DNA of 64,000 bases from Clostridium sp. (lineage in GTDB: Bacteria; Bacillota; Clostridia; Lachnospirales; Lachnospiraceae), in the NCBI GenBank assembly GCA_023664325.1, contig JAMPFS010000006.1, positions 13,008 through 77,007 on the forward strand. The letters are read 5' to 3'. Numbering within the stretch: the stretch's first letter is position 1; every line of letters begins with the position of its first letter. The position numbers were made by a program, and so were the translations under genes. The notes beneath the pieces were generated by a model. That model was not told the origin of the DNA, made no database searches, and worked only from the letters and a program-made list of their open reading frames with translations. Positions 1 through 64,000 of the stretch are shown here, piece after piece.

Positions 1-741
1 AAAATTATTGCAGGCAACTGGAAGATGAACAAGACTCCTAGTGAAGCGGTTGCTTTGATTGAGGAGTTAAAGCCGTTGGTACAGAATGAGGATGTAGATG
101 TAGTATTTTGTGTGCCGGCAATTGATATTATCCCGGCAGTTGAAGCTACCAAAGGAACCAATATCAATATCGGCGCTGAGAATATGTATTTTGAGGAAAG
201 CGGAGCCTATACCGGTGAAATCGCTCCGAATATGTTAGTTGATGCAGGCGTAAAATATGTTGTGATTGGACACTCAGAAAGACGGGAATATTTCGCTGAG
301 ACAGATGAGACGGTAAATAAAAAAGTGTGCAAGGCATTAGAGAAAGGCATTACGCCAATCATCTGCTGCGGTGAATCCCTGACACAGAGAAAGCAGGGAA
401 TTTACCTTGAGTGGATTGCAATGCAGATTAAGATTGCATTTCAGAATGTAACGGCAGATCAGGCAAAGACCTGTGTGATCGCTTATGAGCCAATCTGGGC
501 AATCGGCACAGGCGAGACTGCTACGGATGATCAGGCAGAGGAAGTATGTGCAGCAATCCGTAAAGTGATCGGTGAAGTGTATGATGAGGCAACTGCTGAG
601 GCAATCCGTATCCAGTATGGCGGTTCGATGAATGCAGGAAATGCAGCATCCTTGCTTGCTAAGCCGAATATTGATGGTGGATTAGTTGGCGGCGCATCTC
701 TAAAAGCAGATTTTGGCAAAATAGTAAACTATAATAAATAA
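1..741 (+). CDS. tpiA: triosephosphate isomerase, 5' end truncated by window edge
   Basis: Frame 1 is open from base 1 and reads [10 protein letters not shown] ahead of the tracked Met at 25; motifs [24 protein letters not shown]. Confidence 0.95.
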
Positions 742-751
742 AAGAATAAAG

Positions 752-782
752 AAAGGATCGTCACAACAGACGGTCCTTTTGT
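752..782 (+). terminator. putative rho-independent terminator after tpiA
   Basis: aaaggatcgtc / gacggtccttt stem with short loop, then T-rich run. Confidence 0.55.
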
Positions 783-865
783 CTGTGTAAACGTGAAAAA
801 CTTACATGGTTTCTTTATGAAGCGTTGGCGCAGATTCAAACAATCGGCAAAGATGGGAGATACCA

Positions 866-2158
866 ATGAAAAAAAGATACTTATTATTTATTTTATTATT
901 TGCAGTATGCCTGCTGTTTCCATATGACGTGGCAGAGGCAAAAAATGTATTTGAGGTTAGCGCACAGTGTGAGGTAAGCCCAAATGCGACATTGCGGATT
1001 AAGGTGAGTGAAAATGCTTATCAGTCCTTTGAAATTTATCGTGCAGAATCCATCAATGGAACCTACGAGAAAATAGGGGAGATTGGCTATAGTGATGATG
1101 ACTATTATTATGGTTATGATGATGATGACAGTTCAAGTAATAATTATTACGAAAAATATGAATATGATTCAAAAAACAAATGCTATTACATCATATATTA
1201 CTATACGGATTATAACCTACAGGTTGGCAAGACATATTATTACCGGGTAGATGCCTGCCCGAAAGATGGAGCTGTTGTCTCGAAGACGGCACAGACCGAG
1301 ATTTTAAGCGCAGGCCCTGAAATCACATACGGGAAGCGGAATGGAAAATTGGGAGCAAAGCTGAAATGGACAAAGGCTGAGAATGCAGACGGTTATTTGA
1401 TTTACTGTGTGAAGGATTATGATGATAAGAGTAATTATACAGCTGTAGATCCGAGTGATCTTGCAAAATACCAACTGGTTAAGACGATTCAGAATCCGAA
1501 TACATTGACGGCAAGTTTTTCCAAACTGAAAAATGGCGTGACGTATACATACCGCATCTGCTCCTACCGGAATGAGGGCGGAAAGAAGGTTCTAAGTACA
1601 CTATCACCGGCAAAAGCCGTTTTGATGAATTATTATTCCTATGATGGAGAGTCCTATTCACAGAGAATAAAGAGGGCATTTGGATCGGAAAAGAAGAAAA
1701 AGAGCAATTATAAGACGGCAAAGAAGGCATCTAAACAGATGAAACGGATTAAGATCAAGGTATGGGATTACAAAAAGGGGAAAAAGGGTAAGAAAGTGAC
1801 CAAAACAAAATACCTGACGGTGAATAAAAAGCTGGCTCCGTCTATTACGCAGATGTTTTCTGAAATCTATAAGAGCAAGGAAAAACAGGTGATTAAAGAT
1901 ATTGGATGCTATAGCTACCGTACCGGTGAGCATATGTATGGCATGGCAATTGATATCAATCCGAATGAAAATTATATGATTGATAAGGTAAACGGAAAGA
2001 AGAAAATCCTTTCAGGAAGCTATTGGAAACCGAACAAGGATCCATATTCCATTCCGGCTAACTGTGAGATGGTGCGGATTATGAGCAGATATGGATTTTA
2101 CCGGGGAGACTGGGGAGACCGGAAGGATTATATGCATTTTTCTTATTTTGGAACGTGA
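866..2158 (+). CDS. secreted LAS/M15-like zinc peptidase (cell-wall hydrolase-like) with N-terminal beta-rich region
   Basis: Signal peptide MKKRYLLFILLFAVCLLF; C-terminal EHMYGMAIDINP ... DYMHFSY resembles the His/Asp/His zinc ligands of VanY/M15-type peptidases; Lys-rich linker. Confidence 0.65.
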   Translation: MKKRYLLFILLFAVCLLFPYDVAEAKNVFEVSAQCEVSPNATLRIKVSENAYQSFEIYRAESINGTYEKIGEIGYSDDDYYYGYDDDDSSSNNYYEKYEYDSKNKCYYIIYYYTDYNLQVGKTYYYRVDACPKDGAVVSKTAQTEILSAGPEITYGKRNGKLGAKLKWTKAENADGYLIYCVKDYDDKSNYTAVDPSDLAKYQLVKTIQNPNTLTASFSKLKNGVTYTYRICSYRNEGGKKVLSTLSPAKAVLMNYYSYDGESYSQRIKRAFGSEKKKKSNYKTAKKASKQMKRIKIKVWDYKKGKKGKKVTKTKYLTVNKKLAPSITQMFSEIYKSKEKQVIKDIGCYSYRTGEHMYGMAIDINPNENYMIDKVNGKKKILSGSYWKPNKDPYSIPANCEMVRIMSRYGFYRGDWGDRKDYMHFSYFGT

Positions 2159-2209
2159 TATGATATAAGAAAATCATGCCCTGGGACAAAGTTATGCGAA
2201 TGGAAGTCA

Positions 2210-2248
2210 AAAGGAACGACAGGTTATAACGTCTGTCGTTCCTTTTTT
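2210..2248. terminator. bidirectional terminator between convergent genes
   Basis: aaaggaacgacag ... ctgtcgttcctttttt, perfect 11-bp stem flanked by A-run and T-run. Confidence 0.7.
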
Positions 2249-2564
2249 ACAGGGAATTTATAAATTCGATCAAAGCTTCATATTGGGCAGGTTCCAGTTT
2301 TTGGGCGGCATGCAGTAAATCCAATTGGTATTGGGTAAGCGATAAGGTACTTTCGTCATCTTCTAAAAAGAACTGGGAAAGCGTAATACCAAAGGCATCA
2401 CATATTTTATTAAGCGACGGGATGGAAGGAAGCATATTTTTGCGATACCATGAGGATATTGTAGATTGTGTGAGACCGGAGCGCTCCGCAAGCTGATATT
2501 CTGTCCAGTGGCGCGCCTCCCTTAAAGCCACAATTTTTTCTAAAACATTCATGAAATTCTCCAT
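2247..2564 (-). CDS. XRE-family helix-turn-helix transcriptional regulator
   Basis: WTEYQLAERSGLTQSTISSW HTH motif near N-terminus; 105 aa. Confidence 0.8.
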   Translation of the reverse strand: MENFMNVLEKIVALREARHWTEYQLAERSGLTQSTISSWYRKNMLPSIPSLNKICDAFGITLSQFFLEDDESTLSLTQYQLDLLHAAQKLEPAQYEALIEFINSL

Positions 2565-2705
2565 TCTACTATCAGGTTAAATATTATTATCTCTATCATA
2601 CTAAATGAAAGTATTGTCAAATAATACGAAAAGATGTATAATTATTACGATATTACGAATTATCCGGACGAGGATGTTGCGATTTGCCAAAAGGAGTATG
2701 CGAAG

Positions 2706-3650
2706 ATGAGGGTGTCAATTATTGTTCCCTGTTATAATGAGCAGGAGGCATTGCCTATATTTTATGAGGAGATAAATGGCGTATTAGAAAGTATGCCCTG
2801 TGAATATGAAATTTTATTCATCAATGATGGATCTGACGATCATACGCTGGACGTTTTGAAGGAAATTGCAGCCGGGAACCAAATGGTAAAGTATATCTCA
2901 TTTTCAAGGAATTTCGGCAAAGAGGCGGCAATCTATGCAGGTTTTTGCAATGTGACAGGTGATTATACGGCAATTATGGATGCAGATTTACAGGATCCTC
3001 CGGCATTGCTGCCGCAGATGTTGGAAATTCTGAAACAGGGGGATTATGACAGTGTGGCGACCAGGCGGGAAAACAGGGTCGGGGAACCGGCGGTGCGCAG
3101 TTGGTTTGCCAGATGGTTTTACCGCATCATCAATCGGATTTCGGATGCGGATATCATGGACGGCGCAAGGGATTTCCGTCTGATGAAAAAAAGCATGGTA
3201 GATGCCATTGTGAAAATGGGGGAGTATAATCGGTTTTCTAAGGGAATCTTTGGCTGGGTGGGCTTTCGTACATACTGGCTGTCTTATGAGAATCAGGAGC
3301 GGGTGGCAGGTGAGACAAAATGGAATTTCTGGAAACTGATGCGGTATGCATTGGAGGGAATTATAGATTTTTCACAGGTGCCGCTAAGCATTGCATCCTG
3401 GTTTGGGGTTATTATGACCGCATGTTCCTTTATCGCTGTCATTGTCATTATTATAAAGAAACTGCTGTTTGGGGATCCGGTTGAGGGCTGGCCTTCCCTG
3501 GCATGTATTATTACCTTTATTGGAGGTGTCCAGCTTTTTTGCATAGGGCTTATGGGGCAGTACATTGCAAAGGCATACCTGGAAGTAAAAAAACGGCCAC
3601 ATTATATTATAAAGGAGAGCAATCAGGAAAATATTGAAAATGTCAACTAG
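2706..3650 (+). CDS. GT2 polyprenyl-phosphate glycosyltransferase (GtrB/ArnC-like)
   Basis: VSIIVPCYNE, INDGSDD, DADLQDPP motifs; two C-terminal TM helices; start moved to Met 2706, preceded by aaaggag (track start 2634). Confidence 0.85.
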   Translation: MRVSIIVPCYNEQEALPIFYEEINGVLESMPCEYEILFINDGSDDHTLDVLKEIAAGNQMVKYISFSRNFGKEAAIYAGFCNVTGDYTAIMDADLQDPPALLPQMLEILKQGDYDSVATRRENRVGEPAVRSWFARWFYRIINRISDADIMDGARDFRLMKKSMVDAIVKMGEYNRFSKGIFGWVGFRTYWLSYENQERVAGETKWNFWKLMRYALEGIIDFSQVPLSIASWFGVIMTACSFIAVIVIIIKKLLFGDPVEGWPSLACIITFIGGVQLFCIGLMGQYIAKAYLEVKKRPHYIIKESNQENIENVN

Positions 3651-3758
3651 TTTGATGTTTTTGCCCGTTTTATAGCGGTGATAGAGTTACCTGTTGGAAG
3701 GCGCGGTTGAAAGAGAAAACGATAAAAAAGATTTGGCAAAATAGGGAGGAAATGGAAA

Positions 3759-5327
3759 GTGAAGCAGGAAAACAGAGGAAGGGGTAATTATAAAATCCGG
3801 GCAGCTTTGACGATATTTATTATACTGCATATCGTATTTGCAGTTTTTCTGGGAAGAAATAAAATCAATTTTCATTATGATGAATGGCTGACATTCGGGC
3901 TTGCAAATAACACGATGGGAGGCGTGAATATCGAAAATGGCAAAATATATCAGGGTTTTTCATTGTACAATGATTATCTTTCCGTAAAAAACACAGAACG
4001 TTTTGATTATGAAGGCGTGTGGGAAAACCAGGCAAACGATGTACATCCGCCATTTTATTATGTGGTGATCCATACCATCTGTTCTGTTTTTCCGGAGCAG
4101 TCCAGCAAATGGTTTGGCATTCTTCCCAACATTTTTTTTATGGCATGCATAGATATTTTGCTTTTTTTGCTGGCAAAATGCATTTTGAAGGATGAATGGC
4201 TTTCCTTTGTTACCGTTCTTGCGGCCGGAACGAATATGCTTGCCATGAATATGGTGATTTTTATACGGATGTATGAAATGGTGACATTTTTTATTGTCTG
4301 CACTTCGCTGCTGTTTTCGGCATACTTAAAGAAAGATAAAGATTGGAAGTTCTATATCGGCTGTTATATATGTGCGGTAGGCGGTACAATGACACATTAC
4401 TATTTTTTGATATATCTGTTTTTCCTATGCCTTTTCTTTGGCGCGCATCTTCTGATGCATAGAAAATGGCAGGAAATATGGAGATTTCTGTTGACATATA
4501 TCGTGGCTGGTGGAAGCTGTGTTTTGATTTTTCCGGATATGATAAAACAGATCTTTGGCGGCAGTGACAGAGGGAAACAGGCTTTTTCCGCCATACAGAC
4601 ATTTCAAAATTATGGCAAATATTTAGGGGAGTATTGCGAAATTTTAAATACATGTCTATTTGGCGGGGTATTTCTCTGGATGTTAATTGCATTTTGCTGC
4701 ATGGTTTTCTGGCTTTTTTATAAAAAAAGGCTTGGAACATGGACTGCAAAAGTGGATTTGGCGCCGGTTATGCTTTTGTTTACGGGAGTTTTATATGTCA
4801 TGTTAATCGCTAAAATAGCGCCTTACCGTACTGACCGTTATATTATGCCGGTTGGCTGGATTTTCATTTTGGTTTTTGTCTGGCTTATCAGGGACTTATC
4901 TGCTGTTATGGGCATAACCGGTAAAGGCAGGGTAAATGGAGGGATTTTACTGCTCCTGCTGTTTATGGCATTCAATTCCCTGAGAATATCGGATTGGAAG
5001 TACAAATATGATTACCAAAACGACAGGGAACGGTTTGATATCGTGGAGGAATATAAGGACTGTTCTGTTCTTTATGTTTACAGGATACGTTCCAGAACGG
5101 CATGTAATGCCGAGGAATTACGGAGATGCAAAGATTATGTTTTTGTCAAGCCGAAGGGCTTGTCCAAACTTGTGGAATCGGAGGATAAGGAGAAGCTGTT
5201 GGTATATATTGACAAAAAGTATGATGCTGCTGAGATTGTCAGCACAATATTAGATGCCAATCCTCATTTGCAGGATGCAGCCTACCTGTTTAAGAGCAGG
5301 TATGCAAAGGTATATTATATAGAGTAG
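3759..5327 (+). CDS. polytopic GT-C-type glycosyltransferase (ArnT/PMT-like)
   Basis: More than 10 hydrophobic segments; HYDEW acidic motif in first loop and VHPPFYY; immediately downstream of the GtrB-like gene; GTG start with agggagga RBS. Confidence 0.6.
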   Translation: MKQENRGRGNYKIRAALTIFIILHIVFAVFLGRNKINFHYDEWLTFGLANNTMGGVNIENGKIYQGFSLYNDYLSVKNTERFDYEGVWENQANDVHPPFYYVVIHTICSVFPEQSSKWFGILPNIFFMACIDILLFLLAKCILKDEWLSFVTVLAAGTNMLAMNMVIFIRMYEMVTFFIVCTSLLFSAYLKKDKDWKFYIGCYICAVGGTMTHYYFLIYLFFLCLFFGAHLLMHRKWQEIWRFLLTYIVAGGSCVLIFPDMIKQIFGGSDRGKQAFSAIQTFQNYGKYLGEYCEILNTCLFGGVFLWMLIAFCCMVFWLFYKKRLGTWTAKVDLAPVMLLFTGVLYVMLIAKIAPYRTDRYIMPVGWIFILVFVWLIRDLSAVMGITGKGRVNGGILLLLLFMAFNSLRISDWKYKYDYQNDRERFDIVEEYKDCSVLYVYRIRSRTACNAEELRRCKDYVFVKPKGLSKLVESEDKEKLLVYIDKKYDAAEIVSTILDANPHLQDAAYLFKSRYAKVYYIE

Positions 5328-5346
5328 CGTCTTTGTTTTTATGCAG

Positions 5347-5402
5347 GAAGGCTGCGATACCGGGAACACATATGTGTTCGTATCGCAGCTTCTTATTTTT
5401 TT
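5347..5402 (+). terminator. rho-independent terminator
   Basis: gaaggctgcgatac ... gtatcgcagcttc long stem (inner gaacaca/tgtgttc) followed by T-run. Confidence 0.75.
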
Positions 5403-5473
5403 CTTGTCTTATTGGGATAAAACAGTTATAATATTTAGCGTATATTGTATAACAGAAAGAAAGAGGTATTAAA

Positions 5474-6292
5474 ATGTACAAGATTGTTAGTAAAGAGACA
5501 CTCAACAGCGCAGTTGAGCTGATGGAGATTGAGGCACCATTTGTTGCAAACAAGTGTGAAGCCGGACAGTTTGTGATTGTTCGTGTAGATGAGGATGGTG
5601 AGAGAGTACCTCTTACGATTGCAGATTATGACAGAGAGAAAAAGACGGTTACGATTATTTACCAGGTGGTAGGATATTCCACAGAGCTTCTTGCCAAAAA
5701 GCAGGCTGGTGAGTATGTAGAGGATTTTGTAGGACCTTTAGGGCAGCCGGCGCCTCTTCATAAGTGTGAGCATGTAATTGGCGTAGCCGGCGGCGTGGGA
5801 TCCGCTCCACTTTACCCACAGCTTAGAAAACTCCATGAAATGGGTGTTAAGGTAGATGTTATTATCGGTGGACGTTCTGCTGAATTTGTGATTTTAGCGG
5901 AGAAGTTTGAGGAATTTTGCGATCATGTATATATTGCAACGGACGACGGGAGTCTTGGAACAAAGGGATTTGTTACTACCGTGCTTCAGGAATTAATTGA
6001 CAAGGGTGAAAAGTTTGATGAGGTGATTGCCATCGGGCCACTGATTATGATGAAAAATGTGGTAAATGTAACAAAGCCGCTTAATATTCCAACTGCGGTA
6101 TCCCTTAATCCAATTATGATTGACGGAACCGGTATGTGTGGCGGCTGCCGCGTAACCGTTGGCGGCAAGACGAAGTTTGCCTGTGTAGATGGTCCTGATT
6201 TTGATGGATTTTTAGTTGATTTTGATGAATGTATGAAACGTCAGGGAATGTTCAAAGAAGAAGAACATGCCTGCAAGCTGGCAAATGCATAA
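5474..6292 (+). CDS. nfnA: NfnA-type FAD/NAD(P)-binding oxidoreductase subunit (sulfide dehydrogenase / DHOD electron-transfer subunit-like)
   Basis: Ferredoxin-reductase-like N-terminus, GVAGGVGSAP, C-terminal cysteine cluster GTGMCGGCRV ... FACVDGP; paired with a GltD-like gene. Confidence 0.75.
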   Translation: MYKIVSKETLNSAVELMEIEAPFVANKCEAGQFVIVRVDEDGERVPLTIADYDREKKTVTIIYQVVGYSTELLAKKQAGEYVEDFVGPLGQPAPLHKCEHVIGVAGGVGSAPLYPQLRKLHEMGVKVDVIIGGRSAEFVILAEKFEEFCDHVYIATDDGSLGTKGFVTTVLQELIDKGEKFDEVIAIGPLIMMKNVVNVTKPLNIPTAVSLNPIMIDGTGMCGGCRVTVGGKTKFACVDGPDFDGFLVDFDECMKRQGMFKEEEHACKLANA

Positions 6293-6333
6293 GAAATAAG
6301 ACAGGGACAAATTGATTAAAGGAGATATACGCA

Positions 6334-7722
6334 ATGGAAAGAAATATGAGTATGACAAAGGTGGCAATGCCAGAGCAGGAGCCAAATGTTAGAAATAAGA
6401 ATTTTTCAGAGGTTGCCTTAGGATATACAAAGGAAATGGCAATGGAGGAAGCAGCAAGATGCTTGAATTGTAAGCATAGACCATGTATGGACGGTTGTCC
6501 GGTCAATGTACCGATTCCCGGATTTATTGAGAAGGTGGCAGAGGGCGACTTTGAGGCTGCTTATGAGATTATAACCAGTGAGAATGCCCTGCCTGCCATA
6601 TGCGGTCGTGTATGTCCGCAGGAAAACCAGTGTGAGGGCAAATGTGTAAGAGGCATTAAGGGCGAACCGGTTGCAATCGGGCGTTTAGAGCGTTTTGTAG
6701 CAGATTACCATATGGCAAATGCCGGTGAAGTTAAGGTTGACATTGAAAAGAACGGCAAAAAGGTTGCGGTTGTGGGATGTGGCCCTGCGGGCATTACCTG
6801 TGCAGGTGAGTTGATTAAAAAGGGTTATGATGTTACCGTGTTTGAAGCGCTTCATAAGGCTGGCGGTGTATTAAGCTACGGCATTCCGGAATTTCGTCTG
6901 CCAAAGGATTTAGTCGCAAAGGAAATCGAGACGGTCGAAAAATTGGGTGTCAAGATTGAGACAAATGTAATCATTGGACGTTCTGTTACCATTGATGAGT
7001 TAATGGAGCAGGGATATGGCGCCGTATTTGTAGGTTCCGGAGCCGGGCTTCCAAGATTTTTGAATATTCCGGGAGAGAATCTGCTCGGTGTATATTCTGC
7101 AAATGAGTTTTTAACCCGTGTGAATTTAATGAAGGCATACAAGTTCCCGGAGACGCCAACACCGGTTAAGGTCGGTAAAAAGGTTGCGGTTGTGGGCGCA
7201 GGTAATGTGGCAATGGATGCTGCAAGAACAGCTAAGCGGTTAGGAGCGGAAGAGGTATATATTGTTTACCGCCGTTCCGAGGAGGAACTTCCGGCGCGGG
7301 CAGAGGAAGTTCACCATGCAAAAGAAGAGGGAATTATCTTTAAACTTTTGAACAATCCATGCGAGATTCACGGAAAAGACGGATGGGTAACCGGTATTGA
7401 GGTTGTTAAGCAGGAGCTTGGCGAGCCGGATGAGTCGGGAAGAAGAAGCCCGAAGCCGGTGGAAGGTTCCAACTATATCATTGATGTGGACACGGTTGTC
7501 ATTGCAATCGGGCAGAGTCCGAATCCGTTGATCCGCCAGACGACGCCGGGATTGGATACCCAGAAGTGGGGCGGCATCATTGTAGACGAAGACACGATGA
7601 AAACCAGCAAAGATGGCGTATATGCAGGCGGTGATACCGTAACAGGCGCAGCGACCGTTATTCTTGCAATGGGTGCCGGTAAGAAGGCTGCAAAGGCAAT
7701 TGATGAGTATCTTAGCAAATAA
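6334..7722 (+). CDS. nfnB: NfnB-type NADPH-dependent oxidoreductase (glutamate synthase small-chain homolog)
   Basis: CLNCKHRPCMDGCPV and CGRVCPQENQCEGKC Fe-S motifs; two dinucleotide folds VAVVGCGPAG and VAVVGAGNVAMD. Confidence 0.8.
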   Translation: MERNMSMTKVAMPEQEPNVRNKNFSEVALGYTKEMAMEEAARCLNCKHRPCMDGCPVNVPIPGFIEKVAEGDFEAAYEIITSENALPAICGRVCPQENQCEGKCVRGIKGEPVAIGRLERFVADYHMANAGEVKVDIEKNGKKVAVVGCGPAGITCAGELIKKGYDVTVFEALHKAGGVLSYGIPEFRLPKDLVAKEIETVEKLGVKIETNVIIGRSVTIDELMEQGYGAVFVGSGAGLPRFLNIPGENLLGVYSANEFLTRVNLMKAYKFPETPTPVKVGKKVAVVGAGNVAMDAARTAKRLGAEEVYIVYRRSEEELPARAEEVHHAKEEGIIFKLLNNPCEIHGKDGWVTGIEVVKQELGEPDESGRRSPKPVEGSNYIIDVDTVVIAIGQSPNPLIRQTTPGLDTQKWGGIIVDEDTMKTSKDGVYAGGDTVTGAATVILAMGAGKKAAKAIDEYLSK

Positions 7723-7734
7723 AGCCGGATGAGC

Positions 7735-7773
7735 AATAACCCGATGGCAGGGAGTGCTGTCGGGTTATTTTAA
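7735..7773 (+). terminator. rho-independent terminator after nfnB
   Basis: aataacccga ... tcgggttatttt. Confidence 0.65.
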
Positions 7774-7804
7774 GGTGATAAAATGCAGATATAGGAGGTA
7801 TAAT

Positions 7805-8305
7805 ATGTTATTAAATGATGCTTATGTAGAGCAGTCTGTTAAGGCAACACCGGGGATTGGTTATTTCGGGAAGATTTTTATATCAGTCGCTTTGATTGTA
7901 TTTGGATTTCCGTTTATTTTATTGCGTGGTTTGGGTCTTTTGATGATGGTGGCAGGTATTGCGCTTTTGATGCATTTTGCAGGGGATGCCAAAATGGAGT
8001 ATGAGTACACCTTAACGAATGGGAATGTGGAGATTGCAGCCATTTATAATGCCAGCAGGCGGAAAGAAATCATGCAGTTTAATTTTGATAATGTCAGTTT
8101 GGTGGTGCCAAAGGGATCGAACCGGATCAATCCGCAGGAGAGGTTTGCAAAAACGTATTCCTTTGTCTCGAAGACGGGGGAAGGACAGCAGGTTTCTTTC
8201 GTTTTAGAGGAGAATGGCAAGAAGAAATTAGTAACCATTGAGCCGGATGAGAGGAGTTTGGAGCATATTAAAATGTATGCGAAGAATAAATGTTATGATA
8301 TTTAA
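7805..8305 (+). CDS. hypothetical membrane protein
   Basis: Start moved to Met 7805 behind ataggagg; two adjacent TM helices, then a soluble tail. Confidence 0.6.
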   Translation: MLLNDAYVEQSVKATPGIGYFGKIFISVALIVFGFPFILLRGLGLLMMVAGIALLMHFAGDAKMEYEYTLTNGNVEIAAIYNASRRKEIMQFNFDNVSLVVPKGSNRINPQERFAKTYSFVSKTGEGQQVSFVLEENGKKKLVTIEPDERSLEHIKMYAKNKCYDI

Positions 8306-8452
8306 CAGACAGGTTTGACTGGCGCTTTTATGAAGGATTCGTATAAAAACAGCAGGAGCAGGCAGAATGATAACGAATGAAACAAGATTTGAGTATTCGG
8401 GAGGTGGTTCACTTCCTAAAGGATATAATAATATATGAAAAGGAGAGTAGTT

Positions 8453-9991
8453 ATGAGTAAGAAACCGGTTGTATTAATGGTACTGGATGGTTATGGTTTA
8501 AATGATAAGACAGAGGGCAACGCAATTGCGATGGCAAATACCCCTGTGATGGATAAGCTGATGGCGGAATGTCCGTTTGTTCCGGGCAATGCTTCAGGGC
8601 TTGCCGTCGGCCTTCCGGATGGACAGATGGGAAATTCCGAGGTGGGACATATGAATATCGGCGCAGGACGTATTATTTATCAGGATTTAACCTCCATTAC
8701 CAAGTCGATTGAGGACGGTGATTTTTTTGAAAATGAAGCATTATTGGAGGCAATTGAGAATTGTAAGCAGAATCATTCCGATCTTCATTTATGGGGGCTT
8801 TTATCGGATGGCGGCGTTCACAGCCACAACACACATCTGTATGGAATTTTAGAGCTTTGCAAGAGACAGGGATTTCAGGATGTATATGTTCATCCATTTT
8901 TAGATGGACGTGATACTCCTCCGGCTTCCGGTAAGGATTATGTGGCAGAACTGGTTGCGAAGATGGATGAGATTGGCGTCGGCAAAGTAGCATCTTTACA
9001 TGGGCGTTATTATGCTATGGACCGTGACAACAGATGGGATCGTGTGGAGAAGGCTTATGCAGCCCTTGTATATGGGGAAGGCGAGAAGGCAGAGGATCCG
9101 GTTTTGGCTATGCAGGCTTCCTATGACAAGGAAGTGACAGATGAGTTTGTGCTTCCAACGGTGATTACAGACGGGGACAAGCCGTTGGCAACGGTGAAAG
9201 AGAATGACTCCGTGATCTTCTTTAATTTCCGTCCGGACCGTGCAAGAGAGATCACACGAGCATTCTGTGATGATGGATTTGATGGATTTGAGAGGAAAAA
9301 AGGACGGATTCCTGTCACATATGTATGCTTCAAAGATTATGATGAATCCATTCCGAATAAGAAGATTGCGTTTAAGAAGCAGTCAATTGAAAATACCTTC
9401 GGTGAATATCTTGCAAAGATGGGTAAGAAGCAGTTACGGCTTGCAGAGACAGAGAAGTATGCCCATGTCACATTTTTCTTTAACGGCGGCGTGGAGGAAC
9501 CGAATAAGGACGAGGATCGGACACTTGTCAAATCCCCGGCAGTCGCAACATATGACTTGCAGCCGGAGATGAGCGCGCCGGAGGTTGGAGAGAAATTAGA
9601 TGCGGCGATTACAAGCGGCGAATATGATGTGATTATTATCAATTTTGCAAATCCTGATATGGTAGGACATACCGGCGTGATTTCTGCCGCAGTAAAAGCG
9701 GTCGAGAGAATTGATGCCTGTGTCGGATCTGCCGTGGATGCTGTCAAAAAGGTGGATGGCGTACTGTTCATCTGCGCGGATCATGGCAATGCAGAGAAGA
9801 TGATTGACTATGAGACCGGTAATCCACATACGGCGCATACTACCAATCCGGTACCATTTATTCTGGTAAACTATGGGGATGTGAAGTTAAGGGAAGGCGG
9901 ATGCCTTGCAGATATTGCGCCAACCCTGTTAGAGATTATGGAACTTCCGCAGCCTGCTGAGATGACAGGAAAGAGTTTGATTGTACATTAA
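8453..9991 (+). CDS. gpmI: 2,3-bisphosphoglycerate-independent phosphoglycerate mutase
   Basis: VLMVLDGYG, GNSEVGHMNIGAGR, ADHGNAE motifs; start at Met 8453 behind aaaggagag. Confidence 0.95.
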   Translation: MSKKPVVLMVLDGYGLNDKTEGNAIAMANTPVMDKLMAECPFVPGNASGLAVGLPDGQMGNSEVGHMNIGAGRIIYQDLTSITKSIEDGDFFENEALLEAIENCKQNHSDLHLWGLLSDGGVHSHNTHLYGILELCKRQGFQDVYVHPFLDGRDTPPASGKDYVAELVAKMDEIGVGKVASLHGRYYAMDRDNRWDRVEKAYAALVYGEGEKAEDPVLAMQASYDKEVTDEFVLPTVITDGDKPLATVKENDSVIFFNFRPDRAREITRAFCDDGFDGFERKKGRIPVTYVCFKDYDESIPNKKIAFKKQSIENTFGEYLAKMGKKQLRLAETEKYAHVTFFFNGGVEEPNKDEDRTLVKSPAVATYDLQPEMSAPEVGEKLDAAITSGEYDVIIINFANPDMVGHTGVISAAVKAVERIDACVGSAVDAVKKVDGVLFICADHGNAEKMIDYETGNPHTAHTTNPVPFILVNYGDVKLREGGCLADIAPTLLEIMELPQPAEMTGKSLIVH

Positions 9992-10232
9992 ATGTTTCGG
10001 CAGCAGGGCTAACTGAATATTCTAACCGGACAGGACATATGGAGGGTTGCCGCTATATGTCCTGTTTGGTTATGATATTTGGGGCAGAAATCAAAAATGA
10101 AGCCCCAAATTGCAAAACGCAACGTACAGGTGCGCAGATGGAATGTTAAATTGCTGGGAAAATGCAGCGCTATCTGATATATTGTAGTGGAAGACAGAAA
10201 AAAATTCCTTTGGGAAAAGAAAGGGTACATCC

Positions 10233-11264
10233 ATGTTGAAATATTTAAAACAGGCAAAGAAAAATGGAAAGTTATTGCCGCTTGTCATTGGAATGTTATT
10301 GGTAACAGGAATCGGACTGACTATCGTGGTAATTACCGTTTATGAGATGGCAGTATATGGGGAACTGCAAAGTTTTATTGCGCCATTAAACAGTGTTGCA
10401 GCGGTGGCAAATATTCCGCTTGGAAGAATCATAGTGGGGAGTTATATTGCCTATGTCGGGATGACTGCGCTGCCGAGGTGGTCAAAGTATGCACAGATCC
10501 GTGAAGAGTATGTCGTGGCATGTGACGGGGAATATATGGAGATTGCTTTTCGGGGATGGAATTGGAGGGTGAAGCGGGAAAGCTTTAGCCCAACCGATCT
10601 TTTCTTTCGTGACAGCAACCATAAATTTGTATCCGTACTGCGGGGATATCAGGTCTATAATGCAATAGAGGCATTTTACCCGGAGTATATGGGAAAGGGG
10701 AAAAAACAGGGAAAAGGAAGCAGCAGCGTCATTGAGGATTTTCCGAACATACGGAAAATGACACAGGAGGAAAAAAAGGAATATCTGAAAAGGAAGGAGA
10801 AGGGAAACGGGTGTCTTTCCGTATTTATGGGGTTTCTGGCATTTGGTTTTGGGCTTGCCGCCGTTCGCCTGCTGCCGGACATACCGCAAAAAGTGTTTTG
10901 GAAGGATAAGTTGATGCTTTTGGCATTTTGTGCGGCGCTTTTTTTGGCTGCTTTTGCATTTATCATGGTAATTGTCATGATGAGAAGGACGAAACAATGG
11001 ATTTTAACAACGGACTGTTTTGCGGTAACCGGGTATTCCTACCAGAAAAAGAAGGAAAATGTGTCAAGCGGTGATGGGCATGAAACCTTATACTATGCAA
11101 AGATATGGGATGGACAGTCGGTATATCTGCCCCGGTGGTTTCCGATTGGGGAGGAAGCATATAACAGGGAAGAACCGGTTGCATTTGAACTGTATTTTTA
11201 TAAGGACAGGAGCGGGTATACAGAGATAGATGCCTATGTAAAGAAAAAAAACAGCCGGGGATGA
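10233..11264 (+). CDS. hypothetical multi-pass membrane protein
   Basis: Long ORF with several hydrophobic helices and no recognisable motif. Confidence 0.55.
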   Translation: MLKYLKQAKKNGKLLPLVIGMLLVTGIGLTIVVITVYEMAVYGELQSFIAPLNSVAAVANIPLGRIIVGSYIAYVGMTALPRWSKYAQIREEYVVACDGEYMEIAFRGWNWRVKRESFSPTDLFFRDSNHKFVSVLRGYQVYNAIEAFYPEYMGKGKKQGKGSSSVIEDFPNIRKMTQEEKKEYLKRKEKGNGCLSVFMGFLAFGFGLAAVRLLPDIPQKVFWKDKLMLLAFCAALFLAAFAFIMVIVMMRRTKQWILTTDCFAVTGYSYQKKKENVSSGDGHETLYYAKIWDGQSVYLPRWFPIGEEAYNREEPVAFELYFYKDRSGYTEIDAYVKKKNSRG

Positions 11265-11352
11265 GATGATATGAAATTTGCTGTATGTGTATAAATTATG
11301 CAGATATGGAAATACTTTCTATAAAAGAAATTTGATAGAAAGGGATCATTTC

Positions 11353-12642
11353 ATGAGGGAATACGAGATATTGGATGTACATGCAGTGGAAATATTGGAT
11401 TCAAGGGGAAACCCTACTCTGGATGTGACAGTTACCGTAAAAAATGGGATTACAGGCAGCGCTGCCGTACCCAGTGGGGCATCCACGGGGCAATATGAAG
11501 CGCATGAGCTGCGTGATGGGGATAAGCGGCATATGGGAAACGGTGTGGAACAGGCTGTGACGAATGTCAATACCCGTATTGCAGATAAGATTATTGGGAT
11601 GAACGTGTTAGAACAGGTGAAAATTGACAGGCTGTTAGTACAGGCAGACGGAACGGGAAATAAGTCAAAATATGGCGCAAATGCGATTCTGGGAGTCTCT
11701 TTAGCATGTGCAAAGGCAGCGGCAAATGCATTGGGGATACCGCTTTACCGCTATATTGGCGGAACCAATACAAAAGTACTGCCAATTCCGATGATGAATA
11801 TCTTAAACGGAGGAAGGCATGCAGATAACACGGTGGATTTACAGGAATTTATGATTGCGCCTGTCGGAGCCGATACCTTTTCGCATGCAATGGAGATGGC
11901 ATGTGAAATTTATCACAATTTAAAAGAGGTTTTACGCAGCAAAGGACTCTCTACCGGTGTGGGAGATGAGGGTGGTTTTGCGCCGGATCTTGCGACGACA
12001 TCCGAAGTGCTGGATTTAATTGTGGAGGCAGTGGAGCGATCCGGCTACCGAACCGGGCATGATATCAAGATTGCGCTGGATGCCGCAGCTTCCGAGCTTT
12101 ATGATGTAAATGCGGAGCAGTACTATTTTCCGGGAGAAAGCAAGATGGCTGGAAAAGATATTTACCGGAATGCGGAGGAGATGGTGCAGTATTATGAGGA
12201 TTTGGTGAACCGCTACCCGATTTTTTCGATTGAGGACGGGCTTTCCGACAATGATATGAAGGGCTGGAAGCTTTTAACTTACCGTCTGGGTGAAAAAATA
12301 CAGCTTGTAGGTGATGATCTGTTTGTCACAAATACGGCTCGCCTGTCTGATGGCATAAAAGAGGGGATTGGGAATGCAATTTTAATCAAATACAACCAGA
12401 TTGGAACCCTGACAGAGACTTTCGATGCAATTGAAATGGCAAAAAATGCAGGATATAAGACCATTATCAGCCACCGTTCCGGCGAAACAGAGGATACCTT
12501 TATTGCGGATCTGGCGGTGGCAGCCGGAAGCGGACAGATTAAGACCGGGGCGCCGTGCAGAAGTGACCGCACTGCAAAATATAACAGATTATTGAAAATT
12601 GAAGAGGAGCTTTCCAAGATATCTGAGTATGCATTTCGGTAA
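11353..12642 (+). CDS. eno: enolase
   Basis: [40 protein letters not shown]; start at Met 11353 (track start 11278 adds a non-homologous extension). Confidence 0.95.
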
Positions 12643-12778
12643 AATGCGGTTTCGCGGGGAATCGTTACTACAAATTTGTAAATTAACGGATTTTTGGCTT
12701 GTTTTTATGAAAACACTGTGTTACAATAGCGCTTAGTGAGTTTTAACAACGGGTGAAAACTTAGTCTTGTAATAGGAG

Positions 12779-13030
12779 GTGTTTTTGTTGAAGACAGTGC
12801 TGACAGTTCTATTTTTAATTATTTGTGTAGCGATTTGTATACTTGTTATGTTGCAGGAATCAAAGGATAATGGATTAGGAAGTCTGGCAGGTGGAAGTTC
12901 TGCCGGTGATACCTATTGGAGTAAGAATAAAGGCCGCTCCAAGGAAGGAATGCTTGTTCTGGCAACAGCCATAGGCGTTGCGCTTTTCCTTATACTGGCT
13001 CTTTTGATTAGCTCGAAATTCTTAAATTAG
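12779..13030 (+). CDS. secG: preprotein translocase subunit SecG
   Basis: 83 aa, two TM helices flanking a Gly/Ser-rich loop GLGSLAGGSSAG; position before rnr-smpB-ssrA; GTG start behind aggagg. Confidence 0.8.
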   Translation: MFLLKTVLTVLFLIICVAICILVMLQESKDNGLGSLAGGSSAGDTYWSKNKGRSKEGMLVLATAIGVALFLILALLISSKFLN

Positions 13031-13036
13031 TGTATG

Positions 13037-13066
13037 AGGCTGCTGCATTTTTGTGGCAGCTTTTTT
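13037..13066 (+). terminator. putative terminator after secG
   Basis: aggctgc ... gcagctt stem followed by tttttt. Confidence 0.5.
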
Positions 13067-13139
13067 ATGCTGGGGAAACTGCCTTAAAAGACTTGATGGC
13101 AGTCTGTACATCTTCTTGATTCTTAATTAGGAGAAAATT

Positions 13140-15380
13140 ATGTCTGGCTATGATGAGAAAAAAAAGAAAATATTGAACGTGATAAGGGATAAGCATTATA
13201 AACCGTTAAAACAAAAAGAACTTGCCTTTTTACTGCAAGTGGAACAGCAGGACAGGGAAGAATTCAGGCAGCTTTTGGAGGAGTTGGTGAAGGAAGGAAA
13301 GGTTCTGCTTACCAAACGGGGAAAATACCAGCCGCTTTTTGATGTGACAAAGATTGGCATGTTTTGCGGAAATCCCAGGGGTTTTGGATTTGTCTCTGTA
13401 GAGGGTGAGGAGGAAGATTATTATATTCCGGAGTCCGCCACACTTGGCGCCATGCACGGTGACAAGGTTATGCTAAAGATTATGGATGCGCCGGCCGGCA
13501 GAAGGAAAGAAGCGCAGGTTACAAAGATTTTGGAGCATGGAACGGATGAAATCGTGGGATATTACCAGAAGAATAAGAAGTATGGTTTTGTGATTCCTGA
13601 TAACCGGAAGCTTTCGGAGGATGTTTTTGTCGAGGCGCGCCATAGTATGGGGGCAGTCACAGGACATAAGGTTGTGGTAAAGATTACCCGGTTTGCAACG
13701 AAGGAACGCAAAGCGGAGGGGAAGGTTATAGAGATATTAGGGCATGTCAATGATCCCGGTACGGATATCTTGTCGATTGTGAGGGCGTTTAACCTGCCAA
13801 CGGAATTTCCCGCGCAGGTGACAGAAGCGTTAGAAAAGATTCCGGAAGAGGTGTCGGCAGGGGAGACTGCCGGCAGGCTGGATTTAAGAGACATGTTAAC
13901 GGTAACGATTGACGGGGAGGATGCGAAAGACCTGGATGATGCAATTACCCTGGTAAAGAAGCCGGATGGATATGAGCTTGGCGTGCATATTGCAGATGTG
14001 ACCCACTATGTGGGGGAGGATTCCCCTCTTGACAGGGAAGCGCTTTTTCGGGGAACGAGCGTTTATTTAGTGGATCGTGTTATTCCAATGCTTCCGCATA
14101 AACTCTCGAATGGAATCTGTTCCTTAAATGAAAAAGAGGATCGGTTAACCCTTTCCTGTATCATGGATATTGATGCAGACGGCAGAGTGAAGGGGCATCG
14201 CATTGCAGAGACGGTAATTCATGTAAACCGCCGGATGAGCTATAACCAGGTTGATGCTGTTTTAAAAGCCCATGCGGTTGAGTCGGGTGAAACCTATGAT
14301 GGCATGGCATATGGAGATGGCGGCGTACCGTTAGAGGATATTGCGCTGTGCTTAAATGACGGAACCGAAATAAGAGGCAGGGAGATTTTAGACGAGTATA
14401 AGGAATATCTGGAATATTTCTGTCAGATGAAGGAGCTTTCGGATCTTTTAAGGAAGCACAGAATGATGAGAGGTTCGATTGATTTTGATTTTCCGGAGGC
14501 AAAGATTTGTTTGCGGGAGGACGGCGAACCGGTGGAGATTCGCCCGGATGACCGGAATCCGGCGCACAGGATTATTGAAGATTTTATGCTGGCGGCAAAT
14601 GAAACCGTGGCAGAGGACTATTTCTGGCAGGAAATCCCATTTGAATTCCGCGTACACGGTCAGCCGGATCCGGAAAAGGTAGACAGGTTAAGCGCTGTGA
14701 TGGAGCGCTTTGGCTATCATTTTAAAACGAATGGGAACAATATCCATCCCAAAGAGTTTCAAAAACTGCTGGAAAAGATTTCGGGAACTCCGGAAGAAGG
14801 TTTTCTGAGCAGAATGACACTTAGAACCATGCAGCAGGCGAAATATGCGACTACATGCAGCGGACATTTTGGACTGGCTGCAAAATATTATTGTCATTTT
14901 ACCTCACCAATCAGGCGGTATCCGGATTTGCAGATCCACCGGATTATTAAGGAAAATCTTGCCGGAAGATTAAATGGCAGGCGGTTAGAGCATTACGGCA
15001 GTATTTTGAACCTGGTTGCCGAATCAAATTCCCGGAATGAGCGGCGCGCCCAGGAGGCGGAGCGGGAGGTAGAGAAGCTTAAAAAAGTCCAGTATATGAG
15101 TAAGCGGCTGGGAAATGAATATGATGGAATCATTTCCGGCGTCACGGCATATGGTTTTTATGTGGAGCTTGCAAATACGATTGAAGGAATGGTTCGTATC
15201 GGTACAATAGCGGATGATTTTTATATTTATGATGAACGGGACATGTCTATGGTTGGGAAGGAGCATGGCAGGGTTTATGCGATGGGGCAGCAGGTGCGCG
15301 TTAAGGCGGTACATGTTGACAAGCTGCTTCGAACCATTGATTTTGAGCTGGTGGATGACAGCGAAACGATAGAATGTTAG
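13140..15380 (+). CDS. rnr: ribonuclease R
   Basis: RNB core DGEDAKDLDDAI ... HFGLAAKYYCHFTSPIRRYPD, C-terminal S1 domain YDGIISGVTAYGFYVEL. Confidence 0.95.
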   Translation: MSGYDEKKKKILNVIRDKHYKPLKQKELAFLLQVEQQDREEFRQLLEELVKEGKVLLTKRGKYQPLFDVTKIGMFCGNPRGFGFVSVEGEEEDYYIPESATLGAMHGDKVMLKIMDAPAGRRKEAQVTKILEHGTDEIVGYYQKNKKYGFVIPDNRKLSEDVFVEARHSMGAVTGHKVVVKITRFATKERKAEGKVIEILGHVNDPGTDILSIVRAFNLPTEFPAQVTEALEKIPEEVSAGETAGRLDLRDMLTVTIDGEDAKDLDDAITLVKKPDGYELGVHIADVTHYVGEDSPLDREALFRGTSVYLVDRVIPMLPHKLSNGICSLNEKEDRLTLSCIMDIDADGRVKGHRIAETVIHVNRRMSYNQVDAVLKAHAVESGETYDGMAYGDGGVPLEDIALCLNDGTEIRGREILDEYKEYLEYFCQMKELSDLLRKHRMMRGSIDFDFPEAKICLREDGEPVEIRPDDRNPAHRIIEDFMLAANETVAEDYFWQEIPFEFRVHGQPDPEKVDRLSAVMERFGYHFKTNGNNIHPKEFQKLLEKISGTPEEGFLSRMTLRTMQQAKYATTCSGHFGLAAKYYCHFTSPIRRYPDLQIHRIIKENLAGRLNGRRLEHYGSILNLVAESNSRNERRAQEAEREVEKLKKVQYMSKRLGNEYDGIISGVTAYGFYVELANTIEGMVRIGTIADDFYIYDERDMSMVGKEHGRVYAMGQQVRVKAVHVDKLLRTIDFELVDDSETIEC

Positions 15381-15395
15381 GAAAAGAGGGATATT

Positions 15396-15866
15396 ATGCC
15401 AAAACAAAAAGGTGAACGGCTGATTGCAAATAACAAAAAGGCATATTTTGATTATTTTATTGATGAAAAATATGAGGCGGGGATTGCGCTTCACGGAACT
15501 GAAGTAAAGTCGTTGCGGCTTGGACATTGCAGTATAAAAGAGGCTTTTGTCGCAGTGGAAAATGGAGAAATGGTAATCCGTCAGATGCATATTTCACCTT
15601 ACGAAAAGGGAAATATTTTTAATAAGGATCCGCTCCGTCCGAGAAAGCTTTTGCTGCACCGATACGAAATCAACAGGATTATGGGGCAGGCAAAGATGAA
15701 GGGATATACAATTGTGCCGCTGAAAGTATATTTTAAGGACAGCCTTGTGAAAGTAGAGATTGGTCTTGCCCGTGGTAAAAAGCTCTATGATAAGAGGAAC
15801 GATATCGCCAAAAAGGACATGAAGCGGGAGGCGGAAAAAGAATTTAAAATCAGAAATATGCGGTAA
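15396..15866 (+). CDS. smpB: SsrA-binding protein
   Basis: [32 protein letters not shown]; adjacent to tmRNA. Confidence 0.95.
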
Positions 15867-15950
15867 TGATAAATTCACGAAATTTTCGGTTTTATTTTTT
15901 ACGGAAATGTGGTAATCTATTATTGGACGAAAGATATATGGGAGGACGAT

Positions 15951-16358
15951 ATGAGTCAGGAAAAGGTCGAACGCAGAAAATATGAAAAGTACAATCGAAA
16001 AAAACTCGAAAGGCAGAGGAAGATAAAGATTACTGTTAAATGCATCCTGGCAGCTTTGGTGCTTGGAGCAATTATCGGGGTTCCGCTTGGAATCAATTAT
16101 TACAGAAGCATTCCAAAGTTTGTCGGTGATGCAACCTTATCGGCATTTGTCGGCAATTATATTGAAGAAGCCCATGCATCCGATGTTCCGGATTTTTCCG
16201 GTTCTTCTGAGACATCAGAGGAATCAGTGGAGGATGAGCTTATAGATGCCATTGAGGAGGCAGTGGACGCTAAGGACAGCGAGGCAGATTCCGAGGAAAC
16301 AGCAGATCAGGATGGTTCAGAGAACGAGGCAGATTCCGAGAGTAATTCAGAGGAATAG
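15951..16358 (+). CDS. hypothetical single-pass membrane protein with acidic tail
   Basis: Start at Met 15951 behind gggagga; Lys/Arg-rich N-terminus, one TM helix, Asp/Glu/Ser-rich C-terminus. Confidence 0.55.
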   Translation: MSQEKVERRKYEKYNRKKLERQRKIKITVKCILAALVLGAIIGVPLGINYYRSIPKFVGDATLSAFVGNYIEEAHASDVPDFSGSSETSEESVEDELIDAIEEAVDAKDSEADSEETADQDGSENEADSESNSEE

Positions 16359-16406
16359 CCGGATTCCCTTTATCATATAGCAAACTATTTTAAAACTTAA
16401 AAACCA

Positions 16407-16748
16407 GGGCTTGTACTGGTTTCGACGGGGATTTAGAAATTGTGGAAGCCATTGATGGACCAGGACCATCTAAAAACTTGGAAATAAATATAAACGCAGA
16501 CAATCAGTTAGCGTACGCTGCCTAATGGCAGCTGTCTTACCTAAGTTGACTCACGGCTTAGGATAAGGCATCAAAACAGTGGGGAACTTTGGCAGGAAAG
16601 CTTTGACTTGTCAAAAGATTTATGAAGCTACTAAGGGCTGCAGCCTGTCGGTTGGCGGCGGTCTGAGGGAATGTCAGTAAAGCGACTGTAATGGGAGATG
16701 CCATGATGGAAGAGTCTTCGGACGCGGGTTCGATTCCCGCCAGGTCCA
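16407..16748 (+). ncRNA. ssrA: tmRNA (transfer-messenger RNA)
   Basis: 5' GGGCTTGTACTGGTTTCGACGGGG; 3' T-arm GCGGGTTCGATTCCCGC; acceptor GGGCTTG pairs with CAGGTCC including the G3-U pair, discriminator A, CCA not encoded; tag ORF GCA GAC AAT CAG TTA GCG TAC GCT GCC TAA (16496-16525), ending ...LAYAA; directly after smpB. Confidence 0.93.
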
Positions 16749-16756
16749 TTCCGGAC

Positions 16757-16792
16757 AAGTGCTTGTAATGTAACGGTTACAGGCACTTTTTT
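16757..16792 (+). terminator. rho-independent terminator after ssrA
   Basis: aagtgcttgtaa ... ttacaggcactt stem followed by tttttt. Confidence 0.75.
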
Positions 16793-16836
16793 GTGCATAG
16801 GAACACGTTAATAATATGATTTGGATAGGAGATACT

Positions 16837-17379
16837 ATGGAACAGGAGACATTAATTGTGGATGGGTTTGTGTTTCCAAGCTTTAAGGAAGCCCAGATTG
16901 CATTAAAGGAAAAGAAAAATATTGAGATCATAAAAGAAAATACGCCATTATCGGATGATGATACATGCCTGGAACTTTATTCCAAACTGCTTGAGCGGGA
17001 TATGTTTAAAACAGAAATCGGTTATCAGTTTTTGCATGAGCTAAGGCAGCATCTGATTACCGAATGTGGATATGATGAAGAAGACCTGAAAAACATTGTG
17101 CTTCCAAGAAAAATGGAATATGACAAGGTAAACAGGATCGGTTTGTTAGAAGCGAGAATAGAGCGGATGGCGGTAGTTCAAAACAGGCTGAAAATTACGA
17201 TTGCCGCATTGGCATTTATGGTGGTTGCCATGTTTGTCATTGCAGCCATAAATCCGAATGCAAAATATATCAATGCGGAGCACAAGGTCGCTGACAAATA
17301 TTCCGCATGGCAGGAAGAACTGGAACAAAGGGAACAGGCGGTTAAGGACAAAGAGGCAGAATTAAATATAGACCAATAG
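16837..17379 (+). CDS. hypothetical protein with one TM helix
   Basis: Start at Met 16837 behind ataggag; helical N-domain, TM segment ITIAALAFMVVAMFVIAAI, coiled C-terminus. Confidence 0.55.
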   Translation: MEQETLIVDGFVFPSFKEAQIALKEKKNIEIIKENTPLSDDDTCLELYSKLLERDMFKTEIGYQFLHELRQHLITECGYDEEDLKNIVLPRKMEYDKVNRIGLLEARIERMAVVQNRLKITIAALAFMVVAMFVIAAINPNAKYINAEHKVADKYSAWQEELEQREQAVKDKEAELNIDQ

Positions 17380-17455
17380 GTCACATTTTTAACATATTTA
17401 TAGCCTATAATAAGAAAAATGTGACAGTCGAAGTCGGATTTAAGGAGGCAGGTCT

Positions 17456-18136
17456 GTGAACGAAATTAAGATTTTAGTGGTGGATGATGAAAGCCGGATG
17501 CGTAAGCTCGTAAAAGACTTTCTGGTACGGAAGGAATACACGGTATTGGAGGCGGAAAATGGCGAGGAGGCTGTGGATGTCTTTATTGAGAATAAGGATA
17601 TTGCATTGGTTATTCTTGATGTAATGATGCCGAAGATGGACGGATGGCAGGTGTGCAAGGAAATTCGAGCATTTTCACAGGTGCCGATTATTATGCTGAC
17701 TGCCAAATCAGATGAGCGGGATGAACTTTTGGGGTTTGAGCTTGGTGTGGATGAATATATTTCAAAACCATTCAGCCCCAAGATTTTGGTGGCGAGAGTG
17801 GAGGCTGTTTTGCGGCGGACATCCCTAACGGCTCAGGAGGAAAAGCTTACTGCCGGTGAGATTGAACTGGATATCTCTGCGCATACTGTTAAGGTAAAGG
17901 GAAAAAATGTAGAATTAAGCTTTAAGGAATTTGAGCTGCTTAATTACTTTTTTGTCAATCAGGGCGTTGCGCTTTCCAGAGAAAAAATTCTCAATAATGT
18001 GTGGAATTATGATTATTTTGGAGATGCAAGAACCATTGATACCCATGTGAAGAAGCTTCGGAGCAAGTTAGGCGAATGTGGGGATTATATCAAAACCATC
18101 TGGGGAATGGGGTATAAGTTTGAAGTGGAGGCTTAA
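17456..18136 (+). CDS. OmpR-family response regulator
   Basis: ILVVDDE, LDVMMPKMDG receiver motifs and a winged-helix C-terminus ending GMGYKF; GTG start behind aaggagg. Confidence 0.9.
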   Translation: MNEIKILVVDDESRMRKLVKDFLVRKEYTVLEAENGEEAVDVFIENKDIALVILDVMMPKMDGWQVCKEIRAFSQVPIIMLTAKSDERDELLGFELGVDEYISKPFSPKILVARVEAVLRRTSLTAQEEKLTAGEIELDISAHTVKVKGKNVELSFKEFELLNYFFVNQGVALSREKILNNVWNYDYFGDARTIDTHVKKLRSKLGECGDYIKTIWGMGYKFEVEA

Positions 18137-18193
18137 CTGCCTTGCAAAAGAGTAAGACCAATGTATAAAATATGGCAGTAATCGGGGTGTAAG

Positions 18194-19729
18194 ATGATTA
18201 GTCGGTACAAGCATTCATTGCGTTTCAAATTAACGATGCTATTAATGGTTATGATGACATTGACGGTATTTGTCTCCATTTGCACAACGCAGTTATTTGT
18301 GAAAAAATATTTTCTGGGTGAACTGCAAGACCGTATGCGGAATATGTATAATAAGATTAACAATGTGTTTTCCATTGAAGGGCTGGATGACGTCCAGATT
18401 AAAGAACACCTGTCCAAGCTTGCCGCAAAGGGTGAAATGAACATTTTTGTCCTGCATGTAGGTGAAGATGGGAAACGATACATTTACAGCAATACCAATC
18501 AGGGAAGCCAGATGTGGGAGAGCATGCAGGCGATTGCGCAGTTGCTTGACGGAACAGGCGAGAAAGATTTAGAGAATTTTTTCGCAAATGGTGGAAAGGG
18601 ATATTCCATCTTTCATCAGAATTATGATGAGGAGATGAATGAGACTTTTTTTGATTTAGTAGGCGTACTTGATGATGGAAGCCTGATTGCGCTTCGGTCT
18701 TCTGCAACCCGTTTTAATGAAAGTGTCATTACCACGATGCATTTATATGTATATGTTGGAATCGCTGCAATTATTGTCGGCTGTCTTGCCATGTTTTTTG
18801 CCAGCAGCTTCTATGTGCGTCCGATTCATGAGATGGCGGTAGCGGCAAAGAGAATGGCGCAGCTTGATTTTGATACGAAGGTTGAGAGTAAATCAAAAGA
18901 TGAAATCGGGGAACTTGGCAACAGTATTAATGCTATGTCAAAAGAGTTGGAGGCTACGATTTCCGAGTTAAAGACAGCAAATGCCAGGTTGACAAAGGAT
19001 ATTGAAGAAAAGACACAAATTGATGAGATGCGCAAGGAATTTCTATCGCATGTTTCCCATGAATTAAAGACGCCAATTGCATTGATACAGGGATATGCAG
19101 AGGGGCTGAAAGAAAATATATCAGATGATATGGAGAGCCGGGAATTTTACTGTGAGGTCATTATGGACGAGGCTGACCGCATGAACACGATGGTTAAGAA
19201 GCTTCTGACACTAAATGAATTGGAATTTGGCACGGATAAAGTGAATTTCGAACGTTTTGACCTGATAGAGCTTATGAGAAATATCAATGCATCTTCGGAT
19301 ATCTTATTACAGCAAAATCATGTGTATCTTCACTTTCCATATGAGAATGCGCTGCATGTGTGGGCGGATGAATTTATGATTGAAGAAGTCTATACGAATT
19401 ATCTGGTAAATGCGATCCATTATGCCAATGAAGGCGGGAATGTATTTATCTCATTGCAGGAACGGGATAATTTGGTGCGGGTGAATGTATACAATGAAGG
19501 AAATCCGATTCCGGAAGAAGAATTGGAAAAGATTTGGATTAAATTTTACAAAGTGGATAAGGCGAGAACAAGGGAGTACGGGGGAAGCGGTATTGGCTTG
19601 TCCATTGTGGCGGCGACCATGAAACAGCATGGCAGAGAATTTGGCGCTTACAATAAAGAAAACGGCGTTGTGTTCTATTTTGAATTAGAACTTGCAAAGC
19701 AGCATAATAACAATGATGAAAAATGTTGA
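18194..19729 (+). CDS. sensor histidine kinase (two TM helices, extracytoplasmic loop, HAMP)
   Basis: H-box SHVSHELKTPIA, N-box NYLVNAIHYA, G-box GGSGIGLSIV. Confidence 0.9.
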   Translation: MISRYKHSLRFKLTMLLMVMMTLTVFVSICTTQLFVKKYFLGELQDRMRNMYNKINNVFSIEGLDDVQIKEHLSKLAAKGEMNIFVLHVGEDGKRYIYSNTNQGSQMWESMQAIAQLLDGTGEKDLENFFANGGKGYSIFHQNYDEEMNETFFDLVGVLDDGSLIALRSSATRFNESVITTMHLYVYVGIAAIIVGCLAMFFASSFYVRPIHEMAVAAKRMAQLDFDTKVESKSKDEIGELGNSINAMSKELEATISELKTANARLTKDIEEKTQIDEMRKEFLSHVSHELKTPIALIQGYAEGLKENISDDMESREFYCEVIMDEADRMNTMVKKLLTLNELEFGTDKVNFERFDLIELMRNINASSDILLQQNHVYLHFPYENALHVWADEFMIEEVYTNYLVNAIHYANEGGNVFISLQERDNLVRVNVYNEGNPIPEEELEKIWIKFYKVDKARTREYGGSGIGLSIVAATMKQHGREFGAYNKENGVVFYFELELAKQHNNNDEKC

Positions 19730-19788
19730 AGTTGTGAATAATTCGTGATAAAATGTATACATGATTGTGAATGAATAGAGGGAAGGCT

Positions 19789-20526
19789 ATGTTAAAGAAG
19801 ATGAAAGGTATCCTTGTTGGCACATGCTGCTGCCTCATGCTGACAGGATGTAATGATGTAATAGACTTGACGGAGGAGCAGTCAACACTGATTGCAGAAT
19901 ATGCTGCGGAACTGTTGTTGAAGTATGATTTGCATTATGAGGATCGTATTGCTGAGGGAATGCGGGAGGCGAAGAAAGAAGAATCTACTGCGGCAGAGGA
20001 TGAAGCTGATACGGAGGAAGCAGCGACGGAGGAGACCGAGCAGGAGATCGGGGAAGAAACTGCCGGGGAAGAGCCTGCACAGGAAGTTTCCGTTGGAACG
20101 GAGAGTGATATTGCAAAGATTGCCGGAATAGAAGGAGTATCCATTACATATAAGGATTATCAGGTTATGGATCAGTACCCGGAAGCGGATGGCGATAGTG
20201 AATCCATAAATTTAGAGGCAGAGGATGGACACAAGCTGTTAGTAGTGCGCTTTCAGATTGCCAATACAACAGAGGATGCAGTGGATATTTCGTTGTTGGA
20301 CAGTTCCATTGAATACCGGCTCGTATGTAATGGCAGTAAGGCGGCGGATCCAATGCTGACGATATTGATGGATGATCTGGGAACGTTAGAGACGTCAGTG
20401 AAGCCGGATGAAGACCAGGAGGCAGTGTTGGTTTTCCAGATTTCCGAGGATATGAAGGATACATTGGATGCAATTGAGCTGAAAGTTGATTATAATGGCA
20501 TGGAGAATGTCATCAAGATAAAATAG
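19789..20526 (+). CDS. lipoprotein with acidic linker and Ig-like (DUF4352-type) C-terminal domain
   Basis: Lipobox CLMLTGC; Glu/Ala/Thr-rich linker; LLVVRFQIANTTEDAVDIS pattern. Confidence 0.6.
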   Translation: MLKKMKGILVGTCCCLMLTGCNDVIDLTEEQSTLIAEYAAELLLKYDLHYEDRIAEGMREAKKEESTAAEDEADTEEAATEETEQEIGEETAGEEPAQEVSVGTESDIAKIAGIEGVSITYKDYQVMDQYPEADGDSESINLEAEDGHKLLVVRFQIANTTEDAVDISLLDSSIEYRLVCNGSKAADPMLTILMDDLGTLETSVKPDEDQEAVLVFQISEDMKDTLDAIELKVDYNGMENVIKIK

Positions 20527-20536
20527 GGGGCAAGAT

Positions 20537-21451
20537 ATGGATACAAATATTTTATTAGAGAGTGGAACGAATGAATTAGAAGTTTTGGAGTTTATGATTG
20601 CGGGGAATCATTATGGAATTAATGTGGCAAAGGTTCGTGAGATTCTGCCGATGACGGATATTACTCCGGTGCCAAATTCACATCCATGTATTGAGGGTAT
20701 TTTTATGCCGAGGGATACCATTATCACCGCTATTAATTTGGCGGCAGCATTGGGGTTTGAAAATCCAAATCATAAGGACAATATGTTGATTATTACCAAT
20801 TTTAACAGTCTGAATATTGCATTTGAGGTAGAACAGGTACTCGGTATTCATCGCGTTTCATGGACGGATATTGTAAAACCGGATTCGACTGTCAATGCGC
20901 CGGGGGCAGGAATTGCAACGGGTATTATCAAAAAGCTGGATTCTTTGATTATCGTCCTGGATTTTGAGCGGATTGTAGAAGATATCTGTCCGGAAACAAG
21001 CCTTAAAATGTCTGAGCTTGCAGAATTAGGCGAGAGGGAACGAAATGATATTCCAATTATCGTTGCAGAAGATTCACCGATGCTGCAAAAACTGGTTTCT
21101 GATGCCTTGACACAATCCGGATATATTAACCTGCATTTGTTTGCAAATGGACAGGAGGCATGGGATTATTTATTAGAGCTTAAGAAAAATAACGGTGTGG
21201 ATTATGGTGCCAGATGTATTATTACGGATATTGAGATGCCACAGATGGATGGACACCGGTTAATCCGTCTGATACGCAATGATGAAAATTTGAAGCATTT
21301 ACCGATTATTGTATTCTCATCCCTGATTAATGATGATATGAAACGCAAAGGGGAAAGGCTTGGCGCAGATGCACAGATTTCCAAGCCGGAGATTGCGCAG
21401 CTGGTATCCTGCATTGACAATCTGATAGTTAATAATCCGTTGAATGCATAA
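20537..21451 (+). CDS. cheV: chemotaxis protein CheV (CheW domain plus receiver domain)
   Basis: N-terminal CheW-like GTNELEVLEFMIAGNHYGINVAKVREI; C-terminal receiver IIVAEDS ... ITDIEMPQMDG ... SKP. Confidence 0.85.
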   Translation: MDTNILLESGTNELEVLEFMIAGNHYGINVAKVREILPMTDITPVPNSHPCIEGIFMPRDTIITAINLAAALGFENPNHKDNMLIITNFNSLNIAFEVEQVLGIHRVSWTDIVKPDSTVNAPGAGIATGIIKKLDSLIIVLDFERIVEDICPETSLKMSELAELGERERNDIPIIVAEDSPMLQKLVSDALTQSGYINLHLFANGQEAWDYLLELKKNNGVDYGARCIITDIEMPQMDGHRLIRLIRNDENLKHLPIIVFSSLINDDMKRKGERLGADAQISKPEIAQLVSCIDNLIVNNPLNA

Positions 21452-21462
21452 ATAAGAACCAA

Positions 21463-21510
21463 AAAAAAGAGCTTTGGGATAGCAGTGATTGCAAATCCGA
21501 AAGCTCTTTT
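21463..21510. terminator. bidirectional terminator between cheV and the convergent small gene
   Basis: aaaagagctttggg ... ccgaaagctctttt; a second hairpin gattaggaaa/tttcctaatc lies at 21515-21540. Confidence 0.65.
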
Positions 21511-21562
21511 GTGTGATTAGGAAATTTTCGTTTCCTAATCATGTAAAAACATTTTGGTGATT

Positions 21563-21769
21563 TTAATCTAACGTAAATTCTGCTGTGGCGTCTTCGTTGA
21601 ATACACAATACGCCATGTTTTCTTCCGGTTTCACATATACATTCATTGATGTAATTTCAGAAACCTTTTTTCCCATTCCAGTCCAAAGCGCTTTAGCCTT
21701 TTTGATCAAATCTTTTTCGGTAAGCTGCTTTTCCTGGTATTCAACATATAAAGTTGTTTTCATAAGCAA
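21563..21769 (-). CDS. small conserved-looking hypothetical protein (68 aa)
   Basis: Clean ORF with gggattgcttatg-type RBS context and its own terminator hairpin; no motif recognised. Confidence 0.5.
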   Translation of the reverse strand: MLMKTTLYVEYQEKQLTEKDLIKKAKALWTGMGKKVSEITSMNVYVKPEENMAYCVFNEDATAEFTLD

Positions 21770-21930
21770 TCCCTCCTGTTAAATATTTGAATAATACTAT
21801 CATAGTATAATATTTCGTAAAATGCAATACCAAAAATGGATATACGTTTTCCCTGCTTGTTAAAATGATAAAGATATGGTACAATATCCTTGTTTGTTTT
21901 GGTATTACTAAATGTTAAAGAGGTGCTTTT

Positions 21931-23775
21931 ATGGATGAGAATTATCTGGACAATCTTTTGAATGAAATTTCATTGGATAAAGAATTTGATTCTAAAATTG
22001 AAGATGAGTTAGATAGCCAGATGCGAAAAGAAAAACGAGAGAGGCAGGCAAAGGATGCATTATCTAAGGAGGAGTCCTTTGATTTGCATTTGGAGCAGGA
22101 ATCCAGGAACGTGGAAGATGCGCTTGATTTACATTTTTCTGAAGAACAGATGGAGGAATTGGATGCCCTTGAAAATCTGGCTGATCTGGATATTGGAGAT
22201 TTGGATTTTGCAGATCTTGATTTCGATGATGTGGATGTGACGAAGTTAGACAGCTTGGATGACGGTAATTTTGATGAACTGCTGAAGGACTTTGAAGGGG
22301 ATCTGGAAATTGATGATTTTTTTGACAGCGGTGATCAGAAAAAAGAATCTTTAGAGGATGCGGAATCCGAACCGGGTTCCGATGCAAAACAGCAGCAGGA
22401 ACACTCGGAAGCGATGCAGAATGAGGATTTGAATGAAGATACTTTTGATGCAAATGAGTTTTTGGACAGCCTGCTAAATGATGAGGATGAAACAAAGGAA
22501 AATCCGATTCAGGATATAGATGAGAAAGAGAATGCTTCTGGTGATGAATTAAAGGATTCAGCGGACAGCCTGGATGGCTTGACAAGTGATGAGGATCCGG
22601 GTGAGGATACATTAGAGAGTCTTTTGATGTCTGATGAGGAGACGGAACATGAGGATGCAGATTCTTTGGAGGGAACTATGGATGCAAATGATTTGCAGAT
22701 GATGGATGGAACGGAGGAACAGAACACAGATACTTTGGGTGAAGGAACTGCGGATGCTGATCTATCCAATGATGAGGTAGATGATTTGGATGATATACTT
22801 TCGATGTTGGATTTAGAAGAAGATGAGGAATCATCAACTGCATCTGCGCAGGAGAATGCAGTGTCTGATGGGGAAGAACAGGAAGATACGGCTGTCTCAC
22901 TGAATGATAGTGAGGCGCCTGAGGAACAGCCGGGCAAGAAAAAAAGAACCTTTATGCAAATCCTGTTTGGTGACCCGGATGAGGAGGATGAACTTTCCGA
23001 GGAGGAGCTTGAGGAGATCGAGGCAAAAAAGGCTGCGAAAAAAGCTGCCAAAGCGGCGAAGAAAGAAGCTGCACAGGTTGCCAAAGCGGAAAAGGAAGAA
23101 AAGAATAAAGCCCAAAAGGCATTAGATGATGAAAAGAAGAAAAGGGCAGAGGAACAGAAAAATCAGTTAAAGGCGGAAAAGAAAGCAAAGAGAAAGGCAG
23201 AAGATGAGGCGGAGGCTGCGAAGGAAGGACCGGAGAAAAAGCTGAATAAGCCGATGGTTGTCTTTATATTTACCCTGTTCTTAGGTGGTTTGCTCGTGTT
23301 TTATATGGGAATGAATAATTTTAACTATGCGCAGGTCATTGAAAAGGCAGCGAAATATTTTGCCAACCAGAGATACCGTCCGGCTTATAATGAGATTGTC
23401 GGTGTCGAGGTAAAAGAGGATGATAAGGATTTGAAAGACCGCATTTATACGGTTATGCATGTGGAGCGCCTCTATGAAGCTTATAATAACAACATTGCGA
23501 TGGGAAATAAAGAAAAAGCATTGGATTCGTTACTTCGCGGCGTGGATGAATATTATGAGTATTATGAAGAAGCCGAAGAGCTTGGAATCGTCAGTGATAT
23601 CGACTATTCGTTTAACCAGATCAAAGAGGTATTGCAGTCCCGGTATGGGATTAGCGTAGAACAGGCATTGGAGATTAATGCAATGGAAAATCTTCAGTAT
23701 GTGAAGACAATTGGCACATATGTAGAGAGTGTTGCGGATGCCAATGAGGGCGAAGAAGAGGGAGCAGATGAGTAG
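21931..23775 (+). CDS. hypothetical protein: ~330-aa polyacidic region, Lys/Ala/Glu-rich helix, one TM helix, C-terminal globular domain
   Basis: Composition read from translation; TM segment MVVFIFTLFLGGLLVFYMGM; extended -10 promoter tggtacaat upstream. Confidence 0.7.
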   Translation: MDENYLDNLLNEISLDKEFDSKIEDELDSQMRKEKRERQAKDALSKEESFDLHLEQESRNVEDALDLHFSEEQMEELDALENLADLDIGDLDFADLDFDDVDVTKLDSLDDGNFDELLKDFEGDLEIDDFFDSGDQKKESLEDAESEPGSDAKQQQEHSEAMQNEDLNEDTFDANEFLDSLLNDEDETKENPIQDIDEKENASGDELKDSADSLDGLTSDEDPGEDTLESLLMSDEETEHEDADSLEGTMDANDLQMMDGTEEQNTDTLGEGTADADLSNDEVDDLDDILSMLDLEEDEESSTASAQENAVSDGEEQEDTAVSLNDSEAPEEQPGKKKRTFMQILFGDPDEEDELSEEELEEIEAKKAAKKAAKAAKKEAAQVAKAEKEEKNKAQKALDDEKKKRAEEQKNQLKAEKKAKRKAEDEAEAAKEGPEKKLNKPMVVFIFTLFLGGLLVFYMGMNNFNYAQVIEKAAKYFANQRYRPAYNEIVGVEVKEDDKDLKDRIYTVMHVERLYEAYNNNIAMGNKEKALDSLLRGVDEYYEYYEEAEELGIVSDIDYSFNQIKEVLQSRYGISVEQALEINAMENLQYVKTIGTYVESVADANEGEEEGADE

Positions 23776-23802
23776 CAGACAAAGGACAGAGGATGTGGAA
23801 GA

Positions 23803-24432
23803 ATGATAGCAATACTCGATTATGATGCAGGCAATATTAAAAGCGTGGAGAAAGCATTGGTTTATCTGGGTCAGAATGCAAAAATCACCAGGGACAGGGG
23901 TGAGATTATGACCGGTACGCATGTGATTTTACCGGGTGTGGGAAATTTTGGTGATGCTATGGCAAAACTCAAATTATATGGCTTGGATAAGGTGATATAC
24001 GAGGTGGTTGAAAAGGGTATTCCTTTTTTGGGAATCTGTCTTGGATTACAGCTTTTGTATGAGAAAAGTGATGAGTCTCCCGGAGTGGAAGGGCTTGGTC
24101 TTTTAAAGGGATCCATTAACCGGATTCCGGATTGTCCGGGACTTAAGATTCCGCATATGGGCTGGAATTCTTTGGATGTGAAACCGGGAGCAGCTTTATT
24201 TGCAGGCGTGGAAGATAATCCATATGTGTATTTTGTACATTCGTATTATCTGCGGGCAGATCATGCAGAGGAAGTGGCTGCAACAACGGAATATTCCACA
24301 CAGATCCATGCCAGCGTGGAGAAAGATAATATATATGCCTGTCAGTTCCATCCGGAAAAAAGCGGCAGTGTTGGGTTGCAGATTTTAAAAAATTTCATTG
24401 AATTGCAGTCTCCGGTAAAGGAGGATATGTAA
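23803..24432 (+). CDS. hisH: imidazole glycerol phosphate synthase, glutaminase subunit
   Basis: [27 protein letters not shown]. Confidence 0.92.
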
Positions 24433-24433
24433 T

Positions 24434-25195
24434 ATGCATACAAAAAGAATTATTCCATGCCTGGATGTTACAGGCGGCAGGGTAGTAAAAGGAATTAATT
24501 TTGTGAATTTAAGAGATGCAGGAGATCCGGTAGATGTTGCCAGGGCTTATGACCAGGCAGGGGCAGATGAACTTGTTTTTCTGGATATTACAGCTTCAAG
24601 CGATGCAAGAAATATTGTCGTCGATATGGTAAGGCGTGTGGCAGAGACCGTATTTATTCCGTTTACAGTAGGCGGCGGGATCCGGACAGTGGATGATTTT
24701 AAGGCGATTCTGCGGGAGGGAGCTGATAAAATATCCATTAATTCTGCGGCAATTGACCGTCCGGCGTTAATTGGCGAGGCGGCAGATAAATTTGGCAGCC
24801 AGTGTGTGGTGGTAGCGATTGATGCAAAACGCCGTGGGGATGATACAGGCTGGAATGTATATAAAAATGGCGGGCGGATAGATGTAGGTCTTGATGCGGT
24901 GGAGTGGGCAGTGAAGGCAGAACAGATGGGAGCCGGAGAGATACTGCTTACCAGTATGGACTGCGATGGCACGAAAGCAGGATATGATATCGAATTGACA
25001 AAGACAATTAGTGAAAATGTGAAGATTCCGGTTATTGCCTCCGGTGGCGCCGGCACAAAGGAACATTTTTATGATGCGTTGACGAAAGGTAAAGCTGATG
25101 CAGCTTTAGCAGCCTCTTTGTTTCATTACAAGGAGTTAGAAATTGTAGATTTGAAACAGTATCTAAGAGGCAGGGATGTAGCAGTAAGATTATAA
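24434..25195 (+). CDS. hisF: imidazole glycerol phosphate synthase, cyclase subunit
   Basis: [39 protein letters not shown]. Confidence 0.92.
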
Positions 25196-25196
25196 T

Positions 25197-25619
25197 ATGA
25201 TAGCAATACGGGAAAACTCGCTGACGGTTGAGGAGTATTTGGGCATCAGACGGCAGGTAGGGTGGAAGATATTAAAAAAAGAACAGGCGCAAAAAGCGCT
25301 TGCGAATAGTCTGCATGTGGTTGCGGTGTATGAGGATAATATTTTAGTGGGCATGGGAAGAATCGTAGGAGATGGGGCAATCATCTGCTATGTGCAGGAT
25401 CTGATAGTGATACCGGAAAGTCAGGGAAAGGGGATTGGTTCTGCCATTCTTCAGAAGCTGATTGGATATGTGGAAGGACTCAGGCAGGAACACAGCGAAA
25501 TGATGCTTTGCCTTATGTGCGCAAAGGGCAGGGAAATTTTTTATGAGAAACATGGTTTTATGGCAAGACCGACGAATCAGTTAGGCCCTGGCATGATTCA
25601 GTATTTGAAGGAGGAATAG
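25197..25619 (+). CDS. GNAT-family N-acetyltransferase
   Basis: VQDLIVIPESQGKGIGSAILQKL acetyl-CoA binding motif A. Confidence 0.8.
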   Translation: MIAIRENSLTVEEYLGIRRQVGWKILKKEQAQKALANSLHVVAVYEDNILVGMGRIVGDGAIICYVQDLIVIPESQGKGIGSAILQKLIGYVEGLRQEHSEMMLCLMCAKGREIFYEKHGFMARPTNQLGPGMIQYLKEE

Positions 25620-25702
25620 CCTGTTTCAATACGACAGAACTTCCGGCAGGGGGATCTGCTGCCAGGATTTTTACCACAGGTGATGGAAAGGTATGAAGTG
25701 AC

Positions 25703-26275
25703 ATGAAACAAAAGGCAGGAAAGAAGCGATATACGACAGGAAGTTTCATCTGGATGTTGGGATTTCTTTTGCTGGCGCTGACAGGCTGTAAGGCGAAAGT
25801 AGACGAGAATGGTTCCCAAGTGTCAGATGACGGAAGAAGCTATGGCGGCGTGATTGAAGCAAATCAGGGAGAAATGGTAAGCACTGCATTTTTTGACGTG
25901 ACAGTGGAACAGGCTGACAAATATGATACCTATCAGTTTGATGACGGACTCTATCAGGCAGACAGTGGAAATACCTATCTCGTGTTAAAGCTTACGGTTA
26001 AGAATACCTATGCAAAGGATCTTCCAATGAGCATAGCGGATTTTGTGCTGGATTTTGAGGGCAATGATTCTAAAAAGCCGGTGATCGGTTATGGAAATAC
26101 AGACCTGAAGGATGCAGAGTTTATGGATAACATTTTTACCTTAAAACAGGGTGAAAGCGTCACAAAAAATATATTGTATACAGTGGCAGATAAGGAAGAA
26201 TATTCGCTTGGCTATACGGAATATTATGAGGATGAAATGGAAGGAGACCGGTTTAAAATTGCCGTAAAGCCGTAA
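25703..26275 (+). CDS. lipoprotein with Ig-like DUF4352-type domain
   Basis: Lipobox LALTGC; YLVLKLTVKNTYAKDLPMSIADFVL pattern. Confidence 0.65.
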   Translation: MKQKAGKKRYTTGSFIWMLGFLLLALTGCKAKVDENGSQVSDDGRSYGGVIEANQGEMVSTAFFDVTVEQADKYDTYQFDDGLYQADSGNTYLVLKLTVKNTYAKDLPMSIADFVLDFEGNDSKKPVIGYGNTDLKDAEFMDNIFTLKQGESVTKNILYTVADKEEYSLGYTEYYEDEMEGDRFKIAVKP

Positions 26276-26357
26276 TCGCAGAAATATATAAAAGTATCAG
26301 GAAACAAGAACTGCAAGTCAGAATATAATAATAAAAAGCGTATTAAGGTAAGACGTT

Positions 26358-26789
26358 ATGGATATGCAGACAGGAAATGACCCGCAGGGAAGAAGACCGG
26401 GACAGTGCAGAGGGTATGTACATGTGGTGGAGGAAGGTGATACCCTGTATAAGCTGGCAAAGCAGTATGACGTGAAATTGTTTGACATTATGAGATTAAA
26501 CCCGTATGTAAATGTATATAATTTGCAGATAGGGGAAGAAATTTGTATTCCGACTATGCCGGCAAGGCCGGAGAAAACTTATGTAGTAAATGAAGGTGAC
26601 ACGATTGCAGATGTGATTCGCGCCTTTGGGGTGTCATTTGATGTGCTGGCACAACATAATCCTGTGCTTTTAGAGGCAGAGCTGCCGGAGGGTCTGATTT
26701 TGAAAATGCCGCTTATTATGCCAAGACAGGAGCCGGGCATGCCGGATTTTGAGAGTGATGATTTACAGGATGATAATGATGAAGATTGA
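26358..26789 (+). CDS. protein with two LysM domains
   Basis: YVHVVEEGDTLYKLAKQYDV...NP and TYVVNEGDTIADVIRAFGVSFDV...NP repeats; acidic tail. Confidence 0.8.
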   Translation: MDMQTGNDPQGRRPGQCRGYVHVVEEGDTLYKLAKQYDVKLFDIMRLNPYVNVYNLQIGEEICIPTMPARPEKTYVVNEGDTIADVIRAFGVSFDVLAQHNPVLLEAELPEGLILKMPLIMPRQEPGMPDFESDDLQDDNDED

Positions 26790-26931
26790 AAAGGGAAGAG
26801 AATGACGATTCAGAGCCTTATCCTGCAAAAGTATTTTGCAAAATACAGAATGATGGAAGTGTGTTTTTGAATATTTCAGGCATTTCAATCATTCTGTGGG
26901 CTCGTTATCGTTACACAATAAATAATAAAGG

Positions 26932-27804
26932 ATGATGATTATGGACTTTATGACAAAACTGGAACGAAAATTTGGAAAATATTCCATCCCGAACCTCACA
27001 GTGCTGTTGATTGCAGGATTTGTGGTGGGATATCTGATTGAGATTTTGGGTGCAGGAGCATTGGAACTGATTGATTTAAACCCTGCAAAAGTAATGTCGG
27101 GGCAGATTTACAGACTGATTACATGGGTGTTGATTCCACCTTCCGGCAGTGATCTTTTTTTTGTGGTGATTATGTTGTTTTTCTATTATTCGATCGGAAA
27201 AACATTGGAGAACACATTAGGGGATTTCCGGTATACGGTGTATATCCTTTCCGGGATTCTTTTTACCGATCTTGGCATGATGATTACTTATTTGGTGATG
27301 AAGGCATTAGGACAGGCCCAGTTGCTGGATGTGTATTATCAGATGGGGCTTTACGGCGCATCTACTTATTATTTGTGCATGAGCATGTTTTTAGCCTATG
27401 CATTTCTGTTCCCGGAGCATCAGGTGTTAATCTGGTTTATCATACCGGTTAAAGTAAAGTGGATGGGTTATTTGGATATTATCTATCTGATTGTGGAAAT
27501 ATTGCGGTATGGACTCGCTCATTACTATACGGGAATGGTTACCGTTATGATGTCTGTACTTAATTTTATTGTATTTTATGTTTTAATGCAGGGTGGAAAA
27601 CGAATGACACATGCACAGAAAAAGCGGAAGAGGAGATATCACCAGGAGGTTCGGCAGACGCAGATCCTTACCAGACATAAGTGCGCAATATGCGGGCAGA
27701 CGGAGGAGGACAACCCTGACCTGGAATTCCGTTATTGTTCACGGTGTAAGGGGAATTATGAGTATTGCCAGAATCATTTATTTACCCATCAACATAAACA
27801 ATAG
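26932..27804 (+). CDS. polytopic membrane protein, rhomboid-like, with C-terminal Cys/His zinc-finger-like tail
   Basis: About 6 TM helices, QIYRLITWVLIP and YGAST motifs; tail CAICGQ...YCSRCKG...YCQNHLFTHQH. Confidence 0.45.
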   Translation: MMIMDFMTKLERKFGKYSIPNLTVLLIAGFVVGYLIEILGAGALELIDLNPAKVMSGQIYRLITWVLIPPSGSDLFFVVIMLFFYYSIGKTLENTLGDFRYTVYILSGILFTDLGMMITYLVMKALGQAQLLDVYYQMGLYGASTYYLCMSMFLAYAFLFPEHQVLIWFIIPVKVKWMGYLDIIYLIVEILRYGLAHYYTGMVTVMMSVLNFIVFYVLMQGGKRMTHAQKKRKRRYHQEVRQTQILTRHKCAICGQTEEDNPDLEFRYCSRCKGNYEYCQNHLFTHQHKQ

Positions 27805-27816
27805 GAGACAGCGAGG

Positions 27817-29223
27817 ATGAAAAAGGAAAACAGAGCCATCTTAAAGGATATCATGCAAAACAGGGATTTAGATACAAACATTCCGGCTTATGGGAATTTG
27901 TATATCAATGCTGCCTATGAATACAGCTTAATCAGGCTTGTGCTTAATTACTATACGATGAAAGAGGTTGAAGATGAAATAGGAGCCGGTTTGGATGATG
28001 ATTTGTCTGCGGCATTGGATGAAATTCATACGGTCTTATTTGAGGCATTATTGTCAGGGGATGTTAAGACAGAACCGGCAGAGCTTATAAACCGTGTGGA
28101 TTCCCTGCGGAATCATTTGACGGAAAAAATGGCGCTTCTTACCGCTTATACGGATGCGCTTCAGATTTATGAGTATGTGTTAAACCGTGTGGAGTATGGT
28201 ATTACCGGTGAGACAATTGAGGTAGAGGAGAGTGAACTGGCTGCAAAAGTTTTTCAGTATCTTTTTTGTGACAATGATAAAATGGTGGTAAACAGTAAAA
28301 TACAGATGGTGACAGGGCAGCTTCCGATTCGGATGACAAAGAGCCGTTTTTTTGACTATCTGACAGACACGTTTAATATTTACAATGGATCAGACAAATC
28401 GTCTGTGGATGATTTTGCAGCTATGTTAAAGTCTACAGCATTGTTGGAACTTCCGAAAGGATATGGAGAGGAATACAAAGAAATTGCGCAGGTTATAAAA
28501 ATATTAGAGGATACCGATTATAATGCGCTTAACCGGGAGCAGTTTGAGGCGCTGATGGAGCAGTTTTCCATGACGGCAGCGCATTTAACCGGTCTTGTCA
28601 GCAATTATCTCCTGACAATGGAAATTATAAATAATCTATATGCGGCATTGCTTGCAAAATCATTTGCAAACAGTACAGAAGAGAGTGTTTCGGTCTGCAT
28701 CGACATGCTGAAGGGGCTGCATGATGCGTTTGTATCTGCCGGAGAGATTCCGGAATCGGTAGATGAAGGCTTTATGACGATTGAGGGCCGCCAGGAGGAA
28801 CTTGGAGAGGAGATTATGCAGTATGAGAGTATTTTACCGGAGGTGTTAGGCGAACAGGCAGATACGGTTTCGTGGATGATGGCAGACCTGATTTTCGCAA
28901 ATCTGGACAAGATTTCCAAGCTTTTATCCAACAGTTATTTTATAGAGTTAAAGAGTAATGGAACGACGGAAGGTGTTGCTGATTATGAGTACATCACATC
29001 CATTCGGGATGAACTGGTCGGTCTTTTGACGGCTTTTTTTGAAACGCATCCACGGGTGGTAAACAGGGCAGTGATGGCATCCCTGTTTTCCGGTATGCCG
29101 GTACTGTTTAATTCCCAGCAGGAGATTAAGGATTATATCGAATACAGCTTGAACCACTGCAATAACAGCAGTGAGCTTATGGCTTGCGCCAAAATTTTAG
29201 AAGAAATGATGGCAGAGGAGTAA
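27817..29223 (+). CDS. hypothetical helical protein (468 aa)
   Basis: Long uninterrupted ORF with a good RBS; no motif recognised. Confidence 0.6.
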   Translation: MKKENRAILKDIMQNRDLDTNIPAYGNLYINAAYEYSLIRLVLNYYTMKEVEDEIGAGLDDDLSAALDEIHTVLFEALLSGDVKTEPAELINRVDSLRNHLTEKMALLTAYTDALQIYEYVLNRVEYGITGETIEVEESELAAKVFQYLFCDNDKMVVNSKIQMVTGQLPIRMTKSRFFDYLTDTFNIYNGSDKSSVDDFAAMLKSTALLELPKGYGEEYKEIAQVIKILEDTDYNALNREQFEALMEQFSMTAAHLTGLVSNYLLTMEIINNLYAALLAKSFANSTEESVSVCIDMLKGLHDAFVSAGEIPESVDEGFMTIEGRQEELGEEIMQYESILPEVLGEQADTVSWMMADLIFANLDKISKLLSNSYFIELKSNGTTEGVADYEYITSIRDELVGLLTAFFETHPRVVNRAVMASLFSGMPVLFNSQQEIKDYIEYSLNHCNNSSELMACAKILEEMMAEE

Positions 29224-29246
29224 AAGCATAGAGACAGGGTGAGGAA

Positions 29247-29573
29247 ATGAGGATTCGGTTTCATGAAAAATTGTATAGCGATGACATTTCAGACCGAAAG
29301 CTTCGTTCGATTAAGAAAAAGGTGGCAATGCGGTCGCCGAAGCTTAATCTGTATCTGGTAACCCTGCCGCTTGGAAACCAGGGGATTTTAGAGGTATATT
29401 GGTATCCGGAGCTTTTGCAGAAGGCGTACCGGAGCATGAAAGGTGAGCTTGTTGTGGTCGGTGTGGCAAATGACAGGGATACTGCATTTGAACTGATCCG
29501 GCAGATTATATCAGAGATTGGCATACAGGAAGTATATATTCCTGTAGAGGAATTTTTTGAGGGGTATCAATGA
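29247..29573 (+). CDS. hypothetical protein (108 aa)
   Basis: RBS gggtgagga; stop overlaps the next start (ATGA). Confidence 0.55.
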   Translation: MRIRFHEKLYSDDISDRKLRSIKKKVAMRSPKLNLYLVTLPLGNQGILEVYWYPELLQKAYRSMKGELVVVGVANDRDTAFELIRQIISEIGIQEVYIPVEEFFEGYQ

Positions 29574-30514
29574 TTTTATCCATATTAAAGACAATCGGAA
29601 TCATTTTTCTGATGATACTGGTAATTATCATTTTCATATTGCTTTTGGTGTTATTTGTTCCCATACGATACCGGTTTTGGGGAGACTATGAGGATGCACC
29701 GGATGGGGAGGCTGTTATAAAATGGGCGCCGGTTTTTTTGAAAGCAACGGCATCCTATCATAATAAGCAGTTTGTGTATACAGTGTGGCTGCTTGGCGGA
29801 GTGGTGATAACAAATACGGAAGCAAAGCTTTCGTGGATTGGAAGACGTTTTTTTGATTTTGGGAATGATGAAGAGGAGGAGGACACAAATCGCATGGCAT
29901 CCGAAACGGTTGATGTCCCAGAGCCGGGAGCAGGGTTCCAAGCGGAAGAACAGCAGATGCGGCAGGTCTTTCGGGATGAAAAGGATTTATCGAAGGAGGA
30001 CATGATATTAAATGAGCCGGGGCGAAAACATGACAGGAAAGCAGAAAAGAGAGCCCATAAGCCGCTTTTTTTGCGGATAAGGGAAAAAAAGCGGAGTTTT
30101 CAAAAGAGGTGGCAGGAATTTGTTAAAAGGCTGAAAAAAATACAAAATAAAAAGGAGTCACTGTTAAAGGTGTATCATTCCAGGCGGTTTGAGCAGGCAA
30201 AAAGTGATTTGAAGCAGTATGCAGGGGAAATCCTACGCATTTTGAAACCGGATCAGTTAGAAGGAGATATAAAGTTTGGATTGGAAAATCCGGCAAATAC
30301 AGGATATGTGCTGGGTATGCTGGCAATGATTCTTCCGCTGTATCAGGGATTTCTGACCGTTGAACCGGATTTTACACAGCAGATTATCAAAGGCGATCTG
30401 AAGGGAAATGGAAGAATAAGGTTTATTTCCGTCGCAAAACTGGGAATTAAGGTCATATTAAATAAAAATCTTATAAAAGTAACAAGGAAAGTACAAACTA
30501 TATTACAAGAGTAA
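29570..30514 (+). CDS. YtfI-like (DUF2953-type) sporulation-associated membrane protein
   Basis: N-terminal TM helix, Lys/Arg-rich middle, DIKFGLENPANTGYVLGMLAMILPLY; precedes a YtfJ/GerW-like gene as in Bacillus ytfI-ytfJ. Confidence 0.5.
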   Translation: MILSILKTIGIIFLMILVIIIFILLLVLFVPIRYRFWGDYEDAPDGEAVIKWAPVFLKATASYHNKQFVYTVWLLGGVVITNTEAKLSWIGRRFFDFGNDEEEEDTNRMASETVDVPEPGAGFQAEEQQMRQVFRDEKDLSKEDMILNEPGRKHDRKAEKRAHKPLFLRIREKKRSFQKRWQEFVKRLKKIQNKKESLLKVYHSRRFEQAKSDLKQYAGEILRILKPDQLEGDIKFGLENPANTGYVLGMLAMILPLYQGFLTVEPDFTQQIIKGDLKGNGRIRFISVAKLGIKVILNKNLIKVTRKVQTILQE

Positions 30515-30573
30515 AGAAATACTAAATTCGCAGCAAAGCTGCTCATTAAGTGTTCAATATAGGAGGGAAAAAC

Positions 30574-30972
30574 ATGGCAAATGATTTTAACACAACAGTA
30601 AGTTCATTATTTCAGGGAATGGATAAATTCCTTACCACAAAAACAGTAGTAGGCGAGCCTACAAAGATTGGAGATACCATTATTCTTCCGCTTGTGGATG
30701 TAAGCTTTGGCGTGGGCGCCGGCGCATTTTCTGCTGCTGACAAGAATAATGGAGCAGGCGCATTGGGAGGAAAAATGACTGCAAGCGCAGTATTGGTCAT
30801 TCAGAATGGGCAGATCCGTCTTGTCAATGTAAAGAATCAGGATACGGTAACGAAGGTGCTGGATATGGTTCCGGATTTGATTGAACGTTTCCAGAATAAG
30901 AAAGAGGATGATGATTCATCAGAGGATTTAGAAGTAGATGCTGCGGTGTCTGACATTTTAGAGCAGAAGTAA
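30574..30972 (+). CDS. YtfJ/GerW-family sporulation protein
   Basis: VVGEPTKIGDTIILPLVDVSFGVGAGAF ... GGKMTASAVLVIQNGQIRLV; start at Met 30574 behind aggaggg. Confidence 0.7.
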   Translation: MANDFNTTVSSLFQGMDKFLTTKTVVGEPTKIGDTIILPLVDVSFGVGAGAFSAADKNNGAGALGGKMTASAVLVIQNGQIRLVNVKNQDTVTKVLDMVPDLIERFQNKKEDDDSSEDLEVDAAVSDILEQK

Positions 30973-31047
30973 ATTATTTTATTGTCACAAAGGAAGCAAA
31001 ACCGGAATATACTGTCTTATAGGAGGGTGTACGGAGGTACGGTTACT

Positions 31048-31185
31048 ATGAAACGGGTATGGGGTTTTGCTTTCTTTTGGTTTGCTGTCGGAATGATTGT
31101 GGATTATTTGATGGAGGGATTTTGGAATTTTATGGTGGTTGTGATTGCATTAGCAATATCATATCTCTTATTCTGCCGTTGCTGA
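31048..31185 (+). CDS. small two-TM membrane protein (45 aa)
   Basis: Met 31048 behind ggaggt; hydrophobic throughout. Confidence 0.4.
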   Translation: MKRVWGFAFFWFAVGMIVDYLMEGFWNFMVVVIALAISYLLFCRC

Positions 31186-31201
31186 GAAAAGCAATTTTCA
31201 T

Positions 31202-31234
31202 AAAAAAAGAACCATATGAATGGTTCTTCTTTTC
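31202..31234. terminator. bidirectional terminator
   Basis: aaaaaagaaccat atga atggttcttctttt. Confidence 0.75.
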
Positions 31235-31240
31235 TCCAAA

Positions 31241-31426
31241 CTAAGCTCTCTCAACTTTACCGGATCTTAAGCATGAAGTACAAACATAAATTCTCTTAGG
31301 TGTGCCGTTAACAATTGCCTTAACCTTCTTAATGTTAGACTTCCACATCTTGTTAGATCTTCTATGAGAATGGCTCACCTGAATACCGAAATGAGCAGCT
31401 TTGTCACATACTGAACACTTTGCCAT
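31241..31426 (-). CDS. rpmB: 50S ribosomal protein L28
   Basis: MAKCSVCDK...VSHSHRRSNK...RIYVCTSCLRSGKV; start at MAK behind aaggagg. Confidence 0.92.
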   Translation of the reverse strand: MAKCSVCDKAAHFGIQVSHSHRRSNKMWKSNIKKVKAIVNGTPKRIYVCTSCLRSGKVERA

Positions 31427-31718
31427 GACTTGCACCTCCTTGAATATATTAACCTATCGGTTTGCAACACGTCAATTCTAACAGAAGTAATATTAAAATG
31501 CAAGCATAAATTTAAAAAATATATTTCATTTTCAACCAAATATTGGTATAATAGTAAAAACTTTTGCCAATATCGTGTATTTTATCTTAGAAATGCTTCG
31601 GATAAAATAGAATAATTTGTAGCAACATATGTCATATAGTAATTGAGTGCTATTTTGCATATATTGTGTCATATGATTTTGGTAAATTAAGAAGAATTTA
31701 GAATATGGAGGAACAGGT

Positions 31719-32078
31719 ATGAAGATAGAAGTAGATACTCCAAATGGTGATGTAATCATTGAAAGTGACGTGATTGCCCAGTATGCCGGGCTTTCAGCCA
31801 TTGAGTGTTTTGGCATTGTGGGAATGGCTACCATTAATATGAAGGATGGTTTTGTGAAGCTTCTTCGGGGAGACAGTGTTTCCAAAGGCGTGAATGTGAC
31901 AGTTGGCGAGAATAACTCGATTGCCATTGATTTTCACATTATTGTAGCATATGGTGTAAGCATTTCCACTGTTGCAGAGAATCTGATGTCAACGGTTCGC
32001 TATAAAGTGGAAGAATTTACCGGTATGCAGGTGGAAAGTATTAATGTATTTGTTGAAGGCGTACGGGTAATTGATTAG
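31719..32078 (+). CDS. Asp23/Gls24-family envelope stress protein
   Basis: VIAQYAGLSAIECFGIVGM; divergent from rpmB and followed by a DAK2 protein, as in Bacillus yloU-yloV. Confidence 0.85.
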   Translation: MKIEVDTPNGDVIIESDVIAQYAGLSAIECFGIVGMATINMKDGFVKLLRGDSVSKGVNVTVGENNSIAIDFHIIVAYGVSISTVAENLMSTVRYKVEEFTGMQVESINVFVEGVRVID

Positions 32079-32086
32079 GAGGAGCT

Positions 32087-33841
32087 ATGGGTCAGAGTAT
32101 GAAAGTGAATGCTAAGAGCCTGCAGTATGGATTTTTGGCAGGCGCAAAAAGTATTGAAGAGAAGAAAGATTATATTAATGAGTTAAATGTATTCCCGGTA
32201 CCGGATGGTGATACAGGAACAAATATGACATTGACGATCACTTCCGCAGCCAGGGAAGTGGCAAGCATCAAGGATCCAACTTTTGCGAACGTGACGAAAG
32301 CGATGTCAACCGGATCGCTGCGTGGCGCAAGAGGTAACTCCGGTGTCATTCTTTCCCAGTTAATCAGAGGATTTTGTAAGGAGCTTGAGGGAAAGGAAGA
32401 GGTTGTAATTGAAGATATTGCTGCGGCATTTAACCGTGCAGTCGCAACGGCATATAAGGCGGTTATGAAGCCAAAAGAGGGTACTATTTTAACGGTCGCA
32501 AAAGGGCTTTCTGATAAAGCTTCGGAACTGAGCCGTTCCCAAAAGGATTTGGCAGAGTTTGCAGAGGCTGTGCTTGCCTATGGCAGGGAGGTGTTGAATC
32601 AGACACCGGAAATGCTTCCGGTATTAAAGGAAGCAGGTGTTGTAGATTCCGGCGGCGAGGGTCTTATGACTATTTTAGAAGGTGCCTTTGATGCTCTGAC
32701 GGGTAAGGTAACCTATGATTTTTCCAATGGCTATGGTGACGTACCGGCAGGTGGCAAACCGGCTCCGGATGCTTCCGGTCTTAAGACAACAAATTCGGCT
32801 GGGATTGACCGCAAGGAGATTGACACGTCCCATATTAAATATGGATATTGTACAGAATTTATCATTATGATTGAGAAAGAATACAATAAGCAGATTGAGG
32901 AGGAATTTAAATCCTATTTAGAGTCGATTGGTGATTCTTTAGTTGTGGTTTCGGATGATGAAATCGTAAAGGTACATGTACACACGAACCACCCGGGACT
33001 TGCCTTCGAGCGTGGTCTCACATATGGTTCCCTGACGAGCATGAAGGTGGATAACATGCGCGAGGAACATAGGGAGAAGGTAATTATGGAGGCCGAGAAA
33101 ATGGCTGCCAAACAGGCACAGGAGCGTGCAGCGGCAAAAGCGGCGGTGGATGATGCGGTGAGATCCGAGAATGCCCGGCAAAAAGAATACGGATTTGTTT
33201 CCGTTTCTGTTGGTGAAGGGATGAATGATATTTTTAGGGATTTGGGCGTGGACTATCTGATCGAGGGAGGACAGACCATGAACCCGAGTACGGAAGATAT
33301 GCTAAATGCAATCGAACAGGTAAATGCAAAAACCATTTATATTCTGCCAAACAATAAAAATATTATTTTAGCGGCAAACCAGGCGCAGTCCTTAGTGGAG
33401 GATAAGGAGATCATCGTAGTGCCATCGAAGACCGCACCGCAGGGTGTGGCAGCGTTGATTGGATTTGATCCTTCCAAATCAGGTGAAGATAATCTTTCCT
33501 CAATGACTGCGGATATGAGTAATGTAAAGACGGGGCAGGTAACCTATGCAGTCCGGGATACGAGTATTGATGGAAAAGAAATCAATGCCGGGGATATTAT
33601 GGGGATTGATGATGAGGGAATCAAGGCAGTATCTTCCGATCTTCTGACGGCTGCGAAGGAACTTCTGTCAGAGATGGTGGATGAAGATTCTGAGTTAATC
33701 AGTATTTATTATGGCGCAGATGTCAAAGAGGAAGATGCCAAAGCATTCGCAGAATATGTTGAAGATACCTACAACGAATGTGATGTTGAGTTTAATTATG
33801 GTGGACAGCCGATTTACTATTACATTTTCTCTGTGGAGTAA
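32087..33841 (+). CDS. DAK2-domain fusion protein (YloV-like)
   Basis: PVPDGDTGTNM DhaL motif, long C-terminal domain; conserved partner of Asp23. Confidence 0.85.
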   Translation: MGQSMKVNAKSLQYGFLAGAKSIEEKKDYINELNVFPVPDGDTGTNMTLTITSAAREVASIKDPTFANVTKAMSTGSLRGARGNSGVILSQLIRGFCKELEGKEEVVIEDIAAAFNRAVATAYKAVMKPKEGTILTVAKGLSDKASELSRSQKDLAEFAEAVLAYGREVLNQTPEMLPVLKEAGVVDSGGEGLMTILEGAFDALTGKVTYDFSNGYGDVPAGGKPAPDASGLKTTNSAGIDRKEIDTSHIKYGYCTEFIIMIEKEYNKQIEEEFKSYLESIGDSLVVVSDDEIVKVHVHTNHPGLAFERGLTYGSLTSMKVDNMREEHREKVIMEAEKMAAKQAQERAAAKAAVDDAVRSENARQKEYGFVSVSVGEGMNDIFRDLGVDYLIEGGQTMNPSTEDMLNAIEQVNAKTIYILPNNKNIILAANQAQSLVEDKEIIVVPSKTAPQGVAALIGFDPSKSGEDNLSSMTADMSNVKTGQVTYAVRDTSIDGKEINAGDIMGIDDEGIKAVSSDLLTAAKELLSEMVDEDSELISIYYGADVKEEDAKAFAEYVEDTYNECDVEFNYGGQPIYYYIFSVE

Positions 33842-33870
33842 ATGTTTAAGCAGGGTATGGGAACGGTAGG

Positions 33871-34557
33871 ATGAAAGAGATTTTGATTGTGGAAGATGAC
33901 ACAGCAATCCGCAGGGAAATGGAAGAACTGCTGCAAAACAACGGTTATGTGGTATCGGCTGCCGGGCGGTTTGATAACTTAAGCGAACAGCTTCAAAAAA
34001 CGGCGGCAGATTTGATTTTACTGGATATCAATCTTCCGGGGGTAAACGGGGAAATGCTGCTAAAGGAATTGCGCAGGGAATCCCAGATACCGGTCATTAT
34101 GGTGACAAGCCGGGCATCGGAGGTTGATGAGGTGTTATCCATGAGTTTCGGCGCAGATGATTATATTACCAAGCCTTATAATCCGACGATTCTGCTTTTG
34201 CGGATTGCGGCGATATTAAAAAGGACAGAGTATTCCGGGGAAACTCTGTCTTTTCGTAATCTGCGTATAAACCCTGCGAAGGGGGTGTTAAGCAGACTGG
34301 AAAACGGTACGGCGGCAGAGGCGGAAATTTCTCTTACCAAGAATGAAATGCTCATTTTGCAAACGCTGTTAAGCCACAAAAACCGTATCGTAAAACGGGA
34401 TGAGCTGATGACGGTTTTGTGGGATAATGATGAGTATATCAATGACAATGCCCTTACCGTGAATGTCAGCAGGCTGCGGGCAAAGCTTGACGGGTTTGGA
34501 TATCCGGATGTCATAGAAACCAGAAAAAAACAGGGATATATTTTAATCGAGGAGTAA
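33871..34557 (+). CDS. OmpR-family response regulator (BceR-like)
   Basis: ILIVEDD, LDINLPGVNG, winged-helix C-terminus; paired with an intramembrane-sensing kinase. Confidence 0.85.
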   Translation: MKEILIVEDDTAIRREMEELLQNNGYVVSAAGRFDNLSEQLQKTAADLILLDINLPGVNGEMLLKELRRESQIPVIMVTSRASEVDEVLSMSFGADDYITKPYNPTILLLRIAAILKRTEYSGETLSFRNLRINPAKGVLSRLENGTAAEAEISLTKNEMLILQTLLSHKNRIVKRDELMTVLWDNDEYINDNALTVNVSRLRAKLDGFGYPDVIETRKKQGYILIEE

Positions 34558-34630
34558 CCGGACGGAACGGGCGGTTGAGAACCGCTGTTTTTTAGATGTT
34601 TGTCCAATGTACAGATTTGGGGAGAACACG

Positions 34631-35701
34631 ATGCAGTTAAAAAATTATCTGAAGGATAGATGGTTTGTCATTTTATTTGGAACCGGAATATTTGTTGTAT
34701 TGTTTATGCTTTTAGCGGCATTTAAGACGCCGGCTGCGCTTAAGGCGGCATTTACACTGATATTCTGGTTTTTCATGGTGGTGTCTGTCGGATTTGAATA
34801 TGTGCGCAAATATCGGTTTTACAATGAACTGAAAAAGAACTTAGATGGCCTTGACCAGAAATACCTTGTGCTGGAAACGTTGGAACGGCCGGATTTTTAC
34901 GAGGGGCAGATTATGGCCGATCTGCTTTATGAGATTGATAAATCCATGACGGAGCGGGTAAAGGCATATTCCATGAACATAGAGGATTTTAAGGAATATA
35001 TTGAGATGTGGATTCATGAAGCAAAGATACCGGTATCAAGCCTTTTGCTGATGTGCCGCAATCAGCAGGATAAAGCGCTGCCGGGCAAAGAGGGAGCCGG
35101 GGCTTGTGAAAGTGGCAGCGGGCTGTCGAATCCACTGTCAGATAAAAAGTACCTTGCGCAAATAAGAAGGCTGGATGCTTATATTAACCAGGTGCTTTTT
35201 TATGTGCGGGCAGAGCATGCGGAAAAGGATTACCGGATCCGGCGGACGGATTTGAAGAAGCTGGTGCATAAGGTGGTGATGGACAATAAAGATGATTTAT
35301 TGGAAAGCGGCATTACTCCGAAGATCAGTGCGGTTGACCGGGAAGTGGTAACGGATGCAAAGTGGCTGGAATTTATTTTAAACCAGATTCTGAACAATGC
35401 CGTGAAATACAGACGGGAGGATGTGGAATCGGAGATTGCAATCTGGACGGAGGAGAAAGACGGCTGTATTTTCCTGCATGTAAGGGATAATGGAATCGGC
35501 ATTCCAAGTGCCGATATCCAGCGGATTTTTGAGAAATCCTTTACCGGGGAAAATGGCAGGAAACAGGCGAAATCGACCGGCATGGGACTTTATATTGCCA
35601 AAAATCTCTGCCGGCAGCTTGGGCATGGCATTGATGCGCAGTCCGTTGTGAATGAATATACGGATATACGGATTTGGTTTGATGCGGGTGAGGCTGCATA
35701 A
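34631..35701 (+). CDS. intramembrane-sensing histidine kinase (BceS-like)
   Basis: Two N-terminal TM helices with a very short loop and no sensor domain; H-box WIHEAKIPVSS; NNAVKY, DNGIGI, GMGLYI boxes. Confidence 0.8.
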   Translation: MQLKNYLKDRWFVILFGTGIFVVLFMLLAAFKTPAALKAAFTLIFWFFMVVSVGFEYVRKYRFYNELKKNLDGLDQKYLVLETLERPDFYEGQIMADLLYEIDKSMTERVKAYSMNIEDFKEYIEMWIHEAKIPVSSLLLMCRNQQDKALPGKEGAGACESGSGLSNPLSDKKYLAQIRRLDAYINQVLFYVRAEHAEKDYRIRRTDLKKLVHKVVMDNKDDLLESGITPKISAVDREVVTDAKWLEFILNQILNNAVKYRREDVESEIAIWTEEKDGCIFLHVRDNGIGIPSADIQRIFEKSFTGENGRKQAKSTGMGLYIAKNLCRQLGHGIDAQSVVNEYTDIRIWFDAGEAA

Positions 35702-35721
35702 GGGAAAGGAGGGAATGCGAA

Positions 35722-36180
35722 ATGATAGTATCATTTGATTTAGATGATACGCTGTTTGTATCGCCGGATAAGTTTAAAACAGAGGCGGAATTGCACTTTC
35801 CCTGGAATAAAATTTATAAAGAAAGATTAAGGCTTGGGACAATTTCACTGATGGAACGGCTAAAGGATGAGGGAATACATATCTGGATTTATACAACATC
35901 TTTTCGCTCGGAACGTTATATCAAAGGTCTGTTTCGCCATTATGGAATAAAACCGGATGGCATTGTGAATGGGAACAGGCATGCGCAGGAGGTTCAGGGA
36001 AATAAAACGGAACCGATGCCGTCGAAATATCCGGGCAGGTATCGGATTGATTTACATGTCGATGATGATGTGTCCGTATTGCAAAACGGAAGGCGCTATG
36101 GTTTTAAGGTTCATCTGGTTGGTCCGCAGGATGATGCGTGGGTGGAAAAAATATTGGATACGGTTCATCGCATTCGCTGA
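35722..36180 (+). CDS. small HAD-superfamily hydrolase-like protein
   Basis: Motif I FDLDDTL, later HVDDD. Confidence 0.6.
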   Translation: MIVSFDLDDTLFVSPDKFKTEAELHFPWNKIYKERLRLGTISLMERLKDEGIHIWIYTTSFRSERYIKGLFRHYGIKPDGIVNGNRHAQEVQGNKTEPMPSKYPGRYRIDLHVDDDVSVLQNGRRYGFKVHLVGPQDDAWVEKILDTVHRIR

Positions 36181-36285
36181 TAGGGGAGATAGTGGCGGTA
36201 AAGTGGTGGCTGCTGTGAGGGCGTATGTGAAGAAAAATGATTCATTAAAGAAAAATACAAAGCATTTTTGGAGGGATGGGATAAA

Positions 36286-36340
36286 GAATAAAACTGGATG
36301 GCATTGTGAATGGAAAAAGGTATGTCGATGTGATATAATA
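36286..36340 (+). pseudogene. short remnant duplicating an internal segment of the upstream HAD-like gene
   Basis: gaataaaactggatggcattgtgaatgg (36286-36313) matches 35945-35972 at 27 of 28 nt; it reads IKLDGIVNGKRYVDVI-stop versus IKPDGIVNGNRHAQEV in the intact gene. Confidence 0.5.
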
Positions 36341-36395
36341 TGAACACTTAATGAGTGTAAGCGAAGCGCATTACCAAAAAAGGAGTATAAGAGTT

Positions 36396-38090
36396 ATGAC
36401 AGGAAATAAGCCGATTGCGATTGGGATAGAAAATTACAAAGAGATAGTGAATAAGCCCTACTATTATATTGACAAAACTCTCTTGATTCAGGAAATACTG
36501 GCTAAAGGCGGAAAGGTGAATCTCTTTACCAGACCCAGACGTTTCGGCAAAACCCTTGCCCTCAGCGTGATAAAAACCTTCTTTGAGCAGGAGACGGATG
36601 TACAGGGAAACATTACCGATAACCGGCATTATTTTGACGGCATGAAGATCAACAGGGCGGGAGAGGACTACACGAAGCATATGGGGCAGTACCCGGTGAT
36701 TTCCCTGTCGCTAAAATCCGCCAAGCAGCCGGATTTTGACATGGCATATACGATGCTGGTAGACCAGATTTCGGCTGAATTTAAGCGGCACCGGTATATC
36801 CTCCATGCTGATGTATTATTAGAGGATGAACAACAGCAATATGAGGAGATTATGCTGCGGAAGGCAGGAAAAGCGGAATATGCAACTGCCTTGAAGTTTT
36901 TGTCCGACTGCCTGAAAAAGTATCACAAACAAAACGTTATCATCTTAATTGATGAATATGATGTGCCGCTGGAAAATTCTTATTTTGCGGGATTCTATGA
37001 GGAGATGATTACCTTTATCCGCTCGCTGTTTGAATCGGCATTAAAGACCAACGAAAGCCTGGAATTTGCCGTGATTACCGGATGCCTGCGGATCAGCCGG
37101 GAGAGCATTTTTACCGGACTGAACAATCTGGCGATTAATTCCATTTTGAATGTGGATTATGCGGAGTATTTTGGTTTTACACAAGGGGAAGTGGAACGGA
37201 TGCTGGCAGATTATGATTTGTCGGCAAAGGTCAGTGAGGTAAAGGATTGGTATGACGGCTATCTGTTTGGAAAAACAGAGGTTTACAATCCGTGGAGTGT
37301 GATTAATTATGTTAAGACATTGATTTCGGATTCGGATGCATTCCCAAAGCCGTACTGGTCAAACACTTCATCCAACAGCATTATCCGGGAGCTGATTGAG
37401 GAAGCCGACAGTGTAGTGAAGCAGGAGATTGAGGATTTGCTGGCAGGCGGAACGATTGAAAAGCCGATTCATGAAGATATCACCTATGAGGATATCCATA
37501 AAACGCAGGATAATCTGTGGAATTTTCTGTTTTTTACCGGGTATCTGAAGAAGATAAAGGAACGGTTTGAGGAAGAAACCATATATCTGACATTGACCGT
37601 ACCGAATAAAGAGGTTGCCGGCATATACCGGAATACCATTTTAGAATGGTTTGACAAACGGCTGAAAACAACAGACTTAAGCAATCTCCATCAAGCAATA
37701 TTGGAGGGGGATTGTGAAACCTTTGCAAATGAAGTGTCGGAACTGCTATTGGAAACGATCAGTTTTTATGATTATGCAGAAAATTACTATCACGGGTTTT
37801 TATGCGGACTGTTAAAAGGCTGCCATCACTATACCGTGGTCTCCAACCGGGAGAGCGGCAACGGAAGACCGGATATTTTATTTAAGCATTTATCGATCAG
37901 AGGGCAGGCGGTGATTATGGAGTTAAAGGCGGTGAAGGAGTTTGACCGCATGGAGGCGGGCTGTGATGAGGTGTTAGCACAGATCGAGGAGCAGAACTAT
38001 GCGGCAGTGCTGCATAAGGAGGGATACCGGAATATCCGCAAGTATGGAATCTGTTTTTACCGGAAGGAGTGCATGGTGAAAGAGGGGTGA
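36396..38090 (+). CDS. AAA-ATPase-like N-domain fused to a PD-(D/E)XK nuclease-like C-domain
   Basis: GIENYKEIV...YYIDKT...LFTRPRRFGKT (P-loop-like), ILIDEYDVP (Walker B-like), C-terminal GNGRPDIL...IMELK nuclease-like motif; start at Met 36396 behind aaggag. Confidence 0.65.
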   Translation: MTGNKPIAIGIENYKEIVNKPYYYIDKTLLIQEILAKGGKVNLFTRPRRFGKTLALSVIKTFFEQETDVQGNITDNRHYFDGMKINRAGEDYTKHMGQYPVISLSLKSAKQPDFDMAYTMLVDQISAEFKRHRYILHADVLLEDEQQQYEEIMLRKAGKAEYATALKFLSDCLKKYHKQNVIILIDEYDVPLENSYFAGFYEEMITFIRSLFESALKTNESLEFAVITGCLRISRESIFTGLNNLAINSILNVDYAEYFGFTQGEVERMLADYDLSAKVSEVKDWYDGYLFGKTEVYNPWSVINYVKTLISDSDAFPKPYWSNTSSNSIIRELIEEADSVVKQEIEDLLAGGTIEKPIHEDITYEDIHKTQDNLWNFLFFTGYLKKIKERFEEETIYLTLTVPNKEVAGIYRNTILEWFDKRLKTTDLSNLHQAILEGDCETFANEVSELLLETISFYDYAENYYHGFLCGLLKGCHHYTVVSNRESGNGRPDILFKHLSIRGQAVIMELKAVKEFDRMEAGCDEVLAQIEEQNYAAVLHKEGYRNIRKYGICFYRKECMVKEG

Positions 38091-38138
38091 AGAACAGAAA
38101 TAATTGAGAGCATATCGGAATTTATATTACAAAATTGT

Positions 38139-38181
38139 AACCTTCTGTCAGGATAAACAAACGACAGGAGGTTTTCTTTTT
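38139..38181 (+). terminator. rho-independent terminator
   Basis: aaccttctgtc ... gacaggaggtt followed by ttctttttc. Confidence 0.7.
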
Positions 38182-38263
38182 CGTACAATGAGAAAAATAG
38201 AGATGAGCAAAACTTAAGTTTTCTTCCTCTCTATAAGAAAAAATAAACGGAGGCGAAAAAGAA

Positions 38264-39595
38264 ATGAAGAGAAAATGGCGGTTTCGTATGTTATTATGTC
38301 TGATAGCAGTGTTGTTTCTGGCCGGCTGTGGGAAAAAGCCGGAAACGGCGGCGGACGGCAGGAAGAAAATTACGCTTGGTGCAATCTATGTAAGCGACAA
38401 CCTGAAAAAAGAGGTGGCGGCTTTCAACAAGGAAGATAAAGAATATCAGATTGAAATCAAAGATTATTCTGAAAATTCCAATGCCGTAGACCCGGTAACC
38501 ATGCTGAATACCGATATCCTATCAGGAAATGCGCCGGATTTAATCGGACTCATGCAGCTTGTGCCGGAACAGTATACCGGAAAGGGAATCTTGGAGGATT
38601 TAACTCCTTATTTGGAACAGGATGCAGATGTGTCAGAAGATGACCTGCTGGATTCGCTGGTTGATGCGATGAAAATAGACGGCAGGCTGTATTATCTGGC
38701 AAGCAGTTTTGAGGTGAAAACCCTGATTGCGGGAAAGAAAACGGTGGACAGTGACGAGGGCTGGGATTACCGGAAGATGAAACAGATTTTAGATGGGATG
38801 GAGGAGGATATGCGGGCGTTTCCGTATGACAGCAAAAGTGAACGCTTCATCAATCTGATGCATTTTGGCGGCGGGTATAACGAGTTTGTGGACTGGAAAG
38901 AGGGAAGCTGTCATTTTGACAGCCAGGAATTTAAAGACATGCTCGCTGTCTGTAACGACGGAAATGATGATACGGCAGCGGCTGAGATTACCAGTGAGGA
39001 CGAGATGGCACAGTTGTCAGCGATGCTGAAAAACGGAAAAATCCTGTTTGTTCAGGGGCGGATTACACCGGATCAGATTCTGGCAAACAAAAAAATGTTA
39101 GGGCAGGACATTACCTGTCTTGGCTCGTATTTTTCCTTTAGCGATACCAGTGATGAGGTGGGGATTTGTGCAAAGTCGGCGGTAAAAGAGGGGGCATGGC
39201 GCTTTGTAAAAAGGCTGATTTCCAGAAAATATCAGGGAGAGAACCTTCTTCGTTTTTGGGATATGCCTTCCCGCAAGGACTGCCTGGAGGATTATATCAA
39301 GACCATGACAGCAAAAGAGGGATATACCGACGAGTTTGGCAATGTCATTACACCGCTTTCCAGTGTGGAATGTGCAGACGGTAATGTGGTAAAGGTAAGC
39401 CCGGTTGGAAAAGAGGAGGAAGAACTGTTCCGGGAGCTGCTCGATCGTACTTCGCAGATTACCGGGTATGAACAGCAGATATTCGCCATTTTATCCGAGG
39501 AGGTCAATCATTATTTTAACGGCGATAAGGACTTGGACGAGACGGCCGGCGTGATACAGAACCGGGTGGCAAATTACATGAATGAACGCAGGTGA
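38264..39595 (+). CDS. extracellular solute-binding lipoprotein (ABC SBP-like), orphan
   Basis: Lipobox FLAGCG; size and composition match family-1 SBPs; no cognate permeases adjacent. Confidence 0.6.
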   Translation: MKRKWRFRMLLCLIAVLFLAGCGKKPETAADGRKKITLGAIYVSDNLKKEVAAFNKEDKEYQIEIKDYSENSNAVDPVTMLNTDILSGNAPDLIGLMQLVPEQYTGKGILEDLTPYLEQDADVSEDDLLDSLVDAMKIDGRLYYLASSFEVKTLIAGKKTVDSDEGWDYRKMKQILDGMEEDMRAFPYDSKSERFINLMHFGGGYNEFVDWKEGSCHFDSQEFKDMLAVCNDGNDDTAAAEITSEDEMAQLSAMLKNGKILFVQGRITPDQILANKKMLGQDITCLGSYFSFSDTSDEVGICAKSAVKEGAWRFVKRLISRKYQGENLLRFWDMPSRKDCLEDYIKTMTAKEGYTDEFGNVITPLSSVECADGNVVKVSPVGKEEEELFRELLDRTSQITGYEQQIFAILSEEVNHYFNGDKDLDETAGVIQNRVANYMNERR

Positions 39596-39681
39596 TTGCG
39601 AAACTTAGGCTTTCACAACTAGACTTTAGAAATAAGGAGTTTCGCAATTGCATAACGCAAAAGTGTAGGAAGGAGAAAAAG

Positions 39682-40491
39682 ATGGATACGGTTTTAAAGG
39701 TAGAGAAGATAGAAAAATATTACGGCAGCAAGTCCGGTCTTACTAAGGCATTGGACAACATTTCCTTCGAGGTGGGAAAGGGAGAATTTACTGCGATTAT
39801 GGGGGCATCGGGAAGCGGAAAAACAACGCTGTTAAACTGCATTTCCACCATTGACAAGGTGACTTCCGGACACATCTATATAGGGGATTTTCAGGAAGCG
39901 CAAAAAGAGCGGAGCGGCAGCAGGCAGGCTTATGACATTACGAGGCTTCGGGGAAATGCCTTGAATAAATTCCGCAGGGAGGAATTGGGGTTTATTTTTC
40001 AGGAGTTTAATCTGTTGGATACCCTGACGGCTTACGAAAATATTGCGCTGGCGCTGTCCATACAGAATGTGGGCGTAAAGGAAATCAAGGAGCGGGTGGA
40101 GAAAATAGCCGGACAGCTTGGCATTACGGAGGCGCTTTCCCGCTATCCGTATCAGATGTCCGGCGGGCAAAAGCAGAGGGTATCAGCGGCGAGGGCCATG
40201 ATTACGCTTCCGAAGATCGTGCTGGCGGACGAGCCGACCGGAGCTTTGGACTCGAAGTCGGCAAGGCAGCTCATGGAAATGTTTTGCCACTTAAATGACT
40301 GGTTTTCGGCAACCATTTTAATGGTAACCCATGATCCGTTTTCGGCAAGCTATGCGGAACGTGTTTTGTTCATCAAGGACGGAAAGCTTTTCCATGAGCT
40401 GGATAAGGGGGAGGATACAAGAAAGCAGTTTTTTGAAAAGATTATGGACGTGGTGACGTTGTTAGGAGGGGATGTAAGTGATGCTCTTTAA
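39682..40491 (+). CDS. ABC transporter ATP-binding protein (BceA/MacB-type)
   Basis: Walker A GASGSGKTT, signature MSGGQKQRVSAARA, Walker B IVLADEPTGALD; start at Met 39682 behind aggaaggag. Confidence 0.9.
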   Translation: MDTVLKVEKIEKYYGSKSGLTKALDNISFEVGKGEFTAIMGASGSGKTTLLNCISTIDKVTSGHIYIGDFQEAQKERSGSRQAYDITRLRGNALNKFRREELGFIFQEFNLLDTLTAYENIALALSIQNVGVKEIKERVEKIAGQLGITEALSRYPYQMSGGQKQRVSAARAMITLPKIVLADEPTGALDSKSARQLMEMFCHLNDWFSATILMVTHDPFSASYAERVLFIKDGKLFHELDKGEDTRKQFFEKIMDVVTLLGGDVSDAL

Positions 40492-42589
40492 ATTATCGGT
40501 TAAAAATGTGGGAAAAAGCCTTAAGGATTACGCCGTTTATTTTGTGACACTGACGGCAGGGGTTGCGATTTTCTATGTGTTCAACGCTGTGGAAACCCAG
40601 GCGGCAGTGTTAAGCATCATGCAAAGGGGCGGGGAAATCCTCAGTGTCTTTTCCGGGATGTTAAACGGTGTCAGTGTGCTGGTATCCCTGATTCTTGGAT
40701 TTCTGGTTATTTATGCCGGGCGGTTTCTGATGAAGCGGAGAAAAAGGGAGTTTGGGCTGTACCTGCTATTGGGGCTTGGAAAATGGAAGGTGTCGATGAT
40801 TTTATTCTGGGAAACGCTACTGATCGGGGTATGCTCACTGGCAGCAGGGCTGCTGTTTGGCGTGGCGGCTTCTCAGTTTATGAGCCTGTTTGTGGCAAAC
40901 CTGTTTTCCGAGGATATGACGGCATTCCGGTTTTTATTTTCCAAAACGGCTTTTGAAAAAACGGTGCTGCATTTTGCAGTCATTTATCTGATTGTCATTT
41001 TATTTCAGGTCTTTGAAATCGGGAAATGCCGCCTGATTACCTTTTTTCAGGCGAAGGAACGGTCGGAGCAGGTGAAAATGCGGAATCCGTGGGTTTGTAC
41101 CGCCGTGTTCTTGGCAGCGGCGGGAATGCTTGGCTACGCTTATTACCAGGTGACCGGAAATGTAGAAAACCTGCACTCCTCAAAGGGAATCCTCCGCTTG
41201 ATCCTTTTGGGGATTGCTGCTACATTTTTGCTGTTCTGGTCGGTTTCCGGGCTGGCGGTCAAGCTGTTTGGCATGTGGGAAAAACAGTATTATAAAGGGC
41301 TTCATGCATTCATTTTCCGCCAGCTTGCGGGCAGGATCAATACGGCTGTGTGCATCATGTCAATCATCTGCCTGATGTTGTTTGTGACAATCTGTGTGCT
41401 GTCTGCCAGCCTGTCCGTAAAAAATTCCATGGACCGCTTACGGGATGAGCTGGCGCCTGTGGATATCATTATCCGTAAGAGAATTGCCCTGGATGACGGG
41501 GAAACCGAGGTGATTTCCACGAGTGCGGTGGGGCTAGGAAGCCGCTCATTTAGTGAATATACGGAGGAACAGTTAGAAGGCCTGCCGCTTTCCGTCAAAG
41601 AGGTATATGGACAGATGGGCATTGATCTTTCCCGGTATTTTAAAGAGGAGGCAGATTTTTCTGTGTACCGGCTTCCGGAGCTTACGATTGGCGATCTGTT
41701 TGAGCGGACAGGGGAAAAAAGGAAGGAATTTGACATGGGATATTATCTGGAACGGCCAGTGCGGATTGTGGCGGTAAGCGATTACAACCGGCTGCTTGCT
41801 TTGTTTGGCAGGGAGGAAATGGAGCTTGGACAAGATGAATACAGTGTGGTGGCGAACCTGCCGGATATGGTTTTGGCATGGAATGCCTTTTTGGCGGCAG
41901 ACGTCGAGCTTACCCTGTCCGATATCGTGCTGCACCCGGAAGGGAATGCCTGCCGGAACGGTTTTTTAAATATGGCGGCTGATTATGAGGAGCATGGCTT
42001 CCTCGTGGCACCGGATGAGGCGGTCACTCAACTCACTGCCATGTATGAGTATGTGGCGGCAAATTATAACGGGAACACGGAAGAGGAGAAATGGGAGGTG
42101 GAAAAAACGGTTACCCTGCAGGACGTCTATGAATATCCGGAGAGCTACTATACATGGGTGAGCGCAAATACAAGGCTGGATGTTACCGATGCAGGCGTGG
42201 GAATCGGCGGAATCCTGACCTTTTTAGGGCTGTATCTCGGGATTGTGTTTTTGCTCGCCTCTGCCGTGATACTGGCGTTAAAGGAGCTGTCCGAGAGTGC
42301 CGATAATGCTGGCCGCTACCGGCTGTTAAGGCAGCTTGGCACGGACGAGAACATGATAAACGGTGCCTTATTTAGACAGATTGGCTTATTTTTTATGATG
42401 CCACTTGCGTTGGCTTTGCTGCATGCGGTATTCGGAATCCGGTTTGGGCTGTATATGCTGCGCTCGTTTGGCAGGACAGGGCTGCTTTCCGCCATTTTGG
42501 AGACCGTGGCAGTATTTTTGGTGATTTACGGTGGTTATTTTGCGCTGACCTATGTATGCAGTAAAAATATTATACGGGATAAAGCGTGA
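40481..42589 (+). CDS. FtsX-family ABC permease (BceB-like, 10 TM with large extracellular domain)
   Basis: About 700 aa with two 4-TM FtsX modules and a roughly 200-aa soluble insert; overlaps the ATPase stop. Confidence 0.85.
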   Translation: MLFKLSVKNVGKSLKDYAVYFVTLTAGVAIFYVFNAVETQAAVLSIMQRGGEILSVFSGMLNGVSVLVSLILGFLVIYAGRFLMKRRKREFGLYLLLGLGKWKVSMILFWETLLIGVCSLAAGLLFGVAASQFMSLFVANLFSEDMTAFRFLFSKTAFEKTVLHFAVIYLIVILFQVFEIGKCRLITFFQAKERSEQVKMRNPWVCTAVFLAAAGMLGYAYYQVTGNVENLHSSKGILRLILLGIAATFLLFWSVSGLAVKLFGMWEKQYYKGLHAFIFRQLAGRINTAVCIMSIICLMLFVTICVLSASLSVKNSMDRLRDELAPVDIIIRKRIALDDGETEVISTSAVGLGSRSFSEYTEEQLEGLPLSVKEVYGQMGIDLSRYFKEEADFSVYRLPELTIGDLFERTGEKRKEFDMGYYLERPVRIVAVSDYNRLLALFGREEMELGQDEYSVVANLPDMVLAWNAFLAADVELTLSDIVLHPEGNACRNGFLNMAADYEEHGFLVAPDEAVTQLTAMYEYVAANYNGNTEEEKWEVEKTVTLQDVYEYPESYYTWVSANTRLDVTDAGVGIGGILTFLGLYLGIVFLLASAVILALKELSESADNAGRYRLLRQLGTDENMINGALFRQIGLFFMMPLALALLHAVFGIRFGLYMLRSFGRTGLLSAILETVAVFLVIYGGYFALTYVCSKNIIRDKA

Positions 42590-42610
42590 CACAAACAAAT
42601 CTGTAAAATA

Positions 42611-42669
42611 GGTTGACAGCAGTCACACAACTGTGCTACAATTCGGTAAAAGGTTGACAGTAGTCGCAC
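42611..42669 (+). promoter_or_regulatory. promoter plus two direct copies of a putative BlaI-family operator
   Basis: GGTTGACAGCAGTCACAC (42611-42628) and GGTTGACAGTAGTCGCAC (42652-42669), each holding the dyad TGAC-N4-GTC; the first overlaps -35 TTGACA (42613-42618), 18-nt spacer, TGcTACAAT extended -10 (42637-42642). Confidence 0.55.
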
Positions 42670-42684
42670 GAAAGGAGTCTGTTT

Positions 42685-43074
42685 ATGTCAGGGAAAAGTA
42701 TGATTTTACAACAAAGTGAATGGATTATTATGGAAAAGCTATGGGAGGAGAGCCCGAAAACAATCATGCAGCTTTATCATGCCCTGAAGGAAAATCCCGG
42801 CTGGAGCAAAAGCACCGTAAATACGCTGCTTGGAAGAATGGTGGACAAGGGGATTCTTTACTATCGGGAGGGAAAGAAAGCGAAGCAGTATTTTCCGAAC
42901 GTGAACAGGGAGGATGCGGCACTTGCAGAGACAGAAAGCCTGCTTGACCGGGTATACAGGGGTTCTGTCAGTATGATGATGAACACGCTGGTAAAGAGAA
43001 AGGATTTTAGCAAAGAGGAGATAAAAGAGCTTTACGAAATCCTGAAAGGATTGGAGGAGGAGCAGGATGGCTGA
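42685..43074 (+). CDS. BlaI/MecI/CopY-family transcriptional repressor
   Basis: 129 aa; winged-helix WSKSTVNTLLGRMVDKGIL; followed by an M56 sensor gene with overlapping start. Confidence 0.85.
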   Translation: MSGKSMILQQSEWIIMEKLWEESPKTIMQLYHALKENPGWSKSTVNTLLGRMVDKGILYYREGKKAKQYFPNVNREDAALAETESLLDRVYRGSVSMMMNTLVKRKDFSKEEIKELYEILKGLEEEQDG

Positions 43075-44917
43075 ACAGATTTTTAACGTAACCATTTTTA
43101 TGTGCATGGTGCTTTTGCTGCGCAGTGCGTTTTACCGCAGGATTTCAAAACGCCTTTGTTATGCAATGTGGCTGGTGGTGGCTGTGTATTTGTTAGTGCC
43201 GCAGCCATCCTTTTCCAATTCCTTTCAGGTCATGAATGTCCTTTACCGGGCAGTTGAACATAAAAAGGAAATTCAGGCAGAAGACAAAAATGCAGGGGAT
43301 AGGAAAGAGCAGGGGAATGATGCGGAAGATACTGCGAAAACTCCGGCGATTGCAGCGCAGCCAGATGGCGCAGCCGGGCAAAACAGCGGCAGTGATGATA
43401 CCGTTTGGACAAGTTTTAAAAAGGGAGACTGGTCGGAACCCGCAAACGAACCGGAGGAGCAGAGGACAGGCTCGGATGATGGATTTGCCGTGCCAAAATC
43501 TTTGCAGGAGAATGGAAATTGGATAAGCGGAATCTGGCTTTTGGGCGTTTTCATTTGTGGAACCGTATTTGCTGTCAGCAATCTCCGTTTTGGGAAAAGG
43601 GTTCGCAAAAACCGGCAGATATTGGAAATGGGTGGGGAAGAAGGTTACTGTTCCATTCCTGTTTACCGGACAAAGGAAGTGCATACACCCTGCCTGTTTG
43701 GCGTGTTCCATCCGGCTGTTTATTTTCCGGCAGAAGGGATGGCATTTGAAAATGACGAAAAAAAACGGGAAGCCTGTTATTATGTGCTGGCGCATGAATA
43801 CATGCATTACCGGCATAAGGATCATCTATGGGCAGTGCTTCGGTGCCTGTGTGTTATTTTGTACTGGTATCATCCCCTGGTATGGGCGGCGGCTTTTTTG
43901 TCCATGAAAGACAGCGAATTTGCCTGCGATGAAAGTGTAACCCGCACTTACGGCAAGCAGGAAAGAAAGGCATATGGGGAAAACCTGATTTTGTTCGGAA
44001 CACAGAGGATGCCTGTAACATCCATGCTGAAATGCGCAACCGGAATGACAGGGGGAAGGCGGGAATTAAAAGAACGGATTACCCTGATTGCGAATCCCAA
44101 AAAGCAGTGGCTTTGTACGGCAGTGTTTGCCTGCCTTTTGCTGTTTGGAATAACCGGATGTACGCTTGGCAGTCCGGCGCAAAACAGCCCAAATACAGAG
44201 AATGTGGAAGATTTCGCCGGGGAGCAGGATACAAGCAGCGCAGACACCGAGGCGGAAGAAGAGGAAGAGGAGGAAAATACTGAGAGTGAGGATACCGTAC
44301 CGAAACCGATTGACTTTGCAGCGCTTTCCGTAGAGAAAGTCGAGGAAAACGGAATCGGGTATTATAAGCTGCTTACGGATAAGATGTTTCCCCTGCCTCT
44401 GAATGAATGGGCAAAAATTAATCTTTTCACGGAACAGGGGAACGCAGTGGATGCATATGTCCGTTTTACGGATGTGACACATGACAAAGATGCGATTGCA
44501 GAACATGTGGAAACATTCTGCCAGGCAAGGGGAATTCAGGGGGCTTTTCAGGAAATAGAGACTGAAAAAACAGAATATGTCATGCTGCACTATGAGATTT
44601 TGGCCGCAGAAGATGCGGAACTTCCGGCAGGGGATAAGATATTGCCGACAGCGATGGATTTTCCGGTTCAAATGTATTCGACACTTGAAAATGGCAGGTT
44701 TTGGACAAATGATAGTGAATACCAGGGAATGGAGCGGAGCGTATGGGATGCTTCCATTATAGAGGCAGATACGGTTTTGCCGGGTGAGCGGGTTGAAAAA
44801 ACAATGATTTGCAGTATTCCCAAAGGGTACACCGCCTACGGCCTGCAGTTTTTCTATATCACAGCAGACCGGAATACGGGCATGGTATATTTTAAACCGG
44901 AATATGCAATTGAATGA
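43067..44917 (+). CDS. BlaR1/MecR1-like M56 metalloprotease signal transducer with non-PBP extracellular domain
   Basis: LAHEYMHYRHKDH (HExxH) in the membrane domain; no SxxK or KTG motifs in the C-terminal ~270 aa. Confidence 0.75.
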   Translation: MAEQIFNVTIFMCMVLLLRSAFYRRISKRLCYAMWLVVAVYLLVPQPSFSNSFQVMNVLYRAVEHKKEIQAEDKNAGDRKEQGNDAEDTAKTPAIAAQPDGAAGQNSGSDDTVWTSFKKGDWSEPANEPEEQRTGSDDGFAVPKSLQENGNWISGIWLLGVFICGTVFAVSNLRFGKRVRKNRQILEMGGEEGYCSIPVYRTKEVHTPCLFGVFHPAVYFPAEGMAFENDEKKREACYYVLAHEYMHYRHKDHLWAVLRCLCVILYWYHPLVWAAAFLSMKDSEFACDESVTRTYGKQERKAYGENLILFGTQRMPVTSMLKCATGMTGGRRELKERITLIANPKKQWLCTAVFACLLLFGITGCTLGSPAQNSPNTENVEDFAGEQDTSSADTEAEEEEEEENTESEDTVPKPIDFAALSVEKVEENGIGYYKLLTDKMFPLPLNEWAKINLFTEQGNAVDAYVRFTDVTHDKDAIAEHVETFCQARGIQGAFQEIETEKTEYVMLHYEILAAEDAELPAGDKILPTAMDFPVQMYSTLENGRFWTNDSEYQGMERSVWDASIIEADTVLPGERVEKTMICSIPKGYTAYGLQFFYITADRNTGMVYFKPEYAIE

Positions 44918-44998
44918 TGAATCCTGTGTTCAGGATGGGTGCATGGAGGATCATAAAAAATCTTTCGTATCATAAAATTCTACATAAATAATATTGTG

Positions 44999-45024
44999 AA
45001 AATGCCGGGTTACTCGGCATTTTT
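44999..45024. terminator. bidirectional terminator
   Basis: aaaatgccg ggttact cggcatttt flanked by a T-run; the stop of the minus-strand gene lies in the loop. Confidence 0.65.
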
Positions 45025-45366
45025 TATTTTTTTCTTTTGGGCTTCCTGTTCCCGGTAAAGCCTTATCATCTCACCGGCAGCATAGTCGCGGTTTTCGGAG
45101 TTTAAGCGTTTGTAGTAATTTAATATTTTTGCTTCCTCTTCGCTTGCAGTGTTGGATCTGTGCCGGACATTACTGATTCCAAGCAAGTAGTCTGTACTGA
45201 CATTAAATAATTTTGACAGCGATATCAGGGTATCCAAATCCGGATAACTGTAATTGTTTTCGTAGTTGGAAATGGTAGTGCGTCCCAAACCAAGCTGTTT
45301 TGCAAGCTCGGACTGTAACATACCGGATTCCTCCCGTAAATTTTGAATGATATCTCCAATATTCAT
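45010..45366 (-). CDS. XRE-family HTH regulator, divergent from the glycan locus
   Basis: IIQNLREESGMLQSELAKQLGLGRTTISNYEN; start placed at MNIGD (45366); the track start at 45429 is an alternative. Confidence 0.75.
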   Translation of the reverse strand: MNIGDIIQNLREESGMLQSELAKQLGLGRTTISNYENNYSYPDLDTLISLSKLFNVSTDYLLGISNVRHRSNTASEEEAKILNYYKRLNSENRDYAAGEMIRLYREQEAQKKKIKNAE

Positions 45367-45509
45367 GTTAATCTCCGTTCTGGTGCCTTTCGCAGATGGC
45401 ACGGTAATAGAAAATCTGTATTCTCCCATAAAATCTCTCTTAGAAATTTTATCATATGGAAATTTACAATATAGGATATGCCAAATGTAATGTCACTATG
45501 TCAAATATC

Positions 45510-45538
45510 TTGACATCATGACAAAAAAGTTGTATTTT
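45510..45538 (+). promoter_or_regulatory. candidate sigma-A promoter for the NusG-paralog/glycan operon
   Basis: TTGACA (45510-45515), 17-nt spacer, TGtTATTTT extended -10. Confidence 0.4.
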
Positions 45539-45568
45539 AGAAAAAGAATGTTCATAAGGGAGTCATTT

Positions 45569-46156
45569 ATGTGGTACGTCATTCAGGTTAAGACAGGGGA
45601 AGAGGAATGGATACGGGAAAAATGCAGACGGGTACTTCCAGTATCTGTATGCAGAAATATTTTTGCACCCAAATTCCAGAAAATGATGAAAGTAAAAGGG
45701 ATTTGGAGGGTGGAAGAAAAGATTTTGTTTCCGGGTTATTTGTTTCTTGAGATGCCAAAAAGGGAAGAACCGTTTGATGAATTGGAAAAGGCAGATATGC
45801 TAAAAGAGTGCTTGCAGCCGTTGGGGAGCATGGTAAAACCGGTATGCATAGGCGGTGGATTTTACCCCATACATCAGGAAGAGGAAGCCTTGTTACGAAG
45901 CCTGATGCATGCCACGGAACATAATGAGTATGTACTGGAACGGTCGAGAGGGTATGTTGTGGATGGAAAACTGGTGGTGACAAATGGCCCGCTCATTCCC
46001 TATACCGACCATGTAAAGTGGTTTGACCGCCATAAGCGGATTGGGAAATTAGAGATAGCCCTGTGGGGGGAAACGCGCCAGATTACGGTAGGGCTTGAGG
46101 TGGTGGCAAGGGTGACTGCAAAAGAGTTTCAGGAGTTGGATGGAAAAGCCGGGTGA
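45569..46156 (+). CDS. NusG-family paralog (LoaP/UpxY-like operon-specific antiterminator)
   Basis: N-terminal NGN signature MWYVIQVKTGEE; C-terminal KOW-like GKLVVTNGPLIPYTDHVKWFD; first gene of a polysaccharide locus. Confidence 0.7.
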   Translation: MWYVIQVKTGEEEWIREKCRRVLPVSVCRNIFAPKFQKMMKVKGIWRVEEKILFPGYLFLEMPKREEPFDELEKADMLKECLQPLGSMVKPVCIGGGFYPIHQEEEALLRSLMHATEHNEYVLERSRGYVVDGKLVVTNGPLIPYTDHVKWFDRHKRIGKLEIALWGETRQITVGLEVVARVTAKEFQELDGKAG

Positions 46157-47022
46157 TAAGGATGAGGATGGATGCATCAATTACTATTATTTGTCCAATA
46201 TACAATGGAGAAAAATATATTTTGGAATTGAACAGAAGCATTTTAAAACAAAAGAAAATAAATTTAGCAGCAGTTCATTATATTGTAACCGAGAGTACAG
46301 ACCAGACAGAATTTATTATGCAGGAAAATCATATTCCCTATGAACTGATAAAAAAAGAGGAGTTTTCCCATAGCCTGACACGCGAAAAGGCAGCAATGAT
46401 GTGTGATACGGATATTGTTGTTTTTATTACACAGGATATTGTAATTGAACGGGAAGACTGGCTATATGAACTGACAAATCCAATAGTAGTGGGTGAAGTA
46501 GAGGCTGCCTTTTCCAGACAGTTGTGTAGGGATAATTCCATAGAAAAATATACGAGGGAAATCAATTACCCGGAATATTCCCGCATTGTTGCCAAAAAGG
46601 ATACAGCGAGACTGGGATTGAATACCTTCTTTTTCTCAAATGCTTCATCCGCAATCCGCAGAGATGTTTTTGTGCGGTTAAATGGCTATGACAGGAAAAA
46701 ACTGCCCTTAAGTGAAGATATGTATCTTGCTTATAAGTTAATTCAAAGTGGATATCGCATTAAATATTGTGCGAAATCACAGGTGATACATTCCCATCAG
46801 TTTACCCTGAAAGAGCAATATGCACGGTACCGTGAGACGGGGAAATTCTTCAGGCAGAACCGCTATTTGAATCAGTATGGAACAAATAAAGCAGGGGGAA
46901 GTATGGCTGTATATGTGTGGAGAAGGGCATTAGAGGATAGGAATTGGAAAGTGCTTGCTCAGTTTCTTCCCAATATGGCAGCAAGGTTTTTCGGTATGAA
47001 GGTGGGAAGGTATTTTGGGTGA
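46153..47022 (+). CDS. family-2 glycosyltransferase
   Basis: ITIICPIYNGEKY; acidic motif ITQDIV; SEDMYLAYKL; GTG overlaps the upstream stop (ATG at 46162 is an alternative). Confidence 0.8.
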   Translation: MIRMRMDASITIICPIYNGEKYILELNRSILKQKKINLAAVHYIVTESTDQTEFIMQENHIPYELIKKEEFSHSLTREKAAMMCDTDIVVFITQDIVIEREDWLYELTNPIVVGEVEAAFSRQLCRDNSIEKYTREINYPEYSRIVAKKDTARLGLNTFFFSNASSAIRRDVFVRLNGYDRKKLPLSEDMYLAYKLIQSGYRIKYCAKSQVIHSHQFTLKEQYARYRETGKFFRQNRYLNQYGTNKAGGSMAVYVWRRALEDRNWKVLAQFLPNMAARFFGMKVGRYFG

Positions 47023-47755
47023 GATAAGATGTTCGGTTGTGATGGCTGTTTATAATGGCGAGGCTTATATTCGCCAGCAGTTAGATTCCATTCTGGAAAA
47101 TGTGACTGTTCAGGATGAAATTGTGATATCCGATGACGGCTCCACGGATAAGACCAAAGAAATTATTCTTGCATACCAGAAAAATGGAGCAGGTATCCGG
47201 TTATTTGATGGAGAAAGAAAAGGTGTCATCGCTAATTTTGAATATGCCATTCGGCAGGCGAAGGGAAAGTATATTTTTTTGTGTGATCAGGACGATGTAT
47301 GGGAACCCAATAAAATAGAAAGGGTATTAAGATGTTTTGACGAGAATGGCTGCATGGTAGTTGTACATGATGCGGACATATGGAATGAGGAAGAAAATGT
47401 CATGGAACCATCCTTTTTTCAATATCGAAATTCCGGAGCAGGCATCTTAAAAAATATTGTTAAAAATACATATATTGGCTGCTGCATGGCGTTTTGCAGC
47501 GAGTTGCGAAACTTTATCCTTCCAATTCCCCGAAATATTGAAATGCATGATCAATGGATTGGAATTTGGGGAGATATCGTGGGAGAAAATTATTTTTTAA
47601 ATGAAATTTTGTTCCATTACCGAAGACATGGGAAAAACGTCTCAGATTTACAGCATTATCCATTTGGAAGGATGCTGAAAAACCGGATTGTACTGTGTGT
47701 GGAGCTGTTAAAGAGATGGTGGAAAAAGGTAAGGGCTGGGAGTTTATTATGTTAG
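47015..47755 (+). CDS. family-2 glycosyltransferase
   Basis: VVMAVYNGEAYI, ISDDGSTD, LCDQDDVW. Confidence 0.85.
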   Translation: MGEIRCSVVMAVYNGEAYIRQQLDSILENVTVQDEIVISDDGSTDKTKEIILAYQKNGAGIRLFDGERKGVIANFEYAIRQAKGKYIFLCDQDDVWEPNKIERVLRCFDENGCMVVVHDADIWNEEENVMEPSFFQYRNSGAGILKNIVKNTYIGCCMAFCSELRNFILPIPRNIEMHDQWIGIWGDIVGENYFLNEILFHYRRHGKNVSDLQHYPFGRMLKNRIVLCVELLKRWWKKVRAGSLLC

Positions 47756-48996
47756 GGCTGATTTTTGCATTTTTTATATTTACATTATTGGGCTATTGGC
47801 TGTACAAGTCTGTCATTTCACCAATGGTAATGTTTAACGCTATTTGGCTGGTTACATTGGCATTGTATGAAATGAAATGGAGTGAGATACAGAACGATTT
47901 AAATGAGCGATGCATATTATGTATCTGGCTGTGCCTGTTGGGGTTTAACATTGCCTGTATTGTTACGAAATTGTTTCCTAAAATTAAATCTGCAAACGGA
48001 GTTGGGCTTAGATTCAAAACACGGCGTTACATACCGCTAAATAAAAGGATCGTTTATATTAATATTTTTATTCTTATTGTATTGCTTCTTGAAGGCTGGT
48101 ATTCGGAAGGATTTCCGCTTTTTTGGATTTTATTCCGTGCAGAAAAGACATATTTTGATTTTGGGATTCCGTCTTTAAATGGCGCATTGTATGGGTTGAT
48201 TATATGTATGGGGGCATATTCCCTGTTCAAAAAAACAAAATGGAAATATTTTTACCTGGGAATCGGTCTGCTGGTGGTTTCCAGGCAGGTGATTATGTCA
48301 ATTGTCATTGAAGGAATTATTGTGTATTTGTTTGAAAATCCTGAAACATTGAAAAATGTGGATAAGAAAAAGGTCGCACTGGTTGGAATTGCGGCACTGG
48401 TCTTTTTTGGAATATATGGAAATTTCAGGACTGGAAAATCTTCTTTTAATTTTGTGTTTGAGGCGAAGCCGGCTTATGCCAATATGCCAACTGTATTTAA
48501 GTGGATTTATGCATATTTATGCTTTGCAATTAACAACTTTAACCAATTGGTGGCGATAAGTGATGGTGGTATTAATTATGGCAGTTCTATGATGAATGAA
48601 CTTTTGCCGACCGTACTGGCAGGAAAGATTGGATTTCACGATGTGTACAATCCTTATTATCTGGTGAAAATCAATTTTAATGTATCCACTTATCTGCCAT
48701 CCGTTTATCTGGATTTTGGAATGCCAGGGATTTTTATTTTTAATATGCTTATTGGCGCAATGGGAAGTATTCTTTTTCGCAGGCATGTGCAGCACAGATG
48801 TGTATGTAATCAATTGTATTATGCAGTATATATCCATAATATTTTATTGTTGTTGTTTGCTAATTTTTTCTTGAATCCGACGATTATTGTTCAATTTATT
48901 TATATTTGGCTGTTGTTTAAAAATACAGATGTAAAACAGCGACAGGAATGGAGGAGTAGGAGTGAAAACAGTTACTATCATTGTTCCGGTATATAA
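47749..48996 (+). CDS. polytopic membrane protein, probable Wzy-type repeat-unit polymerase
   Basis: More than 10 TM helices, no soluble domain, embedded among glycosyltransferases with a Wzx flippase in the locus. Confidence 0.5.
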   Translation: MLGLIFAFFIFTLLGYWLYKSVISPMVMFNAIWLVTLALYEMKWSEIQNDLNERCILCIWLCLLGFNIACIVTKLFPKIKSANGVGLRFKTRRYIPLNKRIVYINIFILIVLLLEGWYSEGFPLFWILFRAEKTYFDFGIPSLNGALYGLIICMGAYSLFKKTKWKYFYLGIGLLVVSRQVIMSIVIEGIIVYLFENPETLKNVDKKKVALVGIAALVFFGIYGNFRTGKSSFNFVFEAKPAYANMPTVFKWIYAYLCFAINNFNQLVAISDGGINYGSSMMNELLPTVLAGKIGFHDVYNPYYLVKINFNVSTYLPSVYLDFGMPGIFIFNMLIGAMGSILFRRHVQHRCVCNQLYYAVYIHNILLLLFANFFLNPTIIVQFIYIWLLFKNTDVKQRQEWRSRSENSYYHCSGI

Positions 48997-49933
48997 TGTG
49001 AAGCAGTATATACAAAAAGGAATCGAGAGTTTAATTGCACAGACCTTAGATGATATAGAAATTATTTTGGTTGATGATGGGTCTACGGATGGCAGTGAAT
49101 TAGAATGTGATGGATTAGGTGAAAAATATGCTAATGTCACTGTTGTCCATAAAGAAAATGGCGGGGTATCTTCTGCACGAAACTGTGGTTTAAAAATAGC
49201 AGGGGGAGAATATATCGGGTTTATGGATGCAGACGATTGGGTATCTCCCAGGTTTTGTGAAATTTTATATAATTGTGCAAAAAAGAATCAAGCGGATTTG
49301 GTCATGTGTGATTTGAAAAAAACAAATGTTGTTGATAAGGAACAGGATATCTTTGATGTTTCATGTGAAATATTATCTACGGATGAAGCATTTGAATACA
49401 TAATAGATATGCAAAGAAATATTACCGGAAGCTGTTTTAATAAATTATATAAAAGAAGTATAATTGCGGATAAAACTTTTCCAGTTGGTATTGCAATTAG
49501 TGAAGATGTAGATTTCCTGTTGCGTGTATTATGGGATTGCAAAAGTATTGTGTATGTACCAAAAGTATTGTGTTATTACCTGTTCAGGGAAGGGAGTGCC
49601 GTACATTCTTTGTATACTTCAAGAATGGAAGAGGATTTGATAAAACTGGGAGAGGGTTGGATACGGCATCCATATGTACTAAAGGATAGCGAAAGAATAC
49701 AAAAAATAACATTATATCGGTTATATATGTGTGAGTTAGCAATTGCTAATAAAAGAATTATTTCCGGCAGCGATGAAAAAAAGGTTATAAATAAGCTTCA
49801 GCATAATGTCAGGAAATATTGGAAAGATGCACTAAGGGCAAAGCCAGTAACGATAAAACAAATGCAATTATTGGTATTTGGAACAAGTTTCCGGTTATAT
49901 AAAAAGATTTACCGGAAAATCCGGCTTAATTGA
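48962..49933 (+). CDS. family-2 glycosyltransferase
   Basis: VTIIVPVYNV, VDDGSTDGS, FMDADDWV; GTG start behind ggagtaggag. Confidence 0.85.
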   Translation: MKTVTIIVPVYNVKQYIQKGIESLIAQTLDDIEIILVDDGSTDGSELECDGLGEKYANVTVVHKENGGVSSARNCGLKIAGGEYIGFMDADDWVSPRFCEILYNCAKKNQADLVMCDLKKTNVVDKEQDIFDVSCEILSTDEAFEYIIDMQRNITGSCFNKLYKRSIIADKTFPVGIAISEDVDFLLRVLWDCKSIVYVPKVLCYYLFREGSAVHSLYTSRMEEDLIKLGEGWIRHPYVLKDSERIQKITLYRLYMCELAIANKRIISGSDEKKVINKLQHNVRKYWKDALRAKPVTIKQMQLLVFGTSFRLYKKIYRKIRLN

Positions 49934-49958
49934 TTTCAGGGCAGCACATTAGGAGGAG

Positions 49959-51053
49959 ATGAGCATTTTGAAAAAGTTTGCAATGTATTTACCACAGTTT
50001 CATGAGATACCAGAAAATAACGATTGGTGGGGCGAAGGATTTACTGAATGGAGTAATGTAAAAAGTGCGAAACCATTATATTATGGGCATATTCAGCCTA
50101 AATATCCTAAAAATTATAACTACTATAACTTGTTGGATAAAAGTATAGTCGAGTGGCAAACAAAATTGGCTAATGAATACGGTATAGATGGTTTTGTGTA
50201 TTATCACTATTATTTTTCAGGAAAATTGATTATGGAAAAACCTGTTGAAAATTTATTGAAATGGCAGGATGTTCATCAAAAATTCTTTTTTTGCTGGGCA
50301 AATCATACATGGCTGAAAGGAAAAACGAGAGATCGAAAAGTATTAATTGAACAGACATATGGAGATGAAAGCGACTGGAAACAACATATGGATTACCTTA
50401 TCAGATTTTTTAAAGATGACAGGTATGAAAAGAGAAATAATAAGCCGGTATTTATGTTGTTTAAAAGTGATATTACAAATAAAAAGGAAATGTTAGACTA
50501 TTTTGATTTAAGATGCAAACAGGAGGGATTTGACGGTATTTGTATCATTGAAACTTATCATGAGAGTATGGAAAGAAAAAAATTAGAAAAATTTAAAGAA
50601 ACATTAGTTTCACAGTCGGAAATAGTTTATTGTAGAGAACCGAGTGTTTCTACAGGAATCTACTATACAAAACATTTATTTTCCAGGATTTTACATAAAT
50701 TGATGCGGGAAAGAGAGCTGCCTGTTTTGAAATCGAAGGTTGCTCGAATTAACGGAAATAAATTATACAATTACATGCTAAAAAAAGATTATCAAAAGCA
50801 TATGCCTTTAGATGTCGCACATGGGTTATTTTTTGAGTGGGATAATACACCAAGACATGGAAATCATGGTTATATTATTTTACCGCCAGATAAAGATCTA
50901 TTTGATAAATATATGGGAATCATAAAAAATGATGAATATGTTTTTATTAATGCATGGAACGAATGGGCAGAGGGAATGATGCTGGAACCGACAGAGCAGA
51001 ATGGATATCGTTACTTGGATTGGATGAAAGAATTAACGAATCAGGAGACATGA
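49959..51053 (+). CDS. WbsX-family (GH99-like) glycosyltransferase
   Basis: FAMYLPQFHEIPENNDWWGEGFTEWSNV signature and INAWNEWAEG. Confidence 0.75.
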   Translation: MSILKKFAMYLPQFHEIPENNDWWGEGFTEWSNVKSAKPLYYGHIQPKYPKNYNYYNLLDKSIVEWQTKLANEYGIDGFVYYHYYFSGKLIMEKPVENLLKWQDVHQKFFFCWANHTWLKGKTRDRKVLIEQTYGDESDWKQHMDYLIRFFKDDRYEKRNNKPVFMLFKSDITNKKEMLDYFDLRCKQEGFDGICIIETYHESMERKKLEKFKETLVSQSEIVYCREPSVSTGIYYTKHLFSRILHKLMRERELPVLKSKVARINGNKLYNYMLKKDYQKHMPLDVAHGLFFEWDNTPRHGNHGYIILPPDKDLFDKYMGIIKNDEYVFINAWNEWAEGMMLEPTEQNGYRYLDWMKELTNQET

Positions 51054-51092
51054 CAAAAGCGTAAGCAGACGAATAGAAAATAAAGGAACGAA

Positions 51093-51956
51093 ATGAAGTT
51101 AATAAAAATAATATATTTTGCATATGGAAGTGTCTATACCAAATTAAGATTGAAAAAACGATATTTTTTATGCAATAGAGGAATGGGAGATACCATAATT
51201 TTTTTATCAAAATTAAAAGAAATTAAACAAAAAAATCCTGAAACCCCAATAAATCTGATTGTTCAGAAAAATCAGGTTCCTCTTATGAAACCTTATATGC
51301 AGTATATTGATGACTATGTGGTATTTCATAAAAACAGAATGAAAGTTTTTATGTGGCTGGCAGCGAAGGGATTATTACCCGGAAATATCCGGTTTATCCT
51401 TCCGGAAGGTGCCTATGCAATTCTTGGCTATCGTAGAATTTCCATTCAGGATTTGATTAATATCACGTTTGATCTGCCACCGGATAATCAGGACTATGAG
51501 AAGCCTTGCTTTGAATGGGATAAAGGGCGCAGAGAATATTTGCTTGATAAGTACCAGTTGAAAAAGGGAAAGTTTGTGATTTTAGGTTTGGAGGCGGTAT
51601 CTATTGAGAGAATAGCCCTGGATTATTGGGAACGGATAGCGAAAAAATATAAGGACATGGGATATCAGGTTATCAGTAACTTAAGCAGCCCGGAGCAGTC
51701 TCCGGTTCCCGGTACGATAGGATTGTTTTTGCCATTAAACGAAATATATCTGCTGGCAGAGTATGGCGGTTATTTTATAGGCTTACGAAGCGGTTTGTGT
51801 GATTTACTGGCATTTTCAGGTTGTGGGATGACCGTCATCTATCCTACGGAACAGGACAGGTATAAGTATTCTTTTGCCAATATGTGCTTTGCAAAGGAAA
51901 TCACGGAAATTTTGGTATGTGAGGTTGAGGGCTGGCTGAGAAAACTGGTGTTATGA
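51093..51956 (+). CDS. hypothetical protein with GT9-like (heptosyl/Kdo-transferase fold) pattern
   Basis: NRGMGDTIIFLSKLKEIKQKNPETPINLIV near the N-terminus and GYFIGLRSGLCDLLAF ... VIYP near the C-terminus parallel the GLGD ... NDSGxMHxAAA ... LYGP layout of GT9 enzymes. Confidence 0.4.
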   Translation: MKLIKIIYFAYGSVYTKLRLKKRYFLCNRGMGDTIIFLSKLKEIKQKNPETPINLIVQKNQVPLMKPYMQYIDDYVVFHKNRMKVFMWLAAKGLLPGNIRFILPEGAYAILGYRRISIQDLINITFDLPPDNQDYEKPCFEWDKGRREYLLDKYQLKKGKFVILGLEAVSIERIALDYWERIAKKYKDMGYQVISNLSSPEQSPVPGTIGLFLPLNEIYLLAEYGGYFIGLRSGLCDLLAFSGCGMTVIYPTEQDRYKYSFANMCFAKEITEILVCEVEGWLRKLVL

Positions 51957-51972
51957 GGTTTGGAGGCAATTT

Positions 51973-53409
51973 ATGAAATCTTTAAAAATAAATACATTAA
52001 TGAATATGCTTAAAGTTTTGATGAGTATGCTTTTTCCACTGATTTCTTTTCCATATGTGTCGAGGATTTTAGGCCCTGCGGGAATTGGAAAAGTAGATTT
52101 TTCAGCATCAGTCGTGTCATATTTTTCCTTATTTGCTTCATTAGGTATATCAACATATGGGATTCGGGAGGGTGCAAAAGTTAGAGATCATAAAGATGAT
52201 TTGAGTACTTTTGTTCAGGAAATTTTTATTATTAATATGGTTTCAACAGTATTTTCATATGTTGTGTTCGGCTTTGCGGTTTGCAAATTAAGTGTATTGC
52301 ATGATTATTTAAAAATTTTATGCATTTGTGGATTGAATATAGGATTCACTACAATTGGGATAGAATGGTTATATGGTGCGTTGGAAGAGTATACATATAT
52401 AACAGTAAGAAGCATCTGTTTTCAACTGATTGCAATTATTTTGATGTTTTTTTTGATCAGGGATGCACAGGACTATTTACAATATGCATTTATAACGATT
52501 TTTGCAGCAGTTGGTTCTAATCTATTCAATATCATTCATTCCAGAAAGTTTGTTGTATGGAAAAAGAAACAAAAATATAATTTTAAAAGACATTTTAAGC
52601 CGATTTTAATCATATTTGGGTTAAATTTTGCATGTAGCATTTATATGAGTTTAGATAAAACAATGTTAGGTGTAATATGTGGTGATAAAGAAGTTGGATT
52701 ATATTCTGCGGCAATTAAAATAAACCGATTAGTGCTACAGTTAATCTTATCTATTGGAACTGTAATCCTTGCAAGACTTTCATATCTTTATGCCAATAGG
52801 GAACGAGAAACATTTAACAGGTTGTTCTTGAAAGTTTTCAACTATGTATTGTTCCTTACAGTTCCGTCTACGGCAGGTCTTATTTTATTAAGTAAACAAG
52901 TATTAGGTTTATTGAGTGGAAATGAATATTTGGAAGCTGATATCACATCCAAAATACTATCACTGATAATAATTATTATTGGCGCAAGTAATTTATTATC
53001 GGTTCAAATATTTATCGCAATAGGCAAGGAAAAATACTCTTTGCTTGCAAGTGGTGCAGCGGCTTTTATTAATTTTCTTAGCAATTTGTTTCTTATTCCA
53101 CAATATGGAAAAGTGGGTGCAGCAATTAGTACGGTTATGGCTGAAACAATCGCCTTAATTGTGTGTGTCTATTTTGCAAGGAAAATAATAGATTTTCATG
53201 GTGTTGTGAAAAATGTATTTGAATTTGCATTGGGAACATTTTTCTTCATCCCCGTTTTTTATGTGATAAGTGATAAGATACATAACGACTTGATTATAAT
53301 TGTTGTGATGGTGCTATTATCTGCCTGTGTATATGGATTCTTTCTTCTGATTATCAGAAATAGCGTGGCAATTGATATAAAAAATATGATAATAGGGAGG
53401 CAAGTATGA
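51973..53409 (+). CDS. Wzx-type polysaccharide flippase (MOP superfamily)
   Basis: About 14 TM helices and the N-terminal pattern typical of polysaccharide biosynthesis proteins. Confidence 0.75.
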   Translation: MKSLKINTLMNMLKVLMSMLFPLISFPYVSRILGPAGIGKVDFSASVVSYFSLFASLGISTYGIREGAKVRDHKDDLSTFVQEIFIINMVSTVFSYVVFGFAVCKLSVLHDYLKILCICGLNIGFTTIGIEWLYGALEEYTYITVRSICFQLIAIILMFFLIRDAQDYLQYAFITIFAAVGSNLFNIIHSRKFVVWKKKQKYNFKRHFKPILIIFGLNFACSIYMSLDKTMLGVICGDKEVGLYSAAIKINRLVLQLILSIGTVILARLSYLYANRERETFNRLFLKVFNYVLFLTVPSTAGLILLSKQVLGLLSGNEYLEADITSKILSLIIIIIGASNLLSVQIFIAIGKEKYSLLASGAAAFINFLSNLFLIPQYGKVGAAISTVMAETIALIVCVYFARKIIDFHGVVKNVFEFALGTFFFIPVFYVISDKIHNDLIIIVVMVLLSACVYGFFLLIIRNSVAIDIKNMIIGRQV

Positions 53410-54935
53410 ATATAGATTACATAATCGTCCAGGCTGGCGGCAAAGGCACCAGAATGGAGCATTTAACAGCCAATAAACCAAAATGTTTAGTACCGGTGAA
53501 TAATCTGCCGATGCTGTTTCATTTATTTCGGAAATACCCGGATAAGAAATTCATTGTCATTGGTGATTACAAATGTGATGTTTTGCGGGAATACCTCAAG
53601 ACATTTGCGAAGGTTTCCTATCTTTTGATAGATGCAGGAGGATGCAGCGGAACCTGTGCAGGGTTAAAACAGGCGGTGGAATATATTCCAAAGGACAGGG
53701 GATTTATGCTAATCTGGTCGGATCTGGTTCTGCCGGAGGACTTTGAACTGCCGCAGGAATTTACAGTGGAAAGTGGACAGCCGGCAGACAGGGATTATAT
53801 CGGGCTTTCCGGGGATTTTAAGTGCCGCTGGAAATACGAAAACGGCATATTTGAGGAGGAGGCATCCATAGAGAGGGGGGTGGCAGGCTTCTTTATATTC
53901 CACAATAAGGATTTGCTGGAAAGAGTTCCCGAAGAGGGTGAATTTGTCCGCTGGTTAAAAGAGCAGAACGTGAAACCAAAGGAACTGGTTTTAAGGAAGA
54001 CAAAGGAATATGGATTGATTTCTGAATATAGAAAGCTGATACAGGAAAAATGCCGACCGTTTAACCGGATGACTGTTGAGGGAGACCGTATTCGGAAAGA
54101 AGGAATTGATGAGCAGGGAAAAAAACTGGCAGTCCGGGAGAAAGCATGGTATCAGCATGTGGAATCTCTTGGGTATGACCGGATTCCGAAGATATACAGC
54201 TACGAACCTTTTGTAATGGAGAAGGTAACAGGAAAAAATGTATATGAATATGAAGAACTTTCCTATGAACAGAAAAAAGAGGTGCTGACAGGGATCATGG
54301 ATAACCTGAAGTTTCTTCATTCACTGGGAGAACAGGAAACAGATTATTTCAGTATCAAGGAAACTTATATTGATAAGACCTTTGACCGTTTAGAGAAAAT
54401 AAGGGATCTGATTCCTTTTGGCAGGGATCGGTTTATTCGGATTAACGGAAGAAATTGCAGAAATGTATTCTTTTACCAGAAGGAGCTGGAAAAGAGGCTG
54501 TATCATTACAGGGCGGATAAATTTCAGCTGATACATGGTGACTGTACTTTTTCCAATATGATGCTGAAAGAAGATTTGAGTCTGGTATTGATTGATCCAA
54601 GAGGATATTTTGGAGCCGTGGAGCTGTATGGTGATCCCGCATATGACTGGGCAAAATTATATTATTCCTTGATGGGAAATTATGACCGGTTTAACCTGAA
54701 ACAGTTCCGGCTGGATATAGAAGAATCGGAAGTGAAACTTAAGATAGAATCCAACGGATGGGAGAAGTTGGAACCGGTATTTTTTGAACAGCTAAAAGGG
54801 GAAGCAGAACCGGAGGATATCAAACTGCTGCATGCGATTATATGGCTGGCATTAACGACTTATGCATGGGAAGATTATGATTCCATTTGTGGGGCATTTT
54901 ATAACGGGCTGTACTATCTGGAAGAAGTATTGTAA
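53406..54935 (+). CDS. bifunctional sugar-phosphate nucleotidyltransferase / APH-ChoK-type kinase fusion
   Basis: N-terminal IIVQAGGKGTRMEHLTANKPKCLVPV (GxGTR...PK); C-terminal LIHGDCTFSNMML ... LIDPRG (HxDxxxxN catalytic loop, D of DFG-equivalent). Confidence 0.7.
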   Translation: MNIDYIIVQAGGKGTRMEHLTANKPKCLVPVNNLPMLFHLFRKYPDKKFIVIGDYKCDVLREYLKTFAKVSYLLIDAGGCSGTCAGLKQAVEYIPKDRGFMLIWSDLVLPEDFELPQEFTVESGQPADRDYIGLSGDFKCRWKYENGIFEEEASIERGVAGFFIFHNKDLLERVPEEGEFVRWLKEQNVKPKELVLRKTKEYGLISEYRKLIQEKCRPFNRMTVEGDRIRKEGIDEQGKKLAVREKAWYQHVESLGYDRIPKIYSYEPFVMEKVTGKNVYEYEELSYEQKKEVLTGIMDNLKFLHSLGEQETDYFSIKETYIDKTFDRLEKIRDLIPFGRDRFIRINGRNCRNVFFYQKELEKRLYHYRADKFQLIHGDCTFSNMMLKEDLSLVLIDPRGYFGAVELYGDPAYDWAKLYYSLMGNYDRFNLKQFRLDIEESEVKLKIESNGWEKLEPVFFEQLKGEAEPEDIKLLHAIIWLALTTYAWEDYDSICGAFYNGLYYLEEVL

Positions 54936-55040
54936 AGCATTGAGAGAAATTTATCAGGATAGCTGTGAAATTCCCGGCTTTACAAGTGCAAAACGGGATT
55001 TTGCGGCTGTCTAATTTATTATGAAAAGAGGAACAGAATT

Positions 55041-55634
55041 ATGATTAAATATTTTGAAGATACCGTGGGAATCATTGATGATTCACTGCACAGTATTTCG
55101 ATGGACACCTTTAACCGGCTCGTGGAGCAGACGACAGAGGCATTAAAACGGGGAAACAAAGTAGTTGTTTCCGGTCTGGGAAAGAATGTGCCGATTTGTG
55201 ACAAATTTGTAGGTTCCATGCTGTCACTGGGATTAAATGCTAATTTTTTACATACAAATTCGGCTGTACATGGAGATATGGGAATGGTACAAAGCGGAGA
55301 TCTTGTTATTATCCTGACAAAAAGCGGTTCCACCAAAGAGTCCGTTTATCTGGCAGAACTTTTAAAGCAGAGGGAGAATGTGAATTTGTGGCTGCTGACC
55401 TTTCAGCAAAAAAGTAAATTGGTAGATATGATTGGAACAGAGAAAAGCCTTGTCATAGATATGGAGCATGAAGGGGATATGTGGGATATTATGCCGAATA
55501 ATTCAACAACACTGAATTTGATCGTGTTACAGGCAGTTGTCATGGAAGTAGCAAAGAAGATGAATCTGTCGCTGGATGATTTTAAACGGAATCATCCGGG
55601 TGGAGCAATCGGGGAGAAGTTAAGTCATGTATGA
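55041..55634 (+). CDS. single-domain SIS sugar-phosphate isomerase, KdsD/KpsF-like, without CBS domains
   Basis: VVVSGLGKNVPICDKF, HTNSAVHGDMGMV, ILTKSGSTKE, FKRNHPGGAIGEKL parallel arabinose-5-phosphate isomerase motifs. Confidence 0.7.
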   Translation: MIKYFEDTVGIIDDSLHSISMDTFNRLVEQTTEALKRGNKVVVSGLGKNVPICDKFVGSMLSLGLNANFLHTNSAVHGDMGMVQSGDLVIILTKSGSTKESVYLAELLKQRENVNLWLLTFQQKSKLVDMIGTEKSLVIDMEHEGDMWDIMPNNSTTLNLIVLQAVVMEVAKKMNLSLDDFKRNHPGGAIGEKLSHV

Positions 55635-56004
55635 TCTTGTTATATCATCATTAAACCATACATGGATACTGGATTTGGATGGAACGGTTGTCCGGCATAA
55701 TGGTTATAAATTGGATGGAAAAGATACCCTGCTGCCGGGAGTCAAAGAATTTTTTGCACAGATACCGGAAGGAGACAGGATTCTTTTCTTAACATCCAGA
55801 GAAGAACAGTACAAATCTTTAACAGAGAGTTTCCTCAAAGAAAACCAGATACGTTATGACCATATCATTTATGGTGTTCCTTATGGAGAACGGATTCTGA
55901 TAAATGACAGCAAACCAAGCGGATTGGAGATGGCAAAATGTTTGTGCCTTAAAAGGGATGAAGGATTAATAGATGTAAAGATCGTAGTGGATGAGAAACT
56001 GTAA
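55627..56004 (+). CDS. small HAD-superfamily phosphatase-like protein
   Basis: Motif I ILDLDGTV, FLTSR, INDSKP; start overlaps the SIS stop. Confidence 0.6.
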   Translation: MYDLVISSLNHTWILDLDGTVVRHNGYKLDGKDTLLPGVKEFFAQIPEGDRILFLTSREEQYKSLTESFLKENQIRYDHIIYGVPYGERILINDSKPSGLEMAKCLCLKRDEGLIDVKIVVDEKL

Positions 56005-56106
56005 ACGATATAACAGACTGGCGCATGTGGCAGCATATATAAAAGTTTAATGTTAAGAAGCACATCCGGGAATCGGATGCGCTTCCCTTACAAGATACCT
56101 GGTTGC

Positions 56107-57003
56107 TTATATTCCATATTCCTTATACAGTTCTTCAAGGTAAGCGGCATCGTTGGCAGCCTTTTCGATTAAATCGGATCGTCCGTCTTTTATAAGCTTT
56201 TGAAAGAGTTGGAGAGCCTGTTTTTCACCTTCCCGTAATCCGGTCTCCATGCCCTCACGTTTGCCTTTTGCGATAGCGGAAGCCATGTCTCGTTCATAGC
56301 GTTCCCTTGCCTCGCATTGAAGTTTGATTTTTTCGTCATCCGTCAGTTCGTGGAGTGTAACAACCGTATCCTTGATATCCGAATTTTTCATTGCCAACAT
56401 TTTTAATTCCTCCCATGTGGTGGCTTTAAAAAGCCTGGCCCAAAAGTATAAATCATCGGGTTTCTTTTCAATAGAATCATCTTCCATTGATTTTAAGTTT
56501 AACATACGCAGGCTCAATTTGTCACTATATATTTCGTGATTTTTCACATTCATCAGCTTGTATTCCGAGTAAAATTCCGGTGTCAGGCCAGGAAGGTTGA
56601 AATCAACGATTCCGATATGGATTGTGGCATGTATATTGGAATAAATATCCCCCTTTTGAAGCTGGTCAAAGGTGCGGCAAAGATAGGTGATGGAACGTTC
56701 CGGCCAGTCGCCGAAATCATTTACCTGCATTTCAATGTTGATGAATTCGTTATGGTTCAAACGAAGATGAAGGTCTAATACACAGGTTTTCTCATCAATG
56801 GTTTCGCCGAGGATTATGGGGTTAAGAATGGTAACTTCACGGATGCTTCCTCTTGTCAGACCGAGCAGTGCGCATAAGAGTCCTTTCAACGCATTTTGAT
56901 TCTTTTGGAAGACTGAACGAAACATATAATCATTCGTCAGTGTGTACGGGAGTTTTCCGCTGGGAAGATTTAAAAAGTTATGATTTGTAGTCTGTTTTGC
57001 CAT
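56107..57003 (-). CDS. Rpn-family recombination-promoting nuclease / putative transposase (PD-(D/E)XK)
   Basis: LTNDYMFRSVF, CVLDLHL...INIEMQV nuclease-core pattern; paralog of 61057-61992. Confidence 0.75.
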   Translation of the reverse strand: MAKQTTNHNFLNLPSGKLPYTLTNDYMFRSVFQKNQNALKGLLCALLGLTRGSIREVTILNPIILGETIDEKTCVLDLHLRLNHNEFINIEMQVNDFGDWPERSITYLCRTFDQLQKGDIYSNIHATIHIGIVDFNLPGLTPEFYSEYKLMNVKNHEIYSDKLSLRMLNLKSMEDDSIEKKPDDLYFWARLFKATTWEELKMLAMKNSDIKDTVVTLHELTDDEKIKLQCEARERYERDMASAIAKGKREGMETGLREGEKQALQLFQKLIKDGRSDLIEKAANDAAYLEELYKEYGI

Positions 57004-57310
57004 ATAGGCCTCCTTTGTGGTATTAAGTTTATTGGTGGCATTGTGGTTTTGGATTTGCGACGAAGATATTTCGTAGTTATACTAGTTAACCTTAGTATTT
57101 GCCGAAGGCAAATGCTTAGTTTAACTGCATATACCGCGGTAAAATATTGAATTCGGCAATTAATTTCGTTCGCGAGTATACAAACTGGAAAAATTGAAAA
57201 AATGAAATGTACAAAGACACATAAAAAAACAAGACACTATTAATTTTATTATGAAAATGTGTCAAAAAAGTGTTTTGTGCAAAAAATTTTAATTGATAGG
57301 AGAATAGAAT

Positions 57311-58423
57311 ATGTATGATTATTTAGTTGTAGGAGCAGGATTATATGGTTCTGTCTTTGCCCATGAAGCAAAGATGAAGGGGAAGTCTGTCTTAGTGATT
57401 GATAAAAGACCGAACATTGCAGGGAATGTATATACAGAAGCTATAGAGGGTATTCATGTTCACAAATATGGTGCGCATATTTTCCACACAAACAATCAAA
57501 AAGTATGGGAGTATGTAAACCAATTTGCTGTTTTCAATCGGTTTACGAACAGCCCTGTTGCAAACTATAAGGGAGAATTATACAGCCTCCCATTCAATAT
57601 GTACACATTTAATCAAATGTGGGGTGTTACGATTCCGAAAGAAGCTGCGGCAAAGATTGAAGAACAGAGAAAAGAAATCAAGGGGGAACCCCGCAATTTG
57701 GAGGAACAGGCTGTTTCGTTAGTAGGTCGTGACATCTATGAAAAACTGGTAAAAGGTTATACCGAAAAACAGTGGGGGCATGACTGCAGGGAACTCCCTG
57801 CATTTATTATTAAGAGACTGCCGGTGAGGCTTACTTTCGATAACAACTATTTTAATGCACTCTATCAGGGGATTCCCATCGGAGGCTATACGAAAATGGT
57901 GGAGAAAATGCTGGCAGGAATTGAAGTCCGCCTGAATGTGGATTATCTCGAACATAAAGAAGAATATGATGCAATGGCGGAGAAAGTGGTATATACAGGT
58001 CCAATCGATGCTTATTTTGCATATCGGTTGGGAACACTGGAATACCGTTTGGTCCGTTTTGAGACAGAAGTGCTGAATCAGCCGAATTTTCAGGGAAATG
58101 CTGCTGTAAATTATACAGACAGGGAAACCCCGTGGACAAGGATTATTGAACATAAATGGTTTGAATTTGGAAAAGATGAGGCAGGCAACGATTTACCCAA
58201 AACGATTATCAGCCGGGAGTATTCCTCTGAGTGGAAACCGGGGGATGAGCCGTATTATCCGGTAAATGATGTGAAGAATGGAATTTTGTACCGGCAGTAC
58301 AAAGAGCTTGCAGATGCAGAATCGAAAGTAATATTTGGCGGACGTTTAGGGGAATACAAATATTACGATATGGATGCAACGATTGCGGCAGCCTTAGATA
58401 TGTGCAAAATTGAGTTGGGTTAG
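57311..58423 (+). CDS. glf: UDP-galactopyranose mutase
   Basis: YDYLVVGAGLYGSVFA FAD fold, GAHIFHT, YTEKQWG, GRLGEYKYYDMD. Confidence 0.92.
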   Translation: MYDYLVVGAGLYGSVFAHEAKMKGKSVLVIDKRPNIAGNVYTEAIEGIHVHKYGAHIFHTNNQKVWEYVNQFAVFNRFTNSPVANYKGELYSLPFNMYTFNQMWGVTIPKEAAAKIEEQRKEIKGEPRNLEEQAVSLVGRDIYEKLVKGYTEKQWGHDCRELPAFIIKRLPVRLTFDNNYFNALYQGIPIGGYTKMVEKMLAGIEVRLNVDYLEHKEEYDAMAEKVVYTGPIDAYFAYRLGTLEYRLVRFETEVLNQPNFQGNAAVNYTDRETPWTRIIEHKWFEFGKDEAGNDLPKTIISREYSSEWKPGDEPYYPVNDVKNGILYRQYKELADAESKVIFGGRLGEYKYYDMDATIAAALDMCKIELG

Positions 58424-58522
58424 CAAAGGGGCAGCTACTATATAAGCTGCCTAAACGGTAAAGCCCTGGTTAAAAATGAGTTGTGTGGGAACGTGGCTTG
58501 GAATGAAAAGGTTATCAGAATC

Positions 58523-58567
58523 ACAACAAACCTGAAATATTTCGTGAATATTTCAGGTTTGTTGTTT
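58523..58567 (+). terminator. strong rho-independent terminator after glf
   Basis: acaacaaacctgaaatatt tcgtg aatatttcaggtttgttgt, 19-bp perfect stem, then tt. Confidence 0.8.
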
Positions 58568-58592
58568 ACGTATATTAAAAAATTTGTTATAA

Positions 58593-58622
58593 TTGACGAC
58601 ATATTTATCATTAAAACATAAT
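58593..58622 (+). promoter_or_regulatory. candidate promoter of the three-gene cassette
   Basis: TTGACG (58593-58598), 18-nt spacer, CATAAT (58617-58622) in a very AT-rich tract. Confidence 0.35.
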
Positions 58623-58678
58623 AATTATATGGTATTTTTAACCGTTTTATACTGGAAGATAGGTTACATGATATAAGT

Positions 58679-60046
58679 GTGGTGCATATTTTGAAAAATA
58701 AGGGAAAACATAGAGAACGGCTTTACGAATTAAGATATAGAAATAAACTTGAACGTTGTAAGAAAAGGCGGAAGGGAAAGCGCATGGTCGGCATTCATGC
58801 ATGTTCCGATTGTGGATTGGAGAGTAATATCGTCGGTGCTGACTACATGAAAGTTATGACACATTTGTCTAAAAAACAGTTTGGCTTGTCTCCGTTCTTA
58901 TGCCATACAGGAAAAAGGGAAATAATAACGATACCTGAAGTGTTTTCTATATCAGAGAACCCGGAAACGGTTATAAAAATATTACGGCGCATTTATACAA
59001 TAGGAAAAGAGAAGAAAACAACGGAATTGATATTTGACCATGAAAATTGCAAGAGTTTGGGTTTATCTGCAAGCACCATGTTAGATATTATTGTTTTGGC
59101 TGTTGACCGGTATAGGCAGACAATCCGCCATCCGATCGAATATGGAGGTACCATTCCCCGTGACGAGCTGGCAAAAGATATTTTATTAGCAAGTGGTCTT
59201 CCGTATCATTTAAATGCGGAATATTATGCGCAGGTCAATCAGGAACAAATGGAATGTTTTGAAACGGTTAAAGGTGTCTATGATATAGAAGCTAATAAAG
59301 CTGATAAAACTGCCACAGATATGACATTGTATTTTAACAGGTGCCTTAAAACTCAAAATTATGAATTGAACGAGCATGGATTAAATCTTCTGAGTACGAT
59401 GCTTGGTGAAGTAATTGGCAATTGCGAAATCCATGGTGGCGAGGGTTCGACATGGTATACACAGGGACATTATCAAATACAGGAGGGGAATCCCTATGGG
59501 GAAATGCAGTTGTTATTTCTAAACATAGGATCTACAATTTATGATGGTTTAAAGCATGAAGCCAGCGAAGAAACGCAACGCAGGTTAGAATATATTCTAA
59601 AGCGGCAATACAGAAATATTTCTGGTGATTGGGATGAAGAGATGATATATACTGTTTTTGCATTGCAGGAGGGTATTAGCCGATTGCGCGATGGAAATAT
59701 AAAAGGATACTCTAAACGGGGAACAGGAACGGTTAATCTAATTGAATTATTTTATGATATAGGTGAATGTGATAATGGGTTAAAACCTAAAATGTCTATA
59801 CTATCAGGGGCTACTCAAATTATTTTTGATGAACGGTATAAGCTCACGGATGTAAATTTTAAAAACGATATGGCATTTGGAAGTGGTAATAGAAAAATAA
59901 TTGCATTTAATTGTGATAATGACATATACCAGCGTGCTGATAATAAGAATGTAAAAAAATTGAAAGAATATTTTCCAGGTACTGCAATTTCACTAAGATT
60001 TTACTTGGATAGTCGTTATATTGAAAAAAGAAAGGCGGGAAAATAA
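58679..60046 (+). CDS. hypothetical protein with GHKL (SpoIIAB/RsbW-like) ATPase-type C-terminal half; cassette gene 1
   Basis: LGEVIGNCEIHGGEG (N-box-like) and KRGTGTVNLIELF (G2-like); the likely true start is Met 58784, behind ggcggaagggaaag. Confidence 0.45.
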   Translation: MVHILKNKGKHRERLYELRYRNKLERCKKRRKGKRMVGIHACSDCGLESNIVGADYMKVMTHLSKKQFGLSPFLCHTGKREIITIPEVFSISENPETVIKILRRIYTIGKEKKTTELIFDHENCKSLGLSASTMLDIIVLAVDRYRQTIRHPIEYGGTIPRDELAKDILLASGLPYHLNAEYYAQVNQEQMECFETVKGVYDIEANKADKTATDMTLYFNRCLKTQNYELNEHGLNLLSTMLGEVIGNCEIHGGEGSTWYTQGHYQIQEGNPYGEMQLLFLNIGSTIYDGLKHEASEETQRRLEYILKRQYRNISGDWDEEMIYTVFALQEGISRLRDGNIKGYSKRGTGTVNLIELFYDIGECDNGLKPKMSILSGATQIIFDERYKLTDVNFKNDMAFGSGNRKIIAFNCDNDIYQRADNKNVKKLKEYFPGTAISLRFYLDSRYIEKRKAGK

Positions 60047-60047
60047 A

Positions 60048-60389
60048 ATGGCAACAGATATTAAAATATCACCTTACCGTAGAAGTGGTGCAAAGATTTT
60101 TACCAGTAGGGATAATGGAATCAATGCACGTTCAGAATTAGATTTGGATGCTTTGGATCAGAAGTCGGAAATAATTAATGTATTGATTCCTTCGGATACA
60201 TGGAGTATCAATCCTTCCTTTTTTGGCGGATTATTTGAAGACAGCATAAAATTTTATGGGGATGCCTTTGAAACACATTATATTTTTTTATACAATGATA
60301 AATCGGTTTTAAATGAAGCTCTGAAAAAGAATATTGAAAATAATATTAATTATGTCCGGCGTAGTATGAATGAAGGTGATGTAGGTTGA
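60048..60389 (+). CDS. STAS-like (DUF4325-type) small protein; cassette gene 2
   Basis: FTSRDNGINARSELDLD ... VLIPSDTWSINPSFFGGLFEDSI; ATG lies 2 nt after the gene 1 stop, RBS aaaggcggga. Confidence 0.5.
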   Translation: MATDIKISPYRRSGAKIFTSRDNGINARSELDLDALDQKSEIINVLIPSDTWSINPSFFGGLFEDSIKFYGDAFETHYIFLYNDKSVLNEALKKNIENNINYVRRSMNEGDVG

Positions 60390-60913
60390 GTTGGTCACTT
60401 GTATTGGAGGGATTAGGCAATATATCTAATGTAGCAGCAACGGGTTTAGCAGCGTATAGTATTGTGATTACCATCAAAGAATATAACCGCATCAAGAAGA
60501 CAGAACAGGAGCAAATGCTTTCGGCTCAGCAAATGCTTTGGTATAATGAAATTGCATTGCAGGATATCGTAAAAGCGTTGAATGTTTTTATTGAGCATTC
60601 CAACCAAACAATTCATGATATATCGTATGATAAACCAATTGATAATGAAAAGGGAAAAATTTTATATTCAAAAATTGCAGAGGAGTGCAGTGTTATCAAT
60701 GAAAGGCTTATGGGAATGAAAATTTTCGACTATCAATTATATAGAAAATGTGATAGGGTGTTACAGGAAATTCTTGATCAATATGCAAATATAGTTGAAA
60801 GCTTAGTGGAAAAACGGTATTCGTTATATGCAGAACTGTCATCAATTCAAAAATGTAAAGTCGAAATAATGGCATTTCTTTATGAATATGGCAAACGGTT
60901 AACGAACTCTTAG
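60386..60913 (+). CDS. small single-pass membrane protein with helical cytoplasmic tail; cassette gene 3
   Basis: TTG start overlaps the gene 2 TGA (TTGA), RBS gaaggtga; TM segment LVLEGLGNISNVAATGLAAYSIVITI. Confidence 0.5.
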   Translation: MSWSLVLEGLGNISNVAATGLAAYSIVITIKEYNRIKKTEQEQMLSAQQMLWYNEIALQDIVKALNVFIEHSNQTIHDISYDKPIDNEKGKILYSKIAEECSVINERLMGMKIFDYQLYRKCDRVLQEILDQYANIVESLVEKRYSLYAELSSIQKCKVEIMAFLYEYGKRLTNS

Positions 60914-60925
60914 ATAAGGCTTTAT

Positions 60926-60949
60926 GGGAGTCTGCTTTGACAGGCTCCC
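60926..60949 (+). terminator. hairpin closing the cassette (no clear T-run)
   Basis: gggagtctg ctttga caggctccc, 9-bp stem including one G-U pair. Confidence 0.4.
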
Positions 60950-61056
60950 TGATGCCGGTGTTATGCTATAATTTATCAGTGGTTTGAAGCATCCGATATG
61001 GGAGCTGATTGCATGAACCGGGTGCGATTAACAGCCTCACATGCCTAAGATCACTG

Positions 61057-61992
61057 TTATTTCTCTAAAGCCTCTATTTCGCAGATTGACAATCCTGTTT
61101 TTTCGGCAATCGTAGGTTTATCCAGGACATCCAAAAGGTTTTTTGCAACTTCAAGCATCGCCTGTTTGTGACCTTCCTGTAATCCTTCCTGTAATCCTTC
61201 CTGCCAACCTTCTTCACGTCCTTCCCGCATGGCTCGTTTTCGGATGCCAATCTCAATCGCAAGATTGTCTTTGCGGGCTTCACACTGCATTCGGATTTTC
61301 TCGTCTTCACTAAGCTGTGCCATTGTATAGACACATTCGTCAATGGCTTCATTTTGTTCTGCCAGCATATGCAATTCCTCCCAACTTTCTGCACGGAACA
61401 GCCTTGCCCACTGATATAGCTGCGAGTGTTCCTTGTTTTTGGTGACATTTTCGTTGTCAATCTGCCGCAGATTCAGGACAAAAATCCCAAAATCATCCAG
61501 ATAGCGGTTATGGTACTGCGGATTTTCATTGATCAGATAGTATTTGGAGAGAAGCTCCTCCACCCCGTCAAATAAATCAAAATCCAGAATGCTAATCTGC
61601 AGGGCAGGCAATGCATCGGCATAATCCGCCCCTTCGTCCAGGTTGTTGTACGTCCTGCAAAGATAGGTCAGCGACCGCTCTTTCCAGTAAATCTGTTTTA
61701 CAACCTGCATTTCTATGTTGATATACTGCTTTTTGTTTAACAGCAGTTTGATATTCAATACGCAGGTCTTGCTGTTGATTTTCTCCCCAAGCTCAATGGG
61801 GTTGCAGATATCCAGATCCGTTACGTTGTCCGGGTCAATGCCCATAATTGCGCAGATTAAATGTTTCAATACGTTCTTATTTTTTTGCATGACCGCCCGG
61901 AACATATAGTCATTTGTCAGGCGGTAAGGGACTGCACCCTGCATCACTGTGCTGTGGCGCATGTTGTTTGCTTCGTCATTTTTCTTTGCCAT
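61057..61992 (-). CDS. Rpn-family recombination-promoting nuclease / putative transposase (PD-(D/E)XK)
   Basis: LTNDYMFRAVM, CVLNIKL...INIEMQV; C-terminal REGREEGWQEGLQEGLQEG repeats. Confidence 0.75.
   Translation of the reverse strand: MAKKNDEANNMRHSTVMQGAVPYRLTNDYMFRAVMQKNKNVLKHLICAIMGIDPDNVTDLDICNPIELGEKINSKTCVLNIKLLLNKKQYINIEMQVVKQIYWKERSLTYLCRTYNNLDEGADYADALPALQISILDFDLFDGVEELLSKYYLINENPQYHNRYLDDFGIFVLNLRQIDNENVTKNKEHSQLYQWARLFRAESWEELHMLAEQNEAIDECVYTMAQLSEDEKIRMQCEARKDNLAIEIGIRKRAMREGREEGWQEGLQEGLQEGHKQAMLEVAKNLLDVLDKPTIAEKTGLSICEIEALEK
61172..61231 (-). repeat. 12-nt periodic coding repeat inside the Rpn paralog
   Basis: ccttcctgtaat ccttcctgtaat ccttcctgccaa ccttcttcacgt ccttcccgcatg on the plus strand, encoding x-E-G-x tetrapeptide repeats. 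Confidence 0.85.
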
Positions 61993-62225
61993 ATAGTATC
62001 CTCCTTGTTATCGTTCTTCTTTGTGCGTTCTTGCTAAATTGGTAATTGATAATCAGGAAGCGCTATGGCTTGTGTTGGATGTCAGGTCTCATTTTTCTCC
62101 TTTCCTCTCCAGACCGTACCCAAGTGACTTTATTATAAAATATTATAGTGGAAATGGCAATGAGAAATATGGATGAAGCGGATACATAAAGATGTTAGAT
62201 TTATCGGGTTTTGCCAGAAAAGCAG

Positions 62226-62391
62226 TTGTATCATACGCAGAATTAAGATATAATATGAACGCATAGAGCATGAGTGCAGAATGCTACAGATAAGATTTTA
62301 GCCTGCTGGCAGGCAGAAAATTTTATCTGCAGCATTCTATATGAGTGTCAACGAACACCGAAAAACCGTAGGTTTTGAGGTGGACACTCAT
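62226..62391 (+). promoter_or_regulatory. promoter and highly structured 5' leader of the flavodoxin gene
   Basis: TTGTAT-17-TATAAT (62226-62254); hairpin 1 at 62278-62338 (22-nt arms: 20 WC, 1 GU, 1 mismatch); hairpin 2 at 62341-62391 (atgagtgtc/gacactcat with inner aaaacc/ggtttt); an extra atgagtg copy lies at 62269. Confidence 0.55.
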
Positions 62392-62425
62392 ACTTGAAAG
62401 TTCATGATAATAGGAGGATACCCAT

Positions 62426-62881
62426 ATGTCAAAAACATTAGTAGCGTATTTTAGTTATTCGGGAAATGCAAAGGCGGCAGCCGCTAAGGTGGCAGAGCTT
62501 GCAGGAGCAGATTTGTTTGAAATTAAGCCGGAGAATCCATATTCTGCCGATTATCAGGCATGTGTGGATGAGGCGAGAAAGGAACTGCAGGAACATGCAA
62601 GACCGAAGTTAGCGGCAAAGGTAGCGGATATGAGCAGCTATGACCGGATTATTTTAGGCTTTCCCAACTGGTGCAAAACCTGTCCGATGCCTGTTTTATC
62701 ATTTTTAGAGGAATATGACTTAAAAGGCAAAAAGATTGATGCATTTGTCACCAATGGCGGCGGAGGTGTCGGAGACAGTACTGGGGATATCCGAAAAAGC
62801 GCGGCAGGCGCCGAGGTATCCGATGCAGTAAATGGCAATGATTTATCGGATGACAGGATAAAGGAATGGCTGGGATTATAA
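62426..62881 (+). CDS. flavodoxin-family protein
   Basis: LVAYFSYSGNAK FMN-phosphate loop and GFPNWC; 151 aa. Confidence 0.75.
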   Translation: MSKTLVAYFSYSGNAKAAAAKVAELAGADLFEIKPENPYSADYQACVDEARKELQEHARPKLAAKVADMSSYDRIILGFPNWCKTCPMPVLSFLEEYDLKGKKIDAFVTNGGGGVGDSTGDIRKSAAGAEVSDAVNGNDLSDDRIKEWLGL

Positions 62882-62899
62882 GAAAAGACGAATAGAAAT

Positions 62900-62951
62900 A
62901 AAAGACACCCTCCTACCGGAACGATATCGTTCTGAATGGAGGGTGTCTTTT
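62900..62951. terminator. bidirectional terminator
   Basis: aaaagacaccctcc ... ggagggtgtctttt with inner gaacgatatcgttc palindrome. Confidence 0.75.
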
Positions 62952-62953
62952 GC

Positions 62954-63322
62954 TTAATCTAAATCATTGTCGTGTTCGTCACTCATGTATTCACGGTTGG
63001 TAACCCGTTTTGTATCCCGCTGGGTTTCCACAAGCTGTGATAACTGTTCCTTGACATCCTTTGGATTTTTGATGCTTAAAATATCAAAGTCTCCCATGGA
63101 TTTATCGGCAGAACAGCAGTGAATGGTGCCGACACCGAAAATTCTCTGCAAAAAGGATCTGGTTAAAGAGATATCCATAATCCGGTAGAGCCGGACTTCA
63201 TCTTCCTTTTTATTCAGAAATCCCTGCTCAATAAATAACCGTTCTTCTGACAGCATATATTTTGTAAAAGACAGCGGTAATCCAAAGAGGGTTCTTTTTT
63301 TGTCACTCCATAAATAATCCAT
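62954..63322 (-). CDS. bacterial PH-domain-like (YdbS/YdbT-type) soluble protein
   Basis: YMLSEERLFIEQGFLNKKEDEVRLYRIMDISL ... GVGTI pattern; 122 aa. Confidence 0.45.
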   Translation of the reverse strand: MDYLWSDKKRTLFGLPLSFTKYMLSEERLFIEQGFLNKKEDEVRLYRIMDISLTRSFLQRIFGVGTIHCCSADKSMGDFDILSIKNPKDVKEQLSQLVETQRDTKRVTNREYMSDEHDNDLD

Positions 63323-63675
63323 CTTATTTTCCTCCTGATTGATATATGTATTAAATGATTGTAAAACTGTACTTCATTATAATGGATAAATGCCAGGAAA
63401 ACAATAGTTTTCACAAATGCAGAGCATTTTTTGTGGTTTGACCTGCAATATGTCTCAACTTTGGTTTGTAATTGTGGTAAAAATCCGCTAAACTGTCAGG
63501 CGAGGAAAAGGAAGTATTATTATCAAAAATTTTGTAACGAATTTGCTTTTTGTGTGATATATATAGGAACGTTCAAAGCGTGTCGGGATCATACATGAAG
63601 TCGGCAACAGGTTCGCTGCTGGCTGCCAGACAGCGTAAAAAAAGAAAATTGACGGAACCATGAAAAGAGGAGGAG

Positions 63676-64000
63676 ATGGCTATTCAGACAGAGGATATCT
63701 TTCAAAAGCACGGACAAATGGTATATCGGTATCTGCGCAGTTTATGCGGGAATGAAGACTTGGCGGAGGAACTGACACAGGAGACCTTCTATCAGGCAAT
63801 TAAGAGTGCAGACCGATACGATGGCAGTTGTAGTGTATCGACATGGCTCTGTCAGATTGGGAAGCATATGTGGCTTCGGGAACTTCGGAAGAGGAAACGG
63901 TTTTCCGGTCAGGAATTAAGTGAGCAGATACCTTCCGGGGAACAGACACCAGAGGAACATTATCTGCAAAAAAGCCGGATGATGGATGTTATGAAGCGGG
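63676..64000 (+). CDS. ECF-type RNA polymerase sigma factor, 3' end cut by window edge
   Basis: ATG 63676 behind gaggagga; open to the window end; QMVYRYLRSLCGNEDLAEELTQETFYQAIKSADRYDG ... STWLCQIGKHMW (sigma regions 2.1-2.4). Confidence 0.8.
   Translation, partial: MAIQTEDIFQKHGQMVYRYLRSLCGNEDLAEELTQETFYQAIKSADRYDGSCSVSTWLCQIGKHMWLRELRKRKRFSGQELSEQIPSGEQTPEEHYLQKSRMMDVMKR

Follow-up and report, generated by a model that had tools for sequence, protein, structure and literature searches.

The locus raises the question of which sugar is activated by three consecutive plus-strand genes at positions 53406-56004 of the window, the 64,000-nucleotide stretch of a Clostridium sp. contig (JAMPFS010000006.1) analysed here, and what the product is used for. 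The first gene (53406..54935, 509 aa) encodes an AfhE-like fusion of a nucleotidyltransferase (NT) and an APH-fold kinase, the second (55041..55634, 197 aa) a single-domain SIS isomerase without CBS domains, and the third (55627..56004, 125 aa) a capless mini-HAD phosphatase. The ATG of the fusion overlaps the stop codon of the preceding Wzx gene by 4 nt, and an 8-nt overlap joins the SIS gene to the HAD gene. Upstream of the SIS gene is a 105-nt gap that contains an AGAGGA ribosome-binding site. Homologues of the three genes, 58-83% identical, are found in hundreds of species with the gene order kept, showing that these are not chance open reading frames. The surrounding region is a Wzx/Wzy-type surface-polysaccharide locus of gut-type Clostridia. 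It is headed by a LoaP-type NusG antiterminator (45518..46156, plus strand; NF033641, E 2.5e-34) and contains a Wzy-type repeat-unit polymerase (47695..48996, plus strand; TIGR04370, E 7e-17) and a Wzx-type flippase (51973..53409, plus strand; Polysacc_synt, E 1e-28). An earlier, sequence-only reading had placed the three genes at these positions and assigned them isomerase, kinase, phosphatase and nucleotidyltransferase activities. We confirm the genes, and their domain content is consistent with all four classes.

The same reading regarded the route as undescribed. A homologous three-gene set had, however, been flagged in RB69-type phages in 2018 (PMC6024577), and corresponds to gp55/gp52:53/gp51 of RB69 and gp83/82/81 of DLP3 (PMC13326640). 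According to PMC13326640, He et al. (Nat Chem Biol 2026) showed for phage HY126 that AfhE is an arabinose-5-P kinase and UDP-arabinose pyrophosphorylase that uses UTP, and that AfhF is a Mg-dependent phosphatase; together with an isomerase they yield UDP-D-arabinofuranose via arabinose-1,5-bisphosphate for DNA arabinosylation. The product decorates phage DNA as arabinosyl-5-hydroxycytosine (PMC13326640).

The Clostridium module is the predicted bacterial counterpart of this phage pathway, of which the bacterial glycan-locus version alone is uncharacterised. HY126, RB69, DLP3 and Bas46/47 have this gene trio, with its four activities, as well. Differences can nevertheless be observed. The fusion and SIS proteins are only 26-29% identical to those of the phages, and the gene order is fusion-SIS-HAD instead of SIS-fusion-HAD. 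The module is part of a Wzx/Wzy surface-glycan operon and not of a dCMP-hydroxylase/DNA-polymerase module.

In Pfam, the fusion protein matches NTP_transferase/NTP_transf_3 (aa 7-114) and APH (aa 243-425), which bears out the earlier assignment of the kinase to the APH fold and not to the GHMP type. Judged by its sequence, the protein begins with a sugar-1-phosphate nucleotidyltransferase (N-terminal part, about aa 1-215) and ends in an APH-fold kinase (C-terminal part, about aa 225-509), which is predicted to act as an arabinose-5-P 1-kinase. The protein aligns end-to-end, over aa 7-509, with the 'UDP-arabinose biosynthesis' protein of phage Bas47 (26% identity, E 1e-36), and the domain order is the same. 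It also aligns with 360 phage records, 346 of which cover at least 80% of the fusion. The motif residues G12, T15, R16, P25 and K26 of the NT domain, as well as H377-G378-D379, N384 and D397-P398-R399-G400 of the kinase domain, are invariant across the bacterial, cyanophage and T4-like sequences.

The three genes are also inherited together. Among 80 bacterial fusion loci, the SIS gene shares the locus in 75, nearly always directly downstream, and a mini-HAD gene is near the fusion in 58. NT-kinase-SIS triple fusions of 710 aa exist, followed by a 124-aa HAD, and the same trio is found in Robertmurraya and in cyanophage S-SRM01. This co-inheritance defeats the main alternative that had been raised for the fusion, a LicA/LicC-like phospho-alcohol activator producing CDP-choline or a CDP-aminoalcohol beside unrelated SIS and HAD genes. 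While the APH and choline-kinase folds are related, Choline_kinase is absent from the Pfam matches at E <= 0.01, and the match to LicC (1jyk), at E 0.012, is confined to the N-terminal 40 residues. The closest nucleotidyltransferase matches are sugar-1-P enzymes. We regard the LicA/LicC-like activity as very improbable.

The SIS protein carries PF01380. Its match to the KpsF/GutQ subfamily model (E 2e-29) spans model positions 2-153 of 268, so the protein corresponds to the SIS half only and the CBS pair is missing. GutQ (E 8e-27) and KdsD (E 2e-24) models also match, while no GmhA model is present among the family matches at E <= 0.01. The protein is thus of the arabinose-5-phosphate isomerase (API) type, as the sequence-only reading proposed, and not a GmhA ortholog within a standard heptose pathway. 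Its nearest solved relatives are the single-SIS proteins c3406 of E. coli CFT073 (5uqi) and API of Bacteroides fragilis (3etn), at E about 1e-19 and about 30-35% identity, both characterised isomerases. Like the protein studied here, they are about 200 aa long and have no CBS pair; the API of Clostridium tetani is of the single-SIS-domain type as well. The catalytic Lys, His, Glu and His are kept, with the equivalents of KdsD K59, H88, E152 and H193 found in GLGK, HGDMGM, HEGD and HPGG. The phage isomerase is likewise a single-domain API-type SIS protein, and that of Bas47 is 29% identical (E 4e-21). These similarities predict that the Clostridium enzyme converts D-ribulose-5-P and D-arabinose-5-P into each other. 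A Listeria SIS protein of API-like sequence (3fxa), reported as a glucose-6-P isomerase, also matches at E 7e-14, so the sequence type leaves the substrate unfixed.

In contrast to the genes of the other single-SIS APIs, this one belongs exclusively to a nucleotide-sugar module, and its host lacks Kdo. The isomerase could in principle supply arabinose-5-P to CMP-Kdo or a related sugar, with the fusion and HAD proteins doing something else. Such an arrangement is suggested by the flagellin-island trio of Robertmurraya, which is located near a DAHP_synth_1 (KdsA-like) gene and CTP_transf_3 and Hydrolase_3 fragments. However, neither KdsA nor KdsB was found in the whole Clostridium genome (97.7% complete), which excludes Kdo and extends to the genome the earlier remark that no KdsA-like gene is present. 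The sole DAHP_synth_1 gene encodes an AroFGH-type DAHP synthase, and the only strong cytidylyltransferase match is PseF-like and belongs to a pseudaminic-acid flagellin island. As KdsA is also missing from most loci, a role in Kdo-type synthesis is scarcely credible. The overall interpretation of the sequence-only reading holds for the activity classes, the kinase and SIS types and the absence of KdsA, but not for the novelty of the route or the LicA/LicC alternative.

The mini-HAD protein has no Pfam match above threshold; Acid_phosphat_B and HAD_PNKP appear only below it. Residues D16, D18, G19, T20, T56, R58, N93, D94 and K96 are invariant in its family, which places all four HAD motifs. 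The family profile matches the Pnkp1 phosphatase domain (E 6e-6), and the Foldseek matches are HAD phosphatases throughout, 1xpj included, although the query model is weak (pLDDT 68). The protein is 59% identical to a '3' phosphatase' adjoining the same module in cyanophage S-SRM01. The phosphatases of the phage pathway share with it a size of about 125-133 aa, the capless HAD fold and equal motif spacing. They are members of a separate HAD sub-lineage, which profile comparison hardly connects with that of the Clostridium protein: the match to the AfhF-type phosphatases of T4-like phages reaches 62% probability (E 7.5e-5), and no similarity was found by BLAST. The mini-HAD gene is missing from about 14 loci despite room in the flanks. 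The distant phosphatase match, the weak model and these gaps speak against the proposed arabinofuranose pathway. By homology, the enzyme is predicted to remove the 5-phosphate of arabinofuranose-1,5-bisphosphate.

We infer every enzymatic step of the module, as well as its sugar, nucleotide and acceptor, from these comparisons. In the reading that we consider rather probable, the three genes form a self-contained path to nucleotide-activated D-arabinofuranose that starts from D-ribulose-5-phosphate, an intermediate of pentose-phosphate metabolism. The SIS enzyme would convert ribulose-5-P to D-arabinose-5-P, which closes solely as a furanose because O5 is phosphorylated. The APH-fold domain of the fusion would then phosphorylate C1, the mini-HAD would strip the 5-phosphate from the resulting arabinofuranose-1,5-bisphosphate, and the N-terminal domain of the fusion would couple arabinofuranose-1-P to an NTP. 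With an identity of about 26% to the characterised lineage, the substrate and the nucleotide could differ from those of the phages. A nucleotide-D-arabinofuranose pathway has so far been shown in phages only; this may be its bacterial surface-glycan version.

The same product could be reached in another order, if the HAD freed D-arabinose from arabinose-5-P and the APH domain acted as an anomeric kinase. NahK and AmgK are precedents: both are APH-fold kinases that phosphorylate free sugars at the anomeric position. The module would then resemble AmgK/MurU, where an APH-fold sugar 1-kinase is likewise paired with a minimal nucleotidyltransferase, or Fkp-type salvage, where kinase and nucleotidyltransferase are also fused. 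However, AmgK/MurU is a pair of separate proteins with free MurNAc as the substrate, MurU models match only weakly (E 2e-3), and the kinase of Fkp is GHMP-type. The loci with no mini-HAD nearby would fit this order, as would the wording 'Phosphorylates Ara to Araf1p' in Table 1 of PMC13326640. The text of the same paper, in contrast, describes an AfhE/AfhF route in which arabinose-5-P is the kinase substrate and a bisphosphate the intermediate. Free D-arabinose would be mainly in the pyranose form, so this order would give up the furanose lock. We consider this order improbable.

The activated sugar, in the favoured arabinofuranose scheme, would be used by the unannotated GT-B protein encoded at 51093..51956 (plus strand). 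The protein has no Pfam or NCBIfam match. Its AlphaFold model (pLDDT 93.6) is GT9-like, with WaaC, WaaF, a Veillonella GT9 and TibC as the top PDB folds (E 1e-9, TM about 0.6). Of the 80 loci, 33 have a full-length homologue no more than 6 kb from the fusion, and 55 have a homologue of the C-terminal half there. In a set of 200 genomes of the same family, 6 of the 7 genomes with the fusion carry a homologue, against 1 of the other 193. The link to this gene, suggested by the sequence-only reading, is thus strong. The fold and the genome-by-genome co-occurrence make the protein the likely transferase for the product of the module; its conserved C-terminal half, which travels with the module, would bind the donor. 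The heptosyltransferase-like fold differs from the PimA/GT4-like arabinosyltransferases of the phages, a further point against arabinofuranose.

The fold is shared with WaaC/WaaF of the heptose pathways (GmhA; HddA and HddC or HldE; GmhB), whose logic the sequence-only reading rightly recognised in the module. A ketose-phosphate isomerase is followed by a C1 kinase that forms a bisphosphate, a HAD enzyme that removes the distal phosphate, and a nucleotidyltransferase. However, the module contains no ortholog of the four pathway enzymes: the SIS is API-type and not GmhA-type, the kinase is APH-fold and not GHMP or ribokinase-like, and the 125-aa capless HAD has no GmhB match. The transferase, too, falls short of the Pfam GT9 model. 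The module could apply this logic to a different sugar: another pentose, or a heptose or hexose made from sedoheptulose-7-P or fructose-6-P, respectively. The GT9-like partner would in that case be a true heptosyltransferase analogue. Such a substrate would agree with the ADP-heptose-using relatives of the transferase, the weak matches of the NT domain to HddC and the 6-deoxy-heptose pathway protein 5xhw, the low identity to the characterised phage enzyme, and the AfhF-like phosphatases in cyanophage clusters annotated with heptose kinase/adenylyltransferase. It is opposed by the API-type match and catalytic residues of the SIS protein, which has no GmhA match at E <= 0.01, and by the fact that the one relative of the fusion with defined biochemistry is reported to act on arabinose-5-P. 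Another sugar is unlikely, though worth considering.

The activated sugar is probably destined for a cell-surface glycan through the heptosyltransferase-like enzyme. It would join a repeat unit built by the Wzx/Wzy system, with LoaP antitermination in control. A literature search turned up no chemical report that Lachnospiraceae glycans contain D-arabinose, another point against the arabinofuranose reading. Past an Rpn-like gene, a 370-aa open reading frame (57311..58423, plus strand), named in separate notes of the sequence-only reading as a putative glf (UDP-galactopyranose mutase), possibly belongs to the same glycan programme. It is unlinked to the module elsewhere, with a homologue in 1 of the 80 loci.

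All three genes that the sequence-only reading had grouped as a sugar-activation module were recovered as ORFs on the forward strand. The first encodes a 509-aa fusion of a nucleotidyltransferase and an APH-fold kinase (53406-54935, +), and its start overlaps the end of the Wzx flippase gene by 4 nt. It is followed after 105 nt by the gene of a 197-aa SIS protein (55041-55634, +), which has a good ribosome-binding site and overlaps by 8 nt with the gene of a 125-aa mini-HAD protein (55627-56004, +). We consider it probable that this module makes NDP-D-arabinofuranose from ribulose-5-P, and that a GT9-like enzyme encoded in the same operon transfers the sugar to a Wzx/Wzy repeat unit.

The fusion comprises a nucleotidyltransferase domain (aa 7-114) and an APH phosphotransferase domain (aa 243-425), as delimited by Pfam. 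The motifs of both are invariant in an alignment of eight bacterial, cyanophage and T4-like sequences: G-x-G-T-R...P-K in the nucleotidyltransferase (G12, T15, R16, P25, K26), and H-G-D...N and D-P-R-G in the kinase (H377-G-D, N384, D397-P-R-G). A tblastn search of phage records returned 360 matches, 346 of which span 80% or more of the query. BLASTP aligns residues 7-509 with Bas47_0151, the counterpart in phage Bas47 of AfhE from phage HY126, at 26% identity (E 1e-36). Judged by these alignments, the window protein is a true full-length homologue of the phage AfhE-type proteins.

The Pfam matches of the kinase domain are APH and, weakly, RIO1, with no others; it is thus neither an HddA (GHMP) nor an HldE (ribokinase-type) kinase. 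The nucleotidyltransferase is not of the HddC type either, the fusion scoring 29.6 bits against an NCBIfam cut-off of 300. A LicC/LicA-like activation had been put forward as an alternative role for the fusion. The domain matches and the linkage of the module genes described below speak against it: Choline_kinase is absent from the Pfam matches of the fusion at E <= 0.01, and LicC (1jyk) aligns over 40 residues only (E 0.012). Together, these results remove the LicA/LicC reading.

Models of arabinose-5-phosphate isomerase (API) are the top NCBIfam matches of the SIS protein (KpsF/GutQ, E 2e-29; GutQ, 8e-27; KdsD, 2e-24), and Pfam assigns it a SIS domain. The match spans only the SIS half of the KpsF/GutQ-type models, indicating that the protein lacks the CBS pair. 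Its best solved relatives in the PDB are 5uqi and 3etn, which we take to be c3406 and the B. fragilis API, both single-SIS isomerases. The protein retains equivalents of KdsD residues K59, H88, E152 and H193, and matches the isomerase of phage Bas47 with an E value of 4e-21. No GmhA model in NCBIfam or Pfam matched it at E <= 0.01. With an isomerase of the API type in place of GmhA, the module does not belong to the standard heptose pathway (GmhA, HddA/HldE, GmhB, HddC).

An API-type isomerase might also be read as part of CMP-Kdo supply. Neither KdsA nor KdsB was found in the genome, which is 97.7% complete. Its sole DAHP_synth_1 gene encodes an AroFGH-type DAHP synthase, and the best CTP_transf_3 gene is PseF-like and has PseI/NeuB-type and PseD-like neighbours in a pseudaminic-acid flagellin island. 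Since KdsA and KdsB are missing and the SIS gene is present as a single copy in the genome, we conclude that arabinose-5-P is not made for Kdo here. The Kdo and LicA/LicC readings together retain hardly any probability.

As far as sequence comparison goes, the mini-HAD protein is the weak link in the homology to the phage pathway. It gives sub-threshold HAD matches alone in Pfam and no NCBIfam match, GmhB-type phosphatases included. All four HAD motifs are invariant across the family. Cyanophage S-SRM01 carries the same module, and its phosphatase shares 59% identity with the mini-HAD protein (36.5% for the fusion). Direct comparison with the phosphatase of the T4-like phage Bas47 revealed no BLAST similarity, and the hhalign match to T4-like phage phosphatases is weak (62% probability, E 7.5e-5, 76 columns over the first HAD motifs). 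In size and layout, the protein resembles phage AfhF. The AlphaFold model, based on 13 sequences, is mediocre (pLDDT 68, with the C-terminal third disordered), and the HAD phosphatases that it matches, 1xpj among them, are indicative only. PMC13326640 gives 1xpj as the structure entry for the phage phosphatases.

The pathway type is already known from phages, and bacterial homologues were touched on in passing in 2018 (PMC6024577). According to PMC13326640 (NAR 2026), phages RB69 and DLP3 encode an SIS isomerase, a fusion of nucleotidyltransferase and kinase, and a small HAD phosphatase, and the pathway product UDP-arabinofuranose is used in the arabinosylation of 5-hydroxycytosine in phage DNA. 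The core enzymes of the phage Afh pathway have homologues in the window module, which differs in the lineage of the phosphatase, the transferase and the probable target, a surface glycan rather than DNA. The phage genes are linked to genes for a 5-hydroxy-dCMP synthase and a DNA arabinosyltransferase. This DNA-modification context is absent at the window locus, where Pfam and NCBIfam assign no ORF to a thymidylate-synthase-like family. Instead, the operon reads LoaP, GT2, GT2, Wzy, GT2, WbsX, the unannotated 287-aa ORF of the GT9-like protein, Wzx and the three module genes (ORF calls, Pfam and NCBIfam). A scan of the operon interior for promoters and terminators found nothing exceeding background. 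The genes upstream, at 26.9-42.6 kb, are unrelated and include FakA, a two-component system and an ABC transporter.

In the proposed pathway, ribulose-5-P would be isomerized to arabinose-5-P, which a predicted 1-kinase activity would convert to arabinofuranose-1,5-bisphosphate. A predicted 5-phosphatase activity would then release arabinofuranose-1-P, and a predicted pyrophosphorylase activity would yield NDP-D-arabinofuranose. The GT9-like enzyme would subsequently move the sugar onto the Wzx/Wzy repeat unit, presumably primed by the product of one of two Bac_transf genes elsewhere in the genome. A different order of steps, running via free arabinose, seems improbable to us; PMC13326640, citing He et al. 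(Nat Chem Biol 2026), describes AfhF of HY126 as a Mg-dependent phosphatase that acts on the bisphosphate.

Relatives of the fusion form a large, well-conserved family: the protein collection contains more than 3800 matches, many of them 60-83% identical. One scan of species representatives found relatives in at least 583 genomes, from groups that include Lachnospiraceae, Oscillospiraceae, Treponema, Bacteroidales, Fibrobacteria, Mailhella, Selenomonadaceae and Robertmurraya. A single mini-HAD sequence was found on at least 1000 contigs. Among the 80 best fusion-bearing bacterial loci, 75 have the SIS gene, nearly always immediately downstream of the fusion, and 58 have the mini-HAD gene. Four of the five SIS misses are contig ends, and the fifth is a Bacteroidales MAG with fusion and HAD. 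In the Bacteroidales MAG contig JAZUFZ010000040.1 (locus L022, 6001-8019), the fusion adjoins the mini-HAD gene and no SIS gene lies within 6 kb. In this diderm, a housekeeping KdsD could supply arabinose-5-P, but the case stands alone, as the SIS gene is retained in other diderm loci.

Fourteen loci carry the fusion and the SIS gene without a mini-HAD gene within the flanks (L014, L040, L042, L043, L045, L046, L049, L052, L068, L072, L075, L078, L079 and L090). In several of them, a recurrent protein of ~160 aa and a ~430-aa protein with a GT9-like domain are encoded directly after the SIS gene. Elsewhere, nucleotidyltransferase, APH kinase and SIS domains form single chains of 710 aa that are followed by a 124-aa HAD protein (locus L002, 10001-12133; proteins P0070, P0092, P0094 and P0105). 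Thomas et al. (2018) had already linked the RB69 genes via such triple fusions from Butyrivibrio. In the window's own family, the module occurs in 7 of the 200 genera sampled, a patchy distribution that fits a variable glycan locus.

The candidate transferase is encoded at 51093-51956 (+, 287 aa). No Pfam family, Glyco_transf_9 included, and no NCBIfam family matches it at E <= 0.01; four short or mid-length homologues (from L058, L040, L025 and L052) likewise match no Pfam family at this threshold. Its AlphaFold model (pLDDT 93.6) has a GT-B fold, and the best Foldseek matches are the GT9 heptosyltransferases WaaC, WaaF, a Veillonella GT9 (3tov) and TibC (E down to 1e-9, TM ~0.6). The main rival to the arabinofuranose reading, in which the same logic serves another sugar, is kept alive by this heptosyltransferase-like partner and by the low identity to the characterised enzyme. 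We regard it as unlikely. In the public gene call, the transferase ORF has 223 aa, or 78% of the 287-aa frame. The longer version is probably correct, since confidence in the full-length model is high from the first residue onwards, the N-terminal Rossmann half included.

A word-based search for homologues of the GT9-like ORF gave 16 matches, which we attribute to the strong divergence of the family; tblastn on the loci and profile searches of genomes recovered them better. Of the 80 loci, 33 have a full-length homologue no more than 6 kb from the fusion, and 55 have a homologue of the C-terminal half at that distance, contained in proteins of 281-1065 aa. The C-terminal domain is the one that binds the nucleotide-sugar donor in GT-B enzymes. 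A conserved donor half combined with variable acceptor halves fits a shared donor. The co-occurrence of module and GT9-like gene suggested by the sequence-only reading held up in 200 genomes of the same family: a profile, built from fusion-linked members and applied to related genomes that are not independent, matches six of the seven fusion-positive genomes, always on the same contig and a few kb away. The one match in a fusion-negative genome is in a 68%-complete assembly. Other genes of the window locus rarely accompany the module in the 80 loci (WbsX in 3, the GT2 genes in 9-11, the ORF initially called glf in 1).

D-Arabinofuranose is best known from mycobacterial arabinan and counts as a hallmark of the mycobacterial cell wall, where it is made from decaprenyl-phospho-arabinose. 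We know of no established cellular pathway to nucleotide-D-arabinofuranose. Our literature search turned up no paper describing the pathway in cells, the glycan context or a GT9-like partner for it, and nothing relevant on D-arabinose in glycans of Firmicutes/Lachnospiraceae or on a bacterial UDP-D-arabinofuranose pathway. We see about an even chance that D-arabinofuranose is a component of capsules, wall polysaccharides or flagellin glycans in hundreds of anaerobes from gut, rumen and soil, that the GT9-like proteins are a new family of NDP-sugar-dependent D-arabinofuranosyltransferases, and that the supply module was acquired by phages to decorate their DNA, or passed in the opposite direction. 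These anaerobes would belong to Lachnospiraceae, Oscillospiraceae, Treponema, Bacteroidales, Selenomonadaceae and spore-forming bacilli, and their D-arabinofuranose would come from a soluble nucleotide sugar, as opposed to the lipid-linked donor of mycobacterial arabinan. The phage DNA-modification pathway would then have a large, unrecognised cellular counterpart feeding the surface glycans of common gut commensals. This would assign a function to thousands of genes annotated as 'hypothetical', 'phosphotransferase' or 'thiamine kinase-like', define a candidate new glycosyltransferase family, and make antigenic overlap with mycobacterial arabinans a testable question.

Several related loci show further variation. 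In Robertmurraya massiliosenegalensis (HE978512.1, loci L001/L012), the three genes (L001, 10001-12466) are part of a flagellin glycosylation island with flagellin and several MptE/Maf-like genes, a location that suggests that the sugar may decorate flagellin. They are followed by a gene for a 438-aa protein whose C-terminal half is a GT9-like domain. The island also holds a KdsA-like gene and fragments matching CTP_transf_3 and Hydrolase_3. The phage module closest to the bacterial one is the SIS-fusion-HAD module of Synechococcus phage S-SRM01 (L005, MW015081.1, 4414-6826). It is not located beside a dCMP hydroxylase; its neighbours are GDP-mannose dehydratase, GDP-fucose synthase, fucosyltransferase and GT2 genes, which makes it look like a glycan rather than a DNA-modification module. 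In phage Bas47 (L004, 6125-7294), a 389-aa protein with a cysteine-rich C-terminal region is encoded directly after the phosphatase and annotated as 'putative enzyme involved in UDP-arabinose biosynthesis'. Among the annotations of the genes next to the window module, none points to such a protein. AfhF-like mini-phosphatases, mis-annotated as 'phosphoheptose isomerase', are found in sugar clusters of Prochlorococcus phage P-TIM68 (L095, 3016-3354) and Synechococcus phage S-T4 (L096, 2929-3276) together with other kinases and nucleotidyltransferases, suggesting that this phosphatase lineage serves beyond the arabinose pathway.

Follow-up and report, generated by a model that had tools for sequence, protein, structure and literature searches.

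Organization of the three-gene cassette

The window, a stretch of 64,000 nucleotides of Clostridium sp. contig JAMPFS010000006.1, contains three tightly coupled genes on the forward strand (58691-60913), which lie between glf (57311-58423) and a flavodoxin gene (62426-62881), the identities of both of which were confirmed. Gene 1 ('K', 58691-60046, forward strand) encodes a protein of 451 aa in which a basic tail precedes a STAS-like and a GHKL-like domain. The open reading frame of gene 1 covers 58679-60046, and the TTG start at 58691 (MKNKGK...) agrees with its homologues and with the NCBI record. Gene 2 ('S', 60048-60389, forward strand) encodes a putative DUF4325-type STAS-like protein of 113 aa, and gene 3 (60386-60913, forward strand, TTG start) a predicted single-pass membrane protein of 175 aa. 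A single base separates the TAA of gene 1 (60044-60046) from the ATG of gene 2 (60048), while the TTG of gene 3 sits within the sequence GTTGA and overlaps the TGA of gene 2, an overlap that is also present in several relatives. The arrangement of three tightly coupled same-strand open reading frames, and the peptide motifs quoted for them in an earlier note made from the sequence, were found as described there.

The cassette is flanked by two hairpins and has a promoter-like site upstream. Its upstream boundary is a hairpin 3' of glf (58523-58565, forward strand) with a perfect stem of 19-20 bp (-25.1 kcal/mol, z -7.5). The earlier note had called this element a strong glf terminator; the stem is indeed there, but its U tract is weak and a terminator scan makes no call at this position, hence we describe it as terminator-like. 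The sigma-70-like promoter candidate TTGACG-18-CATAAT was located at 58593-58622 on the forward strand (10/12), and a second candidate, TTTACG-17-TATAAT with a TG, at 58565-58593 on the same strand, both being matches to the consensus. The closing hairpin (60926-60949, forward strand) has a stem of 9 bp, including one G-U pair, and lacks a U tract (-22.9 kcal/mol and z -4.2 for a 51-nt stretch), and lies between gene 3 and a convergent Rpn-like gene. Both genes that flank the locus, at 56107-57003 and 61057-61992 on the reverse strand, are of the PDDEXK_2/Rpn type, so that the cassette does lie between Rpn-family genes as had been proposed. The suggestion that it is more AT-rich than its flanks applies to the immediate flanks only (GC 0.41-0.45, versus 0.32-0.40 in the cassette). 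The glycan genes further upstream (52000-53000) have a GC content of 0.29-0.32, below that of the cassette.

Domains and motifs of gene 1

The N-terminal region of gene 1, which the earlier note could not place, turns out to consist of a strongly basic, partly helical tail (aa 1-47, 58691-58831, forward strand) and a STAS-like beta-alpha domain (aa 76-196, 58916-59278, forward strand), followed by a GHKL-like alpha/beta domain (aa 203-449, 59297-60037, forward strand); the two domains were delimited in an AF2 model with a pLDDT of 88. The basic tail is kept throughout the family, with a median length of 42 aa, 37% K/R and a net charge of +12. On the forward strand, the GHKL-like domain is encoded with an N-box (E240/N244/H248, 59408-59434), a G1-like motif (N278-x-G280-x-T282, 59522-59536) and a G2 motif (R343-G-x-G-T347, 59717-59731), and the order of elements in the model, namely, N-box helix, two strands, G1, helices and lid, G2, helix and strands, fits the established GHKL topology. 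Residues E240, N244, G280, G344 and G346 are invariant in all 73 relatives that we compared. In GHKL ATP-binding sites, the Asp of the G1 box (DxGxG) contacts adenine. This canonical Asp is not present at position 278 in the window protein, which has Asn there, as do 51 of the 73 relatives, the remainder having Ser (10), Asp (7) or Gly (5); furthermore, the second Gly of the box is changed to Thr or Ser at position 282. Since the G1 Asp is mostly Asn in this family, ATP binding or kinase activity of gene 1 may be altered or absent.

Standard searches returned little for this protein. No Pfam HATPase match was obtained for gene 1 in the 1+50+73 sequences searched, and STAS_2/STAS were the only recurrent Pfam matches among the 73 relatives. 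A search of the PDB sequences with gene 1 by hmmsearch found nothing. Foldseek searches against the PDB gave no significant match for the model of either gene 1 or gene 2; for gene 1 the best E-value was 0.1, with weak matches to RsbS, TM1442 and the SLC26A9 STAS domain, and with probabilities of 0.35-0.41 for chains of anti-sigma-F complexes (8jzt_B and 8ih8_C).

Relationship of gene 1 to the VapK and CapK kinases

The vapKSC operon is an anti-phage toxin-antitoxin operon that gives about 2-log protection against phage, in which phosphorylated VapS releases the toxin VapC (Chambers et al., EMBO J 2026; PMC13373217). It likewise has three genes in the same order, with the third gene in the effector position, and its kinase VapK combines STAS and GHKL in one polypeptide, as gene 1 does. 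When a profile of 73 diverse gene 1 relatives was compared with a three-sequence VapK alignment using hhalign, the two matched with a probability of 96.3% and an E-value of 1.8e-9 over 280 columns, spanning VapK residues 8-290 of 296-297 and bringing the STAS core, the N-box, G1, G2 and the C-terminal FxGT motifs into register. The match to VapK and CapK together had a probability of 93.1% (E 3.2e-7), and comparisons with single sequences gave E 7.5e-4 for CapK and 4.4e-3 for VapK; scores from plain HMMER were not significant (6.8 and 5.8 bits), yet they exceeded those of all 180 shuffled controls. Judging from these profile comparisons, the gene 1 family and the VapK/CapK kinases are distantly homologous. 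The earlier assignment of gene 1 as a GHKL/anti-sigma-kinase-like protein is thus borne out by the VapK homology and by the invariant N-box Glu/Asn and G2 glycines, rather than by a direct HATPase match.

The N-box, G1 and G2 of CapK are co-linear with those of gene 1, and N244 of gene 1 aligns with the N-box Asn of both CapK (N218) and VapK; the substitution N218A in CapK abolishes CapS phosphorylation (PMC13373217). On the other hand, gene 1 is about 150 aa longer than VapK and has a highly basic N-terminal tail and insertions in the GHKL-like domain, the tail being absent from VapK and CapK, the latter of which has an N-terminal HTH; and the G1 Asp is present in both VapK and CapK. These two kinases are activated by ssDNA via a conserved aromatic residue, W68 in CapK and F54 in VapK (PMC13373217). 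The candidate columns for VapK F54 are non-aromatic in gene 1 (in the hhalign register, F49 of the VapK sequence used aligns with K121, and F57 with T129, the numbering of that sequence being uncertain), so the trigger may differ from that of VapK. Indeed, because of the change from Asp to Asn or Ser in most members and the basic tail, gene 1 may not be a VapK-type ATP-dependent kinase. It might instead be a nucleic-acid-triggered switch that uses another NTP or is nucleotide-free, with gene 3 as a transmembrane sensor or pore linking envelope events to it. We regard this reading as doubtful; if true, the trio would represent a distinct immune logic and not an effector swap.

The same comparisons bear on the idea of an ordinary partner switch of the SpoIIAB/RsbW type that acts on a sigma factor encoded elsewhere. 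The trio has in common with SpoIIAB-SpoIIAA and RsbW-RsbV the pairing of a GHKL-type and a STAS protein as well as the N-box E-x3-N-x3-H, and the anti-sigma-F chains found by Foldseek also point in this direction; however, hhalign aligns the N-box helix only (E 0.03-0.1), the closest family by profile comparison is VapK and not SpoIIAB, and there is no Pfam-level similarity between the trio and these pairs, and neither HATPase_c_2 nor STAS reaches the Pfam threshold for the trio. Unlike SpoIIAB/RsbW modules, moreover, the trio has a STAS domain fused to the GHKL-like protein and a membrane protein as its third member, it is horizontally mobile and patchy, and no sigma factor or PP2C occurs in any annotated neighbourhood of the trio or among the recurrent families of 138 neighbours. 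An ordinary partner switch is therefore extremely improbable in our view.

Gene 2 as a STAS-like substrate candidate

Gene 2 of the window and 18 of its close relatives have no match to PF14213 (DUF4325) at E<=10, and the window gene 2 itself reaches no Pfam threshold. However, the Spirosoma orthologue of gene 2 scores 23.1 bits against PF14213, whose gathering score is 23.0, and matches the family of the window gene 2 by hhalign with a probability of 99.1%; it is through this orthologue that the gene 2 family joins PF14213. The AF2 model of gene 2 (pLDDT 93) has the STAS order of elements. On this sequence and model evidence, gene 2 is probably a divergent DUF4325-type STAS protein, and the affiliation proposed in the earlier note is supported by this indirect route. 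In a vapKSC locus on Deinococcus plasmid P5, the three genes are annotated as ATP-binding, STAS-like and PIN, VapS being a 'STAS-like domain-containing protein', and PIN.4 genes linked to DUF4325 have been reported (PMC5499597).

When profiles were compared directly, gene 2 showed no significant similarity to VapS or CapS. VapS is a STAS protein of about 110-120 aa with an absolutely conserved Ser near the start of helix 2, as is gene 2. In gene 2 this residue is S57 (60216-60218), which is invariant in all 61 sequences compared and, in the AF2 model, is the second residue of helix 2 (residues 56-77). Switching in the CapK-CapS pair, a kinase and its STAS substrate from the same family, likewise depends on a serine on STAS helix 2, and CapS S54 and VapS S48 are described as 'absolutely conserved' serines (PMC13373217). 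In SpoIIAA, too, the phospho-serine (S58) is found at the N-terminal end of STAS helix 2. S57 is our candidate for a phosphate acceptor in gene 2. In contrast to CapS, which is a DNA-binding repressor bearing a wHTH, gene 2 consists of a STAS domain only, without a DNA-binding domain.

Gene 3 as a membrane protein in the effector position

Gene 3 has one transmembrane helix and a helical tail, as had been proposed, and the helix is predicted at about aa 9-30 (60410-60475, forward strand). All lineages have one transmembrane segment, behind which come basic residues (positive-inside), a conserved WY motif and a predicted cytoplasmic helical domain, of which D131 is the only invariant residue and in which no enzymatic motif was found. 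Whereas the third protein of vapKSC is the PIN nuclease VapC, the trio has in its place a membrane protein that spans the bilayer once and carries a helical domain on the cytoplasmic side. Neither PIN nor any other Pfam model matches gene 3, and the gene 3 HMM does not match VapC in the two vapKSC loci compared (L055 and L056). Gene 3 of Gram-negative bacteria has a signal peptide and a stretch of 30-100 aa in the periplasm ahead of the transmembrane helix, whereas that of Firmicutes is almost without an extracellular part.

A role of gene 3 as an anchor or a sensor is just as conceivable as one as a toxin. The trio might then be a signalling module, in which gene 3 is a membrane-anchored sensor or scaffold that informs the K-S pair of envelope events, for instance the adsorption of a phage, phage injection, or stress on the membrane, and the output would come from gene 1, through its tail on nucleic acid or by phosphorylation of host or phage targets, or from free gene 2. 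The periplasmic stretch of the Gram-negative proteins would suit sampling of the envelope, a cytoplasmic domain with a single invariant residue and no enzymatic motif agrees with such a role, and the family-wide basic tail of gene 1 makes output as plausible as input for that protein. However, in the one relative that has been characterised the effector is encoded by the third gene, no other conserved gene is available to provide an output, and the Firmicute proteins have almost nothing outside the cell; furthermore, the reading frames of genes 2 and 3 overlap, which hints at a stoichiometric pair of the toxin-antitoxin kind. We consider the signalling module possible, though on the unlikely side.

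Distribution and genomic contexts of the trio

The gene order 1-2-3 is kept in essentially every locus examined across phyla, and the trio is present in Firmicutes, Bacteroidota, Acidobacteriota and Proteobacteria. Iterative HMMs also pick up genes 2 and 3 of the Proteobacteria. The gene 1 family comprises at least 1,401 clusters at 50% identity. Carriers include chromosomes, plasmids, prophages and IMG/VR contigs. About a third of a 6.8-kb mobilizable MOBQ plasmid of Providencia is taken up by the trio, and the annotations of the other genes listed for this plasmid are replication and mobilisation/transfer proteins, a DNA-binding protein and a GTPase; plasmid copies also adjoin ParAB (on two other plasmids), integrases and HNH. 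Prophage copies lie beside a tape-measure gene or immediately upstream of terminase genes, one trio lies in a serine-recombinase element with Abi_2, another is near AbiEii/RelB, and one variable neighbourhood contains ThsB-TIR, SIR2, SocA, PIN and IS elements. These loci agree with the earlier proposal of a unit that is conserved as such, has no sigma factor or PP2C beside it, and sits in contexts typical of mobile elements or defence. The vapKSC operon, too, occurs on plasmids and close to defence genes. No recurrent fourth gene was found among 138 neighbours from 22 species; CapKS, in contrast, lies upstream of CBASS, Bub or Thoeris operons, and nothing is conserved downstream of the trio. 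The cassette is accordingly self-contained, horizontally mobile and patchy in its distribution.

The plasmid and phage copies raise the question of whether the trio chiefly stabilises or protects its own mobile element, by plasmid or prophage addiction or by superinfection exclusion. The MOBQ plasmid, the ParAB-adjoining copies, the prophages and the IMG/VR contigs all fit this idea, as does a version in the Francisella prophage KIRK (Fhv_0046-0048), which encodes a 293-aa hypothetical protein, a 112-aa DUF4325 protein and a 125-aa transmembrane protein between cI and int (PMC7924643); its layout is the same as that of the trio, the likeness being one of description, not of sequence. On the other hand, many chromosomal copies lie among housekeeping genes without a visible mobile element; moreover, this explanation overlaps mechanistically with a conflict module of the host, and sequence cannot separate the two. 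We consider it unlikely.

In Lachnospiraceae, the trio occurs in five independent contexts (the window and loci L001-4, L005-8, L010-14 and L015-16) on the same strand as glycan biosynthesis clusters, either within them or at their 3' end. Partner-switch modules controlling polysaccharide layers exist, and the trio might locally regulate the polysaccharide locus next to it, as CapKS controls an adjacent pathway, or be a partner switch on glycan synthesis or export. Several observations make this highly improbable: gene 2, with 113 aa and a STAS domain only, has no DNA-binding domain; other close relatives adjoin glycolysis genes, PolC/PheA, GDH/NRPS, prophage genes or recombinases; no neighbour recurs across the 22 species; and no glycan genes lie close to the copies on plasmids or phages. 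Akin to the doubtful reading of gene 1 as a switch that is not a VapK-type kinase, and not to this one, is the idea that the repeated placement at the 3' end of surface-glycan loci in Lachnospiraceae would reflect a functional link between receptor glycans and the sensing of infection.

Comparison with described defence systems

None of the window proteins was matched directly by Pfam, NCBIfam or PADLOC models; in PADLOC-DB v2, the window trio had 0 matches and three plasmid trios had matches at chance level only. All three window proteins are matched by PHROG profiles of unknown function and comparable length, and the phage protein BFVD J7KH07 has the gene 1 fold (E 4.7e-6, TM 0.65). The statement in the earlier note that no named system has this composition needs to be modified, as the sister systems vapKSC and CapKS were published in 2026; it still stands for the form with a membrane protein, since neither the vapKSC/CapKS paper nor the other literature searched contains a version with a membrane protein as the third gene.

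CBASS, Pycsar and Thoeris include abortive-infection versions with transmembrane effectors. Like the trio, these couple a sensor or switch to a small membrane protein that probably does the killing, but they use a nucleotide second messenger, whereas the switch of the trio would be a protein kinase/STAS pair. We know of no sequence relationship between the trio and these systems.

A proposed model for the cassette

Taken together, we favour the explanation, to which we assign a probability of about one half, that the cassette is a mobile conflict module, serving in anti-phage defence, abortive infection or a toxin-antitoxin-like role, and built on a kinase-substrate switch of the VapKSC/CapKS type. 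Under this model, gene 1 would be a VapK/CapK-type sensor with an additional basic tail of about 40 residues, and gene 3, translationally coupled to gene 2, would fill the effector position held by the VapC PIN toxin. In a resting cell, the gene 2 protein would bind the cytoplasmic domain of gene 3 and hold it inactive. A cue from infection or stress, perhaps in the form of a nucleic acid that the basic tail and the STAS-GHKL cleft detect, would activate gene 1, which would then phosphorylate gene 2 at S57; the phosphorylated protein would release, or activate, the membrane effector. Once freed, gene 3 might damage or depolarise the membrane, so that the infected cell stops growing.

It was not until 2026 that the combination of a STAS-GHKL kinase and a STAS substrate came to be known as an immune module, with two outputs at that time, the CapS repressor and the VapC PIN toxin (PMC13373217). 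The cassette described here would add a third output, a membrane protein, to this switch family, in a form that is apparently far more abundant and whose spread includes Lachnospiraceae of the human and animal gut. As VapKSC provides a mechanistic template, the hypothesis is directly testable, and the result supports new models in defence-annotation resources. Finally, the basic tail and the change from Asp to Asn in G1 could show how sensing specificity evolves in this family of switches.

Organization and genomic surroundings of the cassette

The cassette consists of three tightly packed ORFs on the + strand, as the earlier note had read them. The ORF of gene 1 runs from a GTG at 58679, where that note placed the start, to 60046, but the start is better set at a TTG at 58691, as its homologues and an identical NCBI protein (451 aa, annotated 'hypothetical protein', from a Clostridium sp. 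MAG) begin MKNKGK. Gene 2 (60048-60389, + strand, 113 aa) starts one base past the stop of gene 1, and gene 3 (60386-60913, + strand, 175 aa) starts at a TTG within GTTGA, overlapping the stop of gene 2. The promoter-like site TTGACG-18-CATAAT is found, by its resemblance to the consensus, at 58593-58622, and the GC content of the cassette (0.32-0.40) is lower than that of its immediate flanks (0.41-0.45), both in agreement with the first reading. So is the hairpin closing the cassette (60926-60949, 9-bp stem, z -4.2). The hairpin 3' of glf (58523-58565), which had been called a strong terminator, does have a perfect stem of 19-20 bp (-25.1 kcal/mol, z -7.5), but a good U tract is absent from both boundary hairpins, and the terminator scan calls neither. 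The hairpin at glf is AT-rich and, for a terminator, unusually long and perfect. Rather than terminating transcription, it might serve at the cassette boundary as a site of recombination or protein binding.

On its flanks the cassette has a glycan biosynthesis locus whose last gene is glf, a pair of Rpn/PDDEXK_2 genes and a flavodoxin gene. The surface-polysaccharide locus (45518-58423), at whose 3' end the trio lies, opens with a NusG-like gene (45518-46156), possibly a locus-specific antiterminator, followed by several GT2 genes and one for a WbsX glycosyltransferase; next come a Wzx-type flippase (51973-53409) and a fused nucleotidyltransferase/APH-like kinase (53406-54935), and the locus continues through a SIS-domain gene and a small HAD-like ORF to glf. 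The Rpn/PDDEXK_2 'recombination-promoting nuclease' genes (56107-57003 and 61057-61992, both on the - strand) have the same orientation and enclose glf and the trio, and one of them breaks into the glycan locus. With an Rpn-like gene at either end, the segment could be read as a composite transposon; however, these genes are paralogues only 43% identical, and no long DNA repeats flank the segment in the window, and therefore it is not a recent composite transposon. An Rpn-family gene is also found near the trio on a Pantoea plasmid. An AAA-ATPase_like/PDDEXK_9 gene lies at 36351-38090 in the window, and a gene of the same family directly follows the trio in a different glycan region of Lachnospiraceae (loci L005-L008, 10355-12037). 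Upstream of the glycan locus is a gene for a BlaR1-type M56 peptidase (43067-44917), and M56 and Penicillinase_R genes lie a few genes upstream of another trio (loci L018/L019, 173-1851); the recurrence of M56 genes is probably a coincidence. A search for an identical record of the window glf protein, by which sister strains with or without the cassette might be found, returned none.

Gene 1 is related to the CapK and VapK kinases

None of the three window proteins matches a Pfam, NCBIfam or PADLOC model; a PADLOC run had been among the checks proposed in the earlier note. Searches of PDB sequences with the single proteins and with family profiles returned noise only. The closest described systems are CapKS and vapKSC, published by Chambers et al. 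in EMBO J in 2026 (PMC13373217). CapK has HTH, STAS and GHKL domains and, on an ssDNA cue, phosphorylates the STAS-wHTH repressor CapS at a conserved serine (S54) in helix 2 of its STAS domain (PMC13373217). The three-gene operon vapKSC encodes VapK (about 296 aa), which combines a STAS with a GHKL domain, VapS, a STAS protein of 116 aa with a short tail and serine S48, and the PIN toxin VapC, which is neutralised by VapS until VapS is phosphorylated; cells carrying the operon are protected about 2-log against phage Bas42 (PMC13373217).

The protein sequences compared here come from the appendix of that paper (PMC13373217), and we verified VapS against PDB 9Z7O. In hhalign, the gene 1 family aligned with the single sequences of CapK (E 7.5e-4) and VapK (E 4.4e-3) with the N-box, G1 and G2 in register, and with a VapK alignment at a probability of 96.3% (E 1.8e-9, 280 columns, VapK 8-290). 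This alignment comprises only three sequences (Escherichia, the metagenomic relative L055 and the Deinococcus plasmid P5), because the metagenome scan and the plasmid scan each gave one VapK relative, the latter from Deinococcus. The paired motifs of gene 1 and VapK are the STAS core (IxFDHSxC / ITFIFTHC), the N-box, FNFG / VDFG, ALQEG / WACQSG, RGxGT / PRGLGL and FPGTIIS / FEGTILN. Plain HMMER matches of the gene 1 family were not significant; CapK, VapK and SpoIIAB nonetheless scored above all 180 shuffled controls. On the strength of these sequence comparisons, we place gene 1 in the CapK/VapK STAS-GHKL family as a distant member.

The AF2 model of gene 1, built from 50 sequences (pLDDT 88.4, pTM 0.86), contains a basic helix (aa 4-33) in a basic tail (aa 1-47), a beta-alpha-beta domain (aa 76-196) and an alpha/beta domain (aa 203-449). 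In an alignment of 73 diverse relatives, 24-40% identical to the window protein, the residues G169, E240, N244, G280, G344, G346, S372, G373, F406, N407 and G430 are invariant, and H248, R343 and T347 nearly so. They include an N-box (GE-V-I-x-N-A-E-x-H-S-G), a G1-like motif (N-F-G-x-T) and a G2 motif (R-G-x-G-T), whose order, by the secondary structure of the model, is that expected of the canonical Bergerat-fold topology. Among the Pfam families, only STAS_2 (3 members) and STAS (1 member) counted as repeatedly hit in the 73 relatives. Foldseek against the PDB gave nothing significant for either GHKL or STAS; its recurring weak matches were STAS proteins (RsbS, TM1442, one from Dyadobacter and the STAS of SLC26A9) and chains of anti-sigma-F complexes (8jzt_B, 8ih8_C). 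Neither SpoIIAB nor RsbW aligned significantly with the gene 1 family in hhalign, the N-box helix alone aligning, and the same comparison with a LytS-type histidine kinase on locus L024 was not significant. The N-box and G2 motifs named in the original assignment of gene 1 to GHKL ATPases held up, and the homology to VapK supports a GHKL-like protein.

In canonical GHKL proteins the G1 aspartate binds adenine. This residue is kept in VapK and CapK, whereas it is Asn in the window protein (N278, 59522-59524). In the family, the position is Asn in 51 of the 73 sequences, Ser in 10, Asp in 7 and Gly in 5, so that about 85% have Asn or Ser, while the N-box Glu/Asn and the G2 glycines stay invariant. 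With the aspartate replaced, the domain may bind nucleotides in a non-canonical way or work without transferring phosphate; the change could mean altered nucleotide specificity or lost catalysis. The basic tail is a family feature (median 42 aa, 37% K/R, net charge +12) and has at least 20 aa in 69 of the 73 sequences. At the columns of candidate ssDNA contacts (VapK F54, by an OCR'd VapK numbering that is uncertain), no aromatic residue is found in the gene 1 family.

Gene 2 and gene 3

The AF2 model of gene 2 (pLDDT 93.2) has the element order b-b-a-b-a-b-a, with S57 as the second residue of the helix 56-77. All 61 gene 2 sequences compared, which come from every lineage, share S57 and G24, while R21, R28, F59 and G61 are nearly invariant. 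The protein had been likened to DUF4325: the window protein itself does not match PF14213, but its Spirosoma orthologue does (23.1 bits against a gathering score of 23.0), and this orthologue aligns with the window gene 2 family at an hhalign probability of 99.1% (E 8.9e-19). Foldseek matches of the model in the PDB were not significant (macro domains, E 0.16; RsbS, E 1.2), nor were hhalign comparisons of gene 2 with VapS or CapS using narrow and broad profiles. A permissive, likewise non-significant alignment with VapS is co-linear and places S57 within one residue of VapS S48. The annotation of the Deinococcus VapS as a 'STAS-like domain-containing protein' is consistent with VapS belonging to DUF4325.

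Gene 3 has one strongly hydrophobic segment in every lineage (Kyte-Doolittle 19-residue maxima 1.66-2.64), followed by basic residues, a conserved W-Y/W-M motif about 25 residues on, and a helical domain of ~130 aa with a single invariant Asp (D131), as expected from its first description as one TM helix with a helical tail. By the positive-inside rule, the basic flank of a TM segment faces the cytoplasm; the helical domain is therefore predicted to be cytoplasmic, where contact with the products of genes 1 and 2 would be possible. In Firmicutes, gene 3 proteins hardly extend beyond the membrane and lack the signal-peptide-like N-terminus and the periplasmic stretch of 30-100 aa that precede the TM segment in Gram-negative versions (L023, L025, L051, L052 and L043); the N-terminus in Salinivibrio is lipobox-like. 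No relatives of gene 3 were found in the PDB by sequence beyond coiled-coil noise.

The three genes form a conserved and mobile unit

At 90% clustering, 164 relatives of gene 1 were found, none of them named and most of them lachnospiraceal, and its profile retrieved at least 1,401 clusters at 50% identity (E<=1e-3) from 1.84 billion representatives, 965 of them with E<=1e-10 and 607 with E<=1e-30; among the matches listed, relatives are typically 420-470 aa long, shorter fragments aside. The gene 2 profile found 228 relatives. The published searches yielded 443 capKS and 289 vapKSC loci (PMC13373217), and the cassette is far wider spread than these contexts. For vapKSC, the share of loci with a DefenseFinder/PADLOC hit inside 10 kb is 36%.

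Wherever gene 1 was found, it is followed on the same strand by gene 2 (~105-120 aa) and gene 3 (~170-280 aa), with frequent stop/start overlaps; the sizes of genes 1/2/3 on metagenomic and genomic contigs include 451/112/176, 448/107/205, 395/106/179, 450/110/182, 452/110/176, 419/107/179, 420/108/170 and 469/113/181 aa. The order is kept in 25 loci of GTDB species (Lachnospiraceae, Blautia, Halanaerobiales, Desulfosporosinus, Ruminiclostridium, Bacillus, Saccharofermentans, Haloplasmataceae, Oligoflexia, Acidobacteriaceae and Terriglobales) and, at 22-27% identity, on plasmids of Pantoea, Vibrio, Salinivibrio, Providencia and Spirosoma. Iterative HMMs also pick up gene 2 and gene 3 of Proteobacteria, so the homology of all three genes reaches across phyla. 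The co-occurrence that the earlier note proposed to test extends over phyla, plasmids and prophages. All three proteins have matches among PHROG profiles of unknown function (phrog_3364, E 2.8e-15; phrog_37359, 1.8e-6; phrog_3857, 9e-4), and one phage protein in BFVD shares the fold of gene 1 (J7KH07, E 4.7e-6, TM 0.65). Between cI and int, the Francisella prophage KIRK carries genes for an HP of 293 aa, a DUF4325 protein of 112 aa and a TM protein of 125 aa (PMC7924643). A tblastn search of 50,697 phage records with three gene 1 homologues and a blastn search of E. coli complete genomes with the Pantoea trio gave no match.

Five Lachnospiraceae contexts, including the window, are at the 3' end or in the interior of glycan loci, which would suit a dedicated regulator of such loci, but this context is kept within one clade only. 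Elsewhere the trio lies between TIM and T2SSF with AbiEii/RelB nearby, between GDH and NRPS, between PolC and PheA, or within a serine-recombinase element carrying Abi_2; a prophage copy adjoins a tape-measure gene, one on an IMG/VR prophage contig is directly upstream of terminase genes, and plasmid copies adjoin ParAB, integrases and HNH. On the 6.8-kb MOBQ ColE-like plasmid pZ34CR2292_colE10 of Providencia vermicola (L052), the trio makes up ~1/3 of the record; apart from a DNA-binding protein and a 'tRNA modification GTPase', its other listed genes have annotations in replication, mobilisation or transfer. Gene 1 of this plasmid spans the record origin and is missing from the PLSDB gene table. 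In the 138 neighbours from 22 species, 169 Pfam families occur, none recurring more than 4 times. A kinase-like and a STAS-like protein side by side might be an ordinary sigma-factor partner switch; however, no sigma factor or PP2C is present in any annotated neighbourhood, and none is among the recurrent neighbour families of the 22 species, in line with their reported absence beside the window trio.

Related loci L010-L014 (about 10300-17350) share the trio and its upstream glycan genes, but the cargo that comes next varies between samples (IS66, IS110, an rve transposase, ThsB-TIR with TIR_2, SIR2/STALD, SocA_Panacea, PIN and a Y1 transposase), which marks the DNA just downstream of the cassette as a recombination hot spot. 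In loci L001 and L002 (1-7900), the trio and the downstream GT2 and SpoIVA genes are identical and the upstream glycosyltransferase sets wholly different; therefore, the cassette forms there the constant border of a block of glycan genes that has been swapped. Split or truncated copies of gene 1 stand beside intact genes 2 and 3 in Blautia schinkii (L037, 7773-9206), a Haloplasmataceae MAG (L047, 7863-9138), a Eubacterium MAG (L050, 7941-8207, the last ~87 codons being left next to PolC) and an IMG/VR prophage (L054, 7762-9112). This may be true decay of the sensor gene or assembly error; the pattern fits tolerated loss of an activator weakly, four loci being too few to build on.

A possible mechanism and its significance

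The sequence analysis shows the homologies, topology, conservation and context of the cassette; its activity, trigger and toxicity we infer by analogy with VapKSC. The gene 2 protein would keep the cytoplasmic domain of gene 3 inactive; a cue, possibly a nucleic acid because of the basic tail, would activate gene 1; S57 of gene 2 would become phosphorylated; and gene 3 would be freed, compromising the membrane. The cassette would thus use the same switch family as CapKS and VapKSC, but differs from them in its effector class, the added basic tail of gene 1 and the altered G1 motif. The earlier note knew of no named system of this composition, and no description of a kinase-STAS-membrane-protein version was found in the literature searched, but the related CapKS and vapKSC have been published (PMC13373217). 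The effector swap by itself would not astonish a specialist. The trio is nonetheless a large, unannotated family in gut commensals, plasmids and phages, and is directly testable now.
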